In this document: piece after piece, positions 1 to 48,006 of the stretch
Position numbering within the stretch: position 1 is the first letter of the stretch
How the letters are laid out: each line of letters opens with the position of its first letter
Virus record (IMG/VR): IMGVR_UViG_2913147268_000002
Reading direction: 5' to 3' (one strand)
From: a virus
Taxonomy: Duplodnaviria > Heunggongvirae > Uroviricota > Caudoviricetes
DNA: 48,006 nt
Made by a program: the position numbers and the translations under genes
Notes under the pieces: generated by a model
Database searches by the model: none
What the model saw: the letters and a program-made list of their open reading frames with translations, nothing else
What the model was told of the DNA's origin: nothing

Positions 1-522
1 CTAAAATCGTCGCTGGATACCCTGAAGGCTCACTTTCACCTTCACGCCGTCGGTGACGGACTGAACCTCCACGCTGACCGGATTGCCACTTCCGTCAACC
101 AGGCTTATCAGCGTGGTACCGGAGGATGGCAGCGTGATTTCACGGTCGAGCGTCAGCGTCCGGGTCTGGCTGTTCACCGCCAGCACACGACCACCGGTGC
201 TGATACCGGCATAGTCATCATCGCAGATTTCAATGACATCCCCCGGTACATGGCGAAGCCCTTCAGCACCCACGCTGAAGTCCACGGTCTGCGTTTCCAG
301 CAGCTCCGTTTTAATCAGCCACAGCCCGGCGCGGTGTGCCTGCCCCCGGCTGGTACAGCCAAAGGCATCCATCTTCGTGACGTTACGGCCGTAACGGGCA
401 ATGGCCTGCGTATCCTCCACGAGCTCTGTCGCCGTCTCCCAGCCGTTATCCGGGTCAATCCAGTTCACCTCAACGGCATTATGGCGGTCCTTCAGGGCGC
501 TGAAGCGCCGATTTTCCGGCGG
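1..522 (-). pseudogene. Internal fragment of lambda-type tail tip / host specificity protein J (about 170 aa)
   Basis: C-terminal 170 aa of the 1..1092 ORF (FSALKDRHNAVEVNWIDP...[16 protein letters not shown]) match the central region of lambda gpJ as I recall it. Homology stops at nt 28 and is followed by 8 unrelated codons and a stop. The upstream 190 aa of that ORF is an Arg-rich out-of-frame artefact. Confidence 0.7.
28..69. repeat. 42-bp direct repeat, copy 1 (encodes J residues [14 protein letters not shown])
   Basis: gctcactttcaccttcacgccgtcggtgacggactgaacctc is identical at 28-69 and 4077-4118. Confidence 0.9.
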
Positions 523-1486
523 CGGTGGCACTGGCTGAGGCCTGCCCGGCACTTGTTGACGCTGCACTGGCAGACGACGCAGCCGCTGTTTTTGAGCCTG
601 CCGCAGCCGAGGCGCTCTGTCCCGCTGCCGTTTCAGAAGACCTGGCGTTCGTCTCTGACGTTTTTGCCGCCTTCGCGGAATTTCCTGCCGCTGTTGCCGA
701 GGAAGCTGCGCTACTGGCGCTCGAGGATGCGTTCGTTTCTGATGATTTTGCCGCCTCTTTTGAAGCCGCCGCATCCCGGGCTGAAGTGGCAGCTTCTGAC
801 GCTTTCGTGGTCGCGGTGGATGCAGAAGTGGCTGCTGATTGTTGTGACGCTGCAGCATTCGTTTCTGACGTTTTCGCGGCACTGGCACTGGTAGCTGCCG
901 CGCTTTTTGAGGACTCTGCAGCGGCAGCACTTTTTGATGCTTCAGTGGCCTTTGTTGATGCCGTTCCTGCGCTGGAAGTCGCTGACTGAGCCGACGACGC
1001 GGCCTGTCCGGCTGACGTGCTGGCTGCGCGTGCTGAGCCTGCAGCATCAGTCGCATGGGTTGCCGCCTCACGGGCTGATGTGCTGGCATCACTGGCTGAC
1101 TTCTTCGCGGCTGCCGTGTTCTGTGCCACCACGGACGCGTTACGCGCCACCTCTTCCACCATCAGCTCAAAACGGCGCAGTGCCTCCGGACGGGCATCAT
1201 CCTCCGTCATGGCACCGAGAAAATCATTCAGCGTACCGGGTCGGGAATCTTCATACACTGTGATGGTCCCGGCATGTGACGGCGGGAATCCTTCCACCAA
1301 CAGAATAACGCTGTACTGACCGTACTCAACGTCCATACTGTAACGCCCGGCTTCATCCGGATTTTCAGATGCCAGCGTGTTCACCACCACCGTGGTACTG
1401 TTACGTTTTGCTTTCAGCTGGATTGTGCAGTTCTGTACCGGTTTTCCTGTGCCGTCTTTCAGTACACCTGAAATTTTTACTGCCAT
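479..1486 (-). pseudogene. Side tail fibre (Stf-like) N-terminal fragment, 3'-truncated
   Basis: MAVKISGVLKDGTGKPVQNCTIQLKAKRNSTTVVVNT... followed by Ala/Ser/Thr-rich repeats typical of lambdoid Stf. Homology ends near nt 506 (..AAGKSA) where it abuts the J fragment in another frame. Confidence 0.7.
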
Positions 1487-1494
1487 ATTCACCC

Positions 1495-1524
1495 CACAAA
1501 AAAGCCCGCCTGAACCGGCGGGCT
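1495..1524 (-). terminator. Intrinsic terminator downstream of lom
   Basis: Minus-strand hairpin AGCCCGCC-GGTTCA-GGCGGGCT followed by TTTTTTGTGGGG. Confidence 0.6.
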
Positions 1525-1550
1525 GTCATAACACTGTGTTACCTGGCTAA

Positions 1551-2150
1551 TCAGAATTTATAACCAACACCCACGATGAACCCGTCAGTGCGCCAGTCAC
1601 CGCTGCCGGAGCCTTCATAAGCGACATCAACGGCCACGGATTCGGTCGGGTTAAACTGCACGCCAGCCCCCCACGCCAGAGACGTGTTGCTGTGGCGACC
1701 GTCATCACTTCCGGTCAGCACATCGTGCGTTTTCCCCGTATTGTCGGTCACCTGCAGATAATCCCCGGAGAAAGTCGACACACGGCTGTAAGCCACACCC
1801 GCCATCGCATACGCGCTGAACCATTCATTCACGCGCACAGACGGCCCCGCCATTACGCTGAACCAGCGGTTACGAACGGAATCTTCATGCCAGCGGGTAT
1901 CGCTGTAACGGGTCAGCTGGCGATTCTTGTCTCCTGCATAGCTGAATGACGTCACCAGCCCCAGTGTGTCCGTAAACTCATAACGGTATTTCACGTTAAT
2001 CCCGTTCAGATCATCACTGCCGGGGACGTTCATCGAGGCATGAAGATACCCCGCGCTCAGCGTGGACTGATGTTCAGACGCCCATGCAGGCGCACCGGAT
2101 ACGGCCAGACAAATGGCTGCGGACAAAATGGCTGCACAAACTTTACGCAT
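1551..2150 (-). CDS. lom: Outer membrane protein Lom (Ail/Lom family)
   Basis: 199 aa with signal peptide (MRKVCAAILSAAICLAVSGAPAWA) and beta-barrel ending ...GVGYKF; sits immediately downstream of J as in lambda. Confidence 0.85.
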   Translation of the reverse strand: MRKVCAAILSAAICLAVSGAPAWASEHQSTLSAGYLHASMNVPGSDDLNGINVKYRYEFTDTLGLVTSFSYAGDKNRQLTRYSDTRWHEDSVRNRWFSVMAGPSVRVNEWFSAYAMAGVAYSRVSTFSGDYLQVTDNTGKTHDVLTGSDDGRHSNTSLAWGAGVQFNPTESVAVDVAYEGSGSGDWRTDGFIVGVGYKF

Positions 2151-2171
2151 AATTACCTCTCGCTTTTCTGC

Positions 2172-2200
2172 AATAAAAAAGGCGTCATTCCTGACGCCCT
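2172..2200 (-). terminator. Intrinsic terminator downstream of the J fragment
   Basis: Minus-strand hairpin GGCGTCA-GGAA-TGACGCC followed by TTTTTTATT. Confidence 0.6.
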
Positions 2201-2220
2201 TTATTGGGGTTATAAATATT

Positions 2221-4118
2221 TCAACGAATACTGATGCCGGAAGCGGCTTTTTTGGTCACAATCACCGTACAGTCGGTGATATTGCCTGCCCCCTGATTGC
2301 CTTTCTGGAAAATCTTAAACTCCAGAGTGACGCTTCCCCTGCCACTCGGCATATCAATAACCGCACTGTAACTACCGGGAATGGCCCCTTTAGTTTCTCT
2401 GGATGCGATTAATACGCCGTTTTTGCGAACTTCAAAACCATAACCCGTGTATCGCGTGCCTCCTGGGTTATTTCCGCTCCCCGGATCGTCATACGCTATA
2501 CCGTTAAAAATAATGGGCGGAATAATAATCTGGCGGTCAAAGTTATGATCATCGCTGATGGTGACTGTAACCGTACCGTTTGGTGTTTCCGTGTTACCCC
2601 ACGTACCGACTTTTTTCGGGAAGGCTTTTGATACAGCTTTAACGAAATCTCCTCTGACCTGGGTCGCCTCCAGCATGCCCTTAATCGTACAGTTCTGGTT
2701 AATCGTGACATTGTTGAGCGTTCCTGAGTTCGCATTCACACTGCCACTGATATCCGCATTTTTCGCCGTCAGTCTCCCGTCTGATGTCAGGGAAAATGCC
2801 GGAGGATTACCGCCGCTGGTAATGGTGGGGGCCGTCAGGCGTTTCAGGAACACTTCATTCATGAATATCTGATCGCCCTGACCAACAAACATCGGCTTTG
2901 TGTTGCCATTCGCAGGATTAATCATCGCAATCCTGTCTGCTGCCAGCAGCACCTGACTCTGCATGCCGTCAGGGGTGTTCTCAATACCGGCACCGATACC
3001 CGCAATATAAAGGCGTCCGTCCTGCATCTGCTGCAGCTTCACTGCCCACATGCTGTTCAGGTTATTATTTGTATCAACCTGAACCTTCTGTATCTGCTGG
3101 ATCGCTGCACTCTGGTCTTCCAGTTTCTTATTGACGGTCTGTGTTATTTCATTGCTGACATCCGTTATGGACGTCCTGATTTCAGTCAGGTCAGGCGCAA
3201 GCTGACCGTTATCAATCTGCGTCCACAGCTCCTGAGCCAGATGGGTTTTCCCTATCTCGCCTTTGAAAAAATCCAGATAGCCTGATGCATCATCACTCGG
3301 CTGACCGACAGCCTCCACGAATGCCGATTTGCCAACGGTGTTCACACTGCGAACGTAAAAATAATAATCATGGCCCGGTTTGATATTGATACTGGCGGCT
3401 ATCCAGTACAGTGCCGTACCAAGATAACGCGCGCTGGTTTCAACCTGCCTGATATCCGCAATCCGTTTTTCCGAGAACCAGAACTCAAACTGTACCGTCG
3501 GGTCATAAACCGCAAGATGCGGCGTGGCGGTTATCTGAAAATAGCCCGGCGTCAGCTCAATCCGCGACGGCGCTGCCGGTGCGGCAATCCGGAACGATAC
3601 CGACGCCGGATCGCCCTGCTGCCCCCACGCATTTACTGCCCGGACTGTCAGCCTGTAGTTCCCCAGCGCCAGTTGTGTGAAGCGGTATGTGGTTTCCGTC
3701 GTCCGGGCCGTGCTGACCAGCCGCTCACGGCCGTCATCCGCTGCCACGGTCAGGCGAAGCAGGAAGCTCACGCCCTTCACCACCTTCGGCGTGTCCCAGC
3801 GGGCCAGCACCTGGTATTCCCCGCTGTCTGCGGTGACTTCTGCGGTCAGGTGCTGCACCGCTGGCGGCGTGACACCATTTACCGTGCAGCTCTGGTCGCC
3901 GTCAAAGTGCGCCCCGTTATCCACGATGGCCTCTTTTTCCGGTACATGCTGCACGGCGGTGATGGCATACGTGCCGTCGTCGTTCTCACGGATACTCACG
4001 CAGCGGAACAGGCGCTGGCGCAACGTCGGCAGCTTCAGCCCCCATACGCTGTATTCAGCAACGCCGTCAGGAACACGGCTCACTTTCACCTTCACGCCGT
4101 CGGTGACGGACTGAACCT
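2221..4118 (-). pseudogene. Tail tip / host specificity protein J, C-terminal about 630 aa (5'-truncated)
   Basis: [66 protein letters not shown]... is collinear with lambda gpJ through its C-terminus. Homology continues without a start codon to the 42-bp repeat at 4077-4118, where it abuts Stf-like sequence. Confidence 0.8.
4077..4118. repeat. 42-bp direct repeat, copy 2
   Basis: Identical to 28-69. Confidence 0.9.
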
Positions 4119-5548
4119 CAAGCCGTGCTTGCGATTTGGGTATTATTCGTTCCCTGTCGCGCAGTTGGTGTTGTTGGCGTTCCGGTCAGTGCAGGACTAT
4201 TTAAGGGCGCTTTCTTGTTCGTTTCACCCATTACCGCCTTAACCGCTTTTGGCGTTGCCGCCAGTGACTCGGAAGTGCTGTTGGTCGCACTGCTGAGCTG
4301 TACTATCCCCTTTTTCGTCGTGCTCGCATCCTCAAGCGCCACGGCGGATGCAATATCCTCTGCCCGTTTTGCCGCTGTCTCGGCGCGCGTTGCCGCGGAT
4401 TCCGCCGTACTTTTGCTCTGAGCTGCCGCCGTCGCACTGCCAGCTGCCTCTGTCGCCTTCGTGGATGCCGTCGTGGCGCTGCCCTTTGCTGCTGACGCCT
4501 GTCTGGTCGCCTCATCTTTTGAAGCAGACGCAGATGATGCCGATTCAATGACAGCTCCGGCGAGATGAATATTACCGCAGCCAGTATCAGTAATGATTTT
4601 ATTATTGCCATAAGACCAGGAACCCTTGCACATCCAGTATGGATGGTTAAATGCTCCCTGAGAATCCAGCCACTCGATAAACTGTGCAGTCGTCCAGTTT
4701 CCTGTTGTTGTGCTTACTGACCCACCGAAGGCACGGCAGGCACCAATATTTTTCGTAAAGGTGTCTTTGCCAGGGATATCCGCACCGTTCTGATCTTTCT
4801 GCAGACGTTTCTCAGCATTGTCATTGGCTGCTTTTACTGCCTTTGGCGTTGCCGCCAGCGTTTCAGACGTGCTGTTGGTCGCGCTGCTTAGCTGGATTAT
4901 CCCTTTCTGTGCTGTCGTTGCATCCTGTGCGGTGTATTTCCCGGTGTCGCCGCCGGGCGAGGGTTTGATTTCCGGTGCCTTACCACTAATGAAGGCTAAG
5001 GTGCGACCGGCTACGTTCAGAATAGCAGTTGCCATACGATCGGGAATAATGCCACGACGCGCCCATGAGCTGAAATGCGTCGGGCGATTTGATGATACCC
5101 AGTTTTTGTTCGTTCGGGATGCCGAACCGTAATAACCAGACCCGGCAATATCAGGATCTTCTGACGGGTTGTTTGTCGGTGTATTAACTCCGCTACCATC
5201 GGTCATAAAGGGAACAAAATAAATCTGCTGGGATTCTTTACCTTTATATGCACCATATACCACTTCATATTGCGTACCGTGTTCTTGTTTCCACGCGTAT
5301 GTCGTGTCGCCACAAATCCAGGGGACTGATGCCGGACTTCCACCGTGACACTGCGCCGCCAGCCCGGCAAGGTCAGCACGGAACTGCTGTACCATTGCAA
5401 GAAATGCTGCTGGCTGCTGGGCGTAACTGGCATTCGTCATATCGAATTCCCCCTGCATCCAGCATATCGCCAGCAAAACGTTTTTCGGGTTTTTCTGCAA
5501 TGCTGCCTTCGTGCGGAAAAGCAGATCCTGATATAACGGCTTACCCAC
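4118..5548 (-). pseudogene. Chimeric ORF: SASA-type esterase fragment + tail-fibre tip segment + Stf central segment
   Basis: N-terminal part has ICWMQGEFDM, resembling the WYQGES motif of sialate O-acetylesterase (SASA) domains, but lacks the N-terminal half of such a domain. Middle has KGIIQLSSATNSTSETLAATPKAVKA and a Cys-containing tip (GNIHLAGAVIE). C-terminal part (SASSASASKDEATRQ...[10 protein letters not shown]) matches the lambda Stf central region and ends at a stop formed at the J-repeat junction. Confidence 0.5.
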
Positions 5549-6171
5549 TCCCCAGCGAGCCGAATCCTGACTGGCCCCCGTGGACTCGCTGAATGTCCCC
5601 TCCGTGCCCTGGGTGAATGCCGAACCACCACGACAGCATGGTACCAGCAGGATCCCCGCGTTATTAGGGATATACGGAAGCAGTTTTTTGGCAATATGTA
5701 AGCCCTGTCCGACACAGCCGTACTGCCCTTATACCCGGCATCTTTCGGACGATACGGCCCCTGATAATGTTCCGCGAACAGAATGCGCTCTGTGGCGGGG
5801 AAATACGCCCGCAGGCTTTCCTTGTTGCATCCGTTCCAGCGTCCGGACGGCTTCGCCCAGATAATATGGTTCAGCACACTGAAGCGTTCACGCATCATGA
5901 TTTCGATATCAGATGCCAGGCGATGACCACAGAACAGGTAAAGACTTCCGGCAGGTTTCAGCACCCGCCAGAACTGCGCCAGACACTGGTCCAGCCACTT
6001 CAGGTAATCATCGTCGCCCTTCCACTGGTTATCCCAGCCCTCAGGCTTCACTTTAAAGTACGGCGGGTCCGTGACTATCAGGTCAACAGAATTTTCGGGT
6101 AACGACCGGATAAATTCCAGGCAGTCGGCGTTGATTAACTCACAACTGGATATTTTTACAGTATTAGCCAT
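5437..6171 (-). pseudogene. N6-adenine DNA methyltransferase, 3'-truncated (homology about 5720-6171)
   Basis: N-terminal 150 aa carry the motif IV signature LIVTDPPYF and IIWAKP typical of beta-class N6-adenine methylases. No FxGxG AdoMet motif follows; the rest of the ORF is low-complexity read-through. Confidence 0.6.
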
Positions 6172-6300
6172 AGATCAATAAGCACTTCTCTGATAGGCTC
6201 ATACCGCTTTTGCGCAAAGCAGATGGGCCTGAGGTTTGCTTGTGACCCCAACGCATGAGCAGATGGCTGGAATAAAATCAAAGCAATAAGCAGTGTCGTG

Positions 6301-6327
6301 AAACCACCTTCGGGTGGTTTTTTTGTA
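6301..6327 (+). terminator. Hairpin plus T-tract between the methylase remnant and int
   Basis: AAACCACC-TTCG-GGTGGTTT followed by TTTTTTTG on the plus strand; weaker in the minus orientation. Confidence 0.5.
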
Positions 6328-6387
6328 TCTTCTTTCTCATTTCCGAAGATGCGTCCGAAGATGATTTTTCTCTGGACGCATCATCAT

Positions 6388-7434
6388 TCATTTTCTCTGG
6401 CCACCAACTACGGGCACTACTTTAACTTTCCGGTCATATGCTGCTGTCTGTCGCGGGTTCTTATGCCCGGAAATTGCTTGCTTCTCTTCCAGGCTGCCTT
6501 CCAGATCAGAGATACCTTTTGCTTTCAGATCATGAAATGTGAAGTCTATTTGCAGATGAGGATATTTTTCCTGTGCTGCCGCTTTGACATCACGCCAACG
6601 AGAGTTAAAACCATCACGGGTATACTTGCCACCGGTAGTTTGATGAATCACAAACAGGCTACTGATTCCCGTTTTTAATGGCAGAGAACGAGCCAGAGCT
6701 ATCGCTTTCTGCAGACGAGGCGACCAGGCTTTGATTTGCTTAACGCCGGTTTTTCCCTGACGAATGTAGATCCCGGAATCGAACAGCTGGTCTTTCTGCA
6801 ATGAAAGTACATCACTCTGTCTGGCCACGCATAAGTAGGCAATCTCCATTGCTACGCGAACAACATCAGGAGACACTTCATAAACGGCCTGATATTCTTC
6901 ATCCGTAATATAACGTTCGCGAGCTTTCTCTTTAAACTGTTTAACTCCCTGACAAGGATTCCTCTGAACATAACCTCGTTCATAACCCCAACGGAATACC
7001 CGGGACATAAAGCTTTTTTCCCTGTTTGCCTGAGTTCGGCTTGATAAACCGCGTTGATCCATATAGCGCCGAATATGTTCAGGTTTGATTTTATCCGGGT
7101 CGATCTTCCCGAAGACAGGCAGAACTTTTCCGGAATATTTTGTGTAGTCTTTCCGGGTTTCGACTGCCAAATCCATAAAATCAGGGGAGGTCATGAATTG
7201 TTCCGTGAGCGCCTGAAAAGTATTTCTTTCTTTTTCGTCACCGACCGCTTTTTCATATGCCAGCCATACGGCTGATCGTGGTGCATCCAATGCGCACAGG
7301 CGTATCGCTTTGTTATCTTTATTCCTGAATTCGTAGGCCGCTTTGCCCTGGTAAACACGAGGCGGCATCCAGTTATCTGCTGGGTTCTTTCTCTTTCCGG
7401 CCATTAAATATTGCTCCAAAATCAGGTTCATCAT
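6388..7434 (-). CDS. int: Tyrosine recombinase, phage integrase
   Basis: 348 aa with lambda-Int-like layout; C-terminal catalytic region includes HDLKAKGISD and ...ISGHKNPRQTAAYDR; start may be the internal MAGKRK. Confidence 0.9.
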   Translation of the reverse strand: MMNLILEQYLMAGKRKNPADNWMPPRVYQGKAAYEFRNKDNKAIRLCALDAPRSAVWLAYEKAVGDEKERNTFQALTEQFMTSPDFMDLAVETRKDYTKYSGKVLPVFGKIDPDKIKPEHIRRYMDQRGLSSRTQANREKSFMSRVFRWGYERGYVQRNPCQGVKQFKEKARERYITDEEYQAVYEVSPDVVRVAMEIAYLCVARQSDVLSLQKDQLFDSGIYIRQGKTGVKQIKAWSPRLQKAIALARSLPLKTGISSLFVIHQTTGGKYTRDGFNSRWRDVKAAAQEKYPHLQIDFTFHDLKAKGISDLEGSLEEKQAISGHKNPRQTAAYDRKVKVVPVVGGQRK

Positions 7435-7636
7435 CTTTTCGCGTCGTCACCTCCTGTAAATTGCGAAATTTTATTGGGTTCATGAAATGGCCCCAGGTTG
7501 TTTTTGGGTGTCCGTCAGCCCTTTCCATGAAGAAAATTCCAGCCCGGCGAAGAGCCTCACATTGCTTTGATTTAAGTGGGCTTCCCGTCAGCTCGACCAT
7601 TTCTTCTCTGGTGATTATGTCGTGATCGCTTTTCAT
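7373..7636 (-). CDS. Putative excisionase / small DNA-binding protein
   Basis: 87 aa immediately upstream of and overlapping the int start; call rests on position and size, not on a recognised motif. Confidence 0.45.
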   Translation of the reverse strand: MKSDHDIITREEMVELTGSPLKSKQCEALRRAGIFFMERADGHPKTTWGHFMNPIKFRNLQEVTTRKDDEPDFGAIFNGRKEKEPSR

Positions 7637-7845
7637 GGTCTTTCCTCATTATGTAGCTTATTGCGTCATCTGCCTTCTGGCAGGCACGGGCAATATCAGA
7701 CTCGGTCAAAGTCTGTTTCCTGACGCTGGCCGACAGTCGACCAATTTTGATATCAAATGCGGAGAGCAGAGTTGCTCCCGGTTGCCATCGCAGCATTGTG
7801 ATCCTCCGGTGTCTGGTGAATCGCAATGCTAGCGATGGTGAGTTT

Positions 7846-8028
7846 TTATTTCTGATTAGGCGTAATCAGTTCTTGTGGGGTGAATGCCGATTTCTCCCGA
7901 GTGACCTTAATGTTTTCTGGCAGGTGTAGCCCAAGTTCGCAGCGGCTCCGTGCTTCAATAATGCCATTGGTACCATCGGCAAGTACCAGGTGAACCGCGT
8001 CACCACGCTTTAATGTGAGTTTAAGCAT
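7846..8028 (-). CDS. Hypothetical protein (60 aa)
   Basis: Start overlaps the stop of the upstream gene (TAATG), suggesting translational coupling. Confidence 0.4.
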   Translation of the reverse strand: MLKLTLKRGDAVHLVLADGTNGIIEARSRCELGLHLPENIKVTREKSAFTPQELITPNQK

Positions 8029-8597
8029 TAGCGTATCCTCAGTGACCGTTCGCCGCGTTCCAGATGTGCGCCTGGTACCGGGTTTAATAACTCGGCTGGT
8101 GGTGTTTCTCCACGCGCCAGTATTTCGGCGGCAACCGCCTCCGCAGATTCAATCACTTCTTTAATGGCTCGCTTGTTTGGTGTAATAACCGTTTCTACAT
8201 CAACAAGTGACACGCCCTCATACTCATCCGGGATCTTATCTTTGCTATCGATAATTACCCGGATAGTCCCCTGTGCATCAGTAAATGTGTTTTTTGCGGT
8301 TTTCAGTTTATCCAGGCCAGCAGCTTGCAGGCAGGTGAGCATATGCTTTCGAATTGCTTTTTCCTTGCCTTCAAAGGACGTCTTACGGGTTGCCAGGCGA
8401 GACATTTCTTCAGCGCAGGTATTGGCATTGCCCTGTAAATTACGGCAGATGACCATCATGGCGTCCAGTTTGTCTCCCAGTTCTCCTTCCATGCCTTCAA
8501 GCGTGTCGGCGATCATCTCTGGCGTCAGTTCATCGGCGGTTTCTAACAGGTCAATCAGACTGGCATATTCTTTTGCAATAGCGATAGCAGTGCTCAT
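8028..8597 (-). CDS. Hypothetical phage protein (189 aa), recombination-module position
   Basis: ATGA overlap with the upstream 738-aa gene; acidic, helix-rich; function inferred only from position between the annealing protein and xis/int. Confidence 0.5.
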   Translation of the reverse strand: MSTAIAIAKEYASLIDLLETADELTPEMIADTLEGMEGELGDKLDAMMVICRNLQGNANTCAEEMSRLATRKTSFEGKEKAIRKHMLTCLQAAGLDKLKTAKNTFTDAQGTIRVIIDSKDKIPDEYEGVSLVDVETVITPNKRAIKEVIESAEAVAAEILARGETPPAELLNPVPGAHLERGERSLRIR

Positions 8598-10810
8598 GCT
8601 GTTTGCTCCTGTGCAGCGGTAAGGGCGGCGAGGCGTTCAGTTTTAATGTCGGTGATACGGCGCAGACGTGATCCCAGATACGATGAATATTCTTTATCGC
8701 CTTTGGTTTCCGCTGCTTTCCTGTGTACATCCACTTCGCGGGCGATGAGGCCAAATACCTTGTTTACTTCGTTGGCGGTTACCGCGGCGGCCAGCGTATT
8801 GGCAACGTTGATAAGCTTCTCATCCAGTTCCTTACGCAGACGGGTAGCATCTTCCGCATTCTCGCTGGCATTCTTGATATCAAACTCAGCTTTATTCCTC
8901 TGGCGGTATTCCGGATTGTCGTACAGGCCCATGAAAATATCGGCGCTGAATCCGAGAGGGGATAGCGCTTTCTTAACAGCATCCGTCCAGGATTTCTTCG
9001 GTGCTTCGCCGTCGCTTGTTGGTCCGTATTTAGTGTCGTAGATATAAGGTGTGCATCCGTAAGCCTCGGACTCACCGCGTACCCCATTCAATATGTACCA
9101 GACTCTCACTTTCATGGTGTGGTGCATTTCACATAGGTACCCGCCAACACCGTCTTGAATCAGATCCCATTCTATTTTTTCACCAACCTGTTTTTTGCGA
9201 ACTATTGGTGCGCCTTTATCAAAGCGCTCCTCCAGCACCTCTACCCCCCAGCCAATACCAAATGGCCCAAATTCGCGAGTCGCTTTCATCGCTATATAAG
9301 TGCCGTTGATGGATGTGCCGCCGCCATTCTGAGAGAAAGCACTGGTGAAGCGCTCATCGGTTTTGAATACGTTCTTCCACAATGCCAGGTTATCCGTGTC
9401 ATCTGAGTCCTTTAACTCCGTTTCGATAGCTGAGATTGCATTCTGCCGCTTGTGCTCTTCGGCATGGATCCGCTCAACCAGCGCGTCAACGTTCTGCACC
9501 AGATCCTTTACCTGCTCGCTAAGTTGTTCTTGTGGAGGAGTCTCTTCTGCCAGGGTAATAGCTGCAGGTTCCCTCTGTGATACGGCGTTATTTTCAGGTA
9601 CGTCATACACATGGCGAGGCGTGACAAACTGCTCACGCAACTGCTGCAAACTACGTTCTCCAGCATTTGCAGCTTCGCTTTTTTCGCCCTGATTTGAGGG
9701 TGTTTCTGACATCATCCCATCAATTGAGAATCGTCCGCCGCCGTGGTTGGTGACTTTTACATCATCCTTGGGTGCTGCTTCCTTTGGCTTCTCTTCAACA
9801 GCATTTGCATCACGCTGCCCGTTAGCTTGCAGCCAGTTGTCGATGTGACTGCGCAGGGATTGTGGGAAGTGGTACGTGTCTTTTGCGGGGGCGCTCTGAA
9901 TAACACCGAATACTGATGCGCGGTCATAGGCAAGGATCTGATCCGTTGTGCGCAAGGCCATTGACCAGCGTTTAAAATCTTCCCTGTCCTGACTGATTAT
10001 TTCGTCTGCCGCTTTCAGGATGCTGGGGGTGATTTTTTCCGGGGCAACAGGTAACAGGGCGCAGGCAATTTCACGATCCAGAGTGGCGTGAGTCTGTTTG
10101 TAAGGACGTGCGGATGCTGTTTCTGGTTTTACCTCCGGCAGCATTTCATCTCGTTTACCGGGATTCTCTACCCATTTTTTTATAAATTTGGAGATAGTCC
10201 AACTGGTCGGGTTTTGTTCCTGGGTATCGCAACTTGCCAAAATTGCATGTACCAGATTATTCAATCCAGCAATATGCATGTACTCGATGGGCTTACACGC
10301 CACCATGGCATCAAGAACGATGCGGTTAAACGCGTCAACCTCATCCTCACTGTCAGTATCACTGTTATCGAGCATCTCCAGGTATTCACGCGTCTGCACA
10401 AGCAATTCACTGTCGACTTCGTTGGCGTCGTGGCTGAACAGCAGAACGGCGGCGAATCGTTCACGAGCCGGCAGTTTCATCAGGTCGCTAACCTGTGAGA
10501 TATCTGCTGAACTGCAATCTGAATCAACAGGAGTGTTAACTACCCATTTTTCGCCATCAAAACTGTGTTCTGTGGCAAACGTCTCATCAAACTCACCGAC
10601 GCCTGGGCGCGGTTGGCCCGGGGCATCTTCCCAGATTTTAGGTTTGAAATAGTTGTCGCCGTGGTCAGGGTAGGCTTCCCACAATTTGCCGATGATGATG
10701 TTCTCGGCAACTTTTTTGTTAGGGGCGGCGATGGCGATGGCCAGCGCCGGGATCGCGCCGTTTTTGAGCGCGCCTTTTTTCGCTTCTAACAAGCCGTTAA
10801 AAATGGTCAT
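8594..10810 (-). CDS. Large recombination protein with C-terminal Rad52/Sak-like single-strand annealing domain
   Basis: C-terminal 160 aa (TYIAMKATREFGPFGIGWGVEV ... KKSWTDAVKKALSPLGFSADIFMGLYD) resemble the Rad52/Sak signature. N-terminal 500 aa unrecognised, with an acidic low-complexity stretch. RBS GAGGAAAGACC precedes the ATG. Confidence 0.6.
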   Translation of the reverse strand: MTIFNGLLEAKKGALKNGAIPALAIAIAAPNKKVAENIIIGKLWEAYPDHGDNYFKPKIWEDAPGQPRPGVGEFDETFATEHSFDGEKWVVNTPVDSDCSSADISQVSDLMKLPARERFAAVLLFSHDANEVDSELLVQTREYLEMLDNSDTDSEDEVDAFNRIVLDAMVACKPIEYMHIAGLNNLVHAILASCDTQEQNPTSWTISKFIKKWVENPGKRDEMLPEVKPETASARPYKQTHATLDREIACALLPVAPEKITPSILKAADEIISQDREDFKRWSMALRTTDQILAYDRASVFGVIQSAPAKDTYHFPQSLRSHIDNWLQANGQRDANAVEEKPKEAAPKDDVKVTNHGGGRFSIDGMMSETPSNQGEKSEAANAGERSLQQLREQFVTPRHVYDVPENNAVSQREPAAITLAEETPPQEQLSEQVKDLVQNVDALVERIHAEEHKRQNAISAIETELKDSDDTDNLALWKNVFKTDERFTSAFSQNGGGTSINGTYIAMKATREFGPFGIGWGVEVLEERFDKGAPIVRKKQVGEKIEWDLIQDGVGGYLCEMHHTMKVRVWYILNGVRGESEAYGCTPYIYDTKYGPTSDGEAPKKSWTDAVKKALSPLGFSADIFMGLYDNPEYRQRNKAEFDIKNASENAEDATRLRKELDEKLINVANTLAAAVTANEVNKVFGLIAREVDVHRKAAETKGDKEYSSYLGSRLRRITDIKTERLAALTAAQEQTA

Positions 10811-10840
10811 TGGTCTTTCCTCATTACAGGTCAGTGGTTT

Positions 10841-11161
10841 TTAGTAGGGGAGCTCATCGGTATCTGGCGTGTATTCGATGCAAAGTAACTGCTGGATTTT
10901 GTCATCGATAGCAGCAATACGCTGTTGGGCGTCGGCGACTGTTTTCTGTTTTTGTTCACGCAGTTGCTCGACCTGTAAACCGATGATGTCGATTGGCTCG
11001 GGCTGGTTAACGGTAATTTCAATTTCGCGGCTTTCCAGAAGGATGTACCTGTCTGGAAAATTTTTTGACATATCAACAGTCGCAACAAGCAGCTTTTCGT
11101 GGCTGAAAGTTGAAGTTGCATAATGAATAAAGAGTGTTACTGGGATGGTGCGCGCTTCCAT
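10841..11161 (-). CDS. Hypothetical protein (106 aa), first gene of the leftward operon
   Basis: Strong RBS AAGGAG 7 nt before the ATG. Confidence 0.5.
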   Translation of the reverse strand: MEARTIPVTLFIHYATSTFSHEKLLVATVDMSKNFPDRYILLESREIEITVNQPEPIDIIGLQVEQLREQKQKTVADAQQRIAAIDDKIQQLLCIEYTPDTDELPY

Positions 11162-11600
11162 AGCGACTCCTTGGTAATGTATACTCAGAGCCGATCAGCG
11201 AATATTGATCAGCTTCCATAGCGTCAGTGTCGTTGGTCTTTCCTCATCACAAGTTTGGTCACTTGTGATAAATCCGAATGGTTTGGTCGCCGTTCGGGGT
11301 AACTGGCCCGCCTTGTGCGGGTCTTTTGCTATCTAAAGGGTGCCGGTTACGTTTCCGGCGTCGTTATGTTTCCATTACGACCGTACAGGGCTGGTCAGGC
11401 CCGGGCTGGTCTTTCCTGTTTTGAGCTGGTCAGGCTCATGGTCAACGCTGGTCAGGCGTGGTACTTCCTCCGGTCTTTCCCTGGTGTCACGCTGCGGGTT
11501 TGGCCTCTCCTGTTGGGGACTCAGGCACAGCGATAAAACCTGGCTGTGTGAAAAAATGGCCCATCGTGCGGACTGGGCAAAGACTAAACACAGCAAATTG

Positions 11601-11690
11601 ATGATGGGCGCCCGGAATCGAACCGGGTAACGGGCAGGGAGTTCCCGTTAAACACCTGTTCACCACAACCGGGAGCGCACTCCGCCATTT
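11601..11690 (-). other. tRNA-like fragment (T-arm CCCGG-TTCGATT-CCGGG) inside a structured non-coding leader
   Basis: Minus strand reads ...CCCGGTTCGATTCCGGGCGCCCATCA. A canonical 7-nt T-loop with a perfect 5-bp stem, but no acceptor stem can be paired with the 5' side. Confidence 0.3.
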
Positions 11691-12029
11691 CAAAATTTAA
11701 CGACAAAGCTCAAAGTTGAGTCGATGAAGTGCGCTCTCGTGTTGTAGCCAGGACTCTTCCCTGGTGGTCACACCGTATCGCCTTGATGGTGAATCAATCG
11801 CTCATACCTGGCTGTGGCTTGCACATTCCGGCTACCTGCTATGGAGACAACGCGTTAAGGCTCCGCTTCCATCCAGACCGCTTCGACACATGTGCCATAT
11901 GCCGGTGAAGTCTTTCCCTCTGTCACCGTGTTGGCGCCGACGCGCAAAATTTGGTGCCGTCTTTCCGGCTGTCAGAACGTGTTTCTGAACAACTGCCGCT
12001 GGGTAAGCGTTGTTGATGAAAGTGACTTT

Positions 12030-12080
12030 ACAATTTGTATTTGTAATGGTCAATGTGTTTTTAAAAAATAATTTGTAGTG
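12030..12080 (-). promoter_or_regulatory. Candidate OL/PL operator-promoter region
   Basis: ATTTGTA-type half-sites (atttgtatttgtaatgg, aatttgtagtg) just beyond the repressor 3' end, matching those in the cI-cro intergenic region. Confidence 0.35.
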
Positions 12081-12171
12081 AGGGGCAAAAAAATATTCAC
12101 TGTGTAAAGGTGTTTTTGTGTTAGGGGAAAGTTGCATGCCAGCAGCGGCTGGCCTGGAAATTTGAACTGAA

Positions 12172-12585
12172 CTATTTTGTCTGGTTTTTGGCTTCAAGTA
12201 GTTCTTTTAGCAGTAGATCGAAGTGCTCTCTTTTTTCTTTTAGCTCATTGATTAATTTATTTTTTTCGCTCTCAGGCAGTCCTCTGAATAGTTGCAGTAG
12301 AGCCTGTTCTTGCGGGGTTAGTTCTTGATTGTAATTACCCGGGTGTAGTGTGGATTCATCCAAATATTCCCCTTCATTCATGAAGAAAAAATGAACAGGG
12401 TATCCGGTCACTTTTGCTAGCTTGTCTAATTTATCTTTTCTTGGAGTTACCCCATTACACCATGCCTGAACTGATTGAGCCGTAACCCCAATATGGCGAG
12501 CTAACTCAGATTGAGACCAGCCTAAGTCTTTTAGAATCCGTTGTAGTCGGCTAGCAAAAGCCATGTTTTTCGTTTTTGTGTTCAT
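12172..12585 (-). CDS. Phage repressor, HTH XRE family (RacR/cI-like), no S24 peptidase domain
   Basis: HTH at LGWSQSELARHIGVTAQSVQAW; short helical C-terminus without a Ser-Lys autocleavage domain; divergent from a Cro-like gene. Confidence 0.8.
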   Translation of the reverse strand: MNTKTKNMAFASRLQRILKDLGWSQSELARHIGVTAQSVQAWCNGVTPRKDKLDKLAKVTGYPVHFFFMNEGEYLDESTLHPGNYNQELTPQEQALLQLFRGLPESEKNKLINELKEKREHFDLLLKELLEAKNQTK

Positions 12586-12619
12586 ACCGTAAGGATACAA
12601 GGTTTAATTGTAGGGAGCA

Positions 12620-12662
12620 TTGCAAATATAATTTGTAATTACAGTTATTGTTTGTAATGATG
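12620..12662. promoter_or_regulatory. Candidate OR operators / divergent promoters
   Basis: Perfect 10-bp palindrome TGTAATTACA at 12634-12643 plus further TTTGTAAT repeats between the divergent repressor and cro-like genes. Confidence 0.45.
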
Positions 12663-12683
12663 ACGCGGACACAAGGAGTCCAT

Positions 12684-12914
12684 ATGGATAAACAACTGCA
12701 AGACAAAATTCTTTCCGTAATGAGTCAATCCGAGTTAGGGCGGCGATTAGGGAAAAAACCACAAACGGTAAGCCTCTGGTTCAAAGGACGGGTTCCCGGT
12801 GAAGAGGTTTTGCGCACATCTGAAGCTCTTGAATGGCGCGTGACCCCTCATGATCTTAGACCGGATCTTTACCCAAACCCAGATGACAGCTTGCCTAAAA
12901 CGGAAGCAGCTTAA
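12684..12914 (+). CDS. Cro-like HTH regulator (YdaS-like)
   Basis: Start at ATG 12684 preceded by AAGGAG; HTH-like LGRRLGKKPQTVSLWFKG; position divergent from the repressor. Confidence 0.7.
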   Translation: MDKQLQDKILSVMSQSELGRRLGKKPQTVSLWFKGRVPGEEVLRTSEALEWRVTPHDLRPDLYPNPDDSLPKTEAA

Positions 12915-12972
12915 CTGTTGGTGAGCCCCAAATCTGATTAAGCGTAATCAATTTTTAGCGACAGGAGACGCT

Positions 12973-13449
12973 ATGGAAAACCAAGAGGAATTACAAAAAG
13001 AGATTTTGACCTGGGCGGCAAGGGCAGGGCAGGAACTCGTCACGATTGAAATCTGCCGGGCCTGGTTCAGTCAGGGACGCAATGATGAGTTGAGACTACA
13101 TGAATTTGAGGACGCGGACGGCAACGTGGACTGGAGAGCCATCAACAACAATCGGCAGAAAATCTTTCGCTGGTTACGTGGCGAGACAACGGCGGCGCGC
13201 CGAAAAACTCAGGTGCTGGCCAGTGTGATGAAAGCCGTGCTACCCGCAGAACGGCGGGCACGTCTGGAGTCGCCGGGCGATCCCGTTTTGCTGGCAACGC
13301 TGGCGGCAAAAGAAGGGGTGGAAGCGATTAACGCTGTACATCTCCACTTCGCGCCAGAGTTAACTATTCAGGAAATTGACGAAGCAATAGCGGCGCTGGT
13401 AGCGACGCGAGGAGCAGTGATACGCACTGCGCAAGACCACCATGCATGA
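12973..13449 (+). CDS. YdaT-like / CII-like regulatory protein (putative)
   Basis: 158 aa directly after the cro-like gene, as in Rac-type immunity regions; assignment by position and size. Confidence 0.5.
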   Translation: MENQEELQKEILTWAARAGQELVTIEICRAWFSQGRNDELRLHEFEDADGNVDWRAINNNRQKIFRWLRGETTAARRKTQVLASVMKAVLPAERRARLESPGDPVLLATLAAKEGVEAINAVHLHFAPELTIQEIDEAIAALVATRGAVIRTAQDHHA

Positions 13450-13488
13450 GCGCCTGACCAGCGTTTAACTTATACCGAGGAAAGACCG

Positions 13489-13713
13489 ATGTTAAGACAT
13501 ATTGACCGCATTACCTGGCGTAACGGCTGGCACCTGAATGGACGCCCGGCACATGTTGCAGAGATCCGCCCCATATTCGATGGCCGCGTCGCAGCTGCAC
13601 GTTCTGTATGGGAAAAGTACGAAGAAGAAAAAGCGAAACTGCGTGAGCAAAATCTCTCTGGCGCTGCCTATGAGGCTGGCTGTCGCGTTCTCTCAGAGGC
13701 TTTGGGCATATGA
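13489..13713 (+). CDS. Hypothetical protein (74 aa)
   Basis: Preceded by the conserved element cgcctgaccagcg...ccgaggaaagaccgATG. Confidence 0.4.
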   Translation: MLRHIDRITWRNGWHLNGRPAHVAEIRPIFDGRVAAARSVWEKYEEEKAKLREQNLSGAAYEAGCRVLSEALGI

Positions 13714-14465
13714 ACATCCTCCCGTTACTTGATAGACCCATAGCCTTCCAGAGAAGTTTTATCCGTCTTGAAATGGGCGTGACTGCCGCATTGTTTCTGT
13801 CGCAGTTGACGTACTGGACAAACAGAACAACTGACGACGGCTGGGTATATAAAACCCAGGATGAGTGGGAAGAGGAAACAGGGCTTTCACGATACGAGCA
13901 GGAGGGCGCGCGCAAAAAACTACGTGGTCTCGGCGTCTTGCTGGAACGTAAACAGGGCTTGCCTGCCAGGCTGTACTACAAAATCGATAATGATGTGTTG
14001 TGCCAGCTACTTACGTCCGCATACAAGGATGCGGAAAAACCACATACAGGTGAGGGGAAAACCACCAGGCCTGTACGTGGAAAACCAACAAACATTCTTA
14101 CAGAGAATACTACAGAGATTATTACTGATGGTGAATCGGCTGACGCCGACACCCAACAACCTGCCGACCAGAGAATAAATTATCAGGTGATACTCGATAC
14201 CTATCACGAGATTTTGCCAGAGATGCCACCAGTGAAAATCCTCACTGACGGCAGAAAAAAACACCTTCGCACTTTCTGGAAAAAATTCAATTTCAATGAG
14301 TCCCGTTGGCGGGCCTATCTGGAATTTATCGGTGGCAATTGTCGCTGGATGCTGGAGGACAGGCCAAATGGCAGGGGAGGATTCTGGCGGCGTAAAAATC
14401 TTGATTATCTGATTACCGAACGCTGCTATGTTTCGGTCAAGGAAGAACGCGCAAATGATAAATAA
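13710..14465 (+). CDS. Replication initiation protein / replisome organiser (O-like)
   Basis: 251 aa immediately upstream of and overlapping (ATGA) the DnaB-like helicase; N-terminal region resembles phage replisome-organiser domains. Confidence 0.6.
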   Translation: MNILPLLDRPIAFQRSFIRLEMGVTAALFLSQLTYWTNRTTDDGWVYKTQDEWEEETGLSRYEQEGARKKLRGLGVLLERKQGLPARLYYKIDNDVLCQLLTSAYKDAEKPHTGEGKTTRPVRGKPTNILTENTTEIITDGESADADTQQPADQRINYQVILDTYHEILPEMPPVKILTDGRKKHLRTFWKKFNFNESRWRAYLEFIGGNCRWMLEDRPNGRGGFWRRKNLDYLITERCYVSVKEERANDK

Positions 14466-15870
14466 CGCGATTGCACTGTACAGCGTTGACGCAGAACAGG
14501 CTGTTCTGGGCTGTCTGATGCTGAATACCGACCACGACAGAACCAATGCGGTATTTGCGTTACTGAAACCGGAAACGTTTTATATCAATGCGCATCAGGT
14601 TATCTACCGGGAGATCAAAGGATTATTTCAAGCTGATAAACCAACTGACCTGATAACACTGACCGAACTGATGGAATCGAAGGGGCTGTATGAGCGCGTG
14701 GGGGGATTCGCATACCTGGCTGAAATGAGTAAGGCGGCGATTCCGGCCTCAATGGTCAACTACGCGAAAATTGTACGTGAAAAAGCCATTCTTCGTTATG
14801 CCGTGGAAAAGTTGAATTCTTGTCTGGAGATTATGATCCAGCCTGCAGATATGACTGCTACTGACAGGATCACCGCCGTTCAGCAAGTGATTGGGCAGGT
14901 GGCCGAACATTCCCGTACCGGGCATAAGGGCGGTTTGCGTCCGGCAAGTGAAGTCGTCGATGACTGGATAGATGACCTTGAGCGCCGTTTCAATGATCCA
15001 GCACATGCAGCCGGACTAACGCTCGGAATCGAAAGCCTTGATCGCTTAATGGCACCAAAGCAGGCGTTAAGAGGTTCATTGGTCGTTATTGGTGCCCGGC
15101 CAAAAATGGGCAAGACAGCCGCGTTTAATAAAATTGCGGTGCATTTTGCTCTGAATCATCGTTTGCCGACGCTGGTATTTAGCCTGGAAATGACTGACAG
15201 AAGTCTCATTGAACGCATGGTTGCGCAGGAAGCAAAGGTCAATTCGGAGATTTTTTATCTTGGCCCTAACGATGAATCTGAATTGAGTCTCGCAATAGCA
15301 AAGGCGGGGGAGATTGCCGAATCCAACATGATGATTGACAGCACGGCAGGTGTAACCCTTGCGCATATTGTCGCTGAATGTCGAAAAGTTAAACGGATGC
15401 GTGGCTCGGTTGGCCTGGTGGCAATTGACTATTTGACGCTGATGAAGACCGAATCGGCAGAGCGTAGGGATATTGCGTATGGCGATATCACAACCGGTTT
15501 GAAGAACCTGGCAAAAGAGCTGGATTGTGTTGTGGTCCTGCTGACGCAACTCAACCGAAAGCTTGAAGAACGTGCCGATAAGCGGCCTAACCCGAGCGAC
15601 AGTAAAGATACCGGGCAGATCGAACAAGATTGCGATGTCTGGATTGGCCTCTATCGTGATGCTGTTTATAACGAAAATGCCGACCCAAATCTCATGGAAA
15701 TGTTGCTACGTCTGAACCGCGAAGGACCATCGGGAACAGCCTATGCCCTGATGAAAAATGGCTCAGTTATTGATATCAGCGATGAGGAGGTTTATCGCCT
15801 TACCAACGACCGCTCAGAAAAAAATAAACGTTATTCCCGTAGCGATAATTCTCGCACAAATGAATTTTAA
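14455..15870 (+). CDS. Replicative DNA helicase, DnaB family
   Basis: Walker A GARPKMGKTA; DnaB-like N-terminal domain (AEQAVLGCLML) and C-terminal RecA-like fold. Confidence 0.9.
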   Translation: MINNAIALYSVDAEQAVLGCLMLNTDHDRTNAVFALLKPETFYINAHQVIYREIKGLFQADKPTDLITLTELMESKGLYERVGGFAYLAEMSKAAIPASMVNYAKIVREKAILRYAVEKLNSCLEIMIQPADMTATDRITAVQQVIGQVAEHSRTGHKGGLRPASEVVDDWIDDLERRFNDPAHAAGLTLGIESLDRLMAPKQALRGSLVVIGARPKMGKTAAFNKIAVHFALNHRLPTLVFSLEMTDRSLIERMVAQEAKVNSEIFYLGPNDESELSLAIAKAGEIAESNMMIDSTAGVTLAHIVAECRKVKRMRGSVGLVAIDYLTLMKTESAERRDIAYGDITTGLKNLAKELDCVVVLLTQLNRKLEERADKRPNPSDSKDTGQIEQDCDVWIGLYRDAVYNENADPNLMEMLLRLNREGPSGTAYALMKNGSVIDISDEEVYRLTNDRSEKNKRYSRSDNSRTNEF

Positions 15871-15908
15871 CCACGCCTGACCAGCGTGAAATAACCGAGG
15901 AAAGACCA

Positions 15909-16319
15909 ATGACCACCACTCCAGGCAAATTAGAGTACCCGTCGGACAAAGGACACATAGACGACGGTAAAAACTATCTCGACGTCATTTTGTGGAATAT
16001 GAACGTCGGGCCACGTGCGCGCACTCGCGCGGTTTTTGTGCCAAGACCTAAAGCAGGCAATTTTTCAACCCCTGCTAAGCCTGCCCGTCAGGCATCCGTA
16101 GCCGCAGCGCCAGCAGTGAAACGTAAGGGCAAAACGCACACCGGGATCGCGATTCGCAGAAATGGTGAGCGGCAAGTGAAACTCCACGAAACAGCGACAA
16201 CCTGGTGTGCCTCACCGCATGAAACTTACGACAAGATAACCGGGCAGCGCATTGGCGCGCCTGGTCGCTGCCGCCTGCTGCTGAGTTCCATCACTCCGAT
16301 AGCAAAGAAAGGGGCGTGA
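15909..16319 (+). CDS. Hypothetical protein (136 aa)
   Basis: Preceded by the same conserved element (cgcctgaccagcg...ccgaggaaagaccaATG); composition Arg/Pro-rich, so uncertain. Confidence 0.35.
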   Translation: MTTTPGKLEYPSDKGHIDDGKNYLDVILWNMNVGPRARTRAVFVPRPKAGNFSTPAKPARQASVAAAPAVKRKGKTHTGIAIRRNGERQVKLHETATTWCASPHETYDKITGQRIGAPGRCRLLLSSITPIAKKGA

Positions 16320-16320
16320 T

Positions 16321-16557
16321 ATGGCCGGGCAATCAGATTACCTGCCGCCCGGCTTACCACACAACCGCGCCAAATGGCCCCAGGAATACCAGCTTAAAGA
16401 GCACTACGACATGCGAGCGGCGGCGCTGATCCGCCAACTCTTTGAGAAACGTATTCCGAGGGGAAGCGTGATTGAGCAAATCGGAATGACGCCAGATACG
16501 TACCGGGAATTTTTCAGAGAGCGTCTGAACTACTGGAGAGGGGTGATGGAACAATGA
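16321..16557 (+). CDS. Hypothetical protein (78 aa), nin-like region
   Basis: Tightly packed with neighbours (overlapping stop/start). Confidence 0.4.
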   Translation: MAGQSDYLPPGLPHNRAKWPQEYQLKEHYDMRAAALIRQLFEKRIPRGSVIEQIGMTPDTYREFFRERLNYWRGVMEQ

Positions 16558-16865
16558 AATACAAACGGTGGGTGCGTGCGGAAGTCGTAATCATCAAACA
16601 ATGTGCGGGCAGCATGACAGTTGAACGTATAGGGCAGCTTATTGGCAGAACCGGTGCAGCGGTACGCACAAAAGCGCGCGAGCTGAAAATCTGTATGTAT
16701 CTGCGGGGTAATTATCACCAGTCAGTGAAATACCTCCAGGAAGATATCGAGCTGGCAAGGGAATTACATCAGTCGGGTATTAATCGCCAGGATATCGCAG
16801 AAAAACTCGAAATGCCGATCGGAGCGGTGAATCAGTTTGTTTATTTTGAGCGGAGAATTTCATGA
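16554..16865 (+). CDS. Hypothetical DNA-binding-like protein (103 aa)
   Basis: Two HTH-like stretches (ERIGQLIGRTGAAVRTKA; RQDIAEKLEMPIGAV). Confidence 0.4.
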   Translation: MKYKRWVRAEVVIIKQCAGSMTVERIGQLIGRTGAAVRTKARELKICMYLRGNYHQSVKYLQEDIELARELHQSGINRQDIAEKLEMPIGAVNQFVYFERRIS

Positions 16866-17086
16866 AAGAACTTTTTCTTGCATTTGTGCCCCGGTTTATT
16901 AATGACCAGATCGCACTGACTGATAATGGTGAACAATATGAAATTGCCTGCAGCATGGTGGATGTGAATCCTGGCGAACGGTATGACGCGATGTGTGACC
17001 TGAAAATATTTACCTGGCTGGGTTGGGCTATTCCGTGTGGAGAACCAACCAATATTCGTCCGTTTGAGAGCAGGGAGGCTGTATGA
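16862..17086 (+). CDS. Hypothetical protein (74 aa)
   Basis: ORF with ATGA overlap to the upstream gene. Confidence 0.4.
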   Translation: MKELFLAFVPRFINDQIALTDNGEQYEIACSMVDVNPGERYDAMCDLKIFTWLGWAIPCGEPTNIRPFESREAV

Positions 17087-17273
17087 GTGAATTGAAAATA
17101 CGTCGCAAGGCAATAGCACGCGTTAAAAATCTATTACCAGTGCCTGTCAAATATCGTTTTTGTGGTGGGAATGTACGGATTGGTACGGATGTATGGTGAT
17201 TGCGGAGTGACGTAAAACGAATCGTTGTGGGTGTAATATCGTCAATATCATTGGTTTCCCGGAGGGAAAGGAC

Positions 17274-17495
17274 ATGTTTGGCGATAAACTGGAGTTACCA
17301 CGGAACGGGCGGATAGTGCTCTATATTTCAGATTACAAAGTAACCCGGGCTGAGGTGTTGGAACCGGAAAAACATCTGGTCACGTTACCGGACATTATTG
17401 AGTTGTATAAGCGGGTCGGATATGTGGACTTGCATCGCGATGATGTTCCCGTTGAGTGTATGGAATGTGAACACCGGAGGTTTGAAGTTGATTGA
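17274..17495 (+). CDS. Hypothetical protein (73 aa)
   Basis: RBS GGAGGGAAAGG before the ATG. Confidence 0.4.
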   Translation: MFGDKLELPRNGRIVLYISDYKVTRAEVLEPEKHLVTLPDIIELYKRVGYVDLHRDDVPVECMECEHRRFEVD

Positions 17496-17719
17496 ATTGA
17501 CTTAGAAAAAGTCCGGGGCTATAGTTTCCGCGCAGCCGCAAAATCGGTTGCCGGGATTGGCGTCCCGGATATCTAAGTGACGCATAGCCGCGTTAGCGGT
17601 TTTTTTATGTGTTAGGCACGGCCACATTCGCATTATGGTGGGCTGTGTGGGGGCTTCTGTGGAAGCGCCGGGTTCACTTAGCCGGTTACGCCAACCCTGC
17701 ACAGCTCACCACCAGATGA

Positions 17720-18556
17720 TTGGCGTCGCTGGTGGTGATGAAAAAAACACTAAGTGAGGCCACTGCGATGACAGTCCAAATATCTGCGGAATCCCTTTCT
17801 CCGCTACATCATAACCAACTTCCCGTCATCACTACTGAATTGCTTGCCAGTTTGTATGGCACGGAAGTAAATGGTATCCAGCAAAACTTCAAGCGCAACA
17901 TCGCCAGATTTGTCGTAGGAAAGCATTTTTTTAAGCTGGAAGGTAATGAATTACGCGACTTCAAAAACAGACTGACAGATAGTCAGTCAGTTGCTAAACA
18001 TACCCGATCCCTCATTCTCTGGACAGAACGCGGCGCAGCTCGCCATGCCAAAATGCTGGAAACAGAACAGGCCTGGGAAGTTTTCGAAAAGCTGGAAGAT
18101 TGTTATTTTAGCCAGCGTCCAGAGAGGCGGAGTACAACTACCGATGACCGTACTCCCTTGCGTGATGCCGTTAATATACTGGTCGGCAAGAAAGGCATGA
18201 TGTATCCCGATGCCTACACCATGATTCATCAACGCTTCGCCGTCTCTCACATAGAACAACTGTCACAGACGCAAATGTTAGAGGCGATTGAATACATCCA
18301 CTGCCTGCTACTCGATGAAAATCACCCAACCATTCCAGATTTTTCTTTTATCACCACTATCAAAAATGGAAAAGTGACCGGGATGCGCCATGTTGCCAAA
18401 GGCGAACATCTGATGACCTTTGACGCTTTCAAAGAGATCGCTGAGCGGGCAGGGTATCTGGTGATCCACAGCGACAATCTGCGAAGTATGACACTGGATA
18501 AATTGATGGTAATGGGGAAAAAGTCGGCTATATCCGTTGCTAATTCAGCATTTTGA
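17720..18556 (+). CDS. ORF6N-domain protein, putative antirepressor
   Basis: N-terminal region LPVITTELLASLYGTEVNGIQQNFKRNIARF...LILWTERGAARHAKMLETEQAWEVFEKLED resembles the ORF6N/KilA-N-related domain of phage antirepressors; start uncertain (17720, 17738 or 17768). Confidence 0.6.
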   Translation: MASLVVMKKTLSEATAMTVQISAESLSPLHHNQLPVITTELLASLYGTEVNGIQQNFKRNIARFVVGKHFFKLEGNELRDFKNRLTDSQSVAKHTRSLILWTERGAARHAKMLETEQAWEVFEKLEDCYFSQRPERRSTTTDDRTPLRDAVNILVGKKGMMYPDAYTMIHQRFAVSHIEQLSQTQMLEAIEYIHCLLLDENHPTIPDFSFITTIKNGKVTGMRHVAKGEHLMTFDAFKEIAERAGYLVIHSDNLRSMTLDKLMVMGKKSAISVANSAF

Positions 18557-18584
18557 CAGGTTGTTTGGGGCGGAAATACTCTAT

Positions 18585-18662
18585 TTGCGCTTAAAAAGGT
18601 ATTTGACCACGACCAGCACGAGACCGAATACCTCTGTCAAAGTACCGCCCATATAAAACAGT
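18585..18662. repeat. Direct repeat copy 1 (about 78 bp, about 90% identical to 22006-22084)
   Basis: On the minus strand encodes MGGTLTEVFGLVLVVVKYLFKRK plus stop, a duplicate of the 3' end of the gene at 22003-22608. Confidence 0.85.
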
Positions 18663-18683
18663 TACATATGCACTTGATGACTA

Positions 18684-18715
18684 AGCTGGCACCAGGTTAA
18701 CACCTGGCGCCAGCT
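18684..18715 (-). terminator. Hairpin downstream of the lipoprotein gene
   Basis: 14-bp inverted repeat AGCTGGCACCAGGT / ACCTGGCGCCAGCT (one mismatch), loop TAAC; no clear U-tract. Confidence 0.4.
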
Positions 18716-18730
18716 TGAAGGAGACTTCAG

Positions 18731-19654
18731 TTATTGGTTTCTGAGGAAAGCGATTCTTGAAAGGGTCATTTGCGTCTGGCAGTCGACCATTTTCTTGACT
18801 TCAGCATCTGTTCCCTGCATTGAAACTTTACCGCACATAGCATCCTTAGTTTTGATCCACTGACGCTGAGAAGGCAGCAAATCTTTTTTCTTCGCCGGGG
18901 TTAACTTGCTCCAGACGGTACTCAAATCAGAGTCGGCATTCGCAAATGCCATTCGGGACTGATCAAGGTTGTCAGCTTTTTGCGGCTGAAGTTGTGCCTG
19001 TCTCTCTATTTGCTTCTCCGCCTCATACTTAGCCTGTTCTTGCGCCCTGAGTTGCACCTGTTGTTCCGCTTCAATTTGACTCTGTTGGGCATCCTTAGCC
19101 TGCTGGATTTTCTGCTGCTCAACGATCGGGGTGATAATGGAAAGCGATGTCAGTAAAGCGGCGCCCACTGATATCGGATTATCAGTAGAGGTTTTTACAA
19201 AAACGTTTTTCTGATCGTCGGTCGCCTGCACGGTGTAGGTGATACGTTTTGAAAAGGCGTTTGCGTTGTTCTCCAAAAACAGGCTTTCCATTTGCTTATC
19301 GAGATTACGATTAAAATTCTTTCTGTAAGCATCTGAAAGCTGGACGTACTCGTTCGCAGATAGAGTCATCGTCACGGTCCCTTCACAAGTTTTCATTGTG
19401 CTGCCCGTGTCACTTGATGTTGTGGAGATCTCAGAGATGGCTAGTTTGATCTTGTCCAGTGTGCTTCGTTTGGTCTGATTAGTGACATCAGGGTATTTAT
19501 CGACCTGTTCAGAGAGTCCTTCATAAGCAGATTTTTTTAATAAATCCATGAGAGCTGACTGGGTTATTTCCGAAGAACAACCGATCTCATCTTTTTTGTT
19601 ATCACAGCCTGTAAGGGCAATGGCGAGTAAGAGTACTGAGTATTTTAATCTCAT
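18731..19654 (-). CDS. Lipoprotein with C-terminal DUF1311 (LprI-like) domain
   Basis: Signal peptide plus lipobox (LLLAIALTGC); Gln/Glu-rich coiled region; C-terminus PSQRQWIKTKDAMCG...QMTLSRIAFL resembles DUF1311; RBS AAAGGGA. Confidence 0.7.
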   Translation of the reverse strand: MRLKYSVLLLAIALTGCDNKKDEIGCSSEITQSALMDLLKKSAYEGLSEQVDKYPDVTNQTKRSTLDKIKLAISEISTTSSDTGSTMKTCEGTVTMTLSANEYVQLSDAYRKNFNRNLDKQMESLFLENNANAFSKRITYTVQATDDQKNVFVKTSTDNPISVGAALLTSLSIITPIVEQQKIQQAKDAQQSQIEAEQQVQLRAQEQAKYEAEKQIERQAQLQPQKADNLDQSRMAFANADSDLSTVWSKLTPAKKKDLLPSQRQWIKTKDAMCGKVSMQGTDAEVKKMVDCQTQMTLSRIAFLRNQ

Positions 19655-20841
19655 GAATTCCCTTTAGAGTAAGGATTGGTTTTTAAGACGCGGTCTGTAA
19701 TCAGTCCCGAGAGCTACAGTAAACAACGCTGAGCACTGAACGCATCACAGGTAAGGTAAAAGGTGATATCGGCAAAGGCTGTGAAACCTTTAATTCAACA
19801 GATGGGAACGGTATGCGCAGGATCCTGTAACGACGCTCCCAAAACCGGAAACCTGTAAGGCATGTTTTCGCTGCTGAACTTAATATACGAACCTGCACTA
19901 TCATGAACATATTTTATATCGTTATACCCCGAGTGATTGTGCCCGGCAATGGATAGTGTCCTGGAGGAACTATTTCTACTGTAAAAGGTAGATATTTAAT
20001 TTCAGTTTTGAATTATTCCCTGCTGTTAATAACAATGGCTGTATATGGCACCGAGTAGGCATTTTTTCGCTTACTGAAGGGCAGCTGTGAGCGAGGAACA
20101 GACTTTCCCTACTTCGTTGAGAGTACACCTAGTACAATCAAGGCTAAATGATAAAAATATACAAAATATCATATTTATGATATATATAATGGCATTAATC
20201 TTATTCTTGGATTACGTTGAAAGGGTAATATTATATTTGTGTAACATAGTTTAGATAACAATGCCGTTATGGGGGGGGAAAGACATTTCAACATATTAGC
20301 TTTGTATCTAACGCTCATGTAGATCTCGATTTTGAACTTAAAGAACAATTATTTTTTAGAGAGCAAGGTATTTTTGGGGAACAAAAACATAAAGTAATGG
20401 AGAGAGGAGAATGTATCAAAAAATCATCGATTTAATTTAGATTGTCCGTATAGTTGGGGGTAAGTCGAATCGCTGGGCTACATGGAATATTGTGTCAAGT
20501 AAAAATATATTTCAATCTTGCAATAACCGATTGTTGAAAATAATGTCAAATCTTAATGGTGAATGGGGAGAATATAATAAACATGAGTCGATATTATGCA
20601 AATGGATTTAAATATTTTATACCCGAAGACATAGGGTTTCGAGAGTTCGATGAGACTACTTTGAATGCTTTCGAATTTGCTGGCTAAAACATATAGGTTA
20701 TATCTTACATCTGTTTGTAATGGAGCGTAGATGCGACAAGCTACACCATAATAATCATATTATGATATATTGTTAAGTTGTTATGGCATTAAATAAAATT
20801 ATGTCATTTTGTTAACCAAGCAAGAATCAAAGGACTTTTAG

Positions 20842-21540
20842 ATGGGTACGGCATTAATTTCAAGCTTTATTAGTGGTGCAATAGCTATAATCTCTATTGC
20901 TATATCTACTTATAATCAGAATAGAATAAACAAGCTCAATGAATCACTGGATGTAAGGAGAAAACATCAGTACTATATTGAACCGTTAATTCGCTCAGCT
21001 TCAGACTTACAAAGCCGTATTTATAATATATTAGAATTGGGGTTCATTGAAGAGTTTTATCATAATGGGAATAAGCGCCAACAAGATTATGTTATCAACA
21101 ATACTGTTTTTCTTTTTTCCCAGTTTTTTGCATGGACAGAAGCTGCCCGCATAGACATTCAATACCTTAGCCTAGAAAAAAATAAAAAAATGAGGGAGTT
21201 TATTAGATTACAGAACAATATTAACTCATTAATCCAAACAGACGTCTTTGGTCAGTATTTTATGTTTTTCATAGGAGAGCAGAGAGCTATTGCAGAAAAG
21301 ATGCTGATATCAACAGATACTGGATTTGATTGCATAGGTTACGGCAGTTTCACAAAGGAAAATTGCTTTATCAATGAGCCATTTTTTTTAGATTTAAACA
21401 ATGAAGTGATAAATATGACAAGAGATATCGGAATTTATAAAGAAAGGCTAATCAGAATACAGCACGCGTTAATCGATTTAATTAATTTTCTTGATCCTGG
21501 CATGATTCGATTTGACGGAAAAAAATATGGAAAAATATAA
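20842..21540 (+). CDS. Membrane-anchored hypothetical protein (232 aa) in AT-rich cargo island
   Basis: N-terminal TM helix (TALISSFISGAIAIISIAISTY) followed by a soluble domain with no family I recognise; RBS AAAGGA; own downstream 12-bp-stem hairpin. Confidence 0.65.
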   Translation: MGTALISSFISGAIAIISIAISTYNQNRINKLNESLDVRRKHQYYIEPLIRSASDLQSRIYNILELGFIEEFYHNGNKRQQDYVINNTVFLFSQFFAWTEAARIDIQYLSLEKNKKMREFIRLQNNINSLIQTDVFGQYFMFFIGEQRAIAEKMLISTDTGFDCIGYGSFTKENCFINEPFFLDLNNEVINMTRDIGIYKERLIRIQHALIDLINFLDPGMIRFDGKKYGKI

Positions 21541-21724
21541 CCCAGATGATTCGTATCAAGGTAAGTTGCTATATGTATCAATTTAATTATGGTTGGGTGA
21601 AATTTATGTTAATAGTAGCGGAGGGTTAGTTAAAATATGCTCTCAGTGATTTTTGGATAGTTCTTTTATTTATCATTGAAAGTAAATATGTATAGCTTCA
21701 AGATTTACAAGTGAATCTGTTTAT

Positions 21725-21758
21725 TGACAGTCCGCTTATGGCACAGAGCGGACTGTCA
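21725..21758 (+). terminator. Terminator-like hairpin after the 232-aa gene
   Basis: Perfect 12-bp stem TGACAGTCCGCT / AGCGGACTGTCA with a 10-nt loop, followed by T/A-rich sequence. Confidence 0.5.
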
Positions 21759-21956
21759 TATTAAATTTGGCTCCACGCCATAGATGTGTCAGCTCATATC
21801 TTATCTAATACACACAATAACTTTCTCATTCTTGGAGAATTATTTTTTTAAGGGTAGGTGTTGACGTTAGAGCAAAAGAATGGTGATTTTTTTGATGTGT
21901 ATTACGTTGGAACTGATGGGAATAACTATCTGTTTTCAACGCACTGCTAATTTATC

Positions 21957-21978
21957 AAGGCCCTTTGATCAGGGCCTT
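21957..21978 (-). terminator. Hairpin downstream of the gene at 22003-22608
   Basis: AAGGCCCT-TTGATC-AGGGCCTT; no U-tract. Confidence 0.35.
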
Positions 21979-22002
21979 CGAAAGACTGTTGGACCGAGAG
22001 AG

Positions 22003-22608
22003 TTACTTGCGTTTAAAAAGGTATTTTGTCACGACCAGCACGAGGCCGAATACCTCTGTCAAAGTACCGCCCATGTACAACTGTAGTGTTAAATCCTCAA
22101 ATTCCAGCTTACCTGCGCCGTCGGCAATAAATACACCATTCATTATCAGAAGTTGGAAAGCAAGGATAATCAGGAACCATTTCCCGTATCGTTTTTTTAG
22201 AGCGATTTCTGCTTCAAAATCTTTGTTGTTGAGTTGTTTGCGCTCATGCTCGGTATCAAGTGAATTCACCTGTTTCACAGATGTGAACTCGGTCAAGATT
22301 TTACTCTCAGTACGGGTGACTTGTTGAGAGGGTGTAGCAGTTGGAATTCTTTTGCTAGACGCAGCTACAGCCATTTTGCGAGCTTCGGCAGCTCTTTTTC
22401 TGGCTATTCCGCGAATACGGACAGCCGTTTTTTTGGGGGCGTGCGAAACCTTTGGCTGAGGTGAAGCTTCGTCAGGAGACTGAACCGGAGTTTCATCGTC
22501 CTCCGGCTCAACCTCTTCTGCTAACTGACGGTGTAGGTTGAGGGAATCCTTCAGTCTGCGTGCTACTTCCTGTTTGAAACGGCTGTTAAAATCGTCATCC
22601 GATGGCAT
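22003..22608 (-). CDS. Membrane protein (201 aa), charged N-terminal region and two C-terminal hydrophobic helices
   Basis: WFLIILAFQLLIMNGVFIA and GGTLTEVFGLVLVVTKYLF; starts 10 nt after the ImmA-like stop, so probably co-transcribed. Confidence 0.6.
   Translation of the reverse strand: MPSDDDFNSRFKQEVARRLKDSLNLHRQLAEEVEPEDDETPVQSPDEASPQPKVSHAPKKTAVRIRGIARKRAAEARKMAVAASSKRIPTATPSQQVTRTESKILTEFTSVKQVNSLDTEHERKQLNNKDFEAEIALKKRYGKWFLIILAFQLLIMNGVFIADGAGKLEFEDLTLQLYMGGTLTEVFGLVLVVTKYLFKRK
22006..22084. repeat. Direct repeat copy 2
   Basis: Matches 18585-18662; here it is the genuine 3' end of the 201-aa gene. Confidence 0.85.
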
Positions 22609-22617
22609 TTTAAAGCG

Positions 22618-23106
22618 TTACCCCAACCTCAAGTTCTTTAAACGATAAGTCATCGCATCGTCAGATACGCCAAAATAATGCGCCATTATATAACTTGGTT
22701 GACCGTCAGCGTGCAGTTTTCTGACCTCATCTACCGGCATCAGAAGTTCTGCTGCGAACTTGTTTGCAAAAATTTCATCAGGATGCGTTCCGGCGCTTGC
22801 GGTTTCGCCACGTAAATCAACGTACTCATATTCATCGCTATGCGATGCTTGCCGGGCGATGTAATGCCCCAACTCATGCCCACATGAAAAACGTTGACGA
22901 ACTTTGTTGTCATCACTGTTTAGAAAGATCGCTGGATCTTGATCTTTTTGTTTAATCAGTGCGCCAGAAACTTTCCCAGGAAGATCGGTAATAAAAACAT
23001 CTAATCCCATGTCGTGAGCAATTTTCGCTGGATCAACAGGGAAACCACGCCCGCACCAGAACGTGTCCAGCACTCGCCGGGCGTGCTCTCTTGGGTTGGT
23101 AGCCAT
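22618..23106 (-). CDS. ImmA/IrrE-family zinc metallopeptidase (COG2856-like)
   Basis: HEXXH in FSCGHELGHYI and downstream EIFANKFAAELLMP motif; strong RBS GGAGGA. Confidence 0.8.
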   Translation of the reverse strand: MATNPREHARRVLDTFWCGRGFPVDPAKIAHDMGLDVFITDLPGKVSGALIKQKDQDPAIFLNSDDNKVRQRFSCGHELGHYIARQASHSDEYEYVDLRGETASAGTHPDEIFANKFAAELLMPVDEVRKLHADGQPSYIMAHYFGVSDDAMTYRLKNLRLG

Positions 23107-23504
23107 AGCTCCTCCAGTTACTGCATTACGATTATTGGTTGAAATATAGACAGCATGTTCCGTACCACATTCCTGTAAAAGTGCAAATTCTGCACTTCTG
23201 GTACGATATTAACTGTTAGTAGTAAAGTCTTCCAGATAAATCACTTTAAAATCTTGTGAATTGCTTGCTTTTTACGCTGTATTGTGGATGGTTCAATGTT
23301 TCCAGTAAAAACATACATGATAATCATGAGTTTAGTGTTTTTTTAGGCGTCTATATGTTTCTGGAAAATACAGGTCTAACCTGATCTTATCGTTGAGATT
23401 TTTTGTACTCAGTATGCGTGAACGATTCGACCAGGTGACTGTGTACGTGAAGAAGACCGCCCTTAATATTTTAAATGTGCAACCCCTCAGAAGAGGGGCT
23501 ACTC

Positions 23505-23738
23505 TCACTTCTGCAGTATCTCGCCAATACCTGCCAGATTCTCGTCCATCTTGTCACCGTTTTCGATAAGGATGGAGTTGAGCCGATTCAGTTGCATAGC
23601 AATTTCAAGTTTGATTAAGGTATCCACCGATACACCAGTTTCTTTTGCTAACTTAGTAAGAGCCGCAGCTCGATTGGCTAAATTAAAATCATCGAACTCA
23701 TAACGACTTCTGCACGGCTGGTTGCCTAACGTACCCAT
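23505..23738 (-). CDS. Hypothetical protein (77 aa)
   Basis: ORF with a downstream hairpin (CCCCTC-AGAA-GAGGGG); possible HTH-like segment, unverified. Confidence 0.4.
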   Translation of the reverse strand: MGTLGNQPCRSRYEFDDFNLANRAAALTKLAKETGVSVDTLIKLEIAMQLNRLNSILIENGDKMDENLAGIGEILQK

Positions 23739-23981
23739 AGTGATTCCTCATGATATAAAGACCCAACAATATAAATTACCAGGCACATCATAAGATAGGG
23801 TTCCAGCCCATATTTTCAAATATTTGCAAGTATCACCGTTCAGTCTAAAAAGTTGGATGATGATTTAACGAGCCATAACAAAACCCTGCCTCGGAGGTTT
23901 TTTCTTTTTTATAGAACTCAGCGGCGTGAAAACGAATAATAAATTGTGCAAATAGTGCAGTTTTTATTATTCGAGGTAATT

Positions 23982-24623
23982 ATGAAAACCTTCTATGAGG
24001 ACTGGCCTGAAACTTTCGTTAGCCGGTTAGATATGTTACGGGCGTTGGATGATCGCGGTTCGACCCGGAGGCTCTATCTTGAACGGACCGGGGCAATATT
24101 TGACGCTCTGGCAGAAGAGATACGTACAGTCGTTGCCGGGCATCCTGAAATCGACGTGAGTGAACTTGATATCGGGCCGCTGTATCGCTATTACAAACGT
24201 GGAGAAAAGGGGAATCCGCTGGCTGACTTACTTATTGAGTTGGCTCCACCAACTTGTGAACGGGTTCGTATATCTCCTGAAGTGTACATAATCCCGTATC
24301 TGTTTTTTGCACTGTTGATAGCGCAAGGCGCTGACAACGATGCCCGCGATTTTTTCAATATGATGATGCGACCGTTAATCATCGCCTACCGTTTCAAACA
24401 ACTGGCGCGATACCTGGGAACAAAGGGCGGAGGACGACCACAGCACAGATTAAAAAGCGAAGCCATTGAACTGGCTGATCGTTTTTTTACTGAAAACCCG
24501 ACAGCGCCATTATCGCGTGGCGTGCAATACATATCCGGTATTTTTGTGGCGAAATACTCTGACCCACCTGCAGCGTCGACGATTAGAAAATGGTTAATTC
24601 CAATTTACAGGAGTGATAAATAA
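23982..24623 (+). CDS. Hypothetical protein (about 213 aa)
   Basis: ATG at 23982 preceded by GAGGT; no recognisable domain. Confidence 0.5.
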   Translation: MKTFYEDWPETFVSRLDMLRALDDRGSTRRLYLERTGAIFDALAEEIRTVVAGHPEIDVSELDIGPLYRYYKRGEKGNPLADLLIELAPPTCERVRISPEVYIIPYLFFALLIAQGADNDARDFFNMMMRPLIIAYRFKQLARYLGTKGGGRPQHRLKSEAIELADRFFTENPTAPLSRGVQYISGIFVAKYSDPPAASTIRKWLIPIYRSDK

Positions 24624-24774
24624 TGACCATAAACGGTTTAATCCCCTATAAAACCGTTTAATAAAATTCACGACGTGAATATAATTGTTCATTATTCCCT
24701 CATTGTATTTGGCGTTATGACAAATGCCATAAAATACTGTATAAATATACAGGTTGTGGCATTGGGGGGAAGAC

Positions 24775-24954
24775 ATGAATATTCAAGAATCTATAGGCGA
24801 ACTACCGGAAACATGCCGGGCTGTTATCAAGCGTAAGGACGGACACATCGTTGGTGTGCGTGTTCTGACCGATGATGAGCGGATTGCCAGCCTGATGGCG
24901 TTTCTCGAGTTGGCAGAAATAGCTGGATATACTATTACACCCCCTGACGCGTAA
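24775..24954 (+). CDS. Hypothetical protein (about 59 aa)
   Basis: ATG at 24775 preceded by a G-rich RBS. Confidence 0.35.
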   Translation: MNIQESIGELPETCRAVIKRKDGHIVGVRVLTDDERIASLMAFLELAEIAGYTITPPDA

Positions 24955-25031
24955 AACACGGTATAATATCGGTGCTGGATTGAACACCCGGCATCATTTT
25001 CTGAACACTGCCGCGCCACCTGGAGTTAACC

Positions 25032-25628
25032 ATGGCGCAGCATTCATTTATCAGGGTATCCGGCGGTTCGCTAATACCCGCGACACCAGACACGCAACGC
25101 TGGTTGACTGAACGAGTCAAACCAGGTGCTGTTGTGTATGCAGATTTCAAACAGGCGCGTAATCCCGCGTTTCATCGTAAATTTTTCTCACTTCTCAACC
25201 TGGGCTTTGATTACTGGCATCCGTCCGGAGGGGCTATTTCTCCTGCGGAGCGCGAACTGGTTCACGGCTACGTTAAGTTACTGGCGTATTACGGTGGACA
25301 CGGTGATGTCATGGCAGAGCTGGCTGATCAGTATCTTCTCGATGAGTCGGAAAAGCGCGCGGGGAGTATCAGTGCGGTGAAGTCGTTCGAGGCGTTTCGC
25401 GCATGGGCGATTATGGAAGCTGGGTTTTATGACGTTCATCAGATGCCAGACGGCAGTTTGATGCGCGTACCTCGTTCAATCTCGTTTGCAGCGATGGACG
25501 ATCTTGAGTTCGGTCAACTGTATTCAGCCGTTTTAGATGTGCTGTGGAATTATATTTTGTTCCGCACATTTGCCTCTCAGGAGGCCGCTGAAAATGCCGC
25601 CGCGCAGCTGCTGGATTACACATCATGA
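25032..25628 (+). CDS. Conserved lambdoid nin-region protein (DUF1367-like)
   Basis: 198 aa; resembles proteins found upstream of Q in lambdoid prophages; recalled, not searched. Confidence 0.55.
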   Translation: MAQHSFIRVSGGSLIPATPDTQRWLTERVKPGAVVYADFKQARNPAFHRKFFSLLNLGFDYWHPSGGAISPAERELVHGYVKLLAYYGGHGDVMAELADQYLLDESEKRAGSISAVKSFEAFRAWAIMEAGFYDVHQMPDGSLMRVPRSISFAAMDDLEFGQLYSAVLDVLWNYILFRTFASQEAAENAAAQLLDYTS

Positions 25629-25918
25629 AAAAAATCGACCTGAGAAAAGCTGCACGCAGTCGCGCTTGTACTGTGCGTATCCCCGGTGTGTGCAATCACA
25701 ATCCTGAAACCAGCGTACTGGCTCATTATCGTCTCGCCGGAACGTGCGGCACAGCCATCAAACCTCACGATATGCAGGGCGCTATCGCCTGCAGTGCGTG
25801 TCACGATGCCATCGACGGACGTACAAAAACGGATTACGAGCACGACTCATTGTTGTTGATGCACGCTGAGGGAGTTTTCAGAACACTGGCTATCTGGCGC
25901 GATGAGGAGTTTATCTGA
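25625..25918 (+). CDS. Cys-rich small protein (DUF1364-like)
   Basis: 97 aa with Cys/His cluster (CTVRIPGVCNHNPE...CSACHDAIDG); ATGA overlap with neighbours. Confidence 0.5.
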   Translation: MKKIDLRKAARSRACTVRIPGVCNHNPETSVLAHYRLAGTCGTAIKPHDMQGAIACSACHDAIDGRTKTDYEHDSLLLMHAEGVFRTLAIWRDEEFI

Positions 25919-26589
25919 TGAGTAACGAGTATTTATTGGAATATACCCGCATAAAACTGCGCGCTGCATTGCGGGATTTGTCTGGTGGTTCTAAGGGGCA
26001 ACTGGAAGCATTGTGTGAGCACCCACCGGCAGACAAAAACGCATACCCACGCAAACATATTCACCGTGTGCAGCTGGAGGACCGGACCGTTGATGCTCTG
26101 GTTACGCCAGTTTACGCTCTGGAAAGTTTCAGCAGACGTCGCCCCGCGCCGCCGATGAGTGATTTTGAATTTGCTGATTCATCCTGGCGGCGTTCTGTGA
26201 ACTCGCTGGATGCAAGTCAGCAAGCGTGGTTGCGTTATTGCTACGGTGGTAACCTGGCATTCAAACACCAAACAGCTATTTGTGAGGCTGTCTGGAGTCG
26301 CTATAAAGGAAACATCCCCGCGTCAACTCAGAGAAAAGTAGTTAAGCGCCTGCTTTCGTTGGTGTGGTTGTCCGTGCAGGCGGTCGCAGCAGCAAATAAA
26401 CGCGAGGATTTTAAGGAGATGGCCGGATCTACCCTAGCAGGAATGCTGTCGGTTTCTCGTTCCACCTGGTGCGAAACATACTCCCTGCACTGGGTAGGAA
26501 TGAAAGAGGCGGTGAGAGCACTTGATGAAGTGGCACTTCTTGCAACTTTGCATCATTATCAGAACCATTTAGACGACGTTTGCGTATAA
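25918..26589 (+). CDS. Putative late-gene regulator (antiterminator Q-like)
   Basis: 223 aa immediately upstream of the lysis cassette; assignment by position. Confidence 0.45.
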   Translation: MSNEYLLEYTRIKLRAALRDLSGGSKGQLEALCEHPPADKNAYPRKHIHRVQLEDRTVDALVTPVYALESFSRRRPAPPMSDFEFADSSWRRSVNSLDASQQAWLRYCYGGNLAFKHQTAICEAVWSRYKGNIPASTQRKVVKRLLSLVWLSVQAVAAANKREDFKEMAGSTLAGMLSVSRSTWCETYSLHWVGMKEAVRALDEVALLATLHHYQNHLDDVCV

Positions 26590-26701
26590 TGCTTGCAAAA
26601 ACGAACAAAATAGGCCATATTTGACGCTAATTTGGTATGTTGCCAAATTTCTAAGAACCTCGCCACGGCGGGGTTTTGTCGTTTCTGAATCAGGAAAAAT
26701 C

Positions 26702-27085
26702 ATGTCTGAACCTCTAACCGCTGGCGTTGCTGCTGGCTCGGCGGGGGTGACGTTTGCTGCGTTATTTCCTGAGGCAACACCTGCAGTGATGATCTGTGCG
26801 CTGGCAGGCGCAGCTCTCTATGTGTTGTCGTCCGGGCAGCATCGATTCTGGAAGCAGGTTATTTTCGCACTCATTTCGTTTGTTGGCGGTGTGTATTGCG
26901 CTGAGACAGCGTCAGCCATCATTACCGGTATTCTGAACGCGGTGCTGAGTCACCTGAACCCTCCCGTAACAGTAAAAGTCTCTCCCGCCATTGGTGCACT
27001 GGTTGCATCAGTAATCAGCGTTACATCACTGTTGCGGATCATGTCACAAGCTCGTTTATGGAAATCAGATAAGGGGATGAAATAA
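26702..27085 (+). CDS. Putative holin (multi-TM membrane protein)
   Basis: Several hydrophobic helices, start at ATG 26702 with RBS AGGA; first gene of the lysis cassette. Confidence 0.55.
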   Translation: MSEPLTAGVAAGSAGVTFAALFPEATPAVMICALAGAALYVLSSGQHRFWKQVIFALISFVGGVYCAETASAIITGILNAVLSHLNPPVTVKVSPAIGALVASVISVTSLLRIMSQARLWKSDKGMK

Positions 27086-27357
27086 TGACCCTGCACTCTG
27101 TCCTCATCAATGCCAATGCAATTATTTGTCTGATGTTGGCACTACGGTTGATGTTTTTTCAAAAAACAGGCCGCTATCGTTTTTTCATCTCACTAACTGC
27201 TTACCTCGCGATTCTGTCTGCTGCGTGGATAGCCCTACGAATTTTTTACGGGAAATATACGCAGGTTGATCCCGCAGAGTTCTTTCTCAACCTCACCATC
27301 TGTATTGCTGTCTGGCGGGCACGAGGGAATATTTCAAAAATAACAGGAGACAGGTAA
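27085..27357 (+). CDS. Second small membrane protein of lysis cassette (holin or antiholin-like)
   Basis: 90 aa with 2-3 TM helices; ATGA overlap with the holin. Confidence 0.5.
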   Translation: MTLHSVLINANAIICLMLALRLMFFQKTGRYRFFISLTAYLAILSAAWIALRIFYGKYTQVDPAEFFLNLTICIAVWRARGNISKITGDR

Positions 27358-27836
27358 TGACGGATCCTAAATGGCTAATCGAGGCTCGAAAAAACCTCGG
27401 CATTCGGGAAATGAAAGGGAAGCAACATGCTGCAGAAATTGTGCAGTACTGGAAAGATATCAAACGCGGCGGCATTAAGGATGACGAAACACCGTGGTGC
27501 GCTGCTTTCACCGGGGCAATGCTGGAACGTGCGGGTATTCGCTCAACGCGTTTTGAGTCTGCGAATTCTTATCTCGATTGGGGTAATGAACTGAAGGAAC
27601 CCGCCTATGGATGCATTGCTATTCTGTCTCGGTCTGGCGGTGGTCACGTCGGCTTTGTTGTCGGGAAAAATGCCGCCGGGGATTTAATGATTTTGGGGGG
27701 CAACCAGGCAGATGAAGTAAATATCAAAGCTTTTCCTCGTTCCCGCGTAACAGGCTACCGCTGGCCAGCAGGTCAAACGGATGTTCCACAATCACTTCCA
27801 TTGGTGAATGCTGAGAAATCTATCTCAGAAGCGTAG
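27357..27836 (+). CDS. Putative endolysin (Cys/His peptidase, CHAP or NlpC/P60-like)
   Basis: Conserved Cys (ETPWCAAF) and His (GGGHVGFVVG) in the spacing seen in phage-associated cysteine peptidase lysins; sits between the holins and a lipoprotein. Confidence 0.5.
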   Translation: MTDPKWLIEARKNLGIREMKGKQHAAEIVQYWKDIKRGGIKDDETPWCAAFTGAMLERAGIRSTRFESANSYLDWGNELKEPAYGCIAILSRSGGGHVGFVVGKNAAGDLMILGGNQADEVNIKAFPRSRVTGYRWPAGQTDVPQSLPLVNAEKSISEA

Positions 27837-27843
27837 GTAAAAC

Positions 27844-28038
27844 GTGAAAAAACTTCTCTTAGCTGTCGCGTTCTTCACGCTGGCAGGCTGCACACATTCG
27901 ACATACACCGAAGCGACTCGCGCTGACGGCAGCAGTATTAAACACGTGATGATCGCGCCGGGTACGAAGATTACTACTGCGAACGGTGGTTGTATTGATT
28001 CAACCGGGGCAGAGGCTTCATGCCTTGGTGGAAAATAG
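27844..28038 (+). CDS. Small lipoprotein (possible o-spanin or other lysis accessory)
   Basis: Signal peptide plus lipobox (FFTLAGC), 64 aa, GTG start. Confidence 0.45.
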   Translation: MKKLLLAVAFFTLAGCTHSTYTEATRADGSSIKHVMIAPGTKITTANGGCIDSTGAEASCLGGK

Positions 28039-28059
28039 GGTAATTTACTTTAACGAGAG

Positions 28060-28083
28060 GCCGCCTTTTTGTTTTAAGGCGGC
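28060..28083. terminator. Bidirectional terminator
   Basis: GCCGCCTT-TTTGTTTT-AAGGCGGC between convergent genes. Confidence 0.6.
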
Positions 28084-28097
28084 ACACATTCAACAGA

Positions 28098-28358
28098 TTA
28101 AGGTAACTGATTTGACCATTTTGTTGCGCGCCAGTTGTTCTGAACCATAATCTTCTGAAGTATCTCATCTGAAGGCTCTGCTTCGCCGCTTAGCCATTCT
28201 CTTAAAGTTGAACAATTTAGATAAGAGGAGTTCGCACGATAAAAAGATACGATGGCGTCCTCTGATAACTTCTCAGGAAACTTTTTTGGGTCAGCTTCTT
28301 TTAATATTACGCTCATTAAGGCTTCAATTTTTTCTCTGTTCATTTTTTGCGTTCTCAT
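28098..28358 (-). CDS. Hypothetical protein (86 aa), opposite orientation to the late operon
   Basis: ORF convergent with the lysis cassette; possible moron. Confidence 0.35.
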   Translation of the reverse strand: MRTQKMNREKIEALMSVILKEADPKKFPEKLSEDAIVSFYRANSSYLNCSTLREWLSGEAEPSDEILQKIMVQNNWRATKWSNQLP

Positions 28359-28627
28359 GGTTGTTGTTTTTCTGTAATGATATCAATAAGTTCAAGATAT
28401 ATACATATATGGAAAACTTGTTCGGTAGTCTATCGATACAGCACAAAAGGATGGCTCGCTGCCAAAGTGAAAGCTTACGCTGATAATCAGATACACAAAG
28501 CTGATGTATGCAAACAAGTACGCCGCGAGGCTACAGTTGAGTTTGATGAACCTGATGCGAGCCCCTAATTCCTGTCCTGAAAGGGAGATAGCCCCCTGGT
28601 CGCGGGTCCTTTCCGAAATCCAAAACA

Positions 28628-28700
28628 CCGAGGGTCGGTAGACGCGCAAAAACTCGCTCGTTTTTAGTATTTTTTCATTTTGGGTATTTCCGGTTCCGGT
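28628..28700 (+). promoter_or_regulatory. cos-like packaging site (candidate cosN/cosB)
   Basis: GGGTCGGTAGACGCGCAAAAACTCGCTCGTTTTTAGTATTTTTTCATTTTGGGTATTTCCGGTT resembles the lambda cos region immediately upstream of the small terminase gene. Confidence 0.35.
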
Positions 28701-28711
28701 GAGGATTTTTA

Positions 28712-29278
28712 ATGGCAAGTCAGGCTGAGGTTGCAGCACATTTACTGCTATCTGATCGTCGTCTGCGCGATCTCGCAAAACTTCCGGGAGCACCAGTCCC
28801 ACAAGGACGTGGTGATTGGGAGCTAGACGCATGGCGCCATTTTTATATTCGTTATCTCCGGAGCAATAGACGCGACACAACTAGTAATGACGAACCGGAA
28901 GCGGGGGACAATTCTCCCGAAAAAAATCGCGAGCAGTGGCTGAAAAATGAGGAACGACAGGAGCGAATCCTGATGGCACGAGTAAAACGCCGCATTCTCG
29001 CTAAACGCTACGCGCCAATTGAATTAATTAGCGTCGCTGTATCTCGCGTCGCCGTTGAATTACGTACCCGCGTCGAGTCGTGGCCACCACGCCTGAAAAA
29101 GGTCTGGCCGGAGATGCCGCAAGAGGCGAGCAGTGTATTACGAGAGGAGCTGGCGATAGCCTTAAATGAGTTGTCAGACATACGAATCGACTTCAGCGAT
29201 TACGATGTCAGCGATATCGAACGCGATCTCGACAGGGTTGAATCCCTTGCGCGTGACGATACCGATGACGGGTGTTGA
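28712..29278 (+). CDS. Terminase small subunit (putative)
   Basis: 188 aa immediately upstream of and overlapping the large terminase; acidic C-terminus. Confidence 0.55.
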   Translation: MASQAEVAAHLLLSDRRLRDLAKLPGAPVPQGRGDWELDAWRHFYIRYLRSNRRDTTSNDEPEAGDNSPEKNREQWLKNEERQERILMARVKRRILAKRYAPIELISVAVSRVAVELRTRVESWPPRLKKVWPEMPQEASSVLREELAIALNELSDIRIDFSDYDVSDIERDLDRVESLARDDTDDGC

Positions 29279-31127
29279 GTGGGCTGATAAATATTTTTAT
29301 CTCCCTGAGGGCTCCAGCCACATCGCTGGGCACTGGACGACTCAGCCGGTCCAGGTAGTGATGCTCAATATGATGACGAACGACGCGATAAAAATCGTGT
29401 CTGTTCGCAAATCAGCTCGTCTCGGTTATACAAAAATACTCGTCGCGGCGCTGCTCTATTTCGCTGAGCACAAAAAACGTAGTGCCGTGGTCTATCAGCC
29501 TATCGATGACGAATCGGATGGATTTGTCGCCGACGAGGTTGACCCCGCTATCGCCGAAATGCCAGTGATTCAGAAAATTTTCCCCGACTGGGATAAAAGC
29601 AACGAGCGTAACAATCTCCAGCGTAAAGAAATGAGCGGCGCGATTCTTGATTTTCGCGGCGCGAGTGCACCAGGAAATTTCCGGCGACTAACGAAACAGG
29701 TTGTCGAGGGTGACGAAGTTGACGGCTGGCCGCTGGAAGTTGCCAAAAAAGGCAAAGGCGAGGGCTCGCCCATCGAACTGGCGCTCGTTCGAATTAAAGG
29801 GGCAGCGTACCCGAAGGCGATTTTTGGTTCGACGCCGACCGTTACCGGCAAAAGTCATATCGAAATGCTCGAAGACGCTGCCGATCTGACGTTTCGTTTT
29901 TACCTGACATGTCCGCATTGTGGCGAGGAGCAGGTCCTGGTATTTGGTTTCGACGGTATCGAATACGGCCTCAAATGGGATAACAGCCTGCAGACCAATG
30001 AGGCGAAATCGTCGTCCGCGTATTACCAGTGCTGCCACTGCCCGGAACATTTTTACTATCGCGATCTCGAAAAAATGGAGTTCGGGGGGCGCTGGATAGC
30101 CGAGGACTGCACCTGGACCCGAGACGGCATTCATTTTTTTGATCATGACGGTGGCGTCGTTCGCGCGCCGAAACACGCTGCGATCGTGATAAACGCCCTG
30201 TATTCACTAAACCTCGATGGATGGGGCGAGATTGTCAGCGAGTGGCTGAAAGCGAAAGGCGACCCGCTCAAGGAAAAGACGTTTCATAACACGACGCTCG
30301 GCGAACTCTGGAGCGACGTGGCCAGCGAGCAGCTGGAGCACGATATTCTGGTTAATCGCCGGGAAAAATACGCCAGCCAGGTTCCTGACGGTGTTGTTTA
30401 TATAACCGGCGGCATCGACTCTCAGACGTCCGGGCGCTACGAGTGTTATGTGTGGGGCTGGGGAGCCGAGGAGGAGTGCTGGCTGATTGATAAAACAATC
30501 GTCCTCGGTCGCTACGACGAGGAGGACACGCTGCAGCGCGTCGACGGAGTGATTCGCAAACAATACCGGCGCAGCGACGGGACCACAATCGGCGTCAGTC
30601 GCTGGGCGTGGGATACCGGTGGTATAGATGCGCAGGTCGTTTATAACCGCTCGCTGAAACTCGGTCCGCTGTGGGTCATTCCAATCAAGGGCGCGAGCTC
30701 ATACGGCCAGCCGGTCGTAAATATGCCTCGTACCCGTAACGCGAATAAAGTGTATTTGTCGTTGATTGGGACAGATACAGCGAAAGACCTGCTCGCAATG
30801 CGCCTGCAGCTGGAACCCGACTCCAAATCGGCGACACCAGGTGCGATTCATTTTCCCAACGACGACGAAATATTCAGCACGACAGAGGCAAAACAGCTCG
30901 TCTCCGAGGTTCTGATCCCGAAACTCATTAACGGTCGCGTCGTTTATCGTTGGGACAACCAGGGCCGGCGAAATGAGGCGCTCGACTGCTGGGTGTACGG
31001 ACTGGCAGCGCTGCGTATCAGTAAAATTCGTTTCCAGCTCAATCTCGAGACGCTCGCTGAGCAACGGAAAAAATCACAAAACAAACTGTCTCTCGAGGAG
31101 ATGGCCAGAATGCTCGGAGGGAGCTAA
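29166..31127 (+). CDS. Terminase large subunit (lambda gpA-like)
   Basis: VEWADKYFYLPEGSSH, CPHCGEEQ, GIDSQ and KGASSYGQPV align with lambda gpA landmarks; start ambiguous (29166, 29205 or 29262). Confidence 0.9.
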   Translation: MSCQTYESTSAITMSAISNAISTGLNPLRVTIPMTGVEWADKYFYLPEGSSHIAGHWTTQPVQVVMLNMMTNDAIKIVSVRKSARLGYTKILVAALLYFAEHKKRSAVVYQPIDDESDGFVADEVDPAIAEMPVIQKIFPDWDKSNERNNLQRKEMSGAILDFRGASAPGNFRRLTKQVVEGDEVDGWPLEVAKKGKGEGSPIELALVRIKGAAYPKAIFGSTPTVTGKSHIEMLEDAADLTFRFYLTCPHCGEEQVLVFGFDGIEYGLKWDNSLQTNEAKSSSAYYQCCHCPEHFYYRDLEKMEFGGRWIAEDCTWTRDGIHFFDHDGGVVRAPKHAAIVINALYSLNLDGWGEIVSEWLKAKGDPLKEKTFHNTTLGELWSDVASEQLEHDILVNRREKYASQVPDGVVYITGGIDSQTSGRYECYVWGWGAEEECWLIDKTIVLGRYDEEDTLQRVDGVIRKQYRRSDGTTIGVSRWAWDTGGIDAQVVYNRSLKLGPLWVIPIKGASSYGQPVVNMPRTRNANKVYLSLIGTDTAKDLLAMRLQLEPDSKSATPGAIHFPNDDEIFSTTEAKQLVSEVLIPKLINGRVVYRWDNQGRRNEALDCWVYGLAALRISKIRFQLNLETLAEQRKKSQNKLSLEEMARMLGGS

Positions 31128-31360
31128 TGACGTCGCGCGAGGTTTTAACAGAACGACTGCTGGAAGCGGAAATCGCTCTGCACAAATTATTAACGGGTAA
31201 ATCGACCGTGTCGCTGTCTCACGGCGATTCAGCAGGAAATAACCGGAGCTATCAATACTCGCAGGCGAGTATTGAGCAGCTCCGAACGTACATTATCGAG
31301 CTGAAATCACAGCTCGGTCTGAGTACGGGACGCCGTCGGCCCGTGGGAGTTCGATTATGA
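31127..31360 (+). CDS. Head-tail joining protein gpW-like
   Basis: 77 aa; pattern resembles lambda gpW; RBS GGAGGGAG. Confidence 0.7.
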   Translation: MTSREVLTERLLEAEIALHKLLTGKSTVSLSHGDSAGNNRSYQYSQASIEQLRTYIIELKSQLGLSTGRRRPVGVRL

Positions 31361-32931
31361 CTGCTCCGCAGCAGCTGCTCGGGCCTGACGGTAAAACGCC
31401 ACTACGCCGTTACGCGGGGTATAACGGCGGCGGTCCCGGTTTCGGTGGCCAGCTGATTGACTGGAACGCACCACAGCAGAGCGCCGACGCAGCACTGTTG
31501 CCGAATTTTTATCGCGGTAACGCGCGAGCAGACGATCTCGTTCGCAATAACGGCGTCGCGTCGAACGCCGTGCAGCTGCACCAGGATCATATCGTCGGCA
31601 ATCTGTTTAAGTTGAGTTATCGCCCTAACTGGCGTTACCTCGGCATATCTCGCGAGGACGCCAGGGCGCTGGCGCGTGACGTCGAGGTAGCGTGGACTGA
31701 ATACGCCGAGGACCCTCACTGCACGATTGATATCGAGCGGAAACGGACGTTCACAATGATGATCCGCGAGGGCGTGGCTACTCACGCTTTCAACGGTGAA
31801 ACCTGCGTACAACCAGTCTGGGAGAGTAGTGCCGGCAGCGTTTTTCGGACGCGATTCAAAATGGTCTCACCGAAACGGATTCGAAATCCGGGTTACGCAG
31901 CTGACACTCAATTTCGCCGCGCCGGTGTTGATATCGATAAAAACGGGGCCGCGGTCGGGTACTGGATAGCCGAGGATACTTACCCTCTCGGCGGAGTCGG
32001 TAAATGCCGGCGTATCCCAGCACAGCTCAGCAGCGGCAGACACGCATTCATCCACATATTCGAGCCGCTCGAGGACGGACAGACCCGCGGGGACAATATT
32101 TTTTACAGCGTCATGGAGCGCCTGAAAATGCTCGACACACTGCAGCAAACACAACTGCAGAGCGCCATTGTGAAGGCGATGTATGCCGCGACAATCGAAT
32201 CAGAGCTCGACAGCCAGCAGGCGTTTGAATATATCGCCGGCGCGGGTACTGATATCGACTCGAACCCGCTGAATTCGTTTATTCAGAGTTACGTGACGTA
32301 CTACAACGGCGCAAATATCAAGCTCGGTGGTGTGAAAGTTCCCCACCTGCATCCCGGCGACAAACTCAGTTTACAGACCGCTCAGAATGCTGATGCTGGT
32401 TTTAGTTCACTGGAAAAATCACTCCTGCGTTACGTTGCAGCTGGCGTTGGCGCGTCATACGAAGAACTTAGCCGGGACTACAGCCAGGTCAGTTACTCCA
32501 GCGCCCGGGCCAGTGCTAACGTCAGCTGGCGATTTTTCATGGGGCGTCGACGTTTTATCGCCGCGCGACAGGCGTCGCTGATGTTCTGCTGCTGGTTTGA
32601 AGAGGCGCTGGCACGCGGAATTATCACCCTGCCACGCTCAGCTGTCCGGTCGTTTTATGAGGCGCGGAACTCCTGGACGAACGCGCTCTGGATCGGCGCT
32701 GGTCGCATGGCGATTGATGGGCTGAAAGAGGTTCAGGAGAGCGCCATGCGCATCACAACTGGCCTCAGCACGTATCAGAACGAACTGGCGCTGCAGGGAC
32801 AGGATTACGAGGAGGTTATGGAGCAGCAGGAATACGAAATTCAGCGCCGGCGTGAAATGGGGCTGAGCGAACCGTCATGGTCTGTATCTCACCCCTCAAA
32901 TACCAACGATAACGGCTGGGGAGGTAACTGA
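31357..32931 (+). CDS. Portal protein (lambda gpB-like)
   Basis: 524 aa directly after W, lambda gene order; ATGA overlap upstream. Confidence 0.9.
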   Translation: MTAPQQLLGPDGKTPLRRYAGYNGGGPGFGGQLIDWNAPQQSADAALLPNFYRGNARADDLVRNNGVASNAVQLHQDHIVGNLFKLSYRPNWRYLGISREDARALARDVEVAWTEYAEDPHCTIDIERKRTFTMMIREGVATHAFNGETCVQPVWESSAGSVFRTRFKMVSPKRIRNPGYAADTQFRRAGVDIDKNGAAVGYWIAEDTYPLGGVGKCRRIPAQLSSGRHAFIHIFEPLEDGQTRGDNIFYSVMERLKMLDTLQQTQLQSAIVKAMYAATIESELDSQQAFEYIAGAGTDIDSNPLNSFIQSYVTYYNGANIKLGGVKVPHLHPGDKLSLQTAQNADAGFSSLEKSLLRYVAAGVGASYEELSRDYSQVSYSSARASANVSWRFFMGRRRFIAARQASLMFCCWFEEALARGIITLPRSAVRSFYEARNSWTNALWIGAGRMAIDGLKEVQESAMRITTGLSTYQNELALQGQDYEEVMEQQEYEIQRRREMGLSEPSWSVSHPSNTNDNGWGGN

Positions 32932-34238
32932 TGCCGTGGAACAATTTTCCGCACCTCGCCGCCAGGGCGTTCAATCAACCGCTTTTGCTGGAGCCCACCT
33001 ACGCGCGGGTATTTTTTTCGGCGCTGAGCGACCGGTTCGGTACCGGGCGACTGATTGATACAGCGTCTGGAGAGGTAATGAACAGCGACGAAATGAACGC
33101 GCTCGCGATGGGGTGGGACAGCAGCGAGCGAACACGCCAGAAATCGTATCGCGTGGAGCGTGGTATAGCCGTTCTGCCGGTTACCGGGACGCTGGTTCAT
33201 AAATTGGGTTATATCAACCCAGTTAGCGGGATGAGCGGTTACAACGGAATCGCAAAACGCCTGCAGCAGGCGATTTCTGATCCCGATGTAAGAGGGGTCC
33301 TGCTTGATATTGACTCCCCTGGCGGTGAAGTCGCCGGCGCGTTTGATACTGCTGATTTAATCGCCCGGGCGCGAGAGCAAAAACCTGTGTGGGCGCTGGC
33401 CAGCGATACGGCCTGCAGCGCTGCCTATTTGCTGGCGTCAGCGTGTTCGCGCCGGCTGATAACGCAGACAGGCACAGTTGGTTCAATCGGTGTCCTGATG
33501 GCTCACCGCTGCGTCGAAAAAGCGCTGGAGATTGCTGGCGTCGACGTGACGCTGATTTACGCCGGCGCGCACAAAGTTGACGGGAACCCGTATTCCCAGC
33601 TGCCAGGCGACGTTCGCGACGAATTCCAGCTGAGTATTAACAGCACGCGCGAGCAGTTCGCGCAAAAAGTCTCGGATTATACCGGGCTGAAAAAATCCAG
33701 GGTGCTGGCCACGGAAGCTGCAGTATTTATCGGCGCGGACGCGATTAAATCTGGTCTCGCTGATCAACTCGTTAATTACGCGGACGCTATCGCAGTGATG
33801 GCCGACGCACTGAAACCAAAAATGGAGCGCTTTATGTCTGGTACAGAAACCACGGCGGAGACCACGACCACAGAACAAACCGCGACCACGACTACTGTCG
33901 CGCAGGTTGAGTTTAACACGGAGCAGATTCGCGCGGACGCCGCATCAAGCGAACTGGCGCGTGTGATGGCCATCATCAATTGTCCCGAAGCTGTTGGGCG
34001 CGAGGCGCAGGCAAAAGCGCTCGCTGGCGTCCCCGGGATGACGGTCGGGCAGGCGCAGGTAGTCCTCGCTGCAGCACCTAAAACGGCGCAGGCGCGGACA
34101 GAAACGGCGCTCGATACACTAATGAGCACTGAATCACCAGCGACTATTCAGGATGCTGGCAGTACTACGGCAACAGGAACAACCGCAAACGTCTCGATGC
34201 TGGTTGCTGCAGGGCGTTCAATTTTAGGGGATGAATAA
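32931..34238 (+). CDS. Head maturation protease / scaffold (lambda gpC-like, S49 family)
   Basis: IAVLPVTGTL, YNGIAKRLQQA, PVWALASDTACSAAYLLASACSRRL and IYAGAHKVDGNPYSQLP match lambda gpC closely. Confidence 0.9.
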   Translation: MPWNNFPHLAARAFNQPLLLEPTYARVFFSALSDRFGTGRLIDTASGEVMNSDEMNALAMGWDSSERTRQKSYRVERGIAVLPVTGTLVHKLGYINPVSGMSGYNGIAKRLQQAISDPDVRGVLLDIDSPGGEVAGAFDTADLIARAREQKPVWALASDTACSAAYLLASACSRRLITQTGTVGSIGVLMAHRCVEKALEIAGVDVTLIYAGAHKVDGNPYSQLPGDVRDEFQLSINSTREQFAQKVSDYTGLKKSRVLATEAAVFIGADAIKSGLADQLVNYADAIAVMADALKPKMERFMSGTETTAETTTTEQTATTTTVAQVEFNTEQIRADAASSELARVMAIINCPEAVGREAQAKALAGVPGMTVGQAQVVLAAAPKTAQARTETALDTLMSTESPATIQDAGSTTATGTTANVSMLVAAGRSILGDE

Positions 34239-34567
34239 TGACTACAGAAACGTATAGCCCGGACGATTTTATTCTTGGGCCTGACCTTGTTGTCACGACC
34301 GTCGGTCATTTTCAGGGCGGGATCAACGTACCCCGGCTGACACCGATTATGCTCGACGCTACTGTCGGGACGTTTAAGGTTTGGGACGGCTCAGTCGGTA
34401 AAGCTATTGGCCTCACTGCCACCGCAGTTAATACTGGCTCCAGTTCTGCAGACTGCTCGTACTATAAATCAGGCTCGTTCCGTTACACGGCGATTAACTG
34501 GGGTACGGTTACCGACGTAGCTAAACGCAAATCAGCATTTGCGGGTACGCCGATCAGCGTCGGCTGA
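34238..34567 (+). CDS. Head decoration protein (lambda gpD-like)
   Basis: 109 aa; PIMLDATVGTFKVWDG and YYKSGSFRYTAINW...KRKSAFAGTPISVG parallel lambda gpD. Confidence 0.8.
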   Translation: MTTETYSPDDFILGPDLVVTTVGHFQGGINVPRLTPIMLDATVGTFKVWDGSVGKAIGLTATAVNTGSSSADCSYYKSGSFRYTAINWGTVTDVAKRKSAFAGTPISVG

Positions 34568-34587
34568 TAGCAAAAAACTCAAAACAA

Positions 34588-34610
34588 GCCGCCTCCGGGC
34601 GGTTTTTTTA
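34588..34610 (+). terminator. Hairpin plus T-tract between decoration and major capsid genes
   Basis: CCGCC-TCCG-GGCGG followed by TTTTTTT. Confidence 0.55.
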
Positions 34611-34625
34611 TAACAGGATATATAA

Positions 34626-35660
34626 ATGAGCGATTCGTTTACTACGTCAGAACTGATTACCGCGACACAGCAGGTATTTAAGTTCAATCCGTTGTTTTTA
34701 AAGCTGTTTTTCCGTGAGACCTACACGTTTACGAGCGAAGAGGTTTTTCTGGATAAAATCCCGGGAAAAGTGAACATGGCCGTGTACTGCGCGCCGATGA
34801 TCACCGGCAAAGTTGACCGCACTCGCGGCTATTCAACGAACCATTTCAAACCGGGTTACACGAAACCCAAGCACACGATCAATCCGAATATGAGCATCAA
34901 GCGCGCAGCCGGTGAGCAGATTGGCCAGCCGGAAACGCCGGTCGAACGTCGTGCAAAAATCATCATGCAGAACCTGCTTGATGAGGAACTGAGCATCAGC
35001 CAGCTCGAAGAGTTCCAGGCGGTACAGGCTGTTCTGTACGGTAAATACACTGTTTCCGGCAGCAATATCGAGACCTATGAGATCGACATGAGCCGCAGCG
35101 CGACGAATAACGTCACTCAGTCCGGTTCGACAGCCTGGTCGACTCAGGACGCGGAAACGTATGACCCGAGCGACGATATTGAATCCTACGCGGACCTCGC
35201 CTCCGGTGCGGTTAACGTGATCATCATGGATGGTAAAGCCTGGAAGCAGTTGAAGCGTTTTAAAAAATTCTGGACGGCACTGGATACGCGCCGTGGCTCA
35301 AACAGCCAGCTCGAGGTCGCGCTGAAAAACCTGGGCGACGTTGTCAGCTTTAAAGGCTACTACGGCGACACTGCGCTGTTTGTCTACAAAGGGCAATACC
35401 TCGACCCGGTAACAGACACTGAAACGCGTTATATGCCGGATAACACGATGATCCTTGGCAACACAAAAAACCGCGGGCTCCGCACTTATGGCGCAATTCA
35501 GGACGAAGACGCGCTGAAAGAGGGTATTTCCGAAGCGACGCGCTATCCAAAAGTCTGGACCACTACCGGTGATCCGGCAGTGACGCAAACAATGACGCAA
35601 TCCGCGCCAGCAATGGTCCTCACGGACGCCGACGCGTTCGTTGTCGTAAAAATCGCGTAA
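34626..35660 (+). CDS. Major capsid protein (lambda gpE-like)
   Basis: 344 aa; KFNPLFLKLFFRE, GYTKPKH, IIMQNLLDEEL, LDTRRGSNS, PDNTMILGNTKNRGLRTYG and YPKVWTTTGDPA are collinear with lambda gpE. Confidence 0.92.
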   Translation: MSDSFTTSELITATQQVFKFNPLFLKLFFRETYTFTSEEVFLDKIPGKVNMAVYCAPMITGKVDRTRGYSTNHFKPGYTKPKHTINPNMSIKRAAGEQIGQPETPVERRAKIIMQNLLDEELSISQLEEFQAVQAVLYGKYTVSGSNIETYEIDMSRSATNNVTQSGSTAWSTQDAETYDPSDDIESYADLASGAVNVIIMDGKAWKQLKRFKKFWTALDTRRGSNSQLEVALKNLGDVVSFKGYYGDTALFVYKGQYLDPVTDTETRYMPDNTMILGNTKNRGLRTYGAIQDEDALKEGISEATRYPKVWTTTGDPAVTQTMTQSAPAMVLTDADAFVVVKIA

Positions 35661-35694
35661 GAGTCGAAAGGCTCTTTTTTGTTAAGGAATCAAC

Positions 35695-36114
35695 ATGAGC
35701 ACAAAAACAGAATTGCTGGCGCGTATTGACGATCTGAGCGCTCAGCTCGGTCGCGAATTACCGCGCAGCGGGACTATTGCGGAACTGGAATCAATCGTTG
35801 CCGGCGCTGAGTCAGAGCTCGATATTCTGAACGAGCAATCCGGTGACGCGGGAGGCATCGAGATTACAGTGAATACTGCGTCCGGGACCGATAATGAACT
35901 CGCTCAATCAATCGCGAGCGCTATCGTTTCACAGTCACAAGAGCAGGAGCTCGCACCGGCTACGCGCCGCGTCAAGTTGCGTAACACGCTGGACGTTTAT
36001 CACTACGTGAACGGGCGTCGCGTTCGCGAGATTGTTGCCGCAGGCCGTGAAATTGTTGTTGATTCACCGGAGGTCGCAGACCTTATCGCAGCTGATCACG
36101 TTTACGCTCTATGA
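35695..36114 (+). CDS. DNA packaging protein gpFI-like
   Basis: 139 aa in the gpFI position with a weakly similar N-terminus. Confidence 0.5.
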   Translation: MSTKTELLARIDDLSAQLGRELPRSGTIAELESIVAGAESELDILNEQSGDAGGIEITVNTASGTDNELAQSIASAIVSQSQEQELAPATRRVKLRNTLDVYHYVNGRRVREIVAAGREIVVDSPEVADLIAADHVYAL

Positions 36115-36491
36115 GCTACTACGATGACCTCCGGGCCGGCGACGAGGAGATGATCCGTGAGTGGGGACGGCCCGTTAAATTACGCGGTAAAACCGACCCC
36201 ATTATCGCTATTTTCAACGAGCCTTACGCGCGCGTTGACGTTCCTCACGCTGGTTTTATTACCGGTACAGTAACGAGCCTGACGGCGCTCTCGGACGACG
36301 TCGCTGGCGTTGTTGCGCGTGACGTCGTCCAGGTTCCAAAGCAGCGCAGCATCGAACCTGACGGCTCTGTTACCTGGTCTGGCTGGACCGATTACGTGGT
36401 TAAAGAGCCTCAACCTGATGGCACAGGGCTCACGAATATTTTTTTAGAGCCTCACACGTCCAGCGAAAACAGCGAGTATTCAAAATACTAA
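36111..36491 (+). CDS. Head-tail connector, gpFII-like (putative)
   Basis: 126 aa in the gpFII position; followed by perfect hairpin AAGTGGGAC-CTCG-GTCCCACTT. Confidence 0.45.
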   Translation: MSYYDDLRAGDEEMIREWGRPVKLRGKTDPIIAIFNEPYARVDVPHAGFITGTVTSLTALSDDVAGVVARDVVQVPKQRSIEPDGSVTWSGWTDYVVKEPQPDGTGLTNIFLEPHTSSENSEYSKY

Positions 36492-36522
36492 GTGGGACCT
36501 CGGTCCCACTTAAGGGGGAACC

Positions 36523-37203
36523 GTGGCCGATTTACGTAGTAACGCGCAGATGTTCGATATCGATGTTTCGGCGCTGGAGCAGCTCAGAGTCGAAATCAGC
36601 GCGACGCAACATCAAATGTTAATGGTATACAACAGGGCGCTGAACCGAACTGCAAAACATATGCACCGAATTTCAGCAGGAATGATTTTGACTGCACTGG
36701 CAGCTAAAAATCATAAGGCCGTAGATAAACGAATCAAGCCGTTCATTAAGCGCCGTAATTTTACAAAAGAAGGGGCAGGAGACCTGAGCAGCGCCAAGCT
36801 CTGGTACGGTCTGAATGATTTCCGGGTATCTGAGCTAAAGGGGCGATTACAAAATCCACGGAGGCAAAAACAGCCTCGCGATCTTGAGACCGGCCTGTTT
36901 TTGAAAACCAAAAAAGGCGCTAGAGGGGCAACTTTTACACCCAAAAGTGCAGGGCTGGCGATGATGAGTTGGCCCGATTCATTCGTAGCGAAACGCTACG
37001 GTGCGAAAAGTGTCTGGATTCGACTGGATCGCGGAGGAATCGAAGAGGCTCGCGTACCTGTGCACGACGCGCTGGAGGATGCTATCGATGATTATATTTT
37101 TGAAAACATTGGCCCTGTTTTTATGGGCTTTTTTGAGAAAGATTTGCGCGGTCGCGTGAAAGGTAATGTCCACGTAGACCCAAAAACAGGTAAACGATTA
37201 TGA
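36523..37203 (+). CDS. Tail completion / virion morphogenesis protein (P2 R-position, putative)
   Basis: 226 aa, first gene of the contractile-tail block; assigned by position. Confidence 0.4.
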   Translation: MADLRSNAQMFDIDVSALEQLRVEISATQHQMLMVYNRALNRTAKHMHRISAGMILTALAAKNHKAVDKRIKPFIKRRNFTKEGAGDLSSAKLWYGLNDFRVSELKGRLQNPRRQKQPRDLETGLFLKTKKGARGATFTPKSAGLAMMSWPDSFVAKRYGAKSVWIRLDRGGIEEARVPVHDALEDAIDDYIFENIGPVFMGFFEKDLRGRVKGNVHVDPKTGKRL

Positions 37204-37736
37204 GCGGACTGGATGCATTTGACGAATATCTTGATCGCGTTAAAGGCGCGGTTTTACAAATACCGTTCATCAAAACATTCGGAATTTATCCGGAAATTCC
37301 GGCTGGATTTGAAACGCCAGCTCTGTTCCTGGAAATCAGCAACTGGTCACAGAGTGACGAATCGGTTCCAGGCTCAATTCAGTCAGTCGAGCTGTCGTGT
37401 AATTTGTATTTGCTGCGTGAATTTGCAGCTGATCAGTACGGACTGAAATCGCAGAATGCAGCGCTCTATATGACGAGCTGGATCAATGGGCGAATGTTCG
37501 GTCCCGGAACTAAACCGGCAAAATTCAGCGACGCGGAACCGTGCGACTGGATTAAAAACGGGCAGTCAGTCGGTTCGCATTCAGTTCAGTGCGTGTCGTT
37601 CACGCAGGTTGTAGGCGTTGGTCCAGATATTTTCGATTATCCCTCACAGGGGACCCTGAAAAATATATACGTCGGAATAGCACCAGATATCGGCGCAGAA
37701 CATGAGGGCGACTATTATGGCCCAATCGGACGATGA
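37200..37736 (+). CDS. Tail completion protein (P2 S-position, putative)
   Basis: 178 aa; ATGA overlap upstream; precedes baseplate V. Confidence 0.4.
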   Translation: MSGLDAFDEYLDRVKGAVLQIPFIKTFGIYPEIPAGFETPALFLEISNWSQSDESVPGSIQSVELSCNLYLLREFAADQYGLKSQNAALYMTSWINGRMFGPGTKPAKFSDAEPCDWIKNGQSVGSHSVQCVSFTQVVGVGPDIFDYPSQGTLKNIYVGIAPDIGAEHEGDYYGPIGR

Positions 37737-38619
37737 ATATGCTGCAGCGGAGAACGCGCGCAGGCTGCGTGACGCAGTTAAACGCGGCACGATAGCTGCA
37801 GTTAAAATGAATCCTCCACGCTGCCGAGTCTCATTTGGTGGCGAACACCAGTCAGGCTGGCTGCAGTGGTTTACTCACGCCACCTCAGAACGCGTCGACT
37901 GGAGCGCACCATCAGTGGGCGATCCCGTTACTGTTGTTTCTGAGGGTGGGGATACGCGGAACGGTGTAGTTATGCTCGGGCTGCACATTGACGACAAAGC
38001 TCCGCCAAGCAATGACCCCCATGATCATGTCACTGCATACTGTGACGGGGCTACGATGACGTATAACACAAAAAATCACACTCTGACATGGCAGGGCGTA
38101 CCGGACGGCGTGGTAAAAATACTCGGTGAGTCTGAAATAGAAATATTTGGACGCGCAGATGTTACTATTAATAGCGAAAATGTAGTTAATATCCATGGTG
38201 GGAAATTAATTAACGCAGACGCTGATATTATTAATGTCACAGCGACAGATACAATTAACGCACATGCTGATTTAGTGAACGTTATAGCAACGAGTTCTGT
38301 TAGTGTTACTGCTGCGAACAGAATATCGCTGACAGCTCAAACAATCAGCGCGTGGGCTCCGGGTGGTATAACACTAGCTGGTCCAACGCATATTACCGAG
38401 ACATTAGTAGTAGATAAATTAGCGACATTCCGTAACGATATTTCTGTCACTGGAGATAACGGTGGAACAGGTAATATCACAACTCGCGGTAGTGTGTTAG
38501 CAGGGCAAGAGGTGCAGGACCGACAAGGCACAATAACTGAAGTCCGCACAACGTATAACGGACACACTCATATATGTCCGGACGGGGAAACTCAACAACC
38601 GAACCAACCAATGGCGTAA
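37702..38619 (+). CDS. Baseplate assembly protein V (spike/hub)
   Basis: SGWLQWFTHATSERVDWSAPSVGDPVTVVSEGGDTRNGVV parallels P2 gpV; C-terminal beta-helix repeats and HTHICPDGE. Confidence 0.8.
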   Translation: MRATIMAQSDDEYAAAENARRLRDAVKRGTIAAVKMNPPRCRVSFGGEHQSGWLQWFTHATSERVDWSAPSVGDPVTVVSEGGDTRNGVVMLGLHIDDKAPPSNDPHDHVTAYCDGATMTYNTKNHTLTWQGVPDGVVKILGESEIEIFGRADVTINSENVVNIHGGKLINADADIINVTATDTINAHADLVNVIATSSVSVTAANRISLTAQTISAWAPGGITLAGPTHITETLVVDKLATFRNDISVTGDNGGTGNITTRGSVLAGQEVQDRQGTITEVRTTYNGHTHICPDGETQQPNQPMA

Positions 38620-38963
38620 AGATGCTTGGAATGGACCGTAACACCGGTAAACTTTTATCGGGGACTGATCACATTCGTCAGTCTATCGTTGATATTTTAA
38701 CGACCCCGCTGGGGACGCGTGTAATGCTGCCGGAATATGGCAGCAAATTATTTGATCTTGTTGATAATCCCACAGATCCGTCGCTTGCTATGCGAATAAT
38801 CATGGAAAGCGCTGGCGCAATAGCACGATGGGAACCACGCGTCAGAATTGACAGAATAAATGTGTTAGCAGTGGATATCGGGAAAATAACAATATTAATT
38901 ATCGCAACAGATATCGAAACACAACAGCGATTAGAGTTTAATAATATGGAGCTGATATTTTGA
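38574..38963 (+). CDS. Baseplate protein W (GPW/gp25 family)
   Basis: MLGMDRNTGKLLSGTDHIRQSIVDILTTPLGTRVMLPEYGS...WEPRVRI parallels P2 gpW; true start probably ATG at about 38621. Confidence 0.8.
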   Translation: MSGRGNSTTEPTNGVKMLGMDRNTGKLLSGTDHIRQSIVDILTTPLGTRVMLPEYGSKLFDLVDNPTDPSLAMRIIMESAGAIARWEPRVRIDRINVLAVDIGKITILIIATDIETQQRLEFNNMELIF

Positions 38964-39880
38964 TAACATCAACAGTTCAGAATTCGATAGTGAAAACTAT
39001 TGATATGAGTCTGCTGCCGCCGCCAGCATTCGTTAAAACCCCGTTATTTTCAGATGTTAAATCTAATCTACTGTCAGAGCTGCAGATATTATATCCACAA
39101 TTTAACGCACTCCTGGAGTCAGACCCGGCCGTTAAACTGCTGGAAATAGTTGCATACAGAGAAATCATTATTACAGCTCGGGTAAATCAGGGGATGCTCG
39201 CTGTATTGCTCGCGTTTGCAAAGGGGAGTGACCTCGACCAGATTGGCGCTAATTTTGACTGCCTGCGGCTGTTGATAACGCCAGCTAATCCCGATGTAAT
39301 TCCCCCGACTGAGGCTGTTTACGAGAGTGACGACGAGTATCGACACCGAATACAGCTATCATGGTATGCGCGGAATACTGCCGGCAGTACGAACGCCTAT
39401 AACTATTTCGCGCTGTCGAGTGATCCCGACGTTCTGTCAGCTCAGGCGTACGGCCCGCCGGTGACCCAGCCTGGATACGTCGATATGTATGTCTTGTCGC
39501 GAACCGGCGACGGCACTCCGCCTCAATCACTACTGAATACAGTGAATGCGGCCCTGTCTCCTGACGATACTCGACCGCTGACTGATTTCGTGACTGTAAA
39601 ACCTGCGTCGAACCTGAATTACCGGGTTGAGGCCGTTATCGTAGCCGGGCTCGGACCCGACCAGAACGTTTTGCTTAACGGTGCTCAGAGCGATTTGGCG
39701 ATATATGTGGATACGCAACATAAAATCGGAGCGACGGCAGCTCTGTCAGGAATTTACGACGCGATACATCGTGACGGCACTGAACGTGTGATTCTGATAT
39801 CGCCAACAGAGGATGTGATCGCTGGCGTCGGGCAGGCTCCGTACTGCACAGAAATCAAACTCAGCGTGCAAATGGGGTAG
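38960..39880 (+). CDS. Baseplate assembly protein J
   Basis: 306 aa in P2 J position and size; overlapping start/stop. Confidence 0.75.
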   Translation: MITSTVQNSIVKTIDMSLLPPPAFVKTPLFSDVKSNLLSELQILYPQFNALLESDPAVKLLEIVAYREIIITARVNQGMLAVLLAFAKGSDLDQIGANFDCLRLLITPANPDVIPPTEAVYESDDEYRHRIQLSWYARNTAGSTNAYNYFALSSDPDVLSAQAYGPPVTQPGYVDMYVLSRTGDGTPPQSLLNTVNAALSPDDTRPLTDFVTVKPASNLNYRVEAVIVAGLGPDQNVLLNGAQSDLAIYVDTQHKIGATAALSGIYDAIHRDGTERVILISPTEDVIAGVGQAPYCTEIKLSVQMG

Positions 39881-39882
39881 CC

Positions 39883-40509
39883 ATGACAAGTCAAAGCGTA
39901 CTGCCTCCGAACGCAATAACCCCTGAGAGGGCGCTTGAGGTTGTTTTATCTCACGTCGGCGATCTGCCTGGCGATATTCGAATTATTAAAAATCCCGATT
40001 TGTGCCCTGCAAATCTGTTGCCGTGGCTGGCGTGGGAGTACGCGGTCACCTACTGGAACCCCGACTGGAGTGAGCAGCAAAAACGCGAAATTATTAAAGC
40101 AGCTGCGTGGCAGAATAAGCACCGCGGAACGCGTGGAGCTGTTGAACGAGCGTTATTAACTGTTGGCTTTGAGAGCAAAATGAGAGAGTGGTTTGAAGCC
40201 ACGCCCAGGGACGACCCGTATACATTCGCAATTAAAATATATCTGCTAAAAAGCATGGGGTTAGATTTAGAACTATTGAATACATTTATTGCACAAATAT
40301 TTGATGCAAAAAATTGTCGTTCCTTATTAAAAGAAATAAATTTCGAAACGGGTGTCGATGGTGAGTTTTTTATAGCCGGTACACCTTACGCGAAAATAGG
40401 CGTAAACGTCCCAGCAGACGGCGACGGCGGTGTAAAAATTAACGGCGGGCTATATATATCGGGCTCACCAATTGTTAGTTTAAATGTGGAGATAGGGCCA
40501 AATGGCTGA
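39883..40509 (+). CDS. Tail protein I (baseplate)
   Basis: 208 aa in P2 I position. Confidence 0.65.
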   Translation: MTSQSVLPPNAITPERALEVVLSHVGDLPGDIRIIKNPDLCPANLLPWLAWEYAVTYWNPDWSEQQKREIIKAAAWQNKHRGTRGAVERALLTVGFESKMREWFEATPRDDPYTFAIKIYLLKSMGLDLELLNTFIAQIFDAKNCRSLLKEINFETGVDGEFFIAGTPYAKIGVNVPADGDGGVKINGGLYISGSPIVSLNVEIGPNG

Positions 40510-41686
40510 AAATAAAATTTACGCAGTACTGACAGACCGTGGCGCACAACTTGAAGCCGCTGCGCTGGCATCGGGTGTACCCGTGGTGCTGAATAAATTC
40601 GTTATTGGCGACGCAAACGGAAACGACGACGTAACACCGGACCCGGCACGAACTGCATTAATTCACGAGACGTATCGTGGGGATATTAAATCCGCAGAAA
40701 ATAGCGGTAACCAGGTTATCTTTACACTTTACGTACCGCCAGACACTGGGGGCTATACTATCCGTGAGGTGGGGATATTAACAGATAAAGGCGAGCTGTA
40801 CTCTGTGGCGCGCTCGCCGGACATTTTAAAACCTACGGACAGCAACGGTGCGCTGATTTCAATCACGTATAAATACACACTCGCGGTGTCCAGCACATCT
40901 ACGGTTAATGTTGTAGTATATGACAACTACGTAACTCCCGAGGAAGCTGACAAAAAATATTTGCAGATAAGTAAAAACTTATCTGAAATTCCCGCAAATG
41001 GTGAAACTGCTCAGCAGGCTGCGCGGAAAAATATTGGTATAGATGGGGACGTTGCATATAGAGATAAGGGTAATGCATTTACTCATCCAAATACTTTTAA
41101 AGATGATGTGATTTTTGAAGACGTTTTATCCTCTAAAAAACAAATAAATATAAACAAACCGGGCACTGATTTGACGTTGTTTTCATTTGCTGGTTTATCA
41201 GATGTGTCGGGCGATTATTTAGATTTTTCGACCCGTGGAGAAAACAATCAGAAGGTTTTTTATAGATTACGCGGAGTTCACTATGATGGCCTGGTGTTAC
41301 TGTGCGGCGGGCAGACGTATAAATACTGGAATGAGGCTAATCTTAAACCGGTTAAAACGATTAACGGGGAGTCGCCGGATGAAAATGGCAACATAGATAT
41401 AAGTCTTTCACCGGACCCATCACCGGAAATAGGTGTTGTTGGCGCGGTTGGTACTTATGCGCTTGTCGCTATTAATCATGCACCACAAATACTCCCGGGC
41501 TCCATATGGGCTGGAGGGGATTTATATTACGCTAGTATAAATAATACCGGTTCATATAACACGGATATTGCCACAAAACCATTTTATGACACACCACTTA
41601 TTGGCTCATGGCGAGCCATGGCGTATTCACCCGGTGGAGTCGGTGATATTGGGACTGCCTGTTTTTTAGCTATTAGGATTGCGTAA
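40502..41686 (+). CDS. Tail fibre protein (P2 H-like N-terminal domain), short
   Basis: N-terminus KIYAVLTDRGAQLEAAALASG...LIHETYRGDI...REVGILTDKGELYSVA parallels the conserved P2 gpH N-terminal baseplate-attachment region; only 394 aa. Confidence 0.7.
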   Translation: MAENKIYAVLTDRGAQLEAAALASGVPVVLNKFVIGDANGNDDVTPDPARTALIHETYRGDIKSAENSGNQVIFTLYVPPDTGGYTIREVGILTDKGELYSVARSPDILKPTDSNGALISITYKYTLAVSSTSTVNVVVYDNYVTPEEADKKYLQISKNLSEIPANGETAQQAARKNIGIDGDVAYRDKGNAFTHPNTFKDDVIFEDVLSSKKQININKPGTDLTLFSFAGLSDVSGDYLDFSTRGENNQKVFYRLRGVHYDGLVLLCGGQTYKYWNEANLKPVKTINGESPDENGNIDISLSPDPSPEIGVVGAVGTYALVAINHAPQILPGSIWAGGDLYYASINNTGSYNTDIATKPFYDTPLIGSWRAMAYSPGGVGDIGTACFLAIRIA

Positions 41687-42075
41687 TGATAAGCGTTGAT
41701 TCATTTAGAAAAATAACAAACCCTGTTTTTAATGACGAGCATGGGTTATCTATAAATATTATTTGCGATATTGACGGGATTGGAAACGACATTCCATTCA
41801 CCGCAATGAAAAATGATTGCGAGGAACACGGTAGGGTTTTATATGAAAGAGCGCTGAGCGGGGATTATGGGAGCATTTCTAAATTTGTAAAAAAAGAGCA
41901 GACGCAAAAACTCCAGACTACATTACGGACTGTTGGCGATCTGTCAATTGAGGCATTCTCAATTCAGTGTGCAGTAGATGCCGGAACCGCATCTGACGCG
42001 CAAATCGAAAATTTGGCCGAGCTTAAAGAAGCAATAGCGACGCGAATTGGTGAAAATAGAGAAGGAATAAAATGA
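41686..42075 (+). CDS. Hypothetical protein in tail-fibre-assembly position (129 aa)
   Basis: Position between fibre and sheath genes (P2 G slot) but no recognisable Tfa-like sequence. Confidence 0.35.
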   Translation: MISVDSFRKITNPVFNDEHGLSINIICDIDGIGNDIPFTAMKNDCEEHGRVLYERALSGDYGSISKFVKKEQTQKLQTTLRTVGDLSIEAFSIQCAVDAGTASDAQIENLAELKEAIATRIGENREGIK

Positions 42076-43574
42076 GCGTAACTAATTTTTTACACGGTAT
42101 TCGCACGCTCGAATACGACGACGGCACAAAAGAGATCAACACAGTAGATATTTCCGTGATTGGGATTGTTGGTACTGCTCCCGATTCCAGCTACCCAACT
42201 TGTGCATCACTATTATGGGGATCAGAGCTCGCAGACAATCTTGTTGAGTTTTCGACTGTCATGCCAGGGGCCGACGGAAACAACTGGATTGTTGAAATTG
42301 TTGATTTGGGAATTAACGGGAATGTAGCAACTCCAGGATACAGCACACTGCCCGACGGTTCGAGAAAATTAACAATGATCACGGACGGTGCCATGACCCC
42401 GTCAAAAATGTACGATCAGAACCAGCAGTATAAAGAAGGACTCCAGATTGGAGAATATATTAACGTCACATTCGGTGGTGATCACGCAGGAACGGGGACT
42501 GTATTCGCGCTCCCCCCAACAAATTTATCCGGTGGTAAAGACGAATCGTTCAAATATAATGTTCCGACGTTAATTGCAGGCAGTCAAAAAAAAGCTGGAT
42601 TGCTCGGTGGGTCTGGAACCCTTCCTCCCGCTGTATCTGAAATACTAAATCAGGAGGATGCCATTATTGTTGTTGTCCGCGTCGAAGAGGACAGCGACGA
42701 AACAAAAATGCGGCAGAACGTCGTTAACGGGATTAACGCATTGTTGACGTCTGCGCAAATAAATCAAGTAACGCCGAGAATTTTAATCGCTCCAGATTAT
42801 AGTGCTAACGATTATATTGCAGAACAACTTGAAGTGGTGACAAATAAATTACGAGGCGTTGGATATATCGATTCACCGCGAGGCGCTACGCCTGCTGACG
42901 TTGTAAATCGTCGTCAGAGGTACGGCGGCAGAATGGAAATTCTGCGCCCTCGTGTTTATTCTACGAGTGATGTTAGTGGTTTATCTCGTCCGTATTCAGC
43001 TATCGCTGCTGGTTTACGAGCCAGAATTGATAACGAAAAAGGGTTTTGGTGGAGCAAATCGAATCAAAATATCTACGGAATTACAGGACTCGAACAAGTC
43101 GATGATTTTATAATCGGTGAAACGAACTGCACAGCAAATCTGCTGAACGCCAGCCAGGTCAGCACAATTATTCGCTATGATGGATTCAGACACTGGGGTA
43201 ACTATCTGTGTAGCCTCAGTCCCCAATGGTCCTTTGAATGCGTTCGTCGGACAGCTGACGTAATTGAGGATTCAATAGCCCGGGCAATGATGACCGATTT
43301 TATTGATCGCCCGATAGACCTGCACCTCGGAACAGACGTTGTAGAGTCGATAAACGCGTATCTGCATAAATTAGAGGAGCAGGGCGCGATTAACGGAGGA
43401 CGGGCGTGGTTAGATGAAGAGTTAAATACAAAAGAAAGTCTGGCCGCTGGTAATCTTTATATTAATGTTGACTTTGGACCGAAATCCCCGGCACAAACAA
43501 TTACGTTAATGTACCGCATTAATAATGATTACACAGTTGAAGCTCTGGCCTCTCTTTTTAAAGAAACAGTCTAA
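42072..43574 (+). CDS. Tail sheath protein (P2 FI-like)
   Basis: N-terminus FLHGIRTLEYDDGTKEINTVDISVIGIVGTA and C-terminal IRYDGFRHWGN parallel P2 FI. Confidence 0.85.
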   Translation: MSVTNFLHGIRTLEYDDGTKEINTVDISVIGIVGTAPDSSYPTCASLLWGSELADNLVEFSTVMPGADGNNWIVEIVDLGINGNVATPGYSTLPDGSRKLTMITDGAMTPSKMYDQNQQYKEGLQIGEYINVTFGGDHAGTGTVFALPPTNLSGGKDESFKYNVPTLIAGSQKKAGLLGGSGTLPPAVSEILNQEDAIIVVVRVEEDSDETKMRQNVVNGINALLTSAQINQVTPRILIAPDYSANDYIAEQLEVVTNKLRGVGYIDSPRGATPADVVNRRQRYGGRMEILRPRVYSTSDVSGLSRPYSAIAAGLRARIDNEKGFWWSKSNQNIYGITGLEQVDDFIIGETNCTANLLNASQVSTIIRYDGFRHWGNYLCSLSPQWSFECVRRTADVIEDSIARAMMTDFIDRPIDLHLGTDVVESINAYLHKLEEQGAINGGRAWLDEELNTKESLAAGNLYINVDFGPKSPAQTITLMYRINNDYTVEALASLFKETV

Positions 43575-43591
43575 TAATCTGGAGAATTGAT

Positions 43592-44104
43592 ATGGCAGAT
43601 AGTAACACCTATCGTGCATTTGCGTTGTTCGTCCAGGGAGAACGAGTTTTAAATTGCACTGAATACACTCCCGTCGATATGAAAATAATCGAAGATGATT
43701 TTAAGACGGGCGCTATGGATACAGCTATCACTCTGGACGGGGGAATGGAGAAAATGTCAGCCAGTTTTAAAGTCTCTGGCTCCGATTCTGGTGTGATGGG
43801 GTATTTGGGATTAATACCAGGTGCTAAAACAAGGTTCGAAATTCGAAGTGCATATACTGACAATTACGGTGTCAATTTTGAACGTATTGATACATATGAG
43901 GGGCTTATTACGGCGATTACTGATGACGCGCAGGGGACTGATTCAAAATCAGCAGTTGGGCAATCAGTAACGATTGCGCCGAGCTATTATAAACGAGTTC
44001 AAAATGGAAAAATTATTTACGAGATTCATCCTGCAAAAATGAAACGAGTAATTAATGGTGTTGACGTTCTTGCGGGCGTTGCTCGTATTCTCCATGTATA
44101 TTAA
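43592..44104 (+). CDS. Tail tube protein (P2 FII-like)
   Basis: 170 aa directly after the sheath gene; ends ...VINGVDVLAGV, similar to the P2 FII C-terminus. Confidence 0.7.
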   Translation: MADSNTYRAFALFVQGERVLNCTEYTPVDMKIIEDDFKTGAMDTAITLDGGMEKMSASFKVSGSDSGVMGYLGLIPGAKTRFEIRSAYTDNYGVNFERIDTYEGLITAITDDAQGTDSKSAVGQSVTIAPSYYKRVQNGKIIYEIHPAKMKRVINGVDVLAGVARILHVY

Positions 44105-44116
44105 AAGGCAAATAAA

Positions 44117-44398
44117 ATGGAATCATTATTAGACAGTATGACTATTACGCTCTCTCGCCCGTTTATTATTAAGGGGGAGAGCCGCGATACAATTACTATT
44201 CGCGAACCAAAATTACGCGACCGCATTATGTTCAGTAACGATAAAAGTGGTCTTGAAGAGCGGACAGCGACAATGCTGGCGCGCCTGGCAAATCTGGAGC
44301 GTGAGGATTTATATGCACTGCCTGCGTGCGATTACGATCAAATGGAGGCCGCATTTAACGAACTGGTAAAGCCTCCGAAAGACCGACATCAGATATAG
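44117..44398 (+). CDS. Tail assembly chaperone (P2 gpE-like)
   Basis: 93 aa immediately upstream of the tape measure gene; a -1-frame extension ORF (44359-44526) runs into the tape measure start. Confidence 0.6.
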   Translation: MESLLDSMTITLSRPFIIKGESRDTITIREPKLRDRIMFSNDKSGLEERTATMLARLANLEREDLYALPACDYDQMEAAFNELVKPPKDRHQI

Positions 44399-44506
44399 TT
44401 ATTCTGATTCCGTTTATTGCGAAAAAACTTGCCATCCCGCCCGATACGCAAATGGACCTGCCGTACCGGGTTTTTAATTTCTATGTAAACGAGGTCATGA
44501 AAATCG

Positions 44507-46147
44507 ATGGCTATTTCTCAAAACTTTAAAACGCAGGTTGTATTCGGTGGGCGAATAGACCCGTCGTTTCGTCGCGGTACAACAGAACTCAATGATGCGA
44601 TTCGGCAGACGTCGTCTACTGTCGGGAAATTAACGAAAAGTCAGGATAAATTAAAAGACAAAATCGCAGCAATGAAACTGGCAGGTAAAGACGTTTCTGA
44701 TTTATCTGCTCAGTATCAAAAGCTGGACCGTCGAATAAAAGCGACAACGCAGGACCAGGAGGCGCTGAATACTCAACTTGCTAAAAAACAGCGGCTGGAG
44801 AAGTGGACGGGTCGCGCAAAAGGAGCTGCAAAATGGGGCGGACGAGCCGCCGCAGGTGCGGTGAGGGCTACGGGGCGGGGTATCAAATGGGGGACACTTG
44901 GCGCGGCAGGGCTCATTGGCGGTGCTGCAGCTGGTGCGCTGGCAATGAATGCAGAGACGTCAGAAAAACTCGGTCTGGCGAAGTCCTACGGCGTTGGCGT
45001 CGAAAAATACGCTGCGTGGGAAAATATTGGTAAAGCCGCGGGCCTGAACGGCGAAAATATCGGGGATTTGTCTGAAGAACTTACAAATAAAATCGGCGAA
45101 ATCGGAAACGAAAAAAGCCTGAATCCCATGTTATTTCAAATTGGCCTGACGAAAAAACGAATGGCTGGCTGGGATCGGGAAAAACAGTTTAATGAGGTTA
45201 TGCGTCGCATCTCTGAAATGAAAGATGAGAAGCAAGCGGCGAGCCTCGCTGACCAGCTCATGGGGGGCGAGGCTAATAAGATCATGACGTATATGAAGGC
45301 GACGGGTAAAAGCTGGGAACAGACAATGTCTGACGCGCAAAAGTCGAATTTGTTAACAAAAGAGGGTGCGGAAGGGGCGGCGCGTGCGCATGTATCAGTG
45401 ACAAATCTGTGGGGCTCTATTACGTCGGGACTTGCAGATACACTCGGTAAAATCGGGGGGGAACTCGCGCCGACGTTTGACTCAGTACGTGAAACATTTA
45501 CATCCTGGTTTAAGGATAATCAGGGTGGTTTTGTCAGCACAATTACTGAGTGGGTAAAACCAGAAAATATGAAAAAAATGTGGGATGGCATCGTCAATTT
45601 TGGAGAAGGTTGCGTCAAATTCGGGAAGATTATATGGGCTGTCGTAAAGAAACTGGAGTGGCTTATTCCGGATGAAAAATCAGATGAAGAACAGAAAACT
45701 TATAATGACGAATATAATCGGGCATATCAAGAGTTTATGGATTCGGGAGGTAAATATTCACCGAACGCTGGATTGACTGCTGATAATATTGCGAAGGCAA
45801 AAGCCGAAGAGGCTGTCGAAAATATGCGGCATCCAGAACGGCAAGAACAGGCAAAATCTCAGGCAGAATCAATGCTCGCGTTTGTTAATCCATTATCCGG
45901 GATGGTAAATAAAAATACCGCGCCTGCAGCACTGGATTCGTCGACGTTAAATATTGATACGTTGAAGCAGGCAGTCTCGACACCTGCGCCGGAGCAAAAC
46001 AATAAAATCGAAATCAATATTGTCGGTGCGACAGATCCGCAGTCAATACAACAATCTGCAGCGTCGGGGGTGCTCGATGGACTGAGACAGGCTGCGAGTT
46101 CGTACAATCGTGGCGCGATGTTTGATAAACCAGCTGCGGCGGGGTGA
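44507..46147 (+). CDS. Tail tape measure protein
   Basis: 546 aa, Gly/Ala-rich segment and coiled regions, position after E/E'. Confidence 0.8.
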   Translation: MAISQNFKTQVVFGGRIDPSFRRGTTELNDAIRQTSSTVGKLTKSQDKLKDKIAAMKLAGKDVSDLSAQYQKLDRRIKATTQDQEALNTQLAKKQRLEKWTGRAKGAAKWGGRAAAGAVRATGRGIKWGTLGAAGLIGGAAAGALAMNAETSEKLGLAKSYGVGVEKYAAWENIGKAAGLNGENIGDLSEELTNKIGEIGNEKSLNPMLFQIGLTKKRMAGWDREKQFNEVMRRISEMKDEKQAASLADQLMGGEANKIMTYMKATGKSWEQTMSDAQKSNLLTKEGAEGAARAHVSVTNLWGSITSGLADTLGKIGGELAPTFDSVRETFTSWFKDNQGGFVSTITEWVKPENMKKMWDGIVNFGEGCVKFGKIIWAVVKKLEWLIPDEKSDEEQKTYNDEYNRAYQEFMDSGGKYSPNAGLTADNIAKAKAEEAVENMRHPERQEQAKSQAESMLAFVNPLSGMVNKNTAPAALDSSTLNIDTLKQAVSTPAPEQNNKIEINIVGATDPQSIQQSAASGVLDGLRQAASSYNRGAMFDKPAAAG

Positions 46148-46572
46148 CAATGAGTGATGCAATAAACGGTGCTGAGGATATCATGCTCGGCCTGGGTGAT
46201 TTCATTTTTGCTATATCAACAGTAGCGTACAACAAACTGCAACGTAGTGACGCCTGGCGCTGGGCTCAGCAAACACGATTCGGGAAAAACGACGCGTTGC
46301 AGATAACCGGACGACCGAACCCCACAATTACTATCGATGGAAAGATAAACGCTTTATTTCTTGACGGGTGCGGCGTCGGCCTGTTGACAGATTTGCGAGC
46401 GCTCGGGAACACGGGAGAACCCCAGCAGCTAGTGCTGGGGACCGGGGAGGTGAAAGGGTACTGGGTGCTGCGAGAACTAACTGAAACGCAAAACAGCTTT
46501 TTGATGGGCGGAACACCTAAATCGCAGGACTTTTCACTCACGCTCGAATATTATGGAGCTTCGCTAGATTAA
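46144..46572 (+). CDS. Tail protein U (P2 gpU-like)
   Basis: 142 aa; TLEYYGASLD C-terminus pattern similar to P2 gpU. Confidence 0.7.
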   Translation: MTMSDAINGAEDIMLGLGDFIFAISTVAYNKLQRSDAWRWAQQTRFGKNDALQITGRPNPTITIDGKINALFLDGCGVGLLTDLRALGNTGEPQQLVLGTGEVKGYWVLRELTETQNSFLMGGTPKSQDFSLTLEYYGASLD

Positions 46573-46745
46573 TACAAAATCAAGCGCTACCAGAGCACTT
46601 AACAAGTATAAAAATAATAAAAAAAACTACGAACATAAATGTAAAACAACCTGATGGTATTTTTTTTGACGCCGAAATACTAATACCTCTCCGACTACTA
46701 AAATTAATTCTCATTATGAAATCCTTTTAATTAATGGGGCCCCAA

Positions 46746-46958
46746 ATGATTACATACACTACACGGGACGGTGACCGTCTCGATCAGATCTGCCTTGCGG
46801 TCTACGGGAGAGCGTCAAAAACGACAGAGACTGTTTTATATCAGGTTTCGAATTACGGCGTAACGGATATGTGTGCCGTGTTTCGTGCTGGAGAAAAAAT
46901 TGTTTTACCAGATATCGAACCAGAGCCGGTTAAAAAAGAAACGCAATTATGGGATTGA
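46746..46958 (+). CDS. Tail protein X (P2 gpX-like, LysM-like)
   Basis: MITYTTRDGDRLDQICLAVYGR...VLPDIEP parallels P2 gpX. Confidence 0.65.
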   Translation: MITYTTRDGDRLDQICLAVYGRASKTTETVLYQVSNYGVTDMCAVFRAGEKIVLPDIEPEPVKKETQLWD

Positions 46959-46961
46959 TGA

Positions 46962-48006: not shown

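Follow-up and report, generated by a model that had tools for sequence, protein, structure and literature searches.

Temperate phages that enter tRNA genes with the crossover in the anticodon loop are reportedly covered by the classification that Williams drew up in 2002, and P22 and HP1 are examples of phages that integrate into a tRNA gene and bring their own copy of the 3′ part of the tRNA. The leuZ prophage at the locus described here likewise has a lambda-family Int and Xis beside an identity block that starts in the anticodon loop; likewise, this block would restore the 3′ half of the gene together with its terminator, and a perfect direct repeat flanks the prophage. In contrast to those systems, the block is long (125 bp), since it includes the operon terminator, and the part with the crossover is absent from the window, by which we mean the whole stretch of 48,006 nucleotides that was analyzed. 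The prophage found between leuZ and yecA in SK1144 and O25b:H4-ST131 genomes is 99.98% identical over 41.7 kb and has the same int, xis, and P′ arm; there, however, the full block and leuZ lie to the left of int, whereas the window has lambdoid DNA in that place. The P2-like Xuanwuvirus prophage 520873 (NC_049344) uses the same leuZ target, its identity beginning ≤1 nt from the same anticodon-loop position, and can sit in a tandem array with the leuZ prophage, but it is a different genome, with an integrase only 27% identical over 123 aa.

The lambdoid side of the locus resembles two other described systems. M.EcoGII and M.EcoGI are non-specific adenine DNA methyltransferases borne by prophages of E. 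coli O104:H4 (PMC5778455), and in M.EcoGII-type enzymes the target-recognition domain (TRD) spans residues 160–237 and the second Rossmann half, with FxGxG, residues 260–349 (PMC11551740). The intact allele of the methylase found here is likewise 349 aa long and shares the beta-class order of N-terminal DPPY, central TRD, and C-terminal FxGxG, whereas the window copy ends at residue 147, without the TRD and the FxGxG Rossmann half. In Stx phages of the 933W type, the late region runs Q, stx, nanS-p, S, and a DUF1737-SASA-C-terminal-domain architecture has been described for NanS-p (PMC10462455). The intact module in record L005 is comparable and also lies downstream of Q: It comprises a methylase, three tRNA genes, a short pseudo-ORF at the stx position, an esterase of the same three-domain architecture, and a holin. 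Unlike the 933W-type region, this lambdoid module has no stx genes; the window copy has also lost its tRNA genes and both gene ends, and tail-fiber DNA begins where the esterase homology stops, at 4944.

We consider it quite probable that the locus as a whole (Table 1) is best explained by an inherited deletion scar, a leuZ attachment block, and an abutment of the two that arose from joining contigs.

Table 1. Features of the window around the methylase remnant, the spacer, and the integrase gene
Feature	Position	Strand	Evidence or detail
NanS-p-type sialate O-acetylesterase, internal piece (about codons 141–402 of 618)	4944..5730	-	100% to L005
Out-of-frame fusion ORF, 244 aa	5437..6171	-	Frame runs on through esterase DNA to 5437
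Deletion scar	5722..5731		9-bp repeat ACTGCCCTT (5722–5730), then methylase-side DNA from 5731
Methylase 5′ part, first 147 codons	5731..6171	-	ATG at 6171, DPPY at codons 35–38
Lambdoid late-region DNA (99 bp), directly upstream of methylase gene	6172..6270		Contiguous with methylase in L001 and L005
Non-homologous abutment, lambdoid DNA/inside of att block	6270..6271		Alignment; ≤1 bp (G) shared
Distal 56 bp of 125-bp attL/attR identity block	6271..6326	+	Identical to K-12 DNA from 13 nt after leuZ
Phage-specific part of P′ arm, block to int stop codon	6327..6387		Homology to empty K-12 site ends at 6326
Lambda-Int-family tyrosine integrase, 338 aa as called (ORF extends to 7434)	6388..7404	-	Pfam Phage_integrase and Phage_int_M; PHROG 1
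Excisionase-like gene (DUF4224), overlaps int start	7373..7636	-	Pfam DUF4224; PHROG 1266 excisionase, E = 5e-35

The ORF to the left of the spacer begins with an N6_N4_Mtase domain (PF01555), of which it matches only profile positions 1–105 of 221; the intact allele covers positions 1–219. The N-terminal catalytic motif is present (DLIVTDPPYF, residues 30–39 of ORF 5437–6171). Residues 1–147 are identical to the intact 349-aa allele of an O25b:H4-ST131 genome and diverge thereafter, in agreement with the original prediction of a methylase cut at about 150 aa and fused by deletion to an esterase fragment. The remnant thus retains 147 of the 349 codons. The intact allele has FFMGSGS near its C terminus, at about residue 310; the C-terminal AdoMet-binding FxGxG motif is absent from the window copy beyond the point of divergence, and a Pfam search found no complete methylase domain with a central TRD in that copy. 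Against the published M.EcoGII sequence (PMC11551740, supplement file 5), which was machine-read and may contain errors, the intact allele is identical at 329 of 348 positions (95%) and the 147 N-terminal residues of the window are almost identical. On these matches, we identify the ORF as the remnant of an M.EcoGII-type non-specific adenine methyltransferase of the beta class. Because the AdoMet-binding half is missing, methylase activity would be lost, and the window copy could not give an active enzyme. The 244-aa out-of-frame ORF is a by-product of the deletion.

On the esterase side, window positions 4944–5730 are 100% identical over 787 bp to L005 positions 6001–6787, which fall within the gene for a 618-aa "SASA family carbohydrate esterase." The intact esterase comprises DUF1737 (residues 3–50), SASA, and a C-terminal DUF6645. 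The window fragment begins at about residue 141 and so lacks DUF1737; it also lacks the start of the SASA domain, matching profile positions 101–157 of 226 only (25.8 bits, compared with the Pfam cut-off of 24.8), so that no complete SASA domain is present, and DUF6645 is lost where the homology gives way to tail-fiber DNA.

Both flanks of the intact L005 allele are matched by the window, at 100% and 99.8%. A four-way alignment of the window, the deleted allele of AZ146, and the two sides of the intact allele puts the junction at the point 5730/5731, with about 1.8 kb lost relative to the intact allele. The scar had been expected at 5550–5720, but this interval derives from the esterase gene and is merely translated out of frame there. 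The window scar is identical to the common deleted allele (AZ146) except for 6 bp (CGCCGT) missing in the window, and the contiguous deleted form occurs in 49 complete E. coli genomes, with two pseudogenes in the PGAP annotation. A deletion between two copies of the 9-bp repeat ACTGCCCTT would have taken out the ~1.8 kb and, with it, the TRD and AdoMet-binding half of the methylase, three phage tRNA genes, and esterase codons 1–140. The methylase and esterase genes would both be dead. The scar was inherited with the prophage and is not a local event, the same allele being present in 49 other complete genomes; it is the already known pseudogene pair of the common ST131-type lambdoid prophage. 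Positions 4944–6270 would represent a decayed lambdoid late-region module of the order Q … methylase, tRNA genes, (stx slot), nanS-p, holin.

The spacer between the methylase ORF and the int stop codon (6172–6387, 216 bp) consists of three parts. Its left 99 bp are, by their matches, phage DNA and not host DNA. Beyond position 6270, the phage sequence of L001 and L005 continues differently (CAGGTGCC...), and the lambdoid region is contiguous across this break point in 1876 records. At the other end, the P′ arm (6327–6387) is identical in all other contexts of the integrase that were inspected. It has an imperfect inverted repeat of 17 nt, two copies of TCCGAAGATG, and two of TTTTCTCTGG, the second of which (6391–6400) already falls just within int, at its 3′ end; the repeats may serve as Int arm sites.

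The hairpin and T-tract predicted for the spacer are present as a stem-loop at 6300–6321 (MFE −14 kcal/mol, z = −3.1) with a T-run to 6324. We take the hairpin to be real because it is identical to a segment present in 5409 out of 5426 complete E. coli genomes, and not because of terminator prediction: Terminator-like matches number one in 1.3 kb, the same as shuffles yield. The hairpin is G+C-rich and followed by the T-run; in K-12 it lies about 40 nt after leuZ, and the tRNA operon is absent from the window. To judge from its sequence, it is a copy of the predicted terminator of the glyW-cysT-leuZ operon and not a signal of the methylase or int. A small RNA in the spacer was also considered and rejected: Rfam at a permissive threshold gave STnc130 only, on the hairpin, scoring 24 bits where the gathering score is 55.

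The best PDB matches of the integrase are lambda integrase, and the assembly collection has the identical protein in 19,313 blocks. The integrase and excisionase genes adjoin a partial attL. The identity of 99.98% to the SK1144 prophage extends over window positions 6270–48006. In SK1144, this is a self-contained 42.6-kb element with its own head and contractile-tail genes, inserted between leuZ and yecA and flanked by a perfect 125-bp direct repeat. The tail-fiber/J remnant therefore lies outside the int prophage, as had been proposed, and no att core uniting the two as one unit was found elsewhere, the perfect repeat of SK1144 lying between leuZ and yecA. Thousands of assemblies encode identical prophage proteins, and there is no private window variant near the right end.

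From position 6270 on, the window can be aligned with the unoccupied site of K-12 as well as with the occupied one of SK1144. The window carries one copy of 56–57 bp (6270/6271–6326) of the 125-bp block, with the left 69 bp missing; going by the repeat pairing seen in SK1144, attR would follow some 0.8 kb past the window end, at the equivalent of positions 48,813–48,937. A tRNA search found no tRNA gene within the window, hence no leuZ; with the block cut at 6270/6271, the leuZ anticodon loop (the probable crossover) and the 5′ part of the tRNA are absent. Out of eight other contexts of the identical Int that were inspected, seven have the whole block, and the remaining one is a draft contig that breaks off after 115 bases of it. 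Elsewhere among the genomes examined, the neighbor of attL is leuZ or a tandem P2-like prophage. The original prediction of a left attachment site in the spacer thus holds in that the prophage boundary lies within the spacer near the 3′ end of int, but the site is partial and its probable crossover is missing. Comparison with the empty site gave a similarly divided answer: The K-12 sequence aligns from 6270 to 6326, but the 99 bp to the left of it within the spacer come from a lambdoid phage.

These data suggest how the leuZ element would normally integrate. The 42.6-kb prophage, with a lambda-like head and P2-like contractile-tail genes, shares the 125-bp block with its target, the block running from the leuZ anticodon loop through the leuZ 3′ end, a further 12 bp, and the glyW-cysT-leuZ terminator. 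The edges of the block make the anticodon loop the probable site at which Int crosses over; the phage-borne 3′ half of leuZ and the terminator would then rebuild the gene at attL, and the phage-specific P′ arm would occupy 6327–6387, with int and xis beyond it. Thousands of assemblies carry the leuZ prophage together with its 125-bp att repeat. A pattern of P arm, block, and P′ arm found no free attP in IMG/VR or metagenomes, and the int phage is absent as a phage record from the phage collection. Matches of 56 bp in P2-like records were rejected as free attP, these records being prophage excerpts that include yecA.

None of 5426 complete E. coli genomes contains the join at 6270/6271, where the lambdoid DNA meets the attachment block, and a junction-spanning 25-mer drew no match from the GTDB species representatives, from JGI metagenomes, or from IMG/VR. 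The nearest common mosaic boundaries of lambdoid late regions lie about 13–38 bp from position 6270 and do not coincide with it. The source record, CP027851.1 of E. coli C4435 (adherent-invasive O25:H4; assembly GCA_003999775.1), is not in the RefSeq complete-genome set. It contains two 10-N linkers 1–1.5 kb left of the window, between pieces of dsdX that repeat one another at their ends over 110 and 186 bp. Within 6.3 kb, blunt joins (0–1 bp shared) number at least five, with partners far apart in closed ST131 genomes. Joins lie at window 26/27, 506/507, 4119/4120, and 4943/4944 besides 6270/6271, and window 6270 corresponds to about position 614,181 of the record. Two J-gene pieces overlap at their ends by exactly 43 bp and are reversed in order. 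Among the flanking fragments are the end of an rrn operon and multi-copy DNA from prophage tail, J, and late regions.

Since the join is found nowhere else in the collections searched and N-linkers, duplicated ends, and misordered pieces lie nearby, we favor contig concatenation. The join at 6270/6271 would then be the place where two contigs were concatenated in the gapped pseudo-molecule CP027851.1, and three unrelated pieces (4944–6270, 6271–6326, and 6327–6387) abut here. This is the most likely origin of the join, and the living chromosome probably has no such junction. Some observations run counter to it. The overlap lengths vary (43, 56–57, 110, and 186 bp), and a simple de Bruijn-graph model fails; position 6270 also misses, by the distance given above, the common mosaic boundaries of lambdoid late regions; moreover, the partners lie ~98 kb apart in opposite orientation in closed ST131-type genomes, and a real inversion could give the same abutment. 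In the closed genome AVS0787, the lambdoid prophage with the deleted methylase lies at 577 kb (+) and the leuZ prophage at 675 kb (−).

The same geometry is an argument for a real rearrangement in C4435, either an inversion of ~98 kb with its ends in the lambdoid late region and in attL of the leuZ prophage or part of a more complex patchwork, since one inversion would give the observed order and orientation. The join itself is free of Ns, and the sequence is good on both sides (ST131 references are matched at 100% and 99.8%, and the prophage at 99.98% across 41.7 kb). The reciprocal junction of such an inversion would be leuZ plus 12 bp (...GGGAAAGATAAG) joined to CAGGTGCC..., and the cut would part the crossover region of attL from its P′ arm, leaving the prophage unable to excise. 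However, one inversion leaves unexplained the next blunt join, 4943/4944, only 1.3 kb off and leading to a prophage ~1 Mb away, as well as the dsdX and murB joins, the N-linkers, the duplicated ends, and the misordered J pieces. No searched collection holds a second occurrence, and the partners share ≤1 bp of homology. We therefore regard a rearrangement of this kind as unlikely, and slightly less likely still that all of the blunt joins are real, which would give C4435 a complex patchwork in which fragments of prophage, dsdX, and rrn flanks are joined without microhomology.

The model first proposed for this locus, in which the spacer is host DNA with a complete attL and the lambdoid remnant is an older adjacent prophage, fits the position of int at the prophage edge, the att-derived block and hairpin inside the spacer, and the location of the lambdoid material outside the int prophage. 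It is nevertheless very improbable: Lambdoid and not host DNA makes up the first 99 bp of the spacer, the block is incomplete and without leuZ, the lambdoid side ends in the middle of a late region and not at a phage end, and attL abuts leuZ or the tandem P2-like element in the other genomes inspected. Integration of the leuZ phage by its own Int at a secondary site in the lambdoid prophage, with strand exchange at 6270, would account for an abutment within the att identity block, beside int, but is scarcely credible, since two independent elements put the left identity edge, and with it the likely crossover, in the anticodon loop, 69 bp left of 6270, and the lambdoid sequence at the join is unlike the block, with 1 bp shared. 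A simple deletion was rejected as the origin of the join, as it would remove leuZ, cysT, and pgsA, which we take to be single-copy or essential genes; the lack of similarity to the att core at the join tells against both simple deletion and secondary-site integration.

Because the 6270/6271 join is most likely a contig concatenation, the relative age of the two prophages is not inferable from it, and the suggestion that the fiber remnant is possibly the older of the two falls away, the abutment being unique to one gapped pseudo-molecule. The region of CP027851.1 is a patchwork, and adjacency within it is therefore unfit for inferring prophage order, age, or tandem integration. If the joins were true, attL would be severed from its crossover site; the 42.6-kb prophage, intact in other respects, would be locked in place on the chromosome, and leuZ would be displaced to the other end of the ~98-kb inversion. 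The biological weight of the locus is small, both elements being ordinary and annotated elsewhere. The gain is practical: The truncated gene can be named as an M.EcoGII-family remnant, and the attachment block of the leuZ prophage is fixed to the base.

The 216-bp spacer between the methylase-domain ORF and int was dissected by aligning the window with K-12 (the empty site), with SK1144, an E. coli strain with a complete copy of the int-bearing 42.6-kb element (the leuZ prophage), and with AZ146, a strain with a deleted methylase allele. Positions 6172-6270 are a continuation, upstream of the methylase, of the lambdoid sequence. Between 6270/6271 and 6326, the window does not differ from the K-12 chromosome; the shared stretch begins 13 nt past the leuZ 3′ end and takes in the hairpin, and beyond 6326 there is no homology to the empty site. 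This 56-57-bp segment, which in K-12 has the glyW-cysT-leuZ tRNA genes on one side and yecA on the other, is found in 5409 of 5426 complete genomes. The last part, 6327-6387, is phage-specific and identical across all other inspected copies of the leuZ prophage. The predicted hairpin and T-run are present. An Rfam search of the spacer gave no RNA family. The P′ arm repeats (6342-6400) are candidate arm-type Int sites or a candidate int terminator.

Features of the window, with positions and strands as far as assigned
Feature	Position	Strand	Remarks
Chimeric 476-aa ORF	4118-5548		Overlaps methylase-domain ORF; two tail-fibre repeats; SASA esterase match weak and partial
Methylase-domain ORF	5437-6171	-	Pfam N6_N4_Mtase, profile positions 1-105 of 221 only; DPPY at residues 35-38
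Terminator-like hairpin, T-run after	6300-6321		Only one in spacer; MFE -14 kcal/mol, z = -3.1
P′ arm repeat TCCGAAGATG, twice	6342, 6354		
P′ arm repeat TTTTCTCTGG, twice	6366, 6391		
P′ arm inverted repeat, imperfect, 17 nt	6345-6361 / 6369-6385		
int	6388-7404/7434	-	Same strand as methylase-domain ORF
Excisionase, DUF4224	7373-7636	-	Same strand as int
c4-a1b1, isrK, C4 antisense RNA (Rfam)	17519-17716	+	In succession; 53-80 bits, all above gathering threshold
ORF after C4 RNAs	17720-18556		ORF6N-domain in SK1144 annotation
gpD/VgrG-like late tail gene	46962-47735		257 aa versus 347 aa; one extra A (47729) relative to SK1144

In SK1144, the same int stands directly after leuZ, in a prophage whose head genes are lambda-like and whose baseplate, sheath, tube, and tail genes are P2-like. 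A 125-bp direct repeat without mismatches flanks it, the two copies starting 42,611 bp apart; the repeat extends from the leuZ anticodon loop (ATTTAAAATCCC...) to the leuZ 3′ end, then through 12 bp and a further 57 bp that include the terminator. Positions 6270-48006 match this prophage at 99.98% identity (six mismatches, two gaps), and the window's own attR is expected ~0.8 kb beyond the window end; look-ups directed at it in the source record gave matches in other genomes only. The predicted prophage edge next to int is borne out, and the lambdoid material does lie outside the int prophage. The left attachment site placed in the spacer is there only in part: the attL is truncated and lacks the leftmost 69 bp of the block, inferred crossover region included. 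The spacer has no host DNA proper. The window contains no tRNA gene, and no free attP of this prophage was found. The hairpin is the terminator of the tRNA operon, in the window most likely a phage-borne copy. As to the suggestion that the fibre remnant is the older element, adjacency is uninformative about the relative age of the two prophages.

Within the leuZ prophage, 17519-18556 is a P1/P7-type C4/ant immunity module. The frameshift caused by the extra A in the gpD/VgrG-like gene is also present in other assemblies (L010, L014, and L015) and is therefore a circulating allele rather than a record error.

The intact form of the methylase-esterase region is present in the O25b:H4-ST131 complete chromosome OX637964 (locus L005). 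Here a 349-aa methylase, three tRNA genes, a short pseudo-ORF, a 618-aa SASA-family esterase, and a holin lie on one strand downstream of antiterminator Q. The intact methylase covers the whole Pfam domain, with FFMGSGS near residue 310. It equals in length M.EcoGII, a prophage-borne non-specific adenine methyltransferase of 349 aa (PMC5778455), and shares 95% identity with the M.EcoGII sequence in the supplement of PMC11551740, a paper that assigns residues 1-134 and 260-349 to the catalytic fold and 160-237 to the recognition domain. The window copy keeps residues 1-147 and then, as predicted, runs into esterase DNA; since it has lost both the recognition domain and the half that binds AdoMet, the remnant is inferred to be inactive. 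The intact esterase has the same DUF1737-SASA-C-terminal-domain architecture as NanS-p of Stx phages (PMC10462455), and the window fragment keeps approximately residues 141-402, without an in-frame start codon.

In alignment with L005, 4944-5730 is 100% identical to an internal stretch of the esterase gene, and 5727-6270 is 99.8% identical to the methylase gene start plus 99 bp upstream. A four-way alignment of the window, the AZ146 deleted allele, and both sides of the intact allele shows a 9-bp repeat, ACTGCCCTT, on both sides of the deleted segment in the intact allele. One copy is left in AZ146, a clean 1814-bp deletion, to which the window is identical except for six further lost bases, CGCCGT (codons Thr148-Ala149). 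Judged from the alignment around this repeat, the methylase/esterase junction is therefore at 5730/5731; the stretch originally taken for the scar, 5550-5720, consists of esterase DNA translated in the frame of the methylase. The contiguous deleted form is carried by 49 complete genomes in a lambdoid prophage, where it is flanked by Q and the holin, and RefSeq labels it as two pseudogenes, a methylase without its C-terminus and an adjoining DUF6645 without its N-terminus. The scar is an inherited one, not a local event. The CGCCGT bases are present in all 49, and their loss was seen only in CP027851.1, the source record of the window, either as a private in-frame pseudogene change or as a sequence error. 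The deleted segment held, at L005 7698-7947, three phage tRNA genes, for Arg-UCU, Arg-UCG, and a CAU-anticodon tRNA that is Ile in the RefSeq annotation and Met according to ARAGORN, a set typical of Stx-phage late regions.

At 6270/6271, where lambdoid DNA abuts the att block, the partners have at most one base in common, and position 6270 shows no exact coincidence with a recurrent mosaic boundary. A query spanning the join is covered to at most 81% by any complete E. coli genome; GTDB representatives, JGI metagenomes, and IMG/VR contain no copy of the junction 25-mer; and an exact look-up of the chimeric ORF returns one record only, CP027851.1 (GCA_003999775.1), listed in a published strain table as E. 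coli C4435, AIEC, O25:H4. In that record, two ten-N runs (L006 16522-16531 and 17033-17042), 973-1493 bp left of window position 1, divide three dsdX pieces whose ends are duplicated by 110 and 186 bp. From murB to int, the record reads as an rrn operon end, a tail-fibre/tfa scrap, the dsdX pieces, a 480-bp J piece, a 3.6-kb J-lom-stf piece, tail-fibre scraps, a 1.3-kb esterase-methylase piece, and the leuZ prophage, all meeting bluntly with 0-1 bp in common. The ssrA-site prophage of ST131 genomes matches the J-lom-stf piece at 100% identity, and the two J pieces have overlapping ends of exactly 43 bp, yet stand in reversed order.

The 'chromosome' of CP027851.1 near the window is a gapped pseudo-molecule, and since the Ns, duplicated ends, blunt joins, and reversed J pieces mark concatenated contigs, the 6270/6271 join is most likely an assembly join. 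The chief alternative is a genuine inversion: the deleted-methylase lambdoid prophage and the leuZ prophage are ~98 kb apart and oppositely oriented in closed ST131-type genomes, and an inversion would yield the exact abutment, but would leave the neighboring joins unexplained. The lambdoid tail region (27-506, 507-4119, and 4120-4943) is a non-colinear patchwork with blunt joins throughout; tail-fibre scraps in swapped order come before the J-lom-stf piece, and an upstream J piece, 95.6% identical, comes after it.

All real elements here are of known kinds: an M.EcoGII-family pseudogene, a NanS-p-type pseudogene, and a widespread leuZ prophage, whose Int is recorded in 19,313 blocks of the assembly collection, with its att repeat. 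A P2-like prophage also uses the leuZ site and can stand in tandem with the leuZ prophage. In one such tandem (L023, GCA_026208095.1, 5017-6310), int and the P′ arm lead to the att block, which reaches as far as the anticodon loop; the P2-like prophage, with its own integrase, comes immediately next. The P2-like integrase is only 27% identical to the leuZ prophage Int over 123 residues, and the leuZ identity of the P2-like prophage starts at most 1 nt from the same place. This common left edge in two independent elements argues for strand exchange in the leuZ anticodon loop, in agreement with a known class of tRNA integrations. After such an exchange, the phage would provide the leuZ 3′ half and terminator.

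Follow-up and report, generated by a model that had tools for sequence, protein, structure and literature searches.

A predicted Rad52-type annealing recombinase with a RecE-like N-terminal module within a lambdoid prophage's early-left region

The 738-residue open reading frame at positions 8594..10810 of the window, the 48,006-nucleotide stretch of viral DNA analysed here, probably codes for the recombinase that performs single-strand annealing for the early-left ('Rec') module of a lambdoid prophage resembling ZF40. This reading, to which we assign a probability of roughly three in four, comprises a Rad52 fold at residues 471-640, a three-helix tail, an acidic and non-catalytic module covering the N-terminal ~470 residues and homologous to the N-terminal region of the RecE family, and no detectable nuclease. 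The main reading of the first-pass annotation, a Rad52/Sak-like annealing domain behind a long N-terminal extension, holds. The frame lies on the minus strand, as do all features described below; it starts with ATG, its end coordinate includes the stop codon, and a GAGGA Shine-Dalgarno sequence is located 7 nt 5' of its start. It corresponds to RefSeq WP_000151806.1, which carries the names 'exonuclease family protein' or 'hypothetical protein'. Its stop codon overlaps the start of a 189-residue frame (8028..8597) in the sequence ATGA, a position that suits the translational coupling proposed for the two genes. The context of the same leftward operon includes an upstream gene of 106 residues (10841..11161; phrog_2479) and a downstream gene of 60 residues (7846..8028; phrog_2482) whose start overlaps the stop of the 189-residue frame.

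Judging by its structural model, the C-terminal third of the protein (residues ~471-738) appears to consist of a Rad52-fold single-strand annealing domain and a helical tail. The core (residues 471-640; 8891..9400) carries the motifs SINGTYIAMKATREFGPFGIGW and PKKSWTDAVKKALSPLGF and makes up 23% of the protein; with its tail, the annealase part takes up the C-terminal third rather than the 'C-terminal quarter' singled out by the first-pass annotation. The structure models cover the protein on both sides of linker residues 346-464; in the AlphaFold model of the C-terminal part the core reaches pLDDT values of 80-92 and displays the predicted fold of the Rad52 N-terminal domain, with a beta-hairpin and a three-stranded sheet bridged by a helix. 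In a Foldseek search of the PDB with this model, human RAD52 provided the only significant matches (5jrb, 8bjm and 8rjw; E 3.3e-6 to 5.3e-6, probability 1.0, 162-174 aligned columns, TM 0.45-0.59 on the target), with the next PDB match at E 0.06. The link to RAD52 in the PDB came through fold comparison alone: sequence searches of the PDB with the whole protein, with the alignment profile A1 and with the core-only profile A4 returned neither RAD52 nor anything meaningful. The tail (residues 641-738; 8597..8890) is predicted to form three helices (pLDDT ~87-92), shows 61-77% identity in relatives and is conserved in fused as well as in some stand-alone relatives (alignment A1); it may be a partner-binding region.

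At the sequence level, the whole protein has no Pfam match at E up to 1, and its C-terminus scores 13.6 bits (E 0.066) against Rad52_Rad22 (PF04098), below the gathering threshold of 20.3 bits. The same model is matched by 21 of the 24 family members in an identical register throughout, and one of them (P0196, 44% identical to the query domain at E 1e-48) passes the threshold with 23.8 bits. Rad52 proteins are marked by two signatures, YIEGxxxIxxANxxFGxxGW and KxAxTDxxKRALxxFG, the second of which contains the DNA-binding basic pair (K152/R153 in RAD52). Both signatures align in the query, no family member departs from the basic pair, and each of the 25 columns that are invariant across the family, the KK..TD..KK motif among them, is retained in the query. 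An hhalign comparison of profile A4 with RAD52 residues 48-160, run with a manually entered RAD52 sequence, gave E 0.0021 at a probability of 13%; it aligned SINGTYIAMKATREFGPFGIGW in register with the 20-residue first signature motif of RAD52 and KKSWTDAVKKALSPLGF with KEAVTDGLKRALRSFGN, while in this comparison the query lacks conserved counterparts of RAD52 residues R55 and R156. Homologues of the annealase domain stand alone as proteins of 240-280 residues in Pseudomonas and Yersinia phages. Together with the RAD52 fold match and the Rad52_Rad22 scores, they bear out the proposal of a Rad52/Sak-like annealing domain at the C-terminus of a longer protein.

The preceding region is indeed a long N-terminal extension, of ~470 rather than 500 residues, and its model contains three confidently folded subdomains. 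N1a (residues 1-93; 10532..10810) is a small alpha/beta subdomain common to DnaQ-type fusions. N1b (residues 106-225; 10136..10495) is an acidic helical subdomain with a net charge of -11, which is duplicated in some relatives of 804-844 residues. N2 (residues 241-335; 9806..10090) is helical and homologous to the non-catalytic RecE segment ~262-370, as indicated by matches to NF007259 (E 1.9e-12; residues 233-336 on model positions 262-370 of 877), to phrog_607 (E 6e-25) and, by BLASTP, to K-12 RecE (E 0.007; residues 243-308 versus 263-332). Between N2 and the annealase core runs an acidic linker (residues 336-470; 9401..9805; net charge -12) that is disorder-prone by composition and weakly conserved except for the linear motif KVTNHGGGRFSIDGMMSE (residues 352-369; 9704..9757; family consensus [KQ][VI]xNLGGGxFS[IV][DE]GLxG). 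The motif, NLGGGxFSIDGL in its shorter form, occurs in 37 of 82 long proteins with this N-terminal module, spanning all four C-terminal classes described below, and in ZF40 gp07. Full-length homologues of the 738-residue protein also carry the precomputed accession PF27430, which, judging from the fragments that bear it, appears to map to N1. An 'acidic, disordered middle' had been noted for this part of the protein: the acidity is real and the linker is disorder-prone, but the most acidic stretch (residues 121-160) is part of a helical subdomain that is predicted with confidence. The 'new accessory domain' that had been considered is correct in so far as the module is accessory and non-catalytic; it is not unique to this protein, being common to the N-terminal regions of the RecE family. 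Our literature searches found no described function of the RecE N-terminus and no Rad52-RecE fusions.

The alternative that the N-terminal part is a fused exonuclease was likewise raised in the first-pass annotation and is echoed in public databases. Under this explanation the protein would be an exonuclease of the exonuclease VIII/RecE type with a divergent nuclease hidden in its N-terminal 470 residues; phrog_2489, labelled 'exonuclease', matches the full-length protein at 1318 bits, for some genomes RefSeq names it 'exonuclease family protein', the annotation of ZF40 gp07 likewise reads 'exonuclease', and the homology to RecE is genuine. That homology is confined to RecE ~262-370, whereas the RecE nuclease domain comprises residues 564-866 (PMC11611040), and against the exoVIII equivalog model NF007259 the protein scores 46.1 bits where the cutoff is 1269 bits. 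No nuclease signal was obtained for it from Pfam, NCBIfam, the PDB sequence search or PADLOC, and no PD-(D/E)XK or DEDD domain was found in it by HMM or by fold, the confident N-terminal model having no nuclease-like structural neighbour. Local phmmer searches behaved in the same way: RecE 564-866 found 13 and the DEDD domain of P0290 found 11 other carriers of the N-terminal module, but neither found the 738-residue protein. We therefore consider a hidden nuclease very improbable. The public 'exonuclease' labels look wrong, and on the annealase reading they are best explained by annotation transferred via the common N-terminal module.

That the frame is real, intact and widespread is evident from its distribution. 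Of 5426 complete E. coli genomes, 463 carry a 3.1-kb stretch containing it; the protein is full-length in 449 (~8% of the genomes, O25b:H4-ST131 strains among the carriers) and at least 99% identical in 422. Full-length homologues of 710-757 residues are common in Salmonella (54-72% identity) and occur in the phages BUCT708 (53%) and ZF40 (35%); a Megablast search of the phage collection gave no match, and the phage relatives surfaced by tblastn. These full-length copies and relatives show that the frame is not two genes joined by a sequencing frameshift. They also bear on the broader possibility that the long frame is artefactual or in decay within a defective prophage, a RecE-like remnant joined to a stand-alone annealase by frameshift or deletion, with function limited to the C-terminal part or lost altogether. 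Annealase homologues do occur on their own and the linker is weakly conserved; moreover, RecE-like genes adjoin annealase genes in Rac, which makes it plausible that the fusion originated by deletion. Against decay, relatives with 35-72% protein identity from E. coli, Salmonella, Pectobacterium and Stenotrophomonas phages retain the architecture, clustering at 50% identity places it in 23 or more clusters, N1a and N2 (66-70% conservation in Salmonella and BUCT708) are conserved as well as the annealase core (72-73%), and a scan of the frame revealed no in-frame internal start codon that would give a separate annealase. According to their database records, induction of a lysogen yielded ZF40, and hospital sewage was the source of BUCT708. 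We hold the artefact-or-decay explanation to be improbable; a joining of this kind could well have given rise to the fusion, which has since become a conserved gene.

Sequence comparison further indicates that the N-terminal module is portable and occurs on several C-terminal domains. Besides the annealase, it is joined in other phages to a 5'-3' nuclease of the RecE type, to a DnaQ-like 3'-5' nuclease or to a fourth domain (phrog_26058) with neither a Pfam match nor a PDB sequence match; in P0271, for instance, N1 and N2 co-occur with a PD-(D/E)XK domain. Single-linkage clustering of the C-terminal tails had merged all classes via the common linker and was replaced by one seed per domain. Since an annealase and enzymes of opposite polarity all carry one and the same module, the region behaves as an independent, selectable unit. 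Tentatively, N1a, N1b, N2 and the linker motif could form a docking platform that brings interchangeable DNA-end-processing heads to a common host or phage partner, possibly at DNA ends or replication forks, in lambdoid phages. Efficient linear-linear recombination needs full-length RecE; docking, if it holds, could explain this requirement and would offer a first handle on the function served by RecE's N-terminal ~560 residues.

A competing view of the module is suggested by its charge. Residues 1-470 have a net charge of -29 and RecE 1-563 one of -42, which counts against direct DNA binding by the module but would suit an acidic domain that mimics DNA or is autoinhibitory, filling the DNA groove of the annealase until activation or inhibiting a host nuclease or defence protein. 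The neighbouring gene in the operon, for which an end-protection or anti-RecBCD function is putative (PMC12315714), would fit such a role, and so would the outcome of BFVD fold searches with the N-terminal model, which returned nothing at E <=0.001 and thus no structural relative. None of the searches run, PADLOC and BFVD included, picked up a resemblance to any DNA mimic or anti-nuclease protein already described, however, and the occurrence of the module on an annealase as well as on enzymes of opposite polarity fits common targeting at least as well. We regard a DNA-mimicking or autoinhibitory module as unlikely, though less so than a hidden nuclease or a decaying gene.

The 189-residue protein encoded downstream had been described as of unknown function, but it can be assigned to the Siphovirus Gp157 family on the basis of Pfam Sipho_Gp157 (PF05565; residues 6-156, 99.9 bits versus a cutoff of 28.6, E 2e-28), phrog_253 (E 2e-46) and synteny. 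The order of annealase gene and Gp157 gene, with overlapping stop and start codons, is preserved in ZF40, BUCT708 and PseuP_222, and a nuclease gene was neither found nor annotated in the annealase-Gp157 operons of these phages. Nuclease annotation is also absent throughout the prophage carrying the 738-residue frame, and PADLOC returned no defence family match for the four operon proteins. PHROGs labels phrog_253 'Mu Gam-like end protection', and a Mu-Gam-like end-protecting or anti-RecBCD role has been proposed for the Gp157 family by others. This role is putative here and follows their annotation: Mu Gam itself belongs to phrog_491, and BLASTP of the 189-residue protein against it detected no homology (E 1.5).

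On the molecular level, we propose that the Rad52 domain of the annealase would oligomerise, bind 3' single-stranded DNA through a basic groove, which the invariant lysine pairs K605/K606 and K613/K614 would line, and anneal complementary strands. Because the operon is without an exonuclease gene, the single-stranded substrate would be supplied by host nucleases or by replication, and the coupled Gp157-family protein would act as an accessory of the annealase. The N-terminal module would serve as a portable adaptor rather than as an enzyme and would tether the attached DNA-end-processing domain to a common partner, perhaps via the conserved linker motif; here we infer both the adaptor role and the binding role of the motif.

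Comparison with known systems places the gene among several recombination modules. The phage Rad52-type annealing proteins, such as Sak of lactococcal phage ul36 (PF04098), have the same predicted Rad52 N-terminal-domain fold and both signature motifs, are likewise found in early recombination modules and sit directly beside a gene of the Gp157 family, Pseudomonas phage PseuP_222 being an example; they stand alone at ~180-280 residues, whereas an unrelated module of ~470 residues precedes the domain here, and the present sequence is too divergent to reach the Pfam threshold alone. RecE (exonuclease VIII of Rac; 866 residues, encoded with RecT) occupies the same leftward-operon slot upstream of xis and int and has the same layout of a large acidic N-terminal region followed by a C-terminal DNA-processing domain, with a homologous N2 segment and a similar stop-start overlap with the next gene. 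It differs in ending with a PD-(D/E)XK nuclease instead of an annealase, in having RecT rather than Gp157 as its downstream partner, and in its extreme N-terminus, where Pfam Exonuc_VIII (PF06630 in related proteins) replaces N1. The DnaQ-like fusions of phages Tritos, mEp460 and PhiR42_1 (phrog_2082), annotated as exodeoxyribonuclease VIII, share N1a (32% identity with the mEp460 protein), N2 (39%), the linker motif and the slot just 5' of xis and int, but they end in a DEDD nuclease (PF16473, Rv2179c-like) and no Gp157 gene follows. Like lambda Red (Exo, Beta, Gam), the operon is an early-left module with a Rad52-superfamily annealase and a putative protector against host nucleases; it lacks a phage exonuclease, its predicted annealase is of the Rad52/Sak rather than the Beta type, and the protein proposed as its Gam counterpart has an unrelated sequence.

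A further counterpart is the Rec module of ZF40, in which gp07 is the full-length homologue mentioned above, with residues 450-718 matching the Rad52-like profile at E 4e-96, and gp06 is a homologue of the Gp157-family gene. The paper by Zheng, Casjens et al. 2025 (PMC12315714) describes 'RecE-2' lambdoid early-left proteins as distant RecE relatives without a nuclease domain, gives them no function, and credits ZF40 with an anti-RecBCD gene but with no strand-annealing protein. Identification of the C-terminal domain as a probable annealase changes how such prophages, ZF40 for example, are scored for recombination capacity. With no exonuclease encoded by the phage, the pair of annealase and Gp157 is a candidate for a minimal recombineering system in Enterobacteriaceae, and the N-terminus of RecE now becomes approachable through four natural fusions and one short conserved motif.

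The 738-aa protein is encoded at 8594..10810 on the minus strand, exactly where the first-pass annotation placed it, from an ATG start with a ribosome-binding site (GAGGA) 7 nt upstream. Its stop codon overlaps the start of a 189-aa ORF (8028..8597, minus strand) in the sequence ATGA, placing the second gene for translational coupling. Ahead of the C-terminal domain, the 738-aa ORF offers no in-frame start codon that has a ribosome-binding site, so this domain would not be made separately from the long protein. The possibility that two genes had been joined by a sequencing frameshift can be dismissed, as the ORF is full-length in 449 E. coli genomes and the same architecture is encoded by the phages BUCT708 (53% identity) and ZF40 (35%). 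The 3.1-kb stretch is present in 463 of 5426 complete E. coli genomes, always on the chromosome, and is at least 99% identical in 422, while full-length homologues of 54-72% identity are abundant in Salmonella. RefSeq labels the protein (WP_000151806.1) "hypothetical protein" or "exonuclease family protein", and PHROGs assigns it to phrog_2489, annotated "exonuclease". All full-length homologues carry the precomputed Pfam accession PF27430.1, which seems to cover the N1 region of the N-terminus, judging by which fragments carry it.

Structure prediction and conserved motifs identify the C-terminal third of the protein as a Rad52-type annealase domain, bearing out the principal reading of the first-pass annotation. 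Stand-alone proteins of 240-280 aa, encoded by Pseudomonas, Yersinia and other phages and prophages, share 40-55% identity with residues ~472-660, and a few of them already bear the name Rad52-like. Across 24 aligned relatives of this kind, 25 columns are invariant, among them DGEAPKKSxTDAxKKxLSxLG, and every one of them is kept in our protein. Pfam Rad52_Rad22 is matched by 21 of the 24 in one register; by the family's own threshold (20.3 bits) membership is borderline for the 738-aa protein, which scores below it at 13.6 bits, and the homologue P0196 lies above it at 23.8 bits. The AlphaFold model of residues 465-738 (core pLDDT 80-92) has a beta-rich core, a long helix and a three-helix tail, and the only significant Foldseek matches to it in the PDB are four human RAD52 chains (E 3-5e-6, probability 1.0, TM 0.45-0.59 on the target); E rises to 0.06 with the match that follows. 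Sequence-only searches of the PDB did not find RAD52. When the family profile was aligned to residues 48-160 of RAD52, both classical motifs fell in register, as did the basic pair equivalent to K152/R153; this alignment serves as a lead consistent with the fold result and is not independent proof.

The first-pass annotation had also considered a fused exonuclease at the N-terminus, an option that found no support, as searches of Pfam, NCBIfam, PADLOC and PDB sequences detected no catalytic domain in the N-terminal 470 residues. The sole named similarity there, with RecE, spans no more than residues 233-336, which pair with RecE ~262-370 (phrog_607, E 6e-25; BLASTP, E 0.007; NF007259, E 1.9e-12 with 46 bits against a cutoff of 1269), a stretch outside the RecE nuclease domain at 564-866. 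Lacking a nuclease domain and scoring far below the equivalog cutoff, the 738-aa protein does not functionally belong to the RecE/exonuclease VIII family. The 823-aa "exodeoxyribonuclease VIII" of phages mEp460 (locus L006, 3501-5972) and PhiR42_1 (locus L007, 3501-5972) carries a DnaQ-like DEDD 3'-5' exonuclease domain in place of the RecE PD-(D/E)XK domain, so that, judged by sequence, this name is misleading for these two proteins too. In the AlphaFold model, residues 1-345 (mean pLDDT 85) form three subdomains, namely an alpha/beta N1a (1-93), a helical N1b (106-225) and a helical N2 (241-330). Residues 1-470 are strongly acidic, with a net charge of -29, similar to RecE 1-563 at -42. Four Rad52-type fusions of 804-844 aa (P0006, P0012, P0013 and P0016) contain an extra helical N1b copy of ~110 aa between N1 and N2, which indicates that this N-terminal module grows by internal duplication.

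Searching residues 1-345 against 1.84 billion representative proteins returned only 136 clusters, and we parsed the 82 members of at least 450 aa with a seed profile for each domain. The C-terminus is Rad52-like in 23 clusters (13 with the linker motif described below), a RecE-type PD-(D/E)XK nuclease in 13 (5), a DnaQ-like DEDD nuclease (Pfam PF16473) in 11 (6) and unresolved or partial in 16 (4). A fourth domain, phrog_26058, accounts for the other 19 clusters (9 with the motif); it forms the C-terminal ~190 aa of P0280, P0283, P0285, P0335 and others behind the same N-module, has the invariant motif LTYRQQLTIAALQGLCANPA...DDLPxMA and gave no sequence match in Pfam or the PDB. N1 and N2 both co-occur with all four kinds of C-terminus, and in many RecE-type and DEDD-type members Pfam Exonuc_VIII replaces N1 at the start. 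The N-module is thus portable and has been shuffled among C-terminal domains. Within the otherwise poorly conserved linker lies the short motif [KQ][VI]xNLGGGxFS[IV][DE]GLxG (KVTNHGGGRFSIDGMMSE at residues 352-369 of our protein), which occurs in ZF40 gp07 and in every class of the 82 long proteins, 37 of them in total. From residue frequencies we estimate ~3 chance occurrences in the 82-protein set for the seed pattern alone, which excludes the conserved NLGGG flank; the copy in K-12 RecE, SRGEFVDGI, is degenerate. Speculatively, the acidic N-module could act as an adaptor linking the attached C-terminal domain to a common partner, for which the linker motif is a candidate binding peptide; an autoinhibitory or DNA-mimicking role is a likewise speculative alternative.

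The coupled 189-aa protein belongs to the Siphovirus Gp157 family (99.9 bits). The annealase-then-Gp157 order, including the overlapping stop and start codons, is kept in ZF40 (gp07-gp06) and BUCT708, and also in Pseudomonas phage PseuP_222, where the annealase stands alone; annealase and Gp157 thus form the conserved unit, to which the N-module is an addition. The DEDD-type fusions of mEp460 and PhiR42_1 occupy the same slot alone, with neither an annealase nor a Gp157 gene. In PHROGs the Gp157 family carries the label "Mu Gam-like end protection"; BLASTP gave no homology to Mu Gam (E 1.5), which is in a different PHROG. No exonuclease gene was found in the annealase-Gp157 operons or among the annotations elsewhere in the window's prophage.

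This prophage, ~42 kb and ZF40-like, combines lambdoid early regions with a contractile tail. The 738-aa gene belongs to its leftward early operon, in the order cI-like repressor, a 1-kb gene-free stretch, a 106-aa gene, the 738-aa gene, the Gp157-family gene, a 60-aa gene, a DUF4224 excisionase-like gene and integrase, and so takes the slot of exo-bet-gam in lambda and of recE-recT in Rac. The gene-free stretch (11162-12171) contains no convincing ORF, and none of the 448 E. coli genomes in which its coverage reaches at least 80% has an annotation there. A 33-nt piece within it (~11230-11262) is 100% identical to annotated CRISPR array sequence of E. coli strain 2020CK-00188 and hence suggests a natural spacer that targets this prophage. 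In the early-right region (17519-17716 and 17720-18556), Rfam places isrK, a C4 antisense RNA and its a1/b1 target sites directly 5' of an ORF6N-domain gene, an arrangement resembling a P1/P7-type C4-controlled antirepressor unit. Left of integrase, positions 1-6171 (minus strand) hold genes from the tail end of another, lambda-like prophage. These encode Lom, a fragment of a J tip protein, a tail fibre and an N6/N4 methylase, the last in an ORF that seems to be out of frame over its C-terminal half. No tRNA gene lies within the window, whereas in ST131 strain 4993 the same ZF40-like prophage adjoins tRNA-Leu beside pgsA; tandem prophages or a different attachment site therefore seem to be involved.

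By fold and motifs the 738-aa protein would work like a Sak/Rad52-type phage annealase, a function to which the gene context also points. By analogy with such proteins, the C-terminal domain would oligomerise, bind ssDNA in a basic groove of invariant lysines and anneal complementary strands without ATP, serving to circularise the genome, in recombination linked to replication and in exchange with related prophages. Gene content suggests that host nucleases or replication would supply the ssDNA and that Gp157 may assist or protect ends. The nearest published statement, by Zheng, Casjens et al. 2025 (PMC12315714), describes "RecE-2" proteins as distant RecE relatives that lack a nuclease domain, and assigns them no role; its list of Rec modules has ZF40 as the only one in which an anti-RecBCD gene comes without a strand-annealing protein. 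As residues 450-718 of ZF40 gp07 match the Rad52-like profile at E 4e-96, that module would be reclassified. The searched passages of the Rad52-superfamily surveys PMC2896510 and PMC11783212 make no mention of fusions to such a module. The predicted Rad52-type annealase carrying a RecE-type N-terminal module is a real finding, which likely corrects a widespread annotation, reveals the unexplained N-terminus of RecE as a mobile unit and offers, in the short conserved linker motif, a testable handle.

Follow-up and report, generated by a model that had tools for sequence, protein, structure and literature searches.

Phage T4 makes stable non-tRNA RNAs, species 1 and species 2, from inside its tRNA cluster, and GOLLD and ROOL are large phage-associated RNAs that are often located beside tRNAs. 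In the small RNA RprA, the region that pairs with rpoS lies in the 5' two-thirds of the molecule. The GOLLD and ROOL RNAs have been covered in a separate report (10.1101/2024.12.08.627333), while the role of the 3' half of RprA was not settled in a study of that RNA (PMC5861431). The put RNAs of phage HK022 are ~70 nt long, consist of two stem-loops and are present in copies after both PL and PR (PMC9378689), and a three-nut layout has been described for mEp021 (PMC11893012). StxS is a small RNA produced by early termination of a phage transcript (PMC7547250).

The locus that was compared with these systems is part of an E. coli prophage and lies in a stretch of 48,006 nucleotides, which was analyzed at its full length and is called the window below. 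A gene-free leader of 0.86 kb (the 11162-12030 region) extends 3' of a PL-like promoter on the minus strand. The promoter scan placed this predicted sigma-70 promoter (TTGACC-17-TAAAGT) at 12053-12025, where it overlaps an operator, the perfect palindrome TTACAA-N7-TTGTAA at 12028-12046, and three sites related to the palindrome were present at 12595-12657, between the repressor and cro genes. The anatomy, strand and conservation of the leader were established together with its predicted terminator, and on the minus strand the elements follow one another in the order 5' hairpins, a core RNA domain, a long hairpin, a tRNA-like stub, a module resembling the 3' half of RprA, and hairpins with CUGACCA or GACCAA loops. 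As with HK022 putL and putR, a structured RNA comes first from an early promoter of an N-less lambdoid-type phage, upstream of terminators and early genes. As with lambda 6S RNA and StxS, a promoter-proximal terminator would make the start of the operon an RNA product and read-through would express the genes, but those RNAs are short and come from a late promoter under Q control, whereas the RNA predicted here is ~470 nt long, multi-domain and derived from the early-left promoter.

From the PL-like promoter (12025-12053) to the ATG of the first leftward gene (11161), nothing coding-like was found. The ORFs in 11162-12030 were short or overlapping, the RefSeq record of the identical SK1144 prophage carries no annotation from the 106-aa gene to the repressor, and none of eight leader ORFs (five minus, three plus) matched PHROGs, while both flanking real genes tested did (the 106-aa gene and a 74-aa gene at 13489-13713). 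Protein-coding readings of the leader were rejected on the basis of the ORF list and the PHROGs result. The first real leftward gene (106 aa, phrog_2479) occupies 10841-11173 on the minus strand, including its SD, AAGGAG, at 11168-11173. The early proteins that were inspected had no N-terminal Arg-rich motif, and no obvious N-like protein was seen among them. The description given in the earlier note, an ORF-poor leader without an N-like gene, was borne out by these results.

Relative to shuffled sequence, the gain in folding was only moderate for either half of the leader (z -2.0 and -2.6), and the strong evidence for structure is comparative, coming from alignment with related sequences. The leader was present in 475 E. 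coli genomes, with an identity of at least 99% in 416. Most of the listed structures were retained in a relative, BUCT708, which is only 72% identical and whose similarity to the window starts at ~12018, just past the predicted transcription start. In the 11247-11268 hairpin and the terminator stem the pairing was retained by compensatory change, and the 11306-11323 hairpin and both inverted-repeat arms have kept the sequence itself. Compensatory changes uphold at least nine helices along the leader. Its middle was replaced in E. whittamii and in L064. Because it holds a chain of conserved RNA structures, the leader is a working RNA region and not an empty gap. It is best read as the untranslated 5' part of the repressor-controlled leftward early (PL) transcript with a role at the RNA level, and not as decayed coding DNA.

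All of the motifs listed in the earlier note were present, with coordinates within 1 nt. Its proposal of a leader without coding function, with a role for the RNA of the minus-strand PL transcript, was supported. Compensatory changes, for which it had suggested a comparison with related leaders, were found in BUCT708, L064 and mEp390. The outcome of covariance scans, another of its suggestions, was divided. Rfam 15 was searched at the gathering threshold and at E<=10 with the window and homologous loci, and no family reached the gathering threshold in 11170-12030, while our own covariance model, R1, found a conserved domain at 11740-11907. This 165-nt domain, the main feature of the leader, had been overlooked.

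The 5' part of the leader (11908-12018, minus), delineated by the centroid fold and the BUCT708 alignment, consists of four hairpins on the minus strand: AACAAC/GUUGUU at 12014-11988, CAGAA/UUCUG at 11987-11973, CCG-GAAAGA-CGG at 11968-11957 and GCGC-GUCG-GCGC at 11944-11933. The stem of the last is GCGC/GCGC in the window and UUCGG/CCGAA in BUCT708, while the GUCG loop is the same.

The core RNA domain (~165 nt, 11740-11907, minus) was defined by model R1, which was built from 29 sequences, the window sequence among them. The match at 11740-11907 scored 141.3 bits over model positions 1-164 and was the sole strong match in the window; no second copy was found in the rightward operon. The domain comprises helices P1, P2, P3, P5 and P6 and two possible loop-to-downstream pairings, PK1 and PK2. 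Among the 29 representatives, 97.6% of the cells pair, compared with 28-42% after sliding of the partners, and two-sided changes are seen in 13 pairs. With 91 distinct sequences, 95.6% of the cells pair, compared with at most 54% on sliding, and both sides change in 13 of 25 pairs. The strand is indicated by many invariant G-U pairs that would be A-C mismatches on the opposite strand. The core has near-invariant unpaired segments, invariant junction nucleotides and a 22-nt block that is identical in P1-like, epsilon15-like and lambdoid representatives; it also contains a variable helix, the length of which differs between members, and no ORF is conserved across the family. PK1 would pair GCACAU, in the loop of helix P1, with AUGUGC. 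Both sides are invariant, and two targeted scans for PK1 covariation gave only AUGUGC to AUAUGC variants, uncompensated and in some cases in decaying copies. PK1 is unproven because its sides are invariant and the variants lack a compensating change.

The core was not covered by Rfam, in which homologous loci gave only tRNA and int-alpA matches, outside the core. It is a member of a widespread RNA family of temperate enterobacterial phages that is absent from Rfam and apparently undescribed. The family was found in 624 of 5426 complete E. coli genomes and also in Klebsiella, Citrobacter, Kosakonia and Kluyvera; its other carriers are phage P1, epsilon15-like phages and the PL leaders of lambdoid prophages, and the core sequence is identical in E. 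coli SE11 (NC_011415). A 17-mer scan of genome contigs yielded 18 true members among the first 100 of 111 loci, the others being chance matches. In phage P1 the core is located between trnI and ban, within the tciA-trnI-ban cluster, which we take to be the C1-controlled ban operon, and in P1-like phages tRNA-Ile2(CAU) ends ~15 nt ahead of it. In epsilon15-like phages the core is in the terminase-portal gap and adjoins an annotated repressor site, and in epsilon15- and ST512-like phages a tRNA-Arg(UCU) starts where the long hairpin ends. In 39 loci a total of 49 tRNAs were predicted within 1.5 kb of a core, every one of them in the same orientation as the core. Of 140 family loci, ~44 lie a short way downstream of a cI- or LexA-type repressor gene and share its orientation, and the repressors at these loci are 31-100% identical to three repressor queries. 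Like T4 species 1 and 2, GOLLD and ROOL, the core is a structured non-coding RNA that abuts phage tRNA genes and would be co-transcribed with them. Unlike GOLLD and ROOL, it is far smaller and resides in hosts of the Enterobacteriaceae, and Rfam gave no match to either.

The next element is a long hairpin (11660-11748, minus) that was identified by folding and is extended by CUACAAC/GUUGUGG. At its core is an inverted repeat, 11671-11681 and 11728-11738, with one mismatch and a 46-nt loop, as had been seen previously. BUCT708 has kept both arms while the loop has diverged, and SPN1S and ST512 have an equivalent hairpin, which is built on another stem sequence (GAGAGCAUUG.../...CAGUGCUCUC) and also has GUUGUGG at its end.

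The tRNA-like stub (11597-11664, minus) consists of a T-arm and remnants of other arms. The T-arm, CCCGG-UUCGAUU-CCGGG at 11611-11627 on the minus strand, is canonical, as the earlier note had it, with the 5-bp stem and GGTTCGANTCC-type loop of a tRNA T-arm, and is followed by an acceptor-like CGCCCAU. The acceptor remnant, GUGG...CCAU, forms four of seven pairs, an ACGGG/CCCGU arm has a 9-nt anticodon-like loop, and ~10 nt occupy the place of the D-arm. ARAGORN found no tRNA in the window. There was no RF00005 match in Rfam, the best clan match being tRNA-Sec at 19.3 bits (E 0.9, threshold 47 bits), the stub matched no E. coli tRNA gene even at E<=10, and the most similar tRNA among the retrieved loci gave a z of only ~3. 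The slot that it occupies, between GUUGUGG and UGCUGUGU, is that of tRNA-Arg(UCU) in SPN1S and ST512. Since the T-arm sits where epsilon15-like relatives have a transcribed tRNA-Arg, by sequence comparison it is a decayed or captured lineage-specific tRNA-like stub within the RNA operon and not an attP core. The stub is absent from the BUCT708, mEp390 and L064 lineages, and the T-arm is not the main element of the leader.

The module resembling the 3' half of RprA (11547-11596, minus) comprises UUGCUGUGUUUAGUCUUUGCCC, a terminator stem at 11573-11559 and a U6 run at 11556-11551. Its similarity to RprA (RF00034) extends over the last 50 nt, which are 84% identical to the annotated rprA gene and include the UUGCUGUGUGUAGUCUUUGCCC stretch, the terminator hairpin and the U-run; the rprA query was matched in 5424 of 5426 E. 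coli genomes. The Rfam RprA model gave 37.4 bits (E 0.016), below the 70-bit gathering score. The conserved 3' segment and a predicted Rho-independent terminator are present. The upstream part of RprA is missing, since BLAST similarity ends at query nt 9, and in the cmscan alignment the T-arm fills that part at low posterior probability. Unlike RprA, the module is without the 5' two-thirds and forms the 3' end of a ~470-nt leader instead of a free-standing gene; the central stem-loop/seed for rpoS, csgD and hdeD is not present in it. Conservation is seen in the single-stranded UGCUGUGUGUAGUCUU, whereas the terminator stems differ, with compensatory changes in BUCT708, L064 and mEp390. Among 119 distinct family members, a simple motif search located an RprA-like module downstream of the core in 37. 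In the promoter scan, no promoter-like site turned up on the minus strand from the terminator to the first gene. In E. whittamii the stub is kept and the core is intact while the RprA-like terminator is missing, and the attenuator is therefore not universal. A small RNA had been among the possibilities raised earlier, and this was partly right, because an RprA-like small RNA module with a terminator ends the leader.

Three CUGACCA-loop hairpins (GCTGGTCAGG repeats) are located at 11388-11459 on the minus strand, with the stems ACGC/GCGU, UGAGC/GCUCA and GGGC/GCCC. The repeats start at 11390, 11425 and 11447; all three had been recognized, with the first and last positions off by 1. The stems covary, in that the orthologous sites of BUCT708 have other stems. 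The 11-mer GCCTGACCAGC occurs five times in the window, compared with 0.63 expected by chance, always on the sense strand of an early operon. An SD-like GGAAAGAC is present between the hairpins (11409-11416) and again just upstream on the transcript (11473-11480). Plus-strand CUGACCA hairpins are also present in the rightward operon (13447-13467 and 15872-15888), where they precede real ribosome-binding sites, and the 74-aa gene that follows the first of these has homologs only in ZF40 and BUCT708, none of them annotated as an antiterminator. As in lambda N/nut and mEp021, both early operons carry, on their sense strand, hairpins with a conserved loop and a freely varying stem, three left and two right. 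Unlike lambda boxB, the loop is CUGACCA and not GAAAA or GACAA, and unlike lambda N/nut, no Arg-rich N-like protein was found among the leader ORFs and early proteins inspected. Moreover, the left copies are downstream of the leader terminator, not upstream as nut would be, and the right copies precede ribosome-binding sites by 10-17 nt, as would also suit a role in translation or processing.

Closer to the first gene, a GACCAA-loop hairpin (11243-11272) is followed by an SD-like GAGGAAAGACCA and then ACG (11229-11272 in all, minus). Four lineages have four different stems and one loop. Next to the SD-like module (11236), the window has ACG and BUCT708 has ATG, and for this reason the GAGGAAAGACCA module is taken to be a mutated start signal in the window. 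On the plus strand, an intrinsic-terminator-like hairpin at 11305-11332 (GGCCCGC-CTTGT-GCGGGTC then TTTTGC) is highly conserved in BUCT708 and L142, while L064 has a different plus-strand terminator instead, GCCCAC-TTCG-GTGGGC-T6. The hairpins that had been reported at 11246-11267 and ~11310-11330 were both confirmed, at 11247-11268 and 11306-11323.

The best reading, to which we assign a probability of roughly 0.45 on the basis of the sequence comparisons, is that the leader may be an early RNA-producing region that also attenuates transcription. Upon derepression, RNA polymerase starting from PL would make the leader RNA first. Some transcripts would end at the RprA-like terminator to give an RNA of ~470 nt, and tRNA-processing nucleases may then cut this RNA at the tRNA or tRNA-like junction. 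The cuts would release a stable folded core RNA, which could act by binding a conserved host component, and also a ~50-nt Hfq-type RprA-like small RNA. Other transcripts would pass the terminator, and the early-left genes would be expressed; because part of the transcripts would stop and the rest read through, the leader would double as an attenuator. In favour of the best reading are the early, repressor-controlled setting of the core, the co-oriented tRNAs, which link it to stable-RNA processing, the sRNA-like 3' end and the terminator ahead of the genes. Against it, the tRNA-like stub is dispensable in close relatives (BUCT708, mEp390 and L064), E. whittamii lacks the RprA-like terminator, and in P1-like phages the interval from the core to ban is without a terminator. 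As for the core itself, we think it a real possibility, though with slightly less than even odds, that it represents a new functional RNA class in three unrelated temperate enterobacterial phage groups including P1, transcribed at the very outset of the early programme. Its role would be that of an RNA-only processive antiterminator with no relation to put, or else that of a stable RNA which decoys or regulates a conserved host factor, and the RprA 3' half would be related to the phage RNA unit by descent.

Several other explanations were weighed. The core could be a cis-acting processive antitermination RNA that follows the logic of HK022 put or Bacillus EAR and replaces the missing N/nut; it would fold on the nascent PL transcript, bind its own polymerase and pass the RprA-like and later terminators. 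Its location suits this role, as it is in the nutL/putL position, the first PL-transcribed element in N-less lambdoid-type immunity regions of many immunity types, and an intrinsic terminator lies between the core and the genes with no promoter detected there. A conserved host partner, for example RNA polymerase, is suggested by the unpaired segments that hardly vary. A strong predicted same-strand terminator follows the core in 59 of 103 members, either before the first detected ORF or with none detected, and in ~10 members it ends merely 10-15 nt before a start codon, which fits cis antitermination at least as well as it fits the best reading. However, each phage has one copy of the core and none in the rightward operon, R1 found no match in the HK022 immunity region, and the core is a single domain of ~165 nt with at least five helices, unlike the ~70 nt and two stem-loops of put (PMC9378689). 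The same domain is located beside tRNAs in P1 and epsilon15-like phages, outside a leader-terminator setting; P1-like phages have no terminator before ban, an E. whittamii variant has an intact core with the leader terminator missing, and the tight tRNA association is left unexplained. This role was considered less likely than the best reading but a serious rival to it. It is quite improbable that the core is a riboswitch-like sensor of a small molecule or tRNA that sets passage of the downstream terminator. In favour of this are the compact multi-helix and possibly pseudoknotted fold, the invariant junction nucleotides and the terminator downstream, but core and terminator are far apart, at a spacing that varies from 180 to >550 nt and in some cases takes in a whole tRNA, no alternative pairing joins the two, some members have no terminator and there is no link to metabolic genes.

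That the leader is mostly evolutionary debris, left by a lost tRNA/moron cassette and deleted small genes and functioning only in spacing, was judged improbable. The ACG that replaces the ATG of BUCT708 after the SD-like module at 11236 is in keeping with decay, as are an annotated 37-aa ORF further upstream in the BUCT708 leader that has no ATG counterpart in the window, the cassette of CUGACCA hairpin and GGAAAGACC that is normally found ahead of real genes, the swapped middle of the leader in E. whittamii and L064, and a T-arm stub that is no functional tRNA. Against this, the helices upheld by compensatory changes, the identity of the 22-nt core block across phage groups and the near-identity of the leader among hundreds of E. 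coli genomes would not be expected of debris, and the covariation argues against it for the core itself. An overlooked small protein gene, N-like or other, is close to refuted. The minus strand does contain three ORFs that start with TTG (68, 73 and 121 aa), and a 19-codon Arg/Lys-rich ORF begins in the loop of helix P1, but besides the absence of a PHROG match or RefSeq annotation, indels in BUCT708 break the frames, phage P1 has CUG in place of AUG so that the start is absent, and substitutions follow the RNA pairing. The idea, also from the earlier note, that the T-arm is the relic attP core of a tRNA-integrating ancestor drew on the canonical T-arm and the acceptor-like sequence after it. 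It is hardly credible and did not hold up: besides the lack of any E. coli tRNA gene match, the site is part of a transcribed RNA unit and is separated from the integrase by ~4 kb, and relatives have a complete co-oriented tRNA-Arg in the same slot.

The Pas small RNAs (10.64898/2026.05.13.724894) were considered and set aside as late-region RNAs unrelated to the leader. Text searches of a paper on P1vir Δhfq (10.64898/2025.12.28.696737) gave no mention of an RNA between trnI and ban, and literature searches on non-coding RNAs of epsilon15, phiV10 and SPN1S yielded nothing relevant. If the core is functional, then P1, epsilon15-like phages and many lambdoid prophages carry an overlooked early RNA gene, and how N-less lambdoid phages pass leader terminators, or alternatively which host factor is targeted by a phage RNA in the first seconds of development, becomes a testable question. 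The RprA-like module points to phages being able to use a mimic of a small RNA from the host stress response, or to phage relatives of RprA. Annotators should not regard the trnI-ban gap of P1 or the terminase-portal gap of epsilon15-like phages as empty.

The window represents a temperate prophage of E. coli. A cI-type repressor gene on its minus strand (12172-12600) and a cro-like gene on its plus strand (12684-12914) enclose three operator-like palindromes. A fourth operator copy, the perfect palindrome TTACAA-N7-TTGTAA (12028-12046), was overlapped by a promoter-like site, TTGACC-17-TAAAGT (12053-12025, minus strand), and the two form a predicted PL/OL arrangement. The stretch 11100-12200, which includes the leader, was carried by 475 of 5426 complete E. 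coli genomes (416 of the 475 at ≥99% identity), and RefSeq had no annotated feature between the 106-aa gene (10841-11161) and the repressor gene. Elsewhere in the prophage, a P1/P7-type immI module (17519-17716, plus strand) matched the Rfam families c4-a1b1, isrK and C4 antisense RNA, all above threshold, so that lambda-type cI/cro immunity is combined with a C4-type RNA switch. The gene directly downstream, possibly an antirepressor, is annotated as an ORF6N-domain gene in SK1144, a strain with the identical prophage. In SK1144 the integrase end adjoins the glyW-cysT-leuZ tRNA genes (fetched locus L001, 857-1158); no tRNA was detected at the equivalent position of the window (5950-6260), which therefore differs in its left flank and may represent another integration site or a phage or viral contig.

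The main feature of the leader was a conserved domain of ~165 nt, the core (11740-11907, minus strand). Alignment of 29 representatives led to the proposal of helices P1, P2, P3, P5 and P6 and two loop-to-downstream pairings, PK1 and PK2. The proposed partners paired in 97.6% of the alignment cells, compared with 28-42% when they were slid by 1-3 columns, and 13 pairs had changed on both sides. Fitting 91 distinct sequences to a covariance model built from this alignment, R1, gave a second alignment in which 95.6% of the cells paired, versus at most 54% when slid, and both-side changes occurred at 13 of 25 pairs. The invariant G-U pairs identified the minus strand of the window as the sense strand. 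PK2 showed one compensatory event (C-G to A-U), while PK1 and P3 were invariant and hence gave no covariation signal either way; two lineages had a G-to-A change in PK1, neither compensated. R1 recognized a single strong match within the window, and the HK022 immunity region had none.

The core had no match among Rfam 15 families, was unannotated in every record inspected, and no earlier description was found in open-access literature text, the only kind covered. A distant BLAST search found it in unannotated DNA of the epsilon15-like phages SPN1S, PAT1, Tyrion and phiV10, in Klebsiella phages, in P1, P7, D6 and SJ46, and in the lambdoid phage mEp390, and a 17-mer taken from the core retrieved more than 120 IMG/VR contigs. 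Among the first 100 pattern matches in species-representative genomes, 18 were true members, and the 11 members with listed record titles were all Enterobacteriaceae. The family was present in 624 of 5426 complete E. coli genomes, at 479 chromosomal places and on plasmids in 156 cases, the latter apparently P1-like phage-plasmids; none of the copies among the matches listed was annotated.

Three genomic settings recurred among 140 family loci. In epsilon15-like phages (about 45 loci) the core was placed between the terminase gene and the portal gene, on the opposite strand. Some 44 loci were immediately downstream of, and co-oriented with, cI- or LexA-type repressor genes of many specificities, which is the PL-leader position seen in the window and mEp390. 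The mEp390 repressor gene is followed by a terminator, and the core lies downstream of a TTGACA-17-TACATT promoter, indicating that the core there is an early, repressed transcript. About 23 loci were P1-like; in P1 itself the unannotated core fills the trnI-ban gap (L129, NC_005856 71010-71250). A small ORF, tub, lies ahead of ban, in an operon under C1 control. In epsilon15 an annotated repressor site is located in the promoter region adjoining the core. The non-coding gap of this phage (L130, NC_004775 2720-2819) has an annotated predicted 'RNaseIII' processing site, an IHF site and the repressor site, and holds a degenerate core copy (36 bits); most of the element, still present in SPN1S and PAT1, has apparently been lost from epsilon15 itself.

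Within 1.5 kb of the core, 49 tRNAs were predicted in 39 loci, every one of them on the strand of the core. In P1-like phages the core starts ~15 nt after the end of tRNA-Ile2(CAU), while in epsilon15- and ST512-like phages the start of tRNA-Arg(UCU) is formed by the last bases (GUGG) of a long hairpin that follows the core. The corresponding hairpin in the window (11660-11748), which contains the 11-bp inverted repeat of the earlier note, ends in GUUGUGG, as in the tRNA-Arg-bearing relatives. The next 63 nt form a tRNA-like stub composed of a 4/7 acceptor remnant, an arm whose loop is 9 nt, and a canonical T-arm; it has no D-arm. The stub was retained in E. whittamii, missing from BUCT708, mEp390 and L064 (a fetched homologous locus), and resembled the tRNAs of the fetched loci only weakly.

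Downstream of the core, positions 11547-11596 matched the final 50 nt of the chromosomal rprA gene at 84% identity, with an Rfam RprA match below threshold. This module contains the only minus-strand terminator-like site of the leader and is laid out as the 3' end of an Hfq-type sRNA; the single-stranded UGCUGUGUGUAGUCUU was kept while the terminator stem varied. A simple motif search placed it downstream of the core in 37 of 119 distinct family members, and it was also present in other coliphages. Close look-alikes of the RprA 3' half occurred in RNA units of the window prophage, BUCT708, mEp390, L064 and the phages LLS, Eeyore and Flotzy, which hints at a shared origin or mimicry.

The motifs listed in the earlier note were all located, two repeat coordinates being shifted by one base. 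In the downstream half of the leader (11162-11546), the GCTGGTCAGG repeats proved to be three hairpins with a common loop, CUGACCA, and differing stems. Two further CUGACCA hairpins in the rightward early operon (13447-13467 and 15872-15888, plus strand) each lay 10-17 nt upstream of CCGAGGAAAGACC(R)ATG, which serves there as start signal for a real gene. The full, conserved intercistronic cassette (13447-13491 and 15872-15911, plus strand) consists of a stop codon, an ACGC-CUGACCA-GCGU hairpin, the 10-17 nt spacer and the start signal; the BUCT708 orthologs kept the loop and changed the stems. GGAAAGAC, the usual Shine-Dalgarno module of the phage, occurred 11 times where 1.3 would be expected, in every case on the strand that carries the early genes nearby. 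The copies in the leader had no ORF behind them; one was followed by ACG, where BUCT708 has ATG. On the plus strand, opposite to the leader, were two terminator-like hairpins, one at 11305-11332, whose function L064 keeps with another sequence, and one at 11339-11372. The fully conserved non-coding block 11174-11200 contains TATACT (11180-11185), a possible -10 element for an antisense RNA that would span the region where the first leftward gene starts.

The gene order of the window is shared by 'Stenotrophomonas phage' BUCT708, which is 72% identical. The likeness begins at ~12018, just past the predicted transcription start, and does not extend to the promoter and operator region; the leader is thus conserved from the transcription start onward. 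Compensatory changes maintained several hairpins among related leaders. The stem of the GUCG-loop hairpin was GCGC/GCGC in the window versus UUCGG/CCGAA in BUCT708, the GACCAA-loop hairpin had four different stems in four lineages, and the leader terminator stem differed between the window, BUCT708, L064 and mEp390 with pairing kept. In variant leaders (L142, Escherichia whittamii, 1770-1880; L064 490-560, printed minus-strand segment) two other hairpins stood in place of the RprA-like terminator region, both with covarying stems: CUCUGG-UGAAAA-CCAGAG versus CUUCAG-UGAAAA-CUGAAG, and CCUCUC/GAGAGG versus CCCUC/GAGGG. This replacement indicates that the leader is a mosaic of exchangeable hairpin modules.

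Readings of the leader as debris, a riboswitch, a hidden ORF or an attP site were considered less likely. The absence of a convincing ORF held up: minus-strand ORFs of 121, 73, 68, 48 and 40 aa and three plus-strand ORFs had no PHROG match, while the neighboring 106-aa and 74-aa genes matched strongly in the same search. A covariance-model scan gave no Rfam family at threshold within the leader, and no tRNA was detected in the window. The suggestion that the T-arm is a relic attP core was rejected, since the stub had no match among E. coli tRNAs. The preferred reading of the stub is a tRNA-like element, either decayed or captured, that occupies a 'tRNA slot' within an RNA operon. The main rival is that the core is a put- or EAR-like cis antiterminator, as its PL-leader position and the terminators immediately ahead of start codons in several family members would suggest. 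However, the core is present as a single copy, the P1 and E. whittamii arrangements are terminator-free, and the tRNA association would be left unexplained. The arrangement of the CUGACCA hairpins is reminiscent of nutL, nutR1 and nutR2 in mEp021 (PMC11893012), but no Arg-rich N-like protein was found, in agreement with the earlier note.

The comparative analysis shows the leader to be a functional, modular RNA. The favored interpretation is an early RNA-producing unit that is attenuating as well. Part of the PL transcripts would end at the RprA-like terminator, and tRNA or tRNA-like junctions would serve as processing sites, the products being a stable core RNA and an RprA-like sRNA, while read-through past the terminator would express the early-left genes.

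Follow-up and report, generated by a model that had tools for sequence, protein, structure and literature searches.

A candidate two-part target module for a predicted trans-acting antisense RNA in the early transcripts of Enterobacterales prophages

The C4 RNA of phages P1 and P7 (ImmI, RF01695) pairs with a and b target boxes on the early mRNA, blocking translation and silencing downstream genes, and the specificity that separates P1 from P7 rests on a few bases that differ in the RNA and its targets. Short, terminator-ended RNAs convergent to an early transcript are also encoded by P22 (sar, against the ant ribosome-binding site, RBS) and lambda (OOP, against cII), and both base-pair with the mRNA and reduce its expression. 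In Cluster K mycobacteriophages, the SAS and extended SAS (ESAS) are asymmetric, RBS-containing motifs located a few bases before start codons, which mark a conserved subset of non-structural genes in one shared orientation, have an inverted repeat just upstream in about half of the cases and show clade-specific consensus differences; the available portion of their description gives their function as unknown and names no complementary RNA gene (PMC3203893). Lastly, the boxB hairpin of phi21 displays a hexaloop, CUAACC, that is bound by the N peptide (PMC12550061).

The window analyzed here is a viral DNA stretch of 48,006 nt. Its host context is that of an E. coli prophage. Repeated elements in its early transcripts, composed of an RBS tag and an upstream hairpin, are probably, if by no means certainly, the two-part target module of a trans-acting, translation-blocking phage antisense RNA, as judged from comparative sequence evidence. 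The candidate RNA resembles C4 in being a small phage RNA with short conserved segments and two boxes, one of them over the RBS, and the two clades of relatives that we term A and C differ much as P1 and P7 do. C4, however, is cut in sense orientation from the leader of the very transcript it controls and has one target operon, whereas the candidate RNA is antisense-encoded, with its own predicted promoter and terminator, and the tag heads four blocks spanning both early operons. Membership in RF01695 was rejected for lack of a match to the covariance model: nothing in 11100-12250 reached the gathering score, the best plus-strand Rfam matches there being isrB (15 bits) and isrK (14 bits). The true C4/isrK homologue of the window lies elsewhere, at 17519-17716. 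Like sar and OOP, the candidate RNA is short, terminator-ended and convergent to the early transcript, but those RNAs act on a single overlapping gene, while here the overlapped site is gene-less in the window and sites identical to it occur at four distant genes. The likeness to SAS lies in an asymmetric motif at the start codons of non-structural genes that form a conserved subset, part of the copies being preceded by an inverted repeat; in contrast, SAS occur in 11-19 copies with 17-bp inverted repeats of conserved arms, whereas the stem here is short and covarying and it is the loop that is conserved (PMC3203893). The SAS sequence GGGATAGGAGCCC is unrelated to the tag, and the phages considered here are Enterobacterales prophages, unrelated in host and phage group to Cluster K, so that SAS/ESAS membership was rejected in favor of analogy only (PMC3203893).

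Tag and hairpin copies in early transcripts

The initial annotation had described near-identical 38-41-bp segments preceding the genes at 13489 and 15909, and these coordinates hold, with both segments stopping 1 nt short of the ATGs. The segments combine the hairpin-forming CCTGACCAGC with the tag GAGGAAAGACC, and the copies of both parts are given below together with the predicted duplexes formed by the seed of the candidate RNA.

7634-7647, minus strand: tag GAGGAAAGACC (7637-7647) fused to the ATG of the DUF4224/excisionase-like gene; predicted seed duplex of -25.1 kcal/mol
10808-10822, minus strand: tag GAGGAAAGACC (10812-10822), A and ATG of the 738-aa exonuclease; predicted seed duplex of -32.5 kcal/mol, 19 bp
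11235-11247, minus strand: cis tag copy GAGGAAAGACCAA (exact GAGGAAAGACC at 11235-11245) in the pL leader, with no start codon after it in the window
11380-11490, minus strand: array of hairpins and tag copies in the pL leader, non-coding and followed by no gene
11390-11399, 11425-11434 and 11447-11456, minus strand: CUGACCA hairpins of the array, exact CCTGACCAGC
11408-11418, minus strand: tag variant CAGGAAAGACC of the array
11471-11482, minus strand: GGGAAAGACCGG of the array
13447-13467, plus strand: hairpin of composite element 1, with exact CCTGACCAGC at 13453-13462, loop CUGACCA at 13454-13460 and closing pair C13453-G13461
13477-13491, plus strand: tag GAGGAAAGACC (13477-13487), G and ATG of the 74-aa gene; predicted seed duplex of -25.6 kcal/mol, 15 bp
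15872-15888, plus strand: hairpin of composite element 2, with exact CCTGACCAGC at 15876-15885, stem CACGC/GCGUG and loop CUGACCA at 15877-15883
15897-15911, plus strand: tag GAGGAAAGACC (15897-15907), A and ATG of the 136-aa gene; predicted seed duplex of -30.6 kcal/mol, 17 bp including the AUG

Beyond the five exact copies of CCTGACCAGC in the window, ten matches are found with up to one mismatch (2.06 expected), a count reached in none of 100 shuffles, and the GAGGAAAGACC-type tag, CAGGAAAGACC included, has six matches (0.53 expected). The 8-mer GGAAAGAC occurs 11 times against 1.29 expected; ten of these copies lie within the early region (7147-15906), all on the minus strand to the left of the cI-like gene and on the plus strand to its right, in keeping with the proposal that every copy is sense to local transcription. 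The reverse-complement composite noted at 11408-11434 is indeed on the minus strand, and is therefore sense to the leftward transcript. The assignment of the motif as RBS of the 738-aa gene was likewise borne out; of two further copies proposed near 11234-11244 and 11470-11480, the first is exact and the second (GGGAAAGACCGG) retains the core only. The DUF4224/excisionase-like tag and the leader CCTGACCAGC copies at 11390 and 11447 had not been listed.

In each of four translationally coupled early blocks, GAGGAAAGACC(A)AUG is the RBS of the first gene only. The exonuclease heads a block continuing into the Gam-like gp157 and a 60-aa gene, and a degenerate loop, CA[CUGACC]UG, lies near its tag at about 10828-10837; the DUF4224/excisionase-like gene overlaps the integrase gene in the xis/int block; the 74-aa gene precedes rep (13710) and DnaB (14455); and the 136-aa gene heads the next block (16321, 16554, 16862). 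In loci fetched via a protein, and hence blind to the motif, the tag is present in 48/48 unique contexts of the exonuclease, 34/38 of the 74-aa gene, 27/31 of the DUF4224 gene and 6/7 of the 136-aa gene. The same loci show it in no context of cro, ydaT/cII, the 106-aa gene, rep, dnaB, gp157, the 60-aa gene or the theta-like gene, the internal genes of coupled blocks being never tagged, and they lack an upstream CUGACCA hairpin at the DUF4224 gene tag. The suggested count in related phages places the composite CCTGACCAGC-N(5-30)-GAGGAAAGACC in at least 120 IMG/VR viral contigs, and in phage BUCT708 (~74% identical) it occupies the same gene junctions.

The hairpin part, CCUGACCAGC, is on sequence analysis a short mRNA hairpin with a covarying stem of 4-7 bp and a fixed 7-nt loop, CUGACCA; CUAACCA loops occur as well. 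The hairpin at 13447-13467 begins at the YdaT/cII-like stop codon and folds at minimum energy into a 7-bp stem with a 7-nt loop, and that at 15872-15888, directly 3' of the DnaB stop codon, is also the minimum-energy fold (z-score -1.99); in many phages one hairpin sits within the end of the upstream reading frame. In a set of 111 unique instances, for which loop and downstream tag were the sole selection criteria, stem positions 1-4 pair in 100-108 cases, with CG/GC, GC/AU and GC/GU alternatives. On the mRNA strand G·U outnumber A·C combinations by 23 to 5, which points to RNA hairpins folding on that strand.

A shared translational signal, one of the roles put forward initially, is correct for the GAGGAAAGACC part, which 0-1 nt separate from the start codons of four window genes. 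A module boundary promoting mosaic exchange, also proposed, lacks support as a primary role: the spacers between hairpin and tag vary among copies of a single genome, in contrast to the constant 10-11-nt tag and 7-nt loop. The position of one hairpin inside a reading frame in many phages, and the single family to which most genes after the helicase junction belong, speak against it as well. Recombination at these ~35-nt repeats may occasionally take place.

A candidate antisense RNA gene in the pL leader

What looks like a small antisense RNA gene occupies about 11190-11330 of the plus strand, opposite the pL leader and just upstream of the first leftward gene. Its predicted product, of ~125-140 nt, comprises four stem-loops and a terminator, and its 5' end is probably near 11190.

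11178-11183, plus strand: putative -10 box TATACT, a consensus match, convergent with pL, in the 5' UTR of the 106-aa gene
11204-11330, plus strand: candidate small RNA gene, covariance model match of 106.5 bits, the sole one in the window
SL1, plus strand: GAUCAG paired with UUGGUC in the predicted fold
11229-11245, plus strand: seed region GUCGUUGGUCUUUCCUC, with the UUUCCUC linker predicted single-stranded
11246-11272, plus strand: SL2, loop UUUGGUC in the predicted fold
11275-11300, plus strand: SL3, loop UUUGGUC in the predicted fold
11305-11323, plus strand: terminator-like site, a hairpin followed by UCUUUUGCU

Searches with a covariance model made from 27 diverse copies give a single match in each of 72 Enterobacterales loci, among them loci in Citrobacter, Raoultella, Serratia, Pseudescherichia, E. 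whittamii and Rosenbergiella genomes; the match is always on the antisense strand, 20-150 nt upstream of a homologue of the 106-aa gene. Paired cells make up 93.7% of the total in the alignment, whereas shuffles give 78.9% and slid partners no more than 50.5%; 18 of the 27 pairs show changes on both sides, and the covariation score is 0.469 versus 0.207, with 0/500 shuffles as high. On the plus strand, G·U cells number 224 and A·C cells 11, and the fold therefore exists on that strand only, as a strand comparison hairpin by hairpin also indicates. Compensatory changes on a single strand support a conserved secondary structure.

Consensus matches also point to a dedicated promoter and Rho-independent terminator. 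TATACT or TATAAT is present in 55/55 unique contexts; in 52 of them 7 nt separate it from the GATC of SL1, while its distance to the RBS of the 106-aa gene varies; an extended TG accompanies it in 13 of the 55, and the -35 region is poor. Across relatives, the terminator is a GC hairpin followed by 4-7 U, on the same strand as the candidate RNA.

Complementarity and concerted change of seed and targets

The most conserved stretch of the candidate RNA, UUGGUCUUUCCUC, with invariant seed columns in the alignment, is the exact Watson-Crick complement of the RBS tag. Because it matches a conserved antisense RNA of the same phage in this manner, the GAGGAAAGACC tag is likely to be a target of the small RNA. 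The complementarity takes in the GAGG of the Shine-Dalgarno sequence and extends to the AUG in two cases, and two apical loops (UUGGUC) are complementary to the GACCA(A) of the hairpin loops and of the tag. Among 59 start regions in the window, the four tagged ones give the top four seed duplexes (15-19 bp), the next best reaching -21.8 kcal/mol and the median -12.5; the predicted seed is hence complementary to several translation initiation regions, as a trans regulon would require. Complementarity to the cis copy at 11235-11247, whose template complement is the seed itself, is automatic for any antisense RNA. The UUGGUC part of the seed is predicted to be partly paired within SL1 (mean unpaired probability ~0.55), so that pairing with targets would need strand invasion.

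In phage ZF40 and 34 contigs (the C clade), essentially all tag copies, the cis copy included, read GGCAAGACC, as at the RBSs of ZF40 gp07 (GGCAAGATC), gp13 and gp16, and the A form is missing in 33 of 35 loci; in the A clade, GAGGAAAGACC is found in 436/446 trans sites. The change from GGAAAGACC to GGCAAGACC in the targets, accompanied by U to G in the seed, forms a natural compensatory pair. Seed and targets thus appear to covary, in concert within each clade, but through few independent events, and the A/C difference is probably a single one. At the base before AGG, T is found at trans sites in 7/32 cases where the cis copy has T and in 0/446 where it has G, a partial effect that stems from eight related loci. 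For the loops, a tabulation of RNA types against target types gave no usable covariation; in one locus (L191) GUGGUU stands in both loops of the RNA, although CUGACCA persists in most target loops.

The architecture of the leader array recurs in ~80 loci, and its copies read the C variant in the ZF40 clade; we infer that they are decoys for the small RNA. As a separate observation, pL-proximal G[GAAAGA]C hairpins at 11910 and 11959 keep GAAAGA in the C clade, which places some GGAAAGAC copies outside the small-RNA scheme.

Alternative readings and a proposed mechanism

A phage RNA-binding protein recognizing the CUGACCA loop, the tag or both, whether as an arginine-rich, N-like antiterminator acting on boxB-type sites or as a translational repressor, could account for part of these observations, with the antisense RNA acting in cis only on the pL leader or competing for the protein. 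This explanation seems unlikely, but it has several points in its favor. A fixed loop on a covarying stem is typical of protein-binding operators, the hairpins resemble boxB in being short, in lying on early transcripts and in their pyrimidine-U-purine-A-C-C type loop, CU(G/A)ACCA being close to the CUAACC of phi21 (PMC12550061). The phage also has a Q-like late antiterminator, two leader terminators precede the first leftward gene and some antitermination is therefore to be expected, and the concerted, clade-wide A-to-C change could reflect co-evolution with a phage protein. A conserved boxB-type hairpin was hence found, but the loop is of 7 nt, and the hairpins are far from promoters, directly before RBSs rather than just downstream of promoters, with three in the leader. 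Designation as nut sites was rejected: boxA (YGCTCTTTA, up to one mismatch) has 18 matches against 20.6 expected, none near the hairpins, and no member of the N family or of another RNA-binding family was found among the early proteins with PHROGs, Pfam, NCBIfam and PDB sequences; an N gene may still lie in a very short unannotated reading frame. Furthermore, a protein leaves unexplained why the tag should be complementary to the very stretch of a structured RNA that is best conserved.

It is decidedly improbable that the tag is simply an optimized RBS or translation enhancer, copied by common descent or gene conversion, and the hairpin an mRNA end-protecting or processing structure, with no dedicated trans factor. 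A GAGG 8 nt ahead of the AUG is ordinary for a Shine-Dalgarno sequence, the RBSs are predicted to be unpaired, and hairpins at the ends of reading frames could stabilize processed messages. The anti-Shine-Dalgarno match spans only 4 nt, however, whereas more than 400 copies share 10-11 invariant nt, and scans of viral contigs for changes at two other tag positions found none, returning only unrelated high-GC sequences. Nor do host ribosomes provide a cause for a genome-wide joint switch from A to C, or for the conservation of gene-less leader copies, and the differing spacers beside the tag argue against gene conversion.

Action of the repeats on DNA, as oriented protein-binding sites (iterons, or sites akin to the stoperators of Cluster A mycobacteriophages, which are asymmetric and oriented with transcription, as these are) or as homology blocks for module exchange, fits their position at gene-block junctions and the variable gene 3' of the helicase junction, but is highly improbable given that a covarying stem with a fixed loop is the opposite of a dimer-binding palindrome, that the G·U excess on the sense strand points to RNA, that the sites are confined to the early region, that palindromes of another kind, of the TACAAATTGTA type, serve as the real operators near pL and pR, and that the genes following the helicase belong mostly to one divergent family sharing a DDGCD motif.

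In the antisense RNA model, the small RNA would initiate pairing with the tag through its single-stranded UUUCCUC linker, thereby occluding the RBS; a loop-loop contact with the upstream hairpin might assist, although this idea is weak, involving just 4-6 nt of pairing. Translational coupling would then spread silencing through exonuclease/Gam, excision/integration, rep/DnaB and the downstream early genes, whereas cro, the cII-like gene and the 106-aa gene, with an ordinary AGGAG site, would escape. More speculatively, the RNA might be made while pL is repressed, thereby backing up the repressor, and after induction convergent pL transcription and the leader array would titrate it. The locus bears no annotated feature in 443 E. 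coli genomes in RefSeq. The candidate antisense RNA gene is conserved and so far unannotated, and may provide these prophages with coordinated translational control of their early blocks.

The recurring element and the genes it heads

The recurring element is real and lies far above chance expectation, its core GGAAAGAC being present in 11 copies in the window against 1.29 expected, and the positions reported for it in the initial annotation are correct. The sense orientation relative to local transcription described there holds for every early-region copy, and the copies listed there can be extended by a tag at 7637-7647 and by two more hairpins from the leader. Two components can be distinguished: a hairpin motif, CCTGACCAGC, with five exact occurrences in the window, and a ribosome-binding-site tag, GAGGAAAGACC, with five exact occurrences and one carrying a single mismatch. 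The gene map of the window, a lambdoid-type E. coli prophage, is as follows.

Early region, leftward operon and antiterminator
12172-12564 (-), cI-like repressor
12684-12914 (+), cro/YdaS-like gene
12973-13449, YdaT/cII-like gene
13489-13713, 74-aa gene
13710-14465, replication initiator (rep)
14455-15870, DnaB
15909-16319, 136-aa gene, with overlapping small genes after it
12030 down to 11240, non-coding pL leader of about 800 nt, first part of the leftward operon
10841-11161, 106-aa gene, after the leader
8594-10810, 738-aa exonuclease, after the 106-aa gene
After the exonuclease, Gam-like gp157 gene, then a 60-aa gene
7373-7636, DUF4224/excisionase-like gene, after the 60-aa gene, with the integrase next
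25918-26589, Q-like antiterminator

In four genes (7636, 10810, 13489, and 15909) the tag ends 0-1 nt upstream of the ATG, so that the earlier proposal of a shared translational signal stands in outline; its fullest account is most likely a hitherto unannotated candidate phage small RNA together with a tagged regulon, a variant of the known phage antisense-RNA theme. Each tagged gene is the first after an intergenic gap, and its successors overlap stop-to-start. The cro, cII-like, and 106-aa genes use another ribosome-binding site, AGGAG(T/A)C(G/C)(C/A)TATG, found at 12670-12686, 12959-12975, and 11159-11175 (-), that is, at exactly the early genes that lack GAGGAAAGACC. The gene specificity of the tag extends to 75 loci retrieved through the 106-aa protein, independently of the motif.

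Unique contexts with the tag upstream of the gene
Exonuclease: 48/48
74-aa gene: 34/38
DUF4224 gene: 27/31
136-aa gene: 6/7
60-aa gene, gp157, 106-aa gene, cro, ydaT, rep, dnaB, theta-like gene: 0 in each

At the 74-aa gene (38/38) and the 136-aa gene (7/7), as at most exonuclease genes (33/48), the loop motif lies upstream together with the tag; at the DUF4224 gene it occurs in only 1 of 31 contexts. The proteins encoded after the helicase (window 15909-16319 and homologues; PHROG 5148/4183) have highly variable N-termini, with a DDGCD(W/Y) motif common to them at around residue 15.

In composite elements from at least 120 IMG/VR contigs, the sequences on either side of CTGACCA pair with one another. 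Of 111 unique instances, selected by the loop and downstream tag only, stem pairs 1-4 are paired in 100-108, with CG/GC, CG/AU, and GC/AU/GU alternatives, and the stems hold 23 G·U against 5 A·C combinations. On the mRNA strand, these covarying flanks therefore define a stem of 4-7 bp topped by a fixed CUGACCA loop of 7 nt (minor variants CUAACCA and AUGACCA). In RNAfold predictions the hairpins at 13447-13467 and 15872-15888 both form, with the tag remaining unpaired. The hairpin of the 74-aa gene lies inside the 3' end of the cII-like frame in many relatives, and in the window the frame ends just before it; the constraint is therefore on nucleotides, not on protein.

Candidate antisense RNA gene and the pL leader

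Conservation of the pL leader is modular, and a structured antisense RNA gene very probably lies opposite it. Across 46 unique homologues of the 170 nt upstream of the 106-aa gene, two hairpins with sense-strand GACCAA loops form uninterrupted 9-10 bp stems on the antisense strand in essentially every variant, while on the sense strand many are interrupted by C·A mismatches. An adjoining GC-rich hairpin is followed by 4-7 consecutive T on the antisense strand. In 52 of 55 contexts a TATACT/TATAAT box is separated from the first stem by 7 nt (13 contexts have an extended TG), its spacing to the 106-aa ribosome-binding site being variable. Eight diverse versions of the RNA fold into one common architecture (about -62 kcal/mol), in which a first hairpin, SL1, pairing a conserved 5' GAUCAG with UUGGUC, is followed by a single-stranded UUUCCUC linker, two hairpins with apical UUGGUC (SL2 and SL3), and a terminator. 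RNAalifold lends support to all three hairpins, SL1-SL3: 16 of 26 pairs show compensation.

When a covariance model was trained on 27 copies of the RNA, its sole match in the window was at 11204-11330 (+), with 106.5 bits against 13.9 for the runner-up. In 72 loci it matched once each, in every case antisense to the 106-aa homologue and immediately upstream of it. In the 72-locus alignment, which was fitted to the model and is hence biased towards the structure, paired cells amount to 93.7%, as compared with 78.9% after shuffling and at most 50.5% with slid partners, changes on both sides are seen in 18 of 27 pairs, and the covariation score is 0.469 against 0.207, a value that none of 500 shuffles equals. 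Independent MAFFT/RNAalifold and per-hairpin folds concur, and the excess of G·U (224 cells) over A·C (11 cells) fixes the strand of the RNA.

Of 5426 complete E. coli genomes, 475 contain the stretch 10700-14400, mostly at 99% identity or more (e.g., strain SK1144); the prophage family occurs in about 8% of these genomes, chiefly in the ST131 pandemic lineage, and across the Enterobacterales. The RNA is also found in prophages of Citrobacter, Raoultella, three Serratia species, Pseudescherichia, E. whittamii, and Rosenbergiella. No isolated phage matched the region by Megablast, and distant blastn yielded as useful relatives only Pectobacterium phage ZF40 and the 'Stenotrophomonas' phages BUCT708/709 (OM816834, OM816835), which are syntenic with the prophage family, about 74% identical, and carry the same RNA and tags. 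The recorded host of the latter looks doubtful, because every other carrier found belongs to the Enterobacterales. A search with the ZF40 106-aa homologue gained only close relatives. Five of 14 genome-contig pattern matches (Bosea, Bacteroidia, an uncultured Gammaproteobacteria MAG, Armatimonadota, and Bacteroidota) were attributed to chance, the covariance model not confirming them.

Rfam, at gathering and E-value thresholds, gave no family for the leader or the antisense RNA, RprA-like (37 bits) and tRNA-Sec-like (19 bits) matches being sub-threshold; RefSeq has no annotated feature at the RNA locus in 443 E. coli genomes, and full-text literature searches returned no description of the RNA or motif, the motif strings matching unrelated primers only. 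In BUCT708-type relatives (3560-3673 (-) in OM816834, and many other loci), the leader tag copy whose template complement is the RNA seed (the cis copy) is joined to an ATG and a 37-codon frame overlapping the 106-aa start. Because the window lacks this ATG (GACCAACG), the frame is not conserved and is probably no gene. Two identical CRISPR spacers, TCGTTGGTCTTTCCTCATCACAAGTTTGGTCAC, follow one another in E. coli strain 2020CK-00188, between repeats similar to those of E. coli type I-E. They match the seed and SL2 exactly (window 11229-11261; 401-433 and the next unit in locus L255).

Other features of the pL leader
11305-11323, bidirectional hairpin of the RNA gene, second leader terminator
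11380-11490, array of three hairpins plus two tag cores, not followed by a gene
11559-11590 (-), intrinsic terminator T1, GCCCA...UGGGC then AUUUUUU, preceded by conserved AUUGCUGUGUGUAGUCUUUGCC
11603-11683 (-), tRNA-like 3' half, with a long-arm-like hairpin, GGTTCGATTCC T-arm, and acceptor strand
11733-11904, leader downstream of the pL-proximal module, 74% identical to unannotated DNA of Salmonella phage SPN1S
11910-12018 (-), module directly after pL, about 80-84% conserved in most relatives, with a long hairpin (GGCAGUUGUUCAGAAACACGUUCUGACAGCC) and two G[GAAAGA]C hairpins (11910-11917 and 11959-11966), stems covarying

The presence of two terminators in the leader implies an antitermination step. 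The T1 stem shows compensatory changes in relatives, and the weak RprA-like match (E 0.013) overlaps it. The tRNA-like 3' half is kept in ZF40 (about 5470-5545 (-) of its locus) and absent from BUCT708; ARAGORN finds no tRNA there and the tRNA-Sec model gives the same 19 bits only; it may act as a processing signal for RNase P or RNase Z.

Seed-tag complementarity and clade co-variation

In the RNA alignment, the columns that never vary are GAUC, GGUCUU-CC, and the loop UGGU of both SL2 and SL3. Its segment GUCGUUGGUCUUUCCUC complements (G)AGGAAAGACCAA(U/C)GAC, which corresponds to the tag between the Shine-Dalgarno GAGG and the start codon, both included. Full-length duplexfold against start regions allowed huge internal loops and was uninformative, and seed-only duplexes were used instead. 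Among 59 start regions, the four tagged starts give -32.5 (19 bp), -30.6 (17 bp), -25.6 (15 bp), and -25.1 kcal/mol, the next best being -21.8 with large internal loops and the median -12.5, a ranking that is partly built into the definition of the tag, unlike the pairing beyond the 11-mer. On balance, we favor the reading that the recurring element is the target of the RNA, pairing with which would block initiation at the first gene of each of four coupled blocks.

The tag differs in concert between phage clades, with GGAAAGACC in one (A clade) and GGCAAGACC in the other (C clade). In ZF40, a C-clade phage, the cis site is GGCAAGACC, and hence the RNA seed GGUCUUGCC, and the ribosome-binding sites are GGCAAGACC for gp13 and gp16 and GGCAAGATC for gp07; its helicase junction retains the CUGACCA hairpin. 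A scan for the C form found 34 further contigs, and the resulting 35 loci carry up to 10 C-form copies each, 33 of them without the A form. In the A clade, GAGGAAAGACC is present at 436 of 446 trans sites, the tag copies other than the cis copy. In eight loci with the cis site TAGGAAAGACC, the corresponding trans-site base is G in 19 cases, T in 7, A in 5, and C in 1; elsewhere, T at this position occurs at 0 of 446 trans sites. Scans for variants at tag positions 6 and 7 returned chance high-GC matches only, with none in true relatives.

A protein co-evolving with the tag would be expected to leave the same clade pattern, in a co-variation that rests on few independent events; the sole complementary partner of the tag found is the antisense RNA. 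The concerted differences argue that the factor reading the tag is clade-specific, and therefore not the host ribosome. Extended pairing with the 16S rRNA 3' end, in a segment that forms part of helix 45, is also off register by one, as judged by eye. CsrA is excluded as the binding factor, its GGA being destroyed in the C clade. The GAAAGA loops near pL are kept even in the C clade, which places the G[GAAAGA]C hairpins outside the RNA-seed scheme.

Beyond the seed, the RNA loops, UUGGUC(A), complement GACCA(A/G), a sequence common to the 3' part of the CUGACCA loop and the tag end, and both RNA and target loops appear to fit the YUNR U-turn pattern of fast-pairing antisense systems. Tentatively, the target hairpin might serve as a kissing partner of these loops. 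In one relative (L191) both RNA loops are GUGGUU, yet the target loops are mostly still CUGACCA, and tabulation of RNA against target loop types gave no usable covariation, altered-loop loci being few and some missed by the pattern.

Known systems and proposed regulation

The mechanism proposed here is like that of the P1/P7 C4 RNA, which uses two short boxes, one of them over a ribosome-binding site, and similar to that of P22 sar. Unlike these, the present RNA is antisense-encoded and would have several targets, and it is not a member of RF01695; the real C4/isrK homologue of the window lies at 17519-17716 (+), with Rfam matches above gathering to isrK (80 bits), C4 antisense RNA (75), and a1/b1 target boxes (53), directly upstream of an ORF6N-domain gene (17720-18556). 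This arrangement resembles the P1 ImmI region and would constitute a second RNA-based control module of the prophage. The hairpin loop resembles the phi21 boxB loop CUAACC (PMC12550061). Assignment to nut sites fails on boxA and on N: no boxA and, among the early proteins, no N family were found, and a put-RNA-like comparison of the leader with the HK022 immunity region revealed neither similarity nor motifs. PDB sequence searches with the 74-aa and 106-aa proteins gave no match.

A close parallel in anatomy, by analogy and not homology, is offered by the start-associated sequences (SAS) and extended SAS motifs of Cluster K mycobacteriophages, which are described as being of unknown function (PMC3203893). 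By the same analogy, tag and small-RNA logic might account for those motifs.

The leader array has a conserved architecture and follows the clade variant. As speculation, it may be a decoy for the RNA, and its tags and hairpins would neutralize the RNA when pL fires. A wider scheme, which we regard as rather unlikely, would make the system an immunity layer, in which a constitutive antisense RNA and tags heading the recombination, excision, and replication blocks form a second lysogeny lock, the leader array is a sponge, and the GGAAAGACC and GGCAAGACC clade pairs define specificity groups.

If the proposed targeting is correct, a single unannotated RNA, about 130 nt long, would control replication, recombination, and excision at the post-transcriptional level, and the phage would be able to label chosen genes of its own with a ribosome-binding-site tag for joint control. 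The A and C variants would then represent a natural orthogonal RNA-tag pair for synthetic translation control, and the start-associated repeats of other phages, whose function has been open since 2011, would gain a testable mechanism.

Follow-up and report, generated by a model that had tools for sequence, protein, structure and literature searches.

The closest described systems are the Salmonella prophages Gifsy-1, Gifsy-2 and Gifsy-3, in which the repressors GfoR, GtgR and GfhR are paired with the antirepressors GfoA, GftA and GfhA, respectively (Lemire et al. 2011, PMC3121763). The Gifsy repressors, GtgR among them, stay uncleaved on induction and are inactivated by these small antirepressors (PMC3121763); GfoA and GfhA both have the heteroimmune GfoR and GfhR as targets. 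Two further small antirepressors have been validated, FsoA of Fels-1, with GtgR as its target, and Rem of Qin, which relieves DicA (PMC3121763, PMC10448788); the promoters controlled by DicA flip without Rem or RecA as well (PMC10448788). Coliphage 186 and N15 carry LexA-repressed antirepressor genes, tum and antC, by whose products a non-cleavable repressor is inactivated (PMC3121763). In addition, Gifsy-1 contains a module in which isrK/C4 elements keep anrP translationally silent until the IsrK sRNA accumulates in stationary phase, at low Mg2+ or under oxidative stress, and AnrP expression turns on the antQ operon.

The DNA analysed here (48,006 nt, referred to as the window) holds a lambdoid prophage that adjoins a tRNA-Leu gene and is apparently intact. 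It was found in 449 of 5,426 complete E. coli genomes (about 8%), many of them named in their records as strains of ST131, a pandemic E. coli clone. The record of phage vB_EcoM-705R4 is a 27-kb fragment of the same prophage without the immunity region, so it gives no independent information on the pairing of repressor and antirepressor. From the features collected in Table 1, it is likely that a non-cleavable repressor is switched off after DNA damage by a 59-aa antirepressor under LexA control. The basic mechanism is not new, being already known from the Salmonella Gifsy phages, and the prophage is an uncharacterised member of this class.

Table 1. Features of the prophage discussed in the text, in window coordinates.
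Feature	Position	Strand	Details
Putative left operators	12028-12046 (strong), 12060-12078 (weak)		downstream of the repressor gene
Leftward promoter-like site	12053-12025	-	TTGACC-17-TAAAGT
Probable prophage repressor	12172-12564	-	130 aa from the RefSeq start; WP_000853106.1
Putative right operators	12620-12638, 12639-12657		abutting 19-bp sites, TTACAAA-N5-TTTGTAA, between the repressor and cro-like genes
Cro-like gene, YdaS family	12684-12914	+	divergent from the repressor; Pfam YdaS_toxin, 35.1 bits (cutoff 30)
YdaT/CII-like regulator	12973-13449	+	Pfam YdaT_toxin, 57.4 bits (cutoff 21); phrog_163, E 7e-42
Second FsoA/Rem-like small gene	17274-17495	+	73 aa; phrog_340, E 3.5e-21; BLASTP to FsoA, E 4e-6
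RNA gate 5' of the ORF6N gene	17497-17757	+	Rfam and promoter/terminator scan
Promoter-like site of RNA gate	17497-17525
c4-a1b1 targets	17519-17571		Rfam, 52.9 bits
isrK	17532-17606		Rfam, 80.4 bits; terminator hairpin 17586-17601
C4 antisense RNA	17631-17716		Rfam, 75.2 bits
40-codon ORF	17635-17757		ends 11 nt 5' of the ATG at 17768, without overlap
ORF6N/AnrP-like antirepressor gene	17768-18556	+	262 aa; Pfam ORF6N, E 1e-21; phrog_4792 'anti-repressor', E 1.5e-165
Two-TM protein	22003-22608	-	201 aa; paired with the M78 peptidase
ImmA/CapP-like M78 peptidase	22618-23106	-	Peptidase_M78, E 7.7e-18; capP, E 2.4e-25
Promoter with LexA box	24717-24754	+	-35 ATGACA (24717-24722), 17-nt spacer, -10 TATAAA (24740-24745)
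Candidate LexA-controlled antirepressor	24775-24954	+	59 aa; WP_001025459.1, 'hypothetical'; phrog_340, E 1.6e-20
irsA/NinB-like gene	25032-25628	+	directly 3' of the 59-aa gene; phrog_319
DUF1364 gene			3' of the irsA/NinB-like gene
Q	25918-26589		3' of the DUF1364 gene

The RefSeq start of the repressor corresponds to M13 of an ORF that extends to 12600 and gives 142 aa from a TTG codon; an alternative start, M6 (ATG at 12585), is annotated in other sources and gives 137 aa. The Pfam matches of the protein are Cro/CI-type HTH families only (HTH_3, E 1.9e-12, residues 19-70; HTH_26, HTH_31 and Phage_CI_repr). No Peptidase_S24 match was obtained in Pfam, PHROG or NCBIfam, and the Ala-Gly dipeptide is absent from the sequence. 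The AlphaFold2 model is all-helical (pLDDT 76.6): residues 2-61 form the five helices of the HTH, a disordered linker follows (about 62-83), and residues 84-94 and 98-128 are the two helices of a C-terminal domain that bears the motif LTPQEQALLQLFRGLPESEK. A preliminary description of the DNA had reported a repressor of about 135 aa with an N-terminal HTH, a short helical C-terminus and no autocleavage domain, all of which agrees with these results. Self-cleavage of the repressor under RecA stimulation is extremely improbable: only about 65 residues, predicted to be helical, follow the HTH, with neither an S24 domain nor an Ala-Gly site, and the homologue GtgR is not cleaved on induction. Given the missing autocleavage domain, induction via an accessory factor, as had been proposed, is the most likely route.

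End-to-end similarity was found with Gifsy-2 GtgR (33% identity, 129 aa, E 5e-23) and with DicA (31%, 131 aa, E 1e-15), and the alignment of the three proteins has the C-terminal motif LxPxExxLLxLFxxLPESE in common. The best NCBIfam match is the DicA model NF007257 (residues 3-129), with 70 bits against a cutoff of 101 bits, so the repressor is related to DicA without being DicA. Foldseek searches with the model gave weak, HTH-driven matches, with SinR/SinI at the top (E 1e-3, an analogy only) and CapH and DdrO among the others; a word-index homologue search retrieved 7 proteins. As part of the induction model proposed above, we regard this gene as likely to be the lysogeny repressor, of the Gifsy/DicA class, that is, short and non-cleavable, with an HTH and a small helical C-terminal domain.

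The two divergent neighbours of the repressor gene are 36-37% identical to YdaS and YdaT of Rac, and the RacR/YdaS/YdaT layout described earlier is correct as far as gene order and these two proteins are concerned. It does not extend to the repressor, whose similarity to RacR is confined to 33 residues of the HTH (13 identical, E 4e-5); DicA and GtgR are far closer, and RacR orthology was ruled out. The pattern TTACAAA-N5-TTTGTAA occurs 9 times in the window against an expectation of 2.6; of the five best matches (two mismatches or fewer), three start at 12028, 12620 and 12639, on both sides of the repressor gene. The left sites overlap a leftward promoter-like site and the right ones lie within an immunity-specific cassette (about 11960-12931) which a heteroimmune relative has replaced. 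We infer that these sites are the operators of the repressor.

The LexA box TACTGTATAAATATACAGGT was found at 24735-24754, covering the -10 element of the promoter. Its core, CTGT-N8-ACAG at 24737-24752, occurs only here in the 48-kb window, and the box is the only 20-mer in the window within 3 mismatches of the consensus, which none of 100 shuffled sequences reached. When the search was relaxed to one mismatch, 16 matches were obtained compared with 13 expected, none of them near the ORF6N or the ImmA-like gene. The box had been suggested as something to look for upstream of these two genes, but it precedes neither; the sole one stands in front of the 59-aa ORF, which the preliminary description did not list. 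In 12 of 12 close relatives with upstream sequence, the CTGT and ACAG arms are invariant and the spacer varies. The -35 element is conserved in relatives as well, and the box is kept in every examined locus that spans repressor to antirepressor; box and 59-aa gene are both retained in all relatives examined, including the heteroimmune ones. It is located 38 nt from the ATG of the 59-aa ORF, compared with 37 nt for the dinI box of Gifsy-2. Since a further promoter-like site lies upstream of the box (24658-24685), LexA may act as a roadblock and not by promoter occlusion.

The gene behind this promoter lies about 12 kb from the repressor gene, outside the immunity region. Its family, phrog_340, also takes in FsoA (E 1.1e-26) and Rem (E 4.4e-21). 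Direct similarity to FsoA is modest (41% identity, 16 of 39 residues, BLASTP E 3e-8) and no similarity to Rem was detected by BLAST. FsoA and GftA were matched to their genes by means of published primers; for GfoA, two exact-match scans of IMG/VR with the published primer sequences found nothing, and homology to it was judged only from the literature and the primer-encoded termini. The AlphaFold2 model consists of a beta-hairpin and a helix (pLDDT 79.8), for which Foldseek returned no meaningful match (best E-value 1.2), and sequence searches of the PDB yielded no solved relative of the antirepressor family or of the ORF6N protein. Homologues of the 59-aa protein numbered 7 by word-index search and 16 by exhaustive single-sequence search. 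The irsA/NinB-like gene that follows is 56% identical to Gifsy-2 STM1020, the gene after gftA. Because the 59-aa ORF encodes an FsoA/Rem homologue in the syntenic position of the Gifsy antirepressor genes, it is the best candidate for the SOS trigger.

In the proposed switch, the repressor would bind the 19-bp operators flanking its gene, and RecA-stimulated self-cleavage would be unable to inactivate it. The SOS signal would instead enter via LexA, bound to the box over the -10 element. Once LexA is cleaved, the 59-aa protein would be made, and it is predicted to bind the repressor and strip it from DNA in the way that GfoA, GftA and FsoA act on Gifsy repressors and Rem on DicA.

The distribution of the genes among relatives bears on whether the 59-aa protein acts on its own prophage. 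In E. coli A42, the repressor, Cro and 59-aa proteins are identical to those of the window and the cargo between their genes is replaced, so that repressor and 59-aa gene have stayed together, at 100% identity, through a change of host. A heteroimmune sibling carries a DicA-like repressor (32% identical, with the same C-terminal motif) together with an identical 59-aa gene, in parallel to GfoA and GfhA acting on GfoR and GfhR. Since the identical gene also accompanies a different repressor, a cognate pairing is not proven by co-inheritance. The 59-aa protein might target the repressors of other prophages or have another SOS role, with induction proceeding by a different route or hardly at all, the switch flipping spontaneously as for DicA/DicC. 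Antirepressors of this family can indeed act in trans on non-cognate repressors, FsoA does not seem to contribute to the induction of Fels-1, its own phage (PMC3121763), and the flipping of DicA-controlled promoters without Rem or RecA, as well as the occurrence of the 59-aa gene with two repressors, would fit. We consider this quite unlikely, given that the gene lies exactly where the Gifsy phages have their cognate antirepressor genes, that it is retained with the repressor in A42 and that no other entry point for SOS can be seen in the window.

The ORF6N gene, for which 17720 is an alternative 5' end, had been put forward as one of two possible induction triggers. Its identification at 17720-18556 was borne out, and several observations suit a role as the primary trigger, in which the protein would bind the repressor and induction would hinge on its synthesis. 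Besides the strong phrog_4792 match, it is 66% identical to Gifsy-1 AnrP (STM2616), the activator of the antQ operon, over 137 N-terminal aa (E 4e-63), its gene is present in all relatives examined, and the domain at its C-terminus, spanning about residues 197-238, resembles FsoA and Rem (phrog_340, E 4.6e-12; BLASTP to FsoA, E 7e-9), a phrog_340 match that is also found in the A42 variant. Yet no LexA-like box lies anywhere near the gene, even with one mismatch allowed. It stands behind isrK, C4 and c4-a1b1 elements, all three exceeding the Rfam gathering scores, and the Gifsy-1 precedent for such elements suits a conditional input independent of SOS. Moreover, Gifsy-1 has both modules, and there SOS induction goes via the LexA-controlled small antirepressor. 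The ORF6N protein is thus unlikely to be the primary trigger. Because its gene follows the isrK and C4 RNA elements, it is probably gated by RNA rather than by LexA, and a second, SOS-independent antirepressor input is the part of the earlier proposal that is plausible.

The other trigger proposed was an ImmA-like protease, and the M78 peptidase gene is indeed present in the prophage at 22618-23106. ImmA cleaves ImmR, CapP cleaves CapH and IrrE cleaves DdrO; the known targets of M78 peptidases are short repressors made up of an HTH and a small helical C-terminal domain, and the repressor studied here falls into that architecture class. Cleavage of the repressor by this metalloprotease is nevertheless very improbable. 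The gene is reported as lying on the opposite strand, 10 kb from the repressor gene, and is paired with a membrane protein. E. coli A42 and L086 lack it although their repressor is identical to that of the window, and L092 carries it together with a different repressor, whereas the LexA-antirepressor module is never missing. The window contains no LexA box for the M78 gene, the only remnant (23361-23373) being 3 nt too short. As its presence is independent of repressor type, it was rejected as the inducer; distance and absence from prophages with an identical repressor make it unlikely to be part of the switch, and it would rather be swappable accessory cargo.

The LexA-controlled 59-aa gene is accompanied by two more copies of the antirepressor domain that are wired differently, namely the 73-aa gene and the C-terminus of the RNA-gated ORF6N protein. 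The 73-aa gene is located in the early-right region, where no LexA box was found near it, and would presumably be under the control of the prophage repressor. The probable role of these extra copies is to strengthen induction, to supply an input independent of SOS or to target other prophages. A tentative extension is that, if all three domains target the C-terminal helical domain of DicA/Gifsy repressors, their three controls would form a multi-input induction switch and a hub of cross-talk among heteroimmune prophages. If true, this would account, in terms of domains, for the way in which large ORF6N 'antirepressors' engage their targets, and the link from FsoA/Rem to the ORF6N/AnrP C-terminus is a testable lead on how such proteins work. 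The LexA-antirepressor wiring, if correct, predicts a prophage inducible by DNA-damaging antibiotics, with reversible induction, in which one small protein could co-induce heteroimmune relatives. Since the 59-aa protein is labelled 'hypothetical' everywhere it occurs and its 73-aa paralogue has no RefSeq annotation, the switch is invisible in current annotation.

Compared with the systems described at the outset, the prophage resembles the Gifsy phages in its short S24-less repressor, homologous end to end to GtgR, and in a small antirepressor gene that lies between the replication genes and Q, away from the immunity region, with an irsA homologue as its immediate downstream neighbour. The spacing between LexA box and first ATG is the same, and one antirepressor is common to heteroimmune relatives. 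The prophage differs in having no dinI gene in the operon of the 59-aa ORF, between LexA box and antirepressor gene, and in its E. coli host. It also differs from Gifsy-2 in the family of the antirepressor, as GftA is assigned to phrog_4847 and the candidate to that of FsoA and Rem. All three domain copies belong to this FsoA/Rem family, and among characterised proteins the repressor is closest to the targets of FsoA and Rem, namely GtgR and DicA. In its control, however, the 59-aa gene has a LexA box, unlike FsoA, which is controlled by the Fels-1 repressor and not by LexA, and Rem, whose signal is unknown.

The RNA-gated module agrees with isrK-orf45-anrP of Gifsy-1 in its three RNA elements and in their order, and the immI region of P1/P7, where C4 antisense RNA controls ant, is a further relative. 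Here it lies in the early-right region instead of downstream of Q, and a gap of 11 nt separates the end of its small upstream ORF from the start codon of the ORF6N gene, where Gifsy-1 has an overlap. AnrP is shorter (187 aa), and a PHROG scan found no FsoA/Rem-like domain in it, whereas the ORF6N protein ends in one. With Rac, the prophage has in common a divergent repressor followed by a YdaS-family Cro-like gene and a YdaT-family gene, although RacR is longer and does not show the C-terminal motif in the alignment. Unlike repressors of the lambda CI/LexA type, the repressor lacks both the C-terminal S24 domain with its Ser/Lys dyad and the Ala-Gly site, and unlike in ImmR/ImmA, CapH/CapP and DdrO/IrrE, the M78 gene is neither linked to nor co-inherited with the repressor gene. 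The proposed logic is the same as that of 186 Tum and N15 AntC, a likeness by description between systems that differ in phage type and repressor family.

The repressor was found to have no autocleavage domain, as the preliminary description had observed. In the identical DNA of E. coli SK1144, the RefSeq start is M13, giving a protein of 130 aa (12172-12564, WP_000853106.1) annotated as 'helix-turn-helix domain-containing protein', and other sources start at M6 (137 aa). Pfam matches were limited to Cro/CI-type HTH families (HTH_3, E 1.9e-12), with none to Peptidase_S24, and the sequence contains no Ala-Gly dipeptide. The AlphaFold2 model, from a shallow alignment (pLDDT 76.6), is all-helical: five HTH helices at 2-61, then a low-confidence linker (~62-83), then a C-terminal pair of helices (84-94 and 98-128). 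Its top Foldseek match, though weak, was the SinR/SinI complex, in which a small protein captures the helical domain of an HTH repressor; it is taken as an analogy only.

The top NCBIfam match, over residues 3-129, was 'transcriptional repressor DicA', at 70 bits against a curated cutoff of 101. The protein aligned end to end with GtgR, the repressor of Gifsy-2 and also of LT2 Gifsy-1 (33% identity, 129 residues, E 5e-23), and with DicA of the Qin prophage (31%, 131 residues, E 1e-15). A C-terminal motif, with the form LTPQEQALLQLFRGLPESEK in the window, is common to all three. Since likeness to RacR was confined to 33 HTH residues, kinship with RacR was rejected and, judged by these alignments, the repressor is a DicA/Gifsy relative. 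Therefore, the RacR/YdaS/YdaT layout proposed earlier, that of Rac, is right for the gene order but not for the repressor.

Features of the prophage discussed in the text (window coordinates)
Feature	Position	Strand	Remark
Repressor ORF	12172-12600	-	ORF confirmed real
Cro-like gene	12684-12914	+	Pfam YdaS_toxin; divergent from repressor gene
YdaT/CII-like gene	12973-13449	+	divergent from repressor gene
Putative operators, TTACAAA-N5-TTTGTAA	12028, 12060, 12620, 12639		19-bp sequence sites
73-aa ORF	17274-17495	+	phrog_340, E 3.5e-21; just upstream of ORF6N region
C4-target sites	17519-17571	+	Rfam; upstream of ORF6N start
isrK RNA	17532-17606	+	Rfam, 80 bits; upstream of ORF6N start
C4 antisense RNA	17631-17716	+	Rfam; upstream of ORF6N start
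ORF6N gene	17768-18556	+	placed as first described
ImmA-like M78 gene	22618-23106	-	CapP match, E 2.4e-25
Promoter ATGACA-17 nt-TATAAA	24717-24745	+	-10 covered by LexA box
59-aa ORF	24775-24954	+	phrog_340, E 1.6e-20; annotated 'hypothetical'
irsA homologue	25032-25628	+	next gene after 59-aa ORF; 56% identical to Gifsy-2 STM1020

An ORF6N-type protein and an ImmA-like protease had been put forward as possible triggers of induction. Both genes were confirmed, but no LexA-like box was found near either in the window scan, even with one mismatch. Only one CTGT-N8-ACAG site occurs in the window, at 24737-24752. The enclosing 20-mer, TACTGTATAAATATACAGGT (24735-24754), has three mismatches to the LexA consensus and was matched by no shuffle; a one-mismatch search of the window gave matches at chance level. 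The ATG of the 59-aa ORF comes 38 nt after this box.

Gene identities for the validated antirepressors FsoA (Fels-1 STM0898.2n, 78 aa) and GftA (Gifsy-2 STM1020.1n, 73 aa) were fixed by matches to the primer table of Lemire et al. (PMC3121763). The family of the 59-aa protein, phrog_340, also takes in FsoA (E 1.1e-26) and Rem (E 4.4e-21). The 59-aa protein shares 41% identity with FsoA across 39 residues, and its C-terminus, …AGYTITPPDA, is similar to the end of GfoA that the primer encodes, …LGYRVTPPSDI. In Gifsy-2, STM1020 is the irsA homologue directly after gftA. Since an irsA homologue also comes next in the window, with Q a short distance downstream, the unit LexA box, antirepressor, irsA and, further on, Q is syntenic with that of Gifsy. 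The AlphaFold2 model of the 59-aa protein (pLDDT 79.8) is a beta-hairpin plus helix; Foldseek gave no informative structural neighbours, and sequence searches of the PDB found no solved structure for the antirepressor family. The 59-aa protein is likely to be the SOS-linked antirepressor of the window repressor. The initial observation was confirmed and its interpretation partly supported: the need for an accessory factor held, but the best candidate had been missed.

Relatives of the protein were compared in 73 IMG/VR loci. In the close clade (at least 73% identity), a perfect LexA box stands 36-38 nt upstream in all 12 loci with upstream sequence, with invariant CTGT and ACAG arms and a variable spacer (ATAAATAT, ATAAATGT, ATAAATGC, ATATATAT), and the -35 is likewise conserved. 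More distant clades have no LexA box within 1.5 kb, which fits FsoA, since FsoA is under phage-repressor control. One distant relative (L035, 38% identity) has a perfect box at 3926-3941, but this lies 169 nt upstream and a 10-codon mini-ORF intervenes. Two proteins of the representative library, P0020 (481 aa) and P0025 (680 aa), contain 4-5 tandem stretches resembling the 59-aa antirepressor.

E. coli A42, of marsupial source, has repressor, Cro and 59-aa proteins identical to those of the window, with different cargo between them, and locus L086 combines an identical repressor with a 76%-identical antirepressor, again with the box. In the heteroimmune loci L092 and L083/L016, the repressor is DicA-like; it is 52% identical to DicA and 32% identical to the window repressor, and retains the C-terminal LLxLFxxLPESEK motif. 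Their 59-aa gene is identical (L092) or 98% identical (L083/L016), each with a LexA box. That a single antirepressor occurs with two immunities is consistent with its recognising the conserved C-terminal domain but does not prove it.

The ORF6N protein and AnrP share 66% identity across 137 residues, and isrK, C4-target and C4 elements lie upstream of Gifsy-1 anrP in the same order as in the window, where they directly precede the ORF6N start together with a promoter-like site and a terminator hairpin. The Gifsy-1 anrP operon is transcribed, yet translation of anrP awaits the in-trans action of IsrK sRNA, after which AnrP switches on the antQ operon (PMC4825925). Thus, by analogy, the ORF6N protein is a credible candidate antirepressor, gated by RNA rather than by LexA, and probably a secondary induction input. 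Its C-terminus (residues ~197-238) matches phrog_340 (E 4.6e-12) and, by BLASTP, FsoA (E 7e-9). The 73-aa ORF, where RefSeq shows no gene, is the third phrog_340 member. Many unrelated phage contigs have a small phrog_340 gene directly followed by an ORF6N-domain gene (IMG/VR loci L037, L041, L043, L046, L049-L052, L057, L069-L076), and Fels-1-like loci also have one downstream of fsoA; this recurrence suggests a conserved module of two genes.

Of the loci that span this region, L085, L087 and L092 have the ImmA-like gene, and A42, L086 and L083 lack it. This mixed presence makes the gene independent of repressor type, unlike the LexA-antirepressor module, which all six have, and it was rejected as inducer. 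From this distribution we conclude that it is accessory cargo, probably irrelevant to induction. It is paired with a 201-aa protein with a disordered N-terminus and two predicted C-terminal membrane helices (module 22003-23106, minus strand); no adjoining HTH partner was found, and the pair may serve in defence or abortive infection. In L092, a perfect CTGTAAAAAAATACAG stands at 15935-15950, ~330 nt upstream of the peptidase gene; the window retains a remnant of this site that is 3 nt shorter (CTGGAAAATACAG, 23361-23373). An 80-bp direct repeat (~90% identity) occurs directly after the ORF6N gene (18582-18662) and as the 3' end of the 201-aa gene (22004-22084). The copies flank an LprI-like gene and a low-GC island (20000-22000, GC 0.31-0.36 against ~0.50 around), which suggests cargo insertion by recombination. 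An island ORF of 232 aa (20842-21540) gave only a weak PADLOC match (RTasTM of DRT systems, E 1.8e-5).

Aligned with L092, the window loses homology at ~11960 and regains it at ~12932, which by this comparison defines the immunity cassette. All four 19-bp sites, proposed as operators, fall within this cassette, and replication genes come after the YdaT/CII-like gene. The stretch of ~1 kb that separates the left-operon genes from the repressor gene (11162-12171) has no annotated gene and no Rfam match. Because it is 97% conserved in the heteroimmune relative up to ~11959, that part lies outside the cassette.

The lambdoid prophage fills the window, adjoining a tRNA-Leu gene, and was found in 449 of 5,426 complete E. 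coli genomes, with an identity of ≥99% in nearly all of them; database records name many of these genomes as ST131 strains. ON470624.1 ('Escherichia phage vB_EcoM-705R4, complete genome') is a 27-kb fragment of it that begins within the ImmA-like gene, without immunity and replication regions; this partial record is mentioned in a paper on urological E. coli CRISPR. CRISPR appears to target this prophage family, since arrays annotated in other E. coli match 19619-19662 (93% over 44 nt) and 22866-22900 (100% over 35 nt); the array of strain JX21CE8 has sequence matching the ImmA-like gene.

In the proposed switch, LexA would occupy its box in the lysogen, and DNA damage would clear it and let the 59-aa protein build up. 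This protein would bind the repressor, possibly at the C-terminal helical domain, so that the repressor leaves the operators. The 73-aa protein and the ORF6N protein may strengthen this effect, supply further inputs or act in trans on prophages elsewhere.

A literature search found no paper describing the switch of this prophage. Its mechanism class is already established (Gifsy, 186 Tum, N15 AntC, DicA/Rem). On induction, Gifsy repressors are not cleaved; small antirepressors inactivate them, and the genes of these lie outside the immunity region, under direct LexA repression (Lemire et al. 2011, PMC3121763). For DicA, relief comes from the small protein Rem (Ragunathan et al. 2023, PMC10448788). 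The window prophage would be an uncharacterised member of this class in which, as with GfoA/GfhA, one antirepressor serves two immunities. It goes mildly beyond known cases in lacking dinI, which in Gifsy-2 follows the LexA box by 37 nt, in carrying one antirepressor domain in three copies with different wiring and in having that domain fused to an AnrP-type protein.

Follow-up and report, generated by a model that had tools for sequence, protein, structure and literature searches.

The 48,006-nucleotide window (the whole stretch of viral DNA that was analyzed) derives from a prophage of E. coli ST131 whose head genes are lambda-like, whose tail genes are P2-like, and whose sole integrase is int at the tRNA-Leu end. 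The interval under study lies between an antirepressor-like gene and an operon encoding a tail-anchored membrane protein and a metallopeptidase (Table 1). Upstream of the antirepressor-like gene, the antisense-RNA module scored 80.4 bits for isrK, 75.2 bits for C4, and 52.9 bits for c4-a1b1 in Rfam. The hairpin between the first repeat copy and the LprI stop codon would be a probable bidirectional terminator. Both hallmarks of the LprI/DUF1311 family, a domain above the Pfam threshold and a lipoprotein signal, were found in the LprI gene product: PF07007 was matched at residues 225-304 with 30.8 bits against a cut-off of 22, and the translation contains the lipobox LLAIALTGC. Between the LprI gene and the 232-aa open reading frame (ORF) lies an ORF-poor stretch.

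According to the GC profile, the LprI gene has a GC content of 42-48%, like the rest of the prophage, while values of 31-36% were obtained for positions ~19900-22000; the content is 32% over 20000-21800 compared to 45-52% in the flanks. An earlier reading of the DNA, made from the sequence only, had described the entire interval as AT-rich, which is accurate for approximately 19900-22000 but not for the LprI gene.

Table 1. Features of the interval and its neighbours, in window coordinates.
Feature	Position	Strand	Evidence or remarks
c4/isrK antisense-RNA module	17519-17716	+	Rfam gathering-score matches; upstream of the ORF6N (Ant-type antirepressor) gene
ORF6N-domain antirepressor-like gene	17768-18556	+	Pfam ORF6N E=8.9e-22; RefSeq WP_001531776; left neighbour of the interval
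Repeat copy 1	18582-18662	-	Decaying orphan, 26 codons + stop, from the 3' end of a closely related 201-aa allele
Strong hairpin between copy 1 and LprI stop	18684-18715	.	DNA fold -17 kcal/mol, z = -5.1
LprI/DUF1311-family lipoprotein gene, 307 aa	18731-19654	-	Pfam PF07007; phrog_5094
Degenerate A-like hairpin remnant (weak call)	20037-20060	+	By eye; 14/24 match to A consensus
Hairpin B, left cassette boundary, hybrid form	20080-20103	+	GGCAGCTGTGAGCGAGGAACAGAC; 4 mismatches to B consensus
AT-rich single-gene cassette	20084-21812	+	Common to the Z/fun slot of P2-like phages
Cassette leader	20104-20841	+	No conserved ORF; small ORFs differ between window and P2-EC58
232-aa membrane-anchored helical protein	20842-21540	+	phrog_5606, labelled 'lysogenic protein'
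Hairpin A, right cassette boundary	21725-21758	+	Core 21730-21753, GTCCGCTTATGGCACAGAGCGGAC; 2 mismatches to A consensus
Conserved slot tail	21754-21914	+	First ~60 nt also present downstream of gene G in P2-like phages
201-aa tail-anchored membrane protein gene	22003-22608	-	phrog_5346; operon with ImmA
Repeat copy 2	22004-22084	-	Functional 3' end of the 201-aa gene; encodes the near-invariant C-terminal transmembrane helix
ImmA/IrrE (M78) metallopeptidase gene, CapP-like	22618-23106	-	Pfam E=7.7e-18; PADLOC capP E=2.4e-25

The direct repeat and deletion of the interval

The interval of approximately 3.4 kb is bracketed by an 81-nt direct repeat, the two copies of which start 3,422 nt apart and are identical at 72 of 81 positions (89%). 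A 68-nt core of the repeat gave a BLAST E value of ~2e-22, and no third copy was present in the 48-kb window. The sequence-only reading had estimated ~78 bp and ~90% identity, in good agreement with these measurements, and its identification of copy 2 as the genuine 3' end of the 201-aa gene was confirmed by coordinates and reading frame: copy 2 begins within the stop codon of that gene and spans its last 26 codons. Copy 1 sits 25 nt past the ORF6N stop codon and retains its in-frame stop. Since another in-frame stop codon lies directly upstream of its frame, copy 1 is an orphan of the 201-aa gene end, as had been proposed, with an extent of 26 rather than 23 codons. Five of the eight codons that differ between the copies are synonymous (counting the TAG/TAA stop), and copy 1 carries a frameshift in LD91-1, GF43, and APEC20/16; on the sequence evidence it is decaying independently in separate lineages. 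The identical 5.7-kb arrangement was found in approximately 400 independent complete genomes. The repeat is thus not an assembly artefact, a possibility that had been named as counting against the earlier reading.

Among 5,426 E. coli genomes, one (GPEC172) lacks precisely the 3,422 bp that separate the repeats. All six bases specific to copy 1 lie to the left of its junction and all four specific to copy 2 to the right, placing the crossover inside the longest identical block of 29 nt, and 2,366 nt of flanking sequence match the window at 100% identity. What results is a hybrid but intact 201-aa gene with a chimeric repeat and an ORF6N-to-201-aa junction. The 81-nt repeats thus served homologous recombination that deleted the whole interval in one instance, seen in a single assembly, and the earlier suggestion that they could mediate loss is borne out by this chimeric junction. 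A junction of the ORF6N and 201-aa genes had also been suggested as the mark of an empty site; the one in GPEC172 is a derived deletion and not the ancestral state. As the hybrid gene is intact, loss of the interval was probably neutral for the ImmA/201-aa operon. The event resembles known deletion by homologous recombination between short, diverged direct repeats (minimal processing segment) in its crossover within the longest identity, precise loss, and chimeric repeat, and is unusual only in its intact hybrid gene product.

The cassette slot and its boundary hairpins

The same flanks with different cargo were found in M21816, 22KM0354, LD91-1, GF43, APEC20/16, L133, and ECO21. Relatives match the window from 17500 to approximately 20055-20097 and again from 21726 or 21981 onward, and differ between, so that the cargo hotspot put forward from the sequence only, with the antirepressor/replication genes on one side and the Q/lysis block on the other, holds. 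In L133, copy 1 and the last 122 nt of the LprI gene are kept and homology restarts exactly at 21730, in hairpin A. Copy 1 and the LprI gene co-occur in L003, L004, L005, L009, and L010, and are kept in every lineage retaining the ORF6N-LprI block, at 1-4.6% backbone divergence and with any cargo. As judged from these alignments, the LprI gene is conserved prophage backbone, separate from the swappable cargo, which is limited to approximately 20080-21812. Compared with what is expected of a moron or hotspot, replaceable cargo is present, and base composition is atypical for the cassette but not for the LprI gene.

The cassette is 86% identical over 1.74 kb, cargo gene and leader included, to the Z-region of P2-EC58 (AJ512683), a record whose reference is Nilsson, Karlsson and Haggard-Ljungquist (Mol Biol Evol 2004). 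The same identity was observed to a P2-like prophage in which the cassette lies between the tail sheath gene FI and the tail-fibre assembly gene G. A second cassette, L133_c1, likewise occurs in both the ST131-type hotspot and the P2 context. The P2-EC58 record annotates left and right inverted repeats around Z-region ORF1, as well as -35, -10, and RBS signals in the homologous leader. The leader of the window presumably carries a promoter; in a consensus promoter scan, sites were no commoner than in shuffled sequence. P2-EC58 shares with the window the 24-nt hairpins, the ~60-nt right tail, and an AT-rich single-gene slot. It differs in that the slot described here is located in the early region of another backbone, between ant/LprI and ImmA/201-aa, rather than at the Z/fun location between tail genes G and FI. 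Furthermore, the left hairpin of the window is a hybrid, relatives of the window carry multi-cassette arrays, and the slot is nested in an unrelated 81-nt repeat, which the P2-like phages sharing the cassette lack. A tail element of ~80 nt was detected in 1,786 of the 5,426 E. coli genomes.

The slot lies between the LprI and 201-aa genes and is bounded by two inverted 24-nt hairpins, with B at its left end and A at its right; reverse-complementing A gives B except at two loop positions. Up to hairpin A the sequence is cargo-specific, and beyond it the sequence is conserved. Hairpin A folds with -17.5 kcal/mol (z = -6.3) and was picked up by a terminator-like scan. Hairpin B of the window does not fold (z = -0.3). 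Its outer arm and loop match the backbone as found in M21816, identity to which stops at 20097, while its inner arm matches the P2-EC58 cassette. The A-like remnant, which was missed by a scan allowing five mismatches, keeps the loop TGGCAC and lies 19 nt upstream of hairpin B. The hairpins probably double as terminators or insulators.

A set of 231 viral loci holds 217 B and 207 A hairpins; as the loci were gathered by exact hairpin cores, these counts are biased toward canonical hairpins. The hairpins are co-oriented in all but 2 of the 135 loci with at least two. From B to A the median distance is 1,581 nt; from A to B, 45 of 58 distances fall within 9-27 nt, the mode being 18 nt. Arrays read B-cargo-A, ~18 nt, B-cargo-A, the longest being ABABABA, and the slots of the window's relatives hold up to three cassettes in series with this spacing. 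No empty slot was found in the 5,426 E. coli genomes. In total, the hairpin-bounded slots of the 231 loci occupy 38 backbone contexts and hold approximately 80 cargo clusters, of which many are known defence genes. Among the cargo of 78 cassette types are PD-T7-1, PD-T7-5, AriA, LmuB, PtuA, and GajA, along with DarT, TIR, HEPN, GmrSD, and RT proteins. The inner hairpin arms are conserved on ~80 unrelated cargos, an observation that is awkward for simple homologous recombination. Covariation in the stems is weak (~80% Watson-Crick pairs with few compensatory changes) in a set that was itself chosen by palindromic consensus.

Variable, defence-rich cargo of AT-rich foreign DNA at a fixed position in related phages is also characteristic of the phage and satellite anti-phage hotspots of Rousset et al. 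2022 (PMC9122126) and of morons generally. The P2 hotspot of that study adjoins cos, boundary hairpins are unmentioned there, and the recombination at cos ends on which its authors speculate cannot apply to the present slot.

Origin of the interval and exchange of its cargo

Taken together, the interval is probably a composite of two ages in an ST131 prophage hotspot, consisting of an old joint and an ongoing cassette slot. In the older layer, a recombination joint would have set the LprI gene, the cargo slot, and a closely related ImmA/201-aa operon allele beside ant (ORF6N), leaving the terminal 81 nt of the resident 201-aa allele behind as the orphan copy 1. This origin is a reconstruction, no genome in the pre-rearrangement state having been found. 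In the younger layer, cassettes would most likely be swapped by ordinary or phage-recombinase-assisted homologous recombination, with the hairpins and short tails offering the sole homology between otherwise unrelated DNA.

The sequence-only reading had instead proposed that the LprI gene, the AT-rich DNA, and the 232-aa gene entered the 3' end of the 201-aa gene in one event, as a two-gene moron. The repeats do bracket both genes, and the whole interval can be lost as a unit. However, the LprI gene has a backbone-like GC content and persists with copy 1 while the cargo varies, and the 232-aa cassette stands alone in P2-like phages with other boundaries. The divergence of the repeats (11%, with a synonymous bias) is moreover a poor fit to a target-site duplication. 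A single insertion is thus very unlikely, being largely refuted by the alignments of relatives and the homology in L133: the LprI gene and copy 1 are conserved, and the cassette is a separate unit with 24-nt hairpins as boundaries.

Some phages target the 3' ends of tRNA genes or icd, and the 81-nt repeats could in principle be attL and attR scars of an element targeting the 3' end of the 201-aa gene, GPEC172 then representing excision by an integrase. The C-terminal 29 aa of the 201-aa protein family are almost invariant, and relatives from Klebsiella and E. coli have a convergent int-DUF4224 module 24-35 nt beyond the end of the ImmA/TM pair. On the other hand, the ECL27977 prophage is bounded by 62-nt tRNA-Ser repeats with the gene pair inside, and its copy of the gene end is the only one. 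At the DNA level, divergent alleles do not resemble the 81-mer; conservation of the C terminus is therefore confined to the protein, and no integrase adjoins either repeat in the window. With att repeats at tRNA-Ser in the comparator and no DNA conservation of the gene end in distant alleles, this explanation is considered refuted and is highly improbable.

For the cassettes themselves, the alternative to homologous recombination is that the hairpins are sites of a dedicated structure- or site-specific system, analogous to integron attC and served in trans by a host or phage enzyme encoded elsewhere; a circular cassette would then have the A, ~18 nt, B junction as its attC-like site. Consistent with such a system, ~80 unrelated cargos and 38 backbones carry the 24-nt element with its 10-nt loop conserved, A and B stand at a rigid spacing, a single long hairpin can form from the A-spacer-B junction (z = -5.2), and the hybrid hairpin B of the window switches between loop and inner arm. 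Site-specific recombination was also proposed for the P2 Z-region in the title of Nilsson et al. 2004. Against it, no recombinase is consistently tied to the slots: neither the window nor the P2 loci have an integrase near the slot, and a 200-aa tyrosine recombinase occurs in the cargo of M21816 only. Circular intermediates and empty sites were not seen, and breakpoints can be bounded but not fixed to one nucleotide. The cassettes do resemble those of integrons in their serial arrays, unrelated single- or few-gene content, short imperfect palindromes, and recurrence of a given cassette in different carriers. Unlike integrons, they lack IntI, attI, and Pc, are not known to form circular intermediates, and each carry their own leader; the evenly spaced, palindromic junctions are without the R/L core motifs of attC, and the slot is not a member of the integron family. 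A dedicated system is accordingly regarded as unlikely. It is only tentatively suggested that the hairpins and the A-~18 nt-B junction constitute a new integrase-less cassette system moving defence genes between unrelated phages, which would make it the integron's counterpart in phages. Equally speculative is the extension that this system is common to P2-like phages, lambdoid prophages, and other enterobacterial mobile elements, the ST131 island being one occupied slot.

Cargo functions and relevance to ST131

Among extraintestinal E. coli, the pandemic ST131 is the dominant multidrug-resistant clone, and the prophage described here is nearly fixed in it. Its island combines a conserved lipoprotein gene with a plug-in slot, the boundary hairpins of which also bound defence-gene cassettes in P2-like and lambdoid phages. 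This provides a testable picture of how anti-phage and lysogenic-conversion cargo would move between unrelated phages, and were the hairpins true recombination sites, they would represent a new gene-capture system. In enterobacterial genomes, the hairpins additionally provide a simple sequence tag by which cargo slots, and hence new defence candidates like the 232-aa protein, can be located. The LprI protein may be a periplasmic exclusion or protection factor of the lysozyme-inhibitor type.

The 232-aa protein has a hydrophobic helix at its N terminus and was modelled by AlphaFold2 with a pLDDT of 86; fold searches with the predicted structure returned no significant match. Assignment as a DRT-associated transmembrane protein was rejected, as the PADLOC RTasTM match is weak (E=1.8e-5, 22 bits) and no reverse transcriptase lies beside the gene in the window or in the contexts of its homologues. 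By association and the weak HMM match, the protein would probably be an anti-phage or superinfection-exclusion effector; its distant homologues adjoin SIR2-HerA and toxin-antitoxin genes.

Backbone and cargo of the interval

Approximately 400 complete E. coli genomes were 100% identical to the 5.7 kb around the interval, and these belong essentially to the ST131 clone (EC958, JJ1886, and others). In EC958 the prophage is integrated beside tRNA-Leu, near pgsA/uvrC. The interval lies between replication/antirepressor genes on one side and the Q/lysis block on the other. The prophage (the whole window, locus L002) is a hybrid: its packaging and head genes (terminase, gpW, portal, S49 protease, decoration protein, major capsid protein, and FI) are lambda-like, and its baseplate, tail-fibre, and sheath genes are P2-like.

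The sequence-only reading had treated the interval as a single AT-rich, two-gene moron. Its contents are as described, namely a lipoprotein gene (Pfam LprI/DUF1311, lipobox LTGC), an ORF-poor stretch, and a 232-aa ORF. The AT-richness holds for approximately 19900-22000 only (31-36% GC), whereas the LprI gene is of ordinary composition. In relatives with the same flanks, homology to the window extended to approximately 20055-20097 and resumed from 21726 or 21981, with unrelated cargo between, including GIY-YIG and HNH nucleases, an ETEC_3214-family protein, a 200-aa tyrosine recombinase, a methyltransferase, a SMEK protein, and others. In the relative L133, copy 1 of the flanking repeat was retained together with just the final 122 nt of LprI. 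Three cassettes come next, and homology to the window restarted exactly at 21730. These shared limits indicate that LprI and copy 1 belong to an older backbone and that the current cargo is confined to approximately 20080-21812; the interval is thus two things rather than one moron. LprI homologues (84% and approximately 92% identity; loci L033 and L261) were found in other phage backbones, either next to hairpin arrays, though on their opposite side, or directly after replication genes without an ORF6N gene. LprI may once have been a cassette itself.

Features of the interval and its surroundings, in window coordinates
Feature	Position	Strand	Description
immI-like module	17519-17716		complete, P1-type: c4 antisense RNA, a1/b1 targets, isrK; directly upstream of ORF6N gene
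Repeat copy 1	18582-18662		81 nt; begins 25 nt past ORF6N stop
LprI gene	18731-19654	-	lipoprotein
CRISPR spacer match	19623-19654		LprI 5' end; spacer found in many genomes
Hairpin B	20080-20103		left boundary; 24 nt, 7-bp stem, 10-nt loop; consensus approximately GTCCGCTGTGAGCGAGGAGCGGAC
232-aa protein gene	20842-21540	+	
Hairpin A	21730-21753		right boundary; 24 nt, 7-bp stem, 10-nt loop; consensus approximately GTCCGCTCCTGGCACAGAGCGGAC; window stem extended to 12 bp
ImmA/TM module	22003-23106		two-gene module
201-aa protein gene	22003-22608	-	membrane protein
Repeat copy 2	22004-22084		81 nt; last 26 codons plus stop of 201-aa gene
CRISPR spacer match	22020-22052		repeat copy 2; spacer of strain 23CRST027
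ImmA gene	22618-23106	-	
CRISPR spacer match	22866-22900		ImmA gene; spacer of strain JX21CE8

The 81-nt repeats and a deletion between them

The direct repeats are real, with 89% identity that is far beyond chance, and no third copy was present within the window. As proposed from the sequence, copy 2 is the true 3' end of the 201-aa gene and copy 1 is an orphan end, severed by an upstream stop codon. Of the eight codons that differ between the copies, five are synonymous when the TAG/TAA stop is counted, and in one other codon every base differs. Furthermore, copy 1 carries a frameshifting 1-nt deletion in three lineages. Together, the codon differences and deletions indicate that copy 1 is what is left, in decaying form, of a closely related allele that was once functional, and not a fresh duplication. 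Copy 1 could encode a 23-aa hydrophobic peptide, but a functional ORF was rejected, as it lacks a ribosome-binding site and is frameshifted in those lineages.

Across the 201-aa protein family the last approximately 29 residues (LTLQLYMGGTLTEVFGLVLVVTKYLFKRK) are almost invariant and the remainder is 41-52% identical. The gene end is conserved at the protein level only, divergent alleles having no DNA similarity to the 81-mer. Since a convergent integrase gene adjoins the ImmA/TM pair in some relatives, the repeats were tested as att scars. This reading was rejected: the comparator prophage has 62-nt tRNA-Ser att repeats of its own that enclose the gene pair, the gene end occurs there only once, and its DNA sequence shows no conservation. 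The ImmA (M78, CapP-like) and tail-anchored TM protein genes are themselves a mobile two-gene module (loci L254-L260). In other prophages the pair is located between attL and int rather than mid-genome, and the N-terminal part of the TM protein varies in sequence and length (130-239 aa).

A synthetic query joining ORF6N, one repeat, and the 201-aa gene was searched against 5,426 E. coli genomes, and exactly one, GPEC172, contained this arrangement. Its single repeat is a clean chimera whose left part has all six bases specific to copy 1 and whose right part has all four specific to copy 2, which places the crossover within a 29-nt block, the longest uninterrupted identity. The product is an intact hybrid gene ending …LVVVKYLFKRK. 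By itself this junction also fits a Campbell-type integration, and the direction was decided by phylogenetic nesting. Over 2,366 nt of flanking sequence GPEC172 is 100% identical to the ST131 window, and every lineage that is 1-4.6% diverged has retained LprI and the two repeats. The 3,422-bp deletion in GPEC172 is therefore precise and derived. A junction of this type had been anticipated as the ancestral empty site, an interpretation rejected on the same grounds, while the suggestion that the repeats could mediate loss of the island is borne out.

Hairpin-bounded cassette slots

Window positions 20084-21812 shared 86% identity with the P2-EC58 phage Z-region (AJ512683), where the depositors annotated left and right inverted repeats. 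The cassette was equally similar to a copy in a P2-like prophage, located between the tail sheath gene FI and the tail-fibre assembly gene G. The boundaries are two hairpins that are inverted copies of one element: when reverse-complemented, A matches B at all but two positions, both in the loop. Hairpin A of the window folds strongly (z = -6.3) with a terminator-like score. Hairpin B of the window combines an outer arm and loop of the backbone type (as in M21816) with an inner arm of the P2-EC58 cassette type, and this hybrid has lost its folding. A conserved tail of approximately 60 nt follows A and is common to the region downstream of P2 gene G; the P2 version holds an inverted copy of the A loop. 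No Rfam family matched the hairpins or the cassette leader, and the 740-nt leader contained no conserved small ORF common to the window and P2-EC58 versions. Stem covariation among the hairpins was weak, with too few compensatory changes, in a sample that was itself selected on the consensus. A sigma-54 promoter in the A loop (TGGCAC) was rejected, as the -12 element is absent as judged by eye.

Exact core matches to A and to B were each found in at least 120 viral contigs. Strict re-scoring gave 217 B and 207 A hairpins in 231 loci, which comprised 38 backbone clusters and approximately 80 cargo clusters. All these counts are biased, the loci having been gathered through the hairpin sequence. 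Hairpins were co-oriented throughout in all but two of the 135 loci with at least two hairpins. The B-to-A distance had a median of 1,581 nt, while A-to-B was 9-27 nt in 45 of 58 cases (mode 18 nt), and the longest arrays were ABABABA. In P2-type loci, B lies approximately 193 nt from FI and A approximately 68-91 nt from the G stop; the hairpins also occur in lambdoid replication-to-Q regions, in islands next to an integrase, in a UmuDC/resolvase context, and in further backbones. A second cassette is common to the ST131-type slot and P2. Many known defence components were among the cargo proteins, namely PD-T7-1, PD-T7-5, AriA, AbiLi, LmuB, PtuA, GajA, NsnB, DarT, TIR, HEPN, GmrSD, and RT. 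The cargo of M21816 in the same slot includes, inside the hairpin array, a 200-aa tyrosine recombinase with a catalytic domain only (L003:9663-10265), similar in size to FimB/FimE; no other recombinase was seen inside a slot.

The A-plus-tail element of approximately 80 nt was present in 1,786 of 5,426 E. coli genomes. No empty cassette slot was found in these 5,426 genomes, and the candidate H257 was rejected because its arrangement is different. In ATCC 11303 (L011:4001-4081), as in many E. coli genomes, a copy lies in the core chromosome between gltD and nanQ; a 101-aa 'transposase' ORF beside it had no Pfam domain and provided no lead. An A-type element (74% identity over approximately 85 nt) also occurs in at least 24 records of Stx1a- and Stx2c-converting phages (L012:3741-3838), approximately 3.75 kb from the left end, which probably marks a related slot near their integrase end.

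The analysis establishes the slot architecture, the cassettes in common, the hybrid hairpin B, and one deletion through the repeats; that cassettes are exchanged by recombination at the hairpins is inferred. Homologous or phage-recombinase-assisted recombination is favoured, because otherwise unrelated DNA shares homology at the hairpins and tails alone and the slots have no consistently linked recombinase. The loop and inner arms are conserved whatever the cargo and the 18-nt junction is rigid, which supports a dedicated hairpin-recognising system as a rival means of moving the cassettes; we consider this rival unlikely, and it is equally unlikely that a new cassette-capture system is marked by the hairpins. 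Under the favoured homologous exchange, the hairpins would double as terminators or insulators.

There is precedent for morons, for prophage hotspots, and for repeat-mediated deletion, and sequence records of 2002-2004 already contain the inverted repeats that flank P2 Z-region cargo. The P2 hotspot of Rousset 2022 (PMC9122126) is a different locus from the hairpin slot. The hairpin sequences were not found printed in the literature searched, within which the same slot at a non-P2 position in the ST131 prophage, regular A-18-B arrays, the spread of the slot over many backbones, and its nesting inside an unrelated 81-nt scar all appear undescribed.

Predicted functions and prophage biology

The 232-aa protein (phrog_5606) has no Pfam domain and at least 290 homologues. 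Its model is confident (pLDDT 86) and places a helical bundle after an N-terminal transmembrane helix, and fold searches with it returned no informative match. A weak match to a PADLOC reverse-transcriptase-associated TM protein (E=1.8e-5) was observed with no RT nearby. A Providencia homologue adjoins a Caudo_TAP gene (tail-fibre assembly) within a cluster of P2-like genes, and distant homologues have SIR2-HerA and toxin-antitoxin genes as neighbours. A role in defence or exclusion can reasonably be inferred, nothing more. For LprI, established knowledge of T4 Spackle suggests that predicted lysozyme inhibition might serve superinfection exclusion.

The c4/isrK module upstream of the ORF6N gene indicates that this gene is an Ant-type antirepressor and implies its antisense control in the window prophage. 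Type I-E CRISPR spacers of other E. coli strains were 100% identical to three window sites, the match in the ImmA gene being based only on a 35-nt exact match under CRISPR annotation. Prophages of this family are thus naturally targeted by CRISPR.
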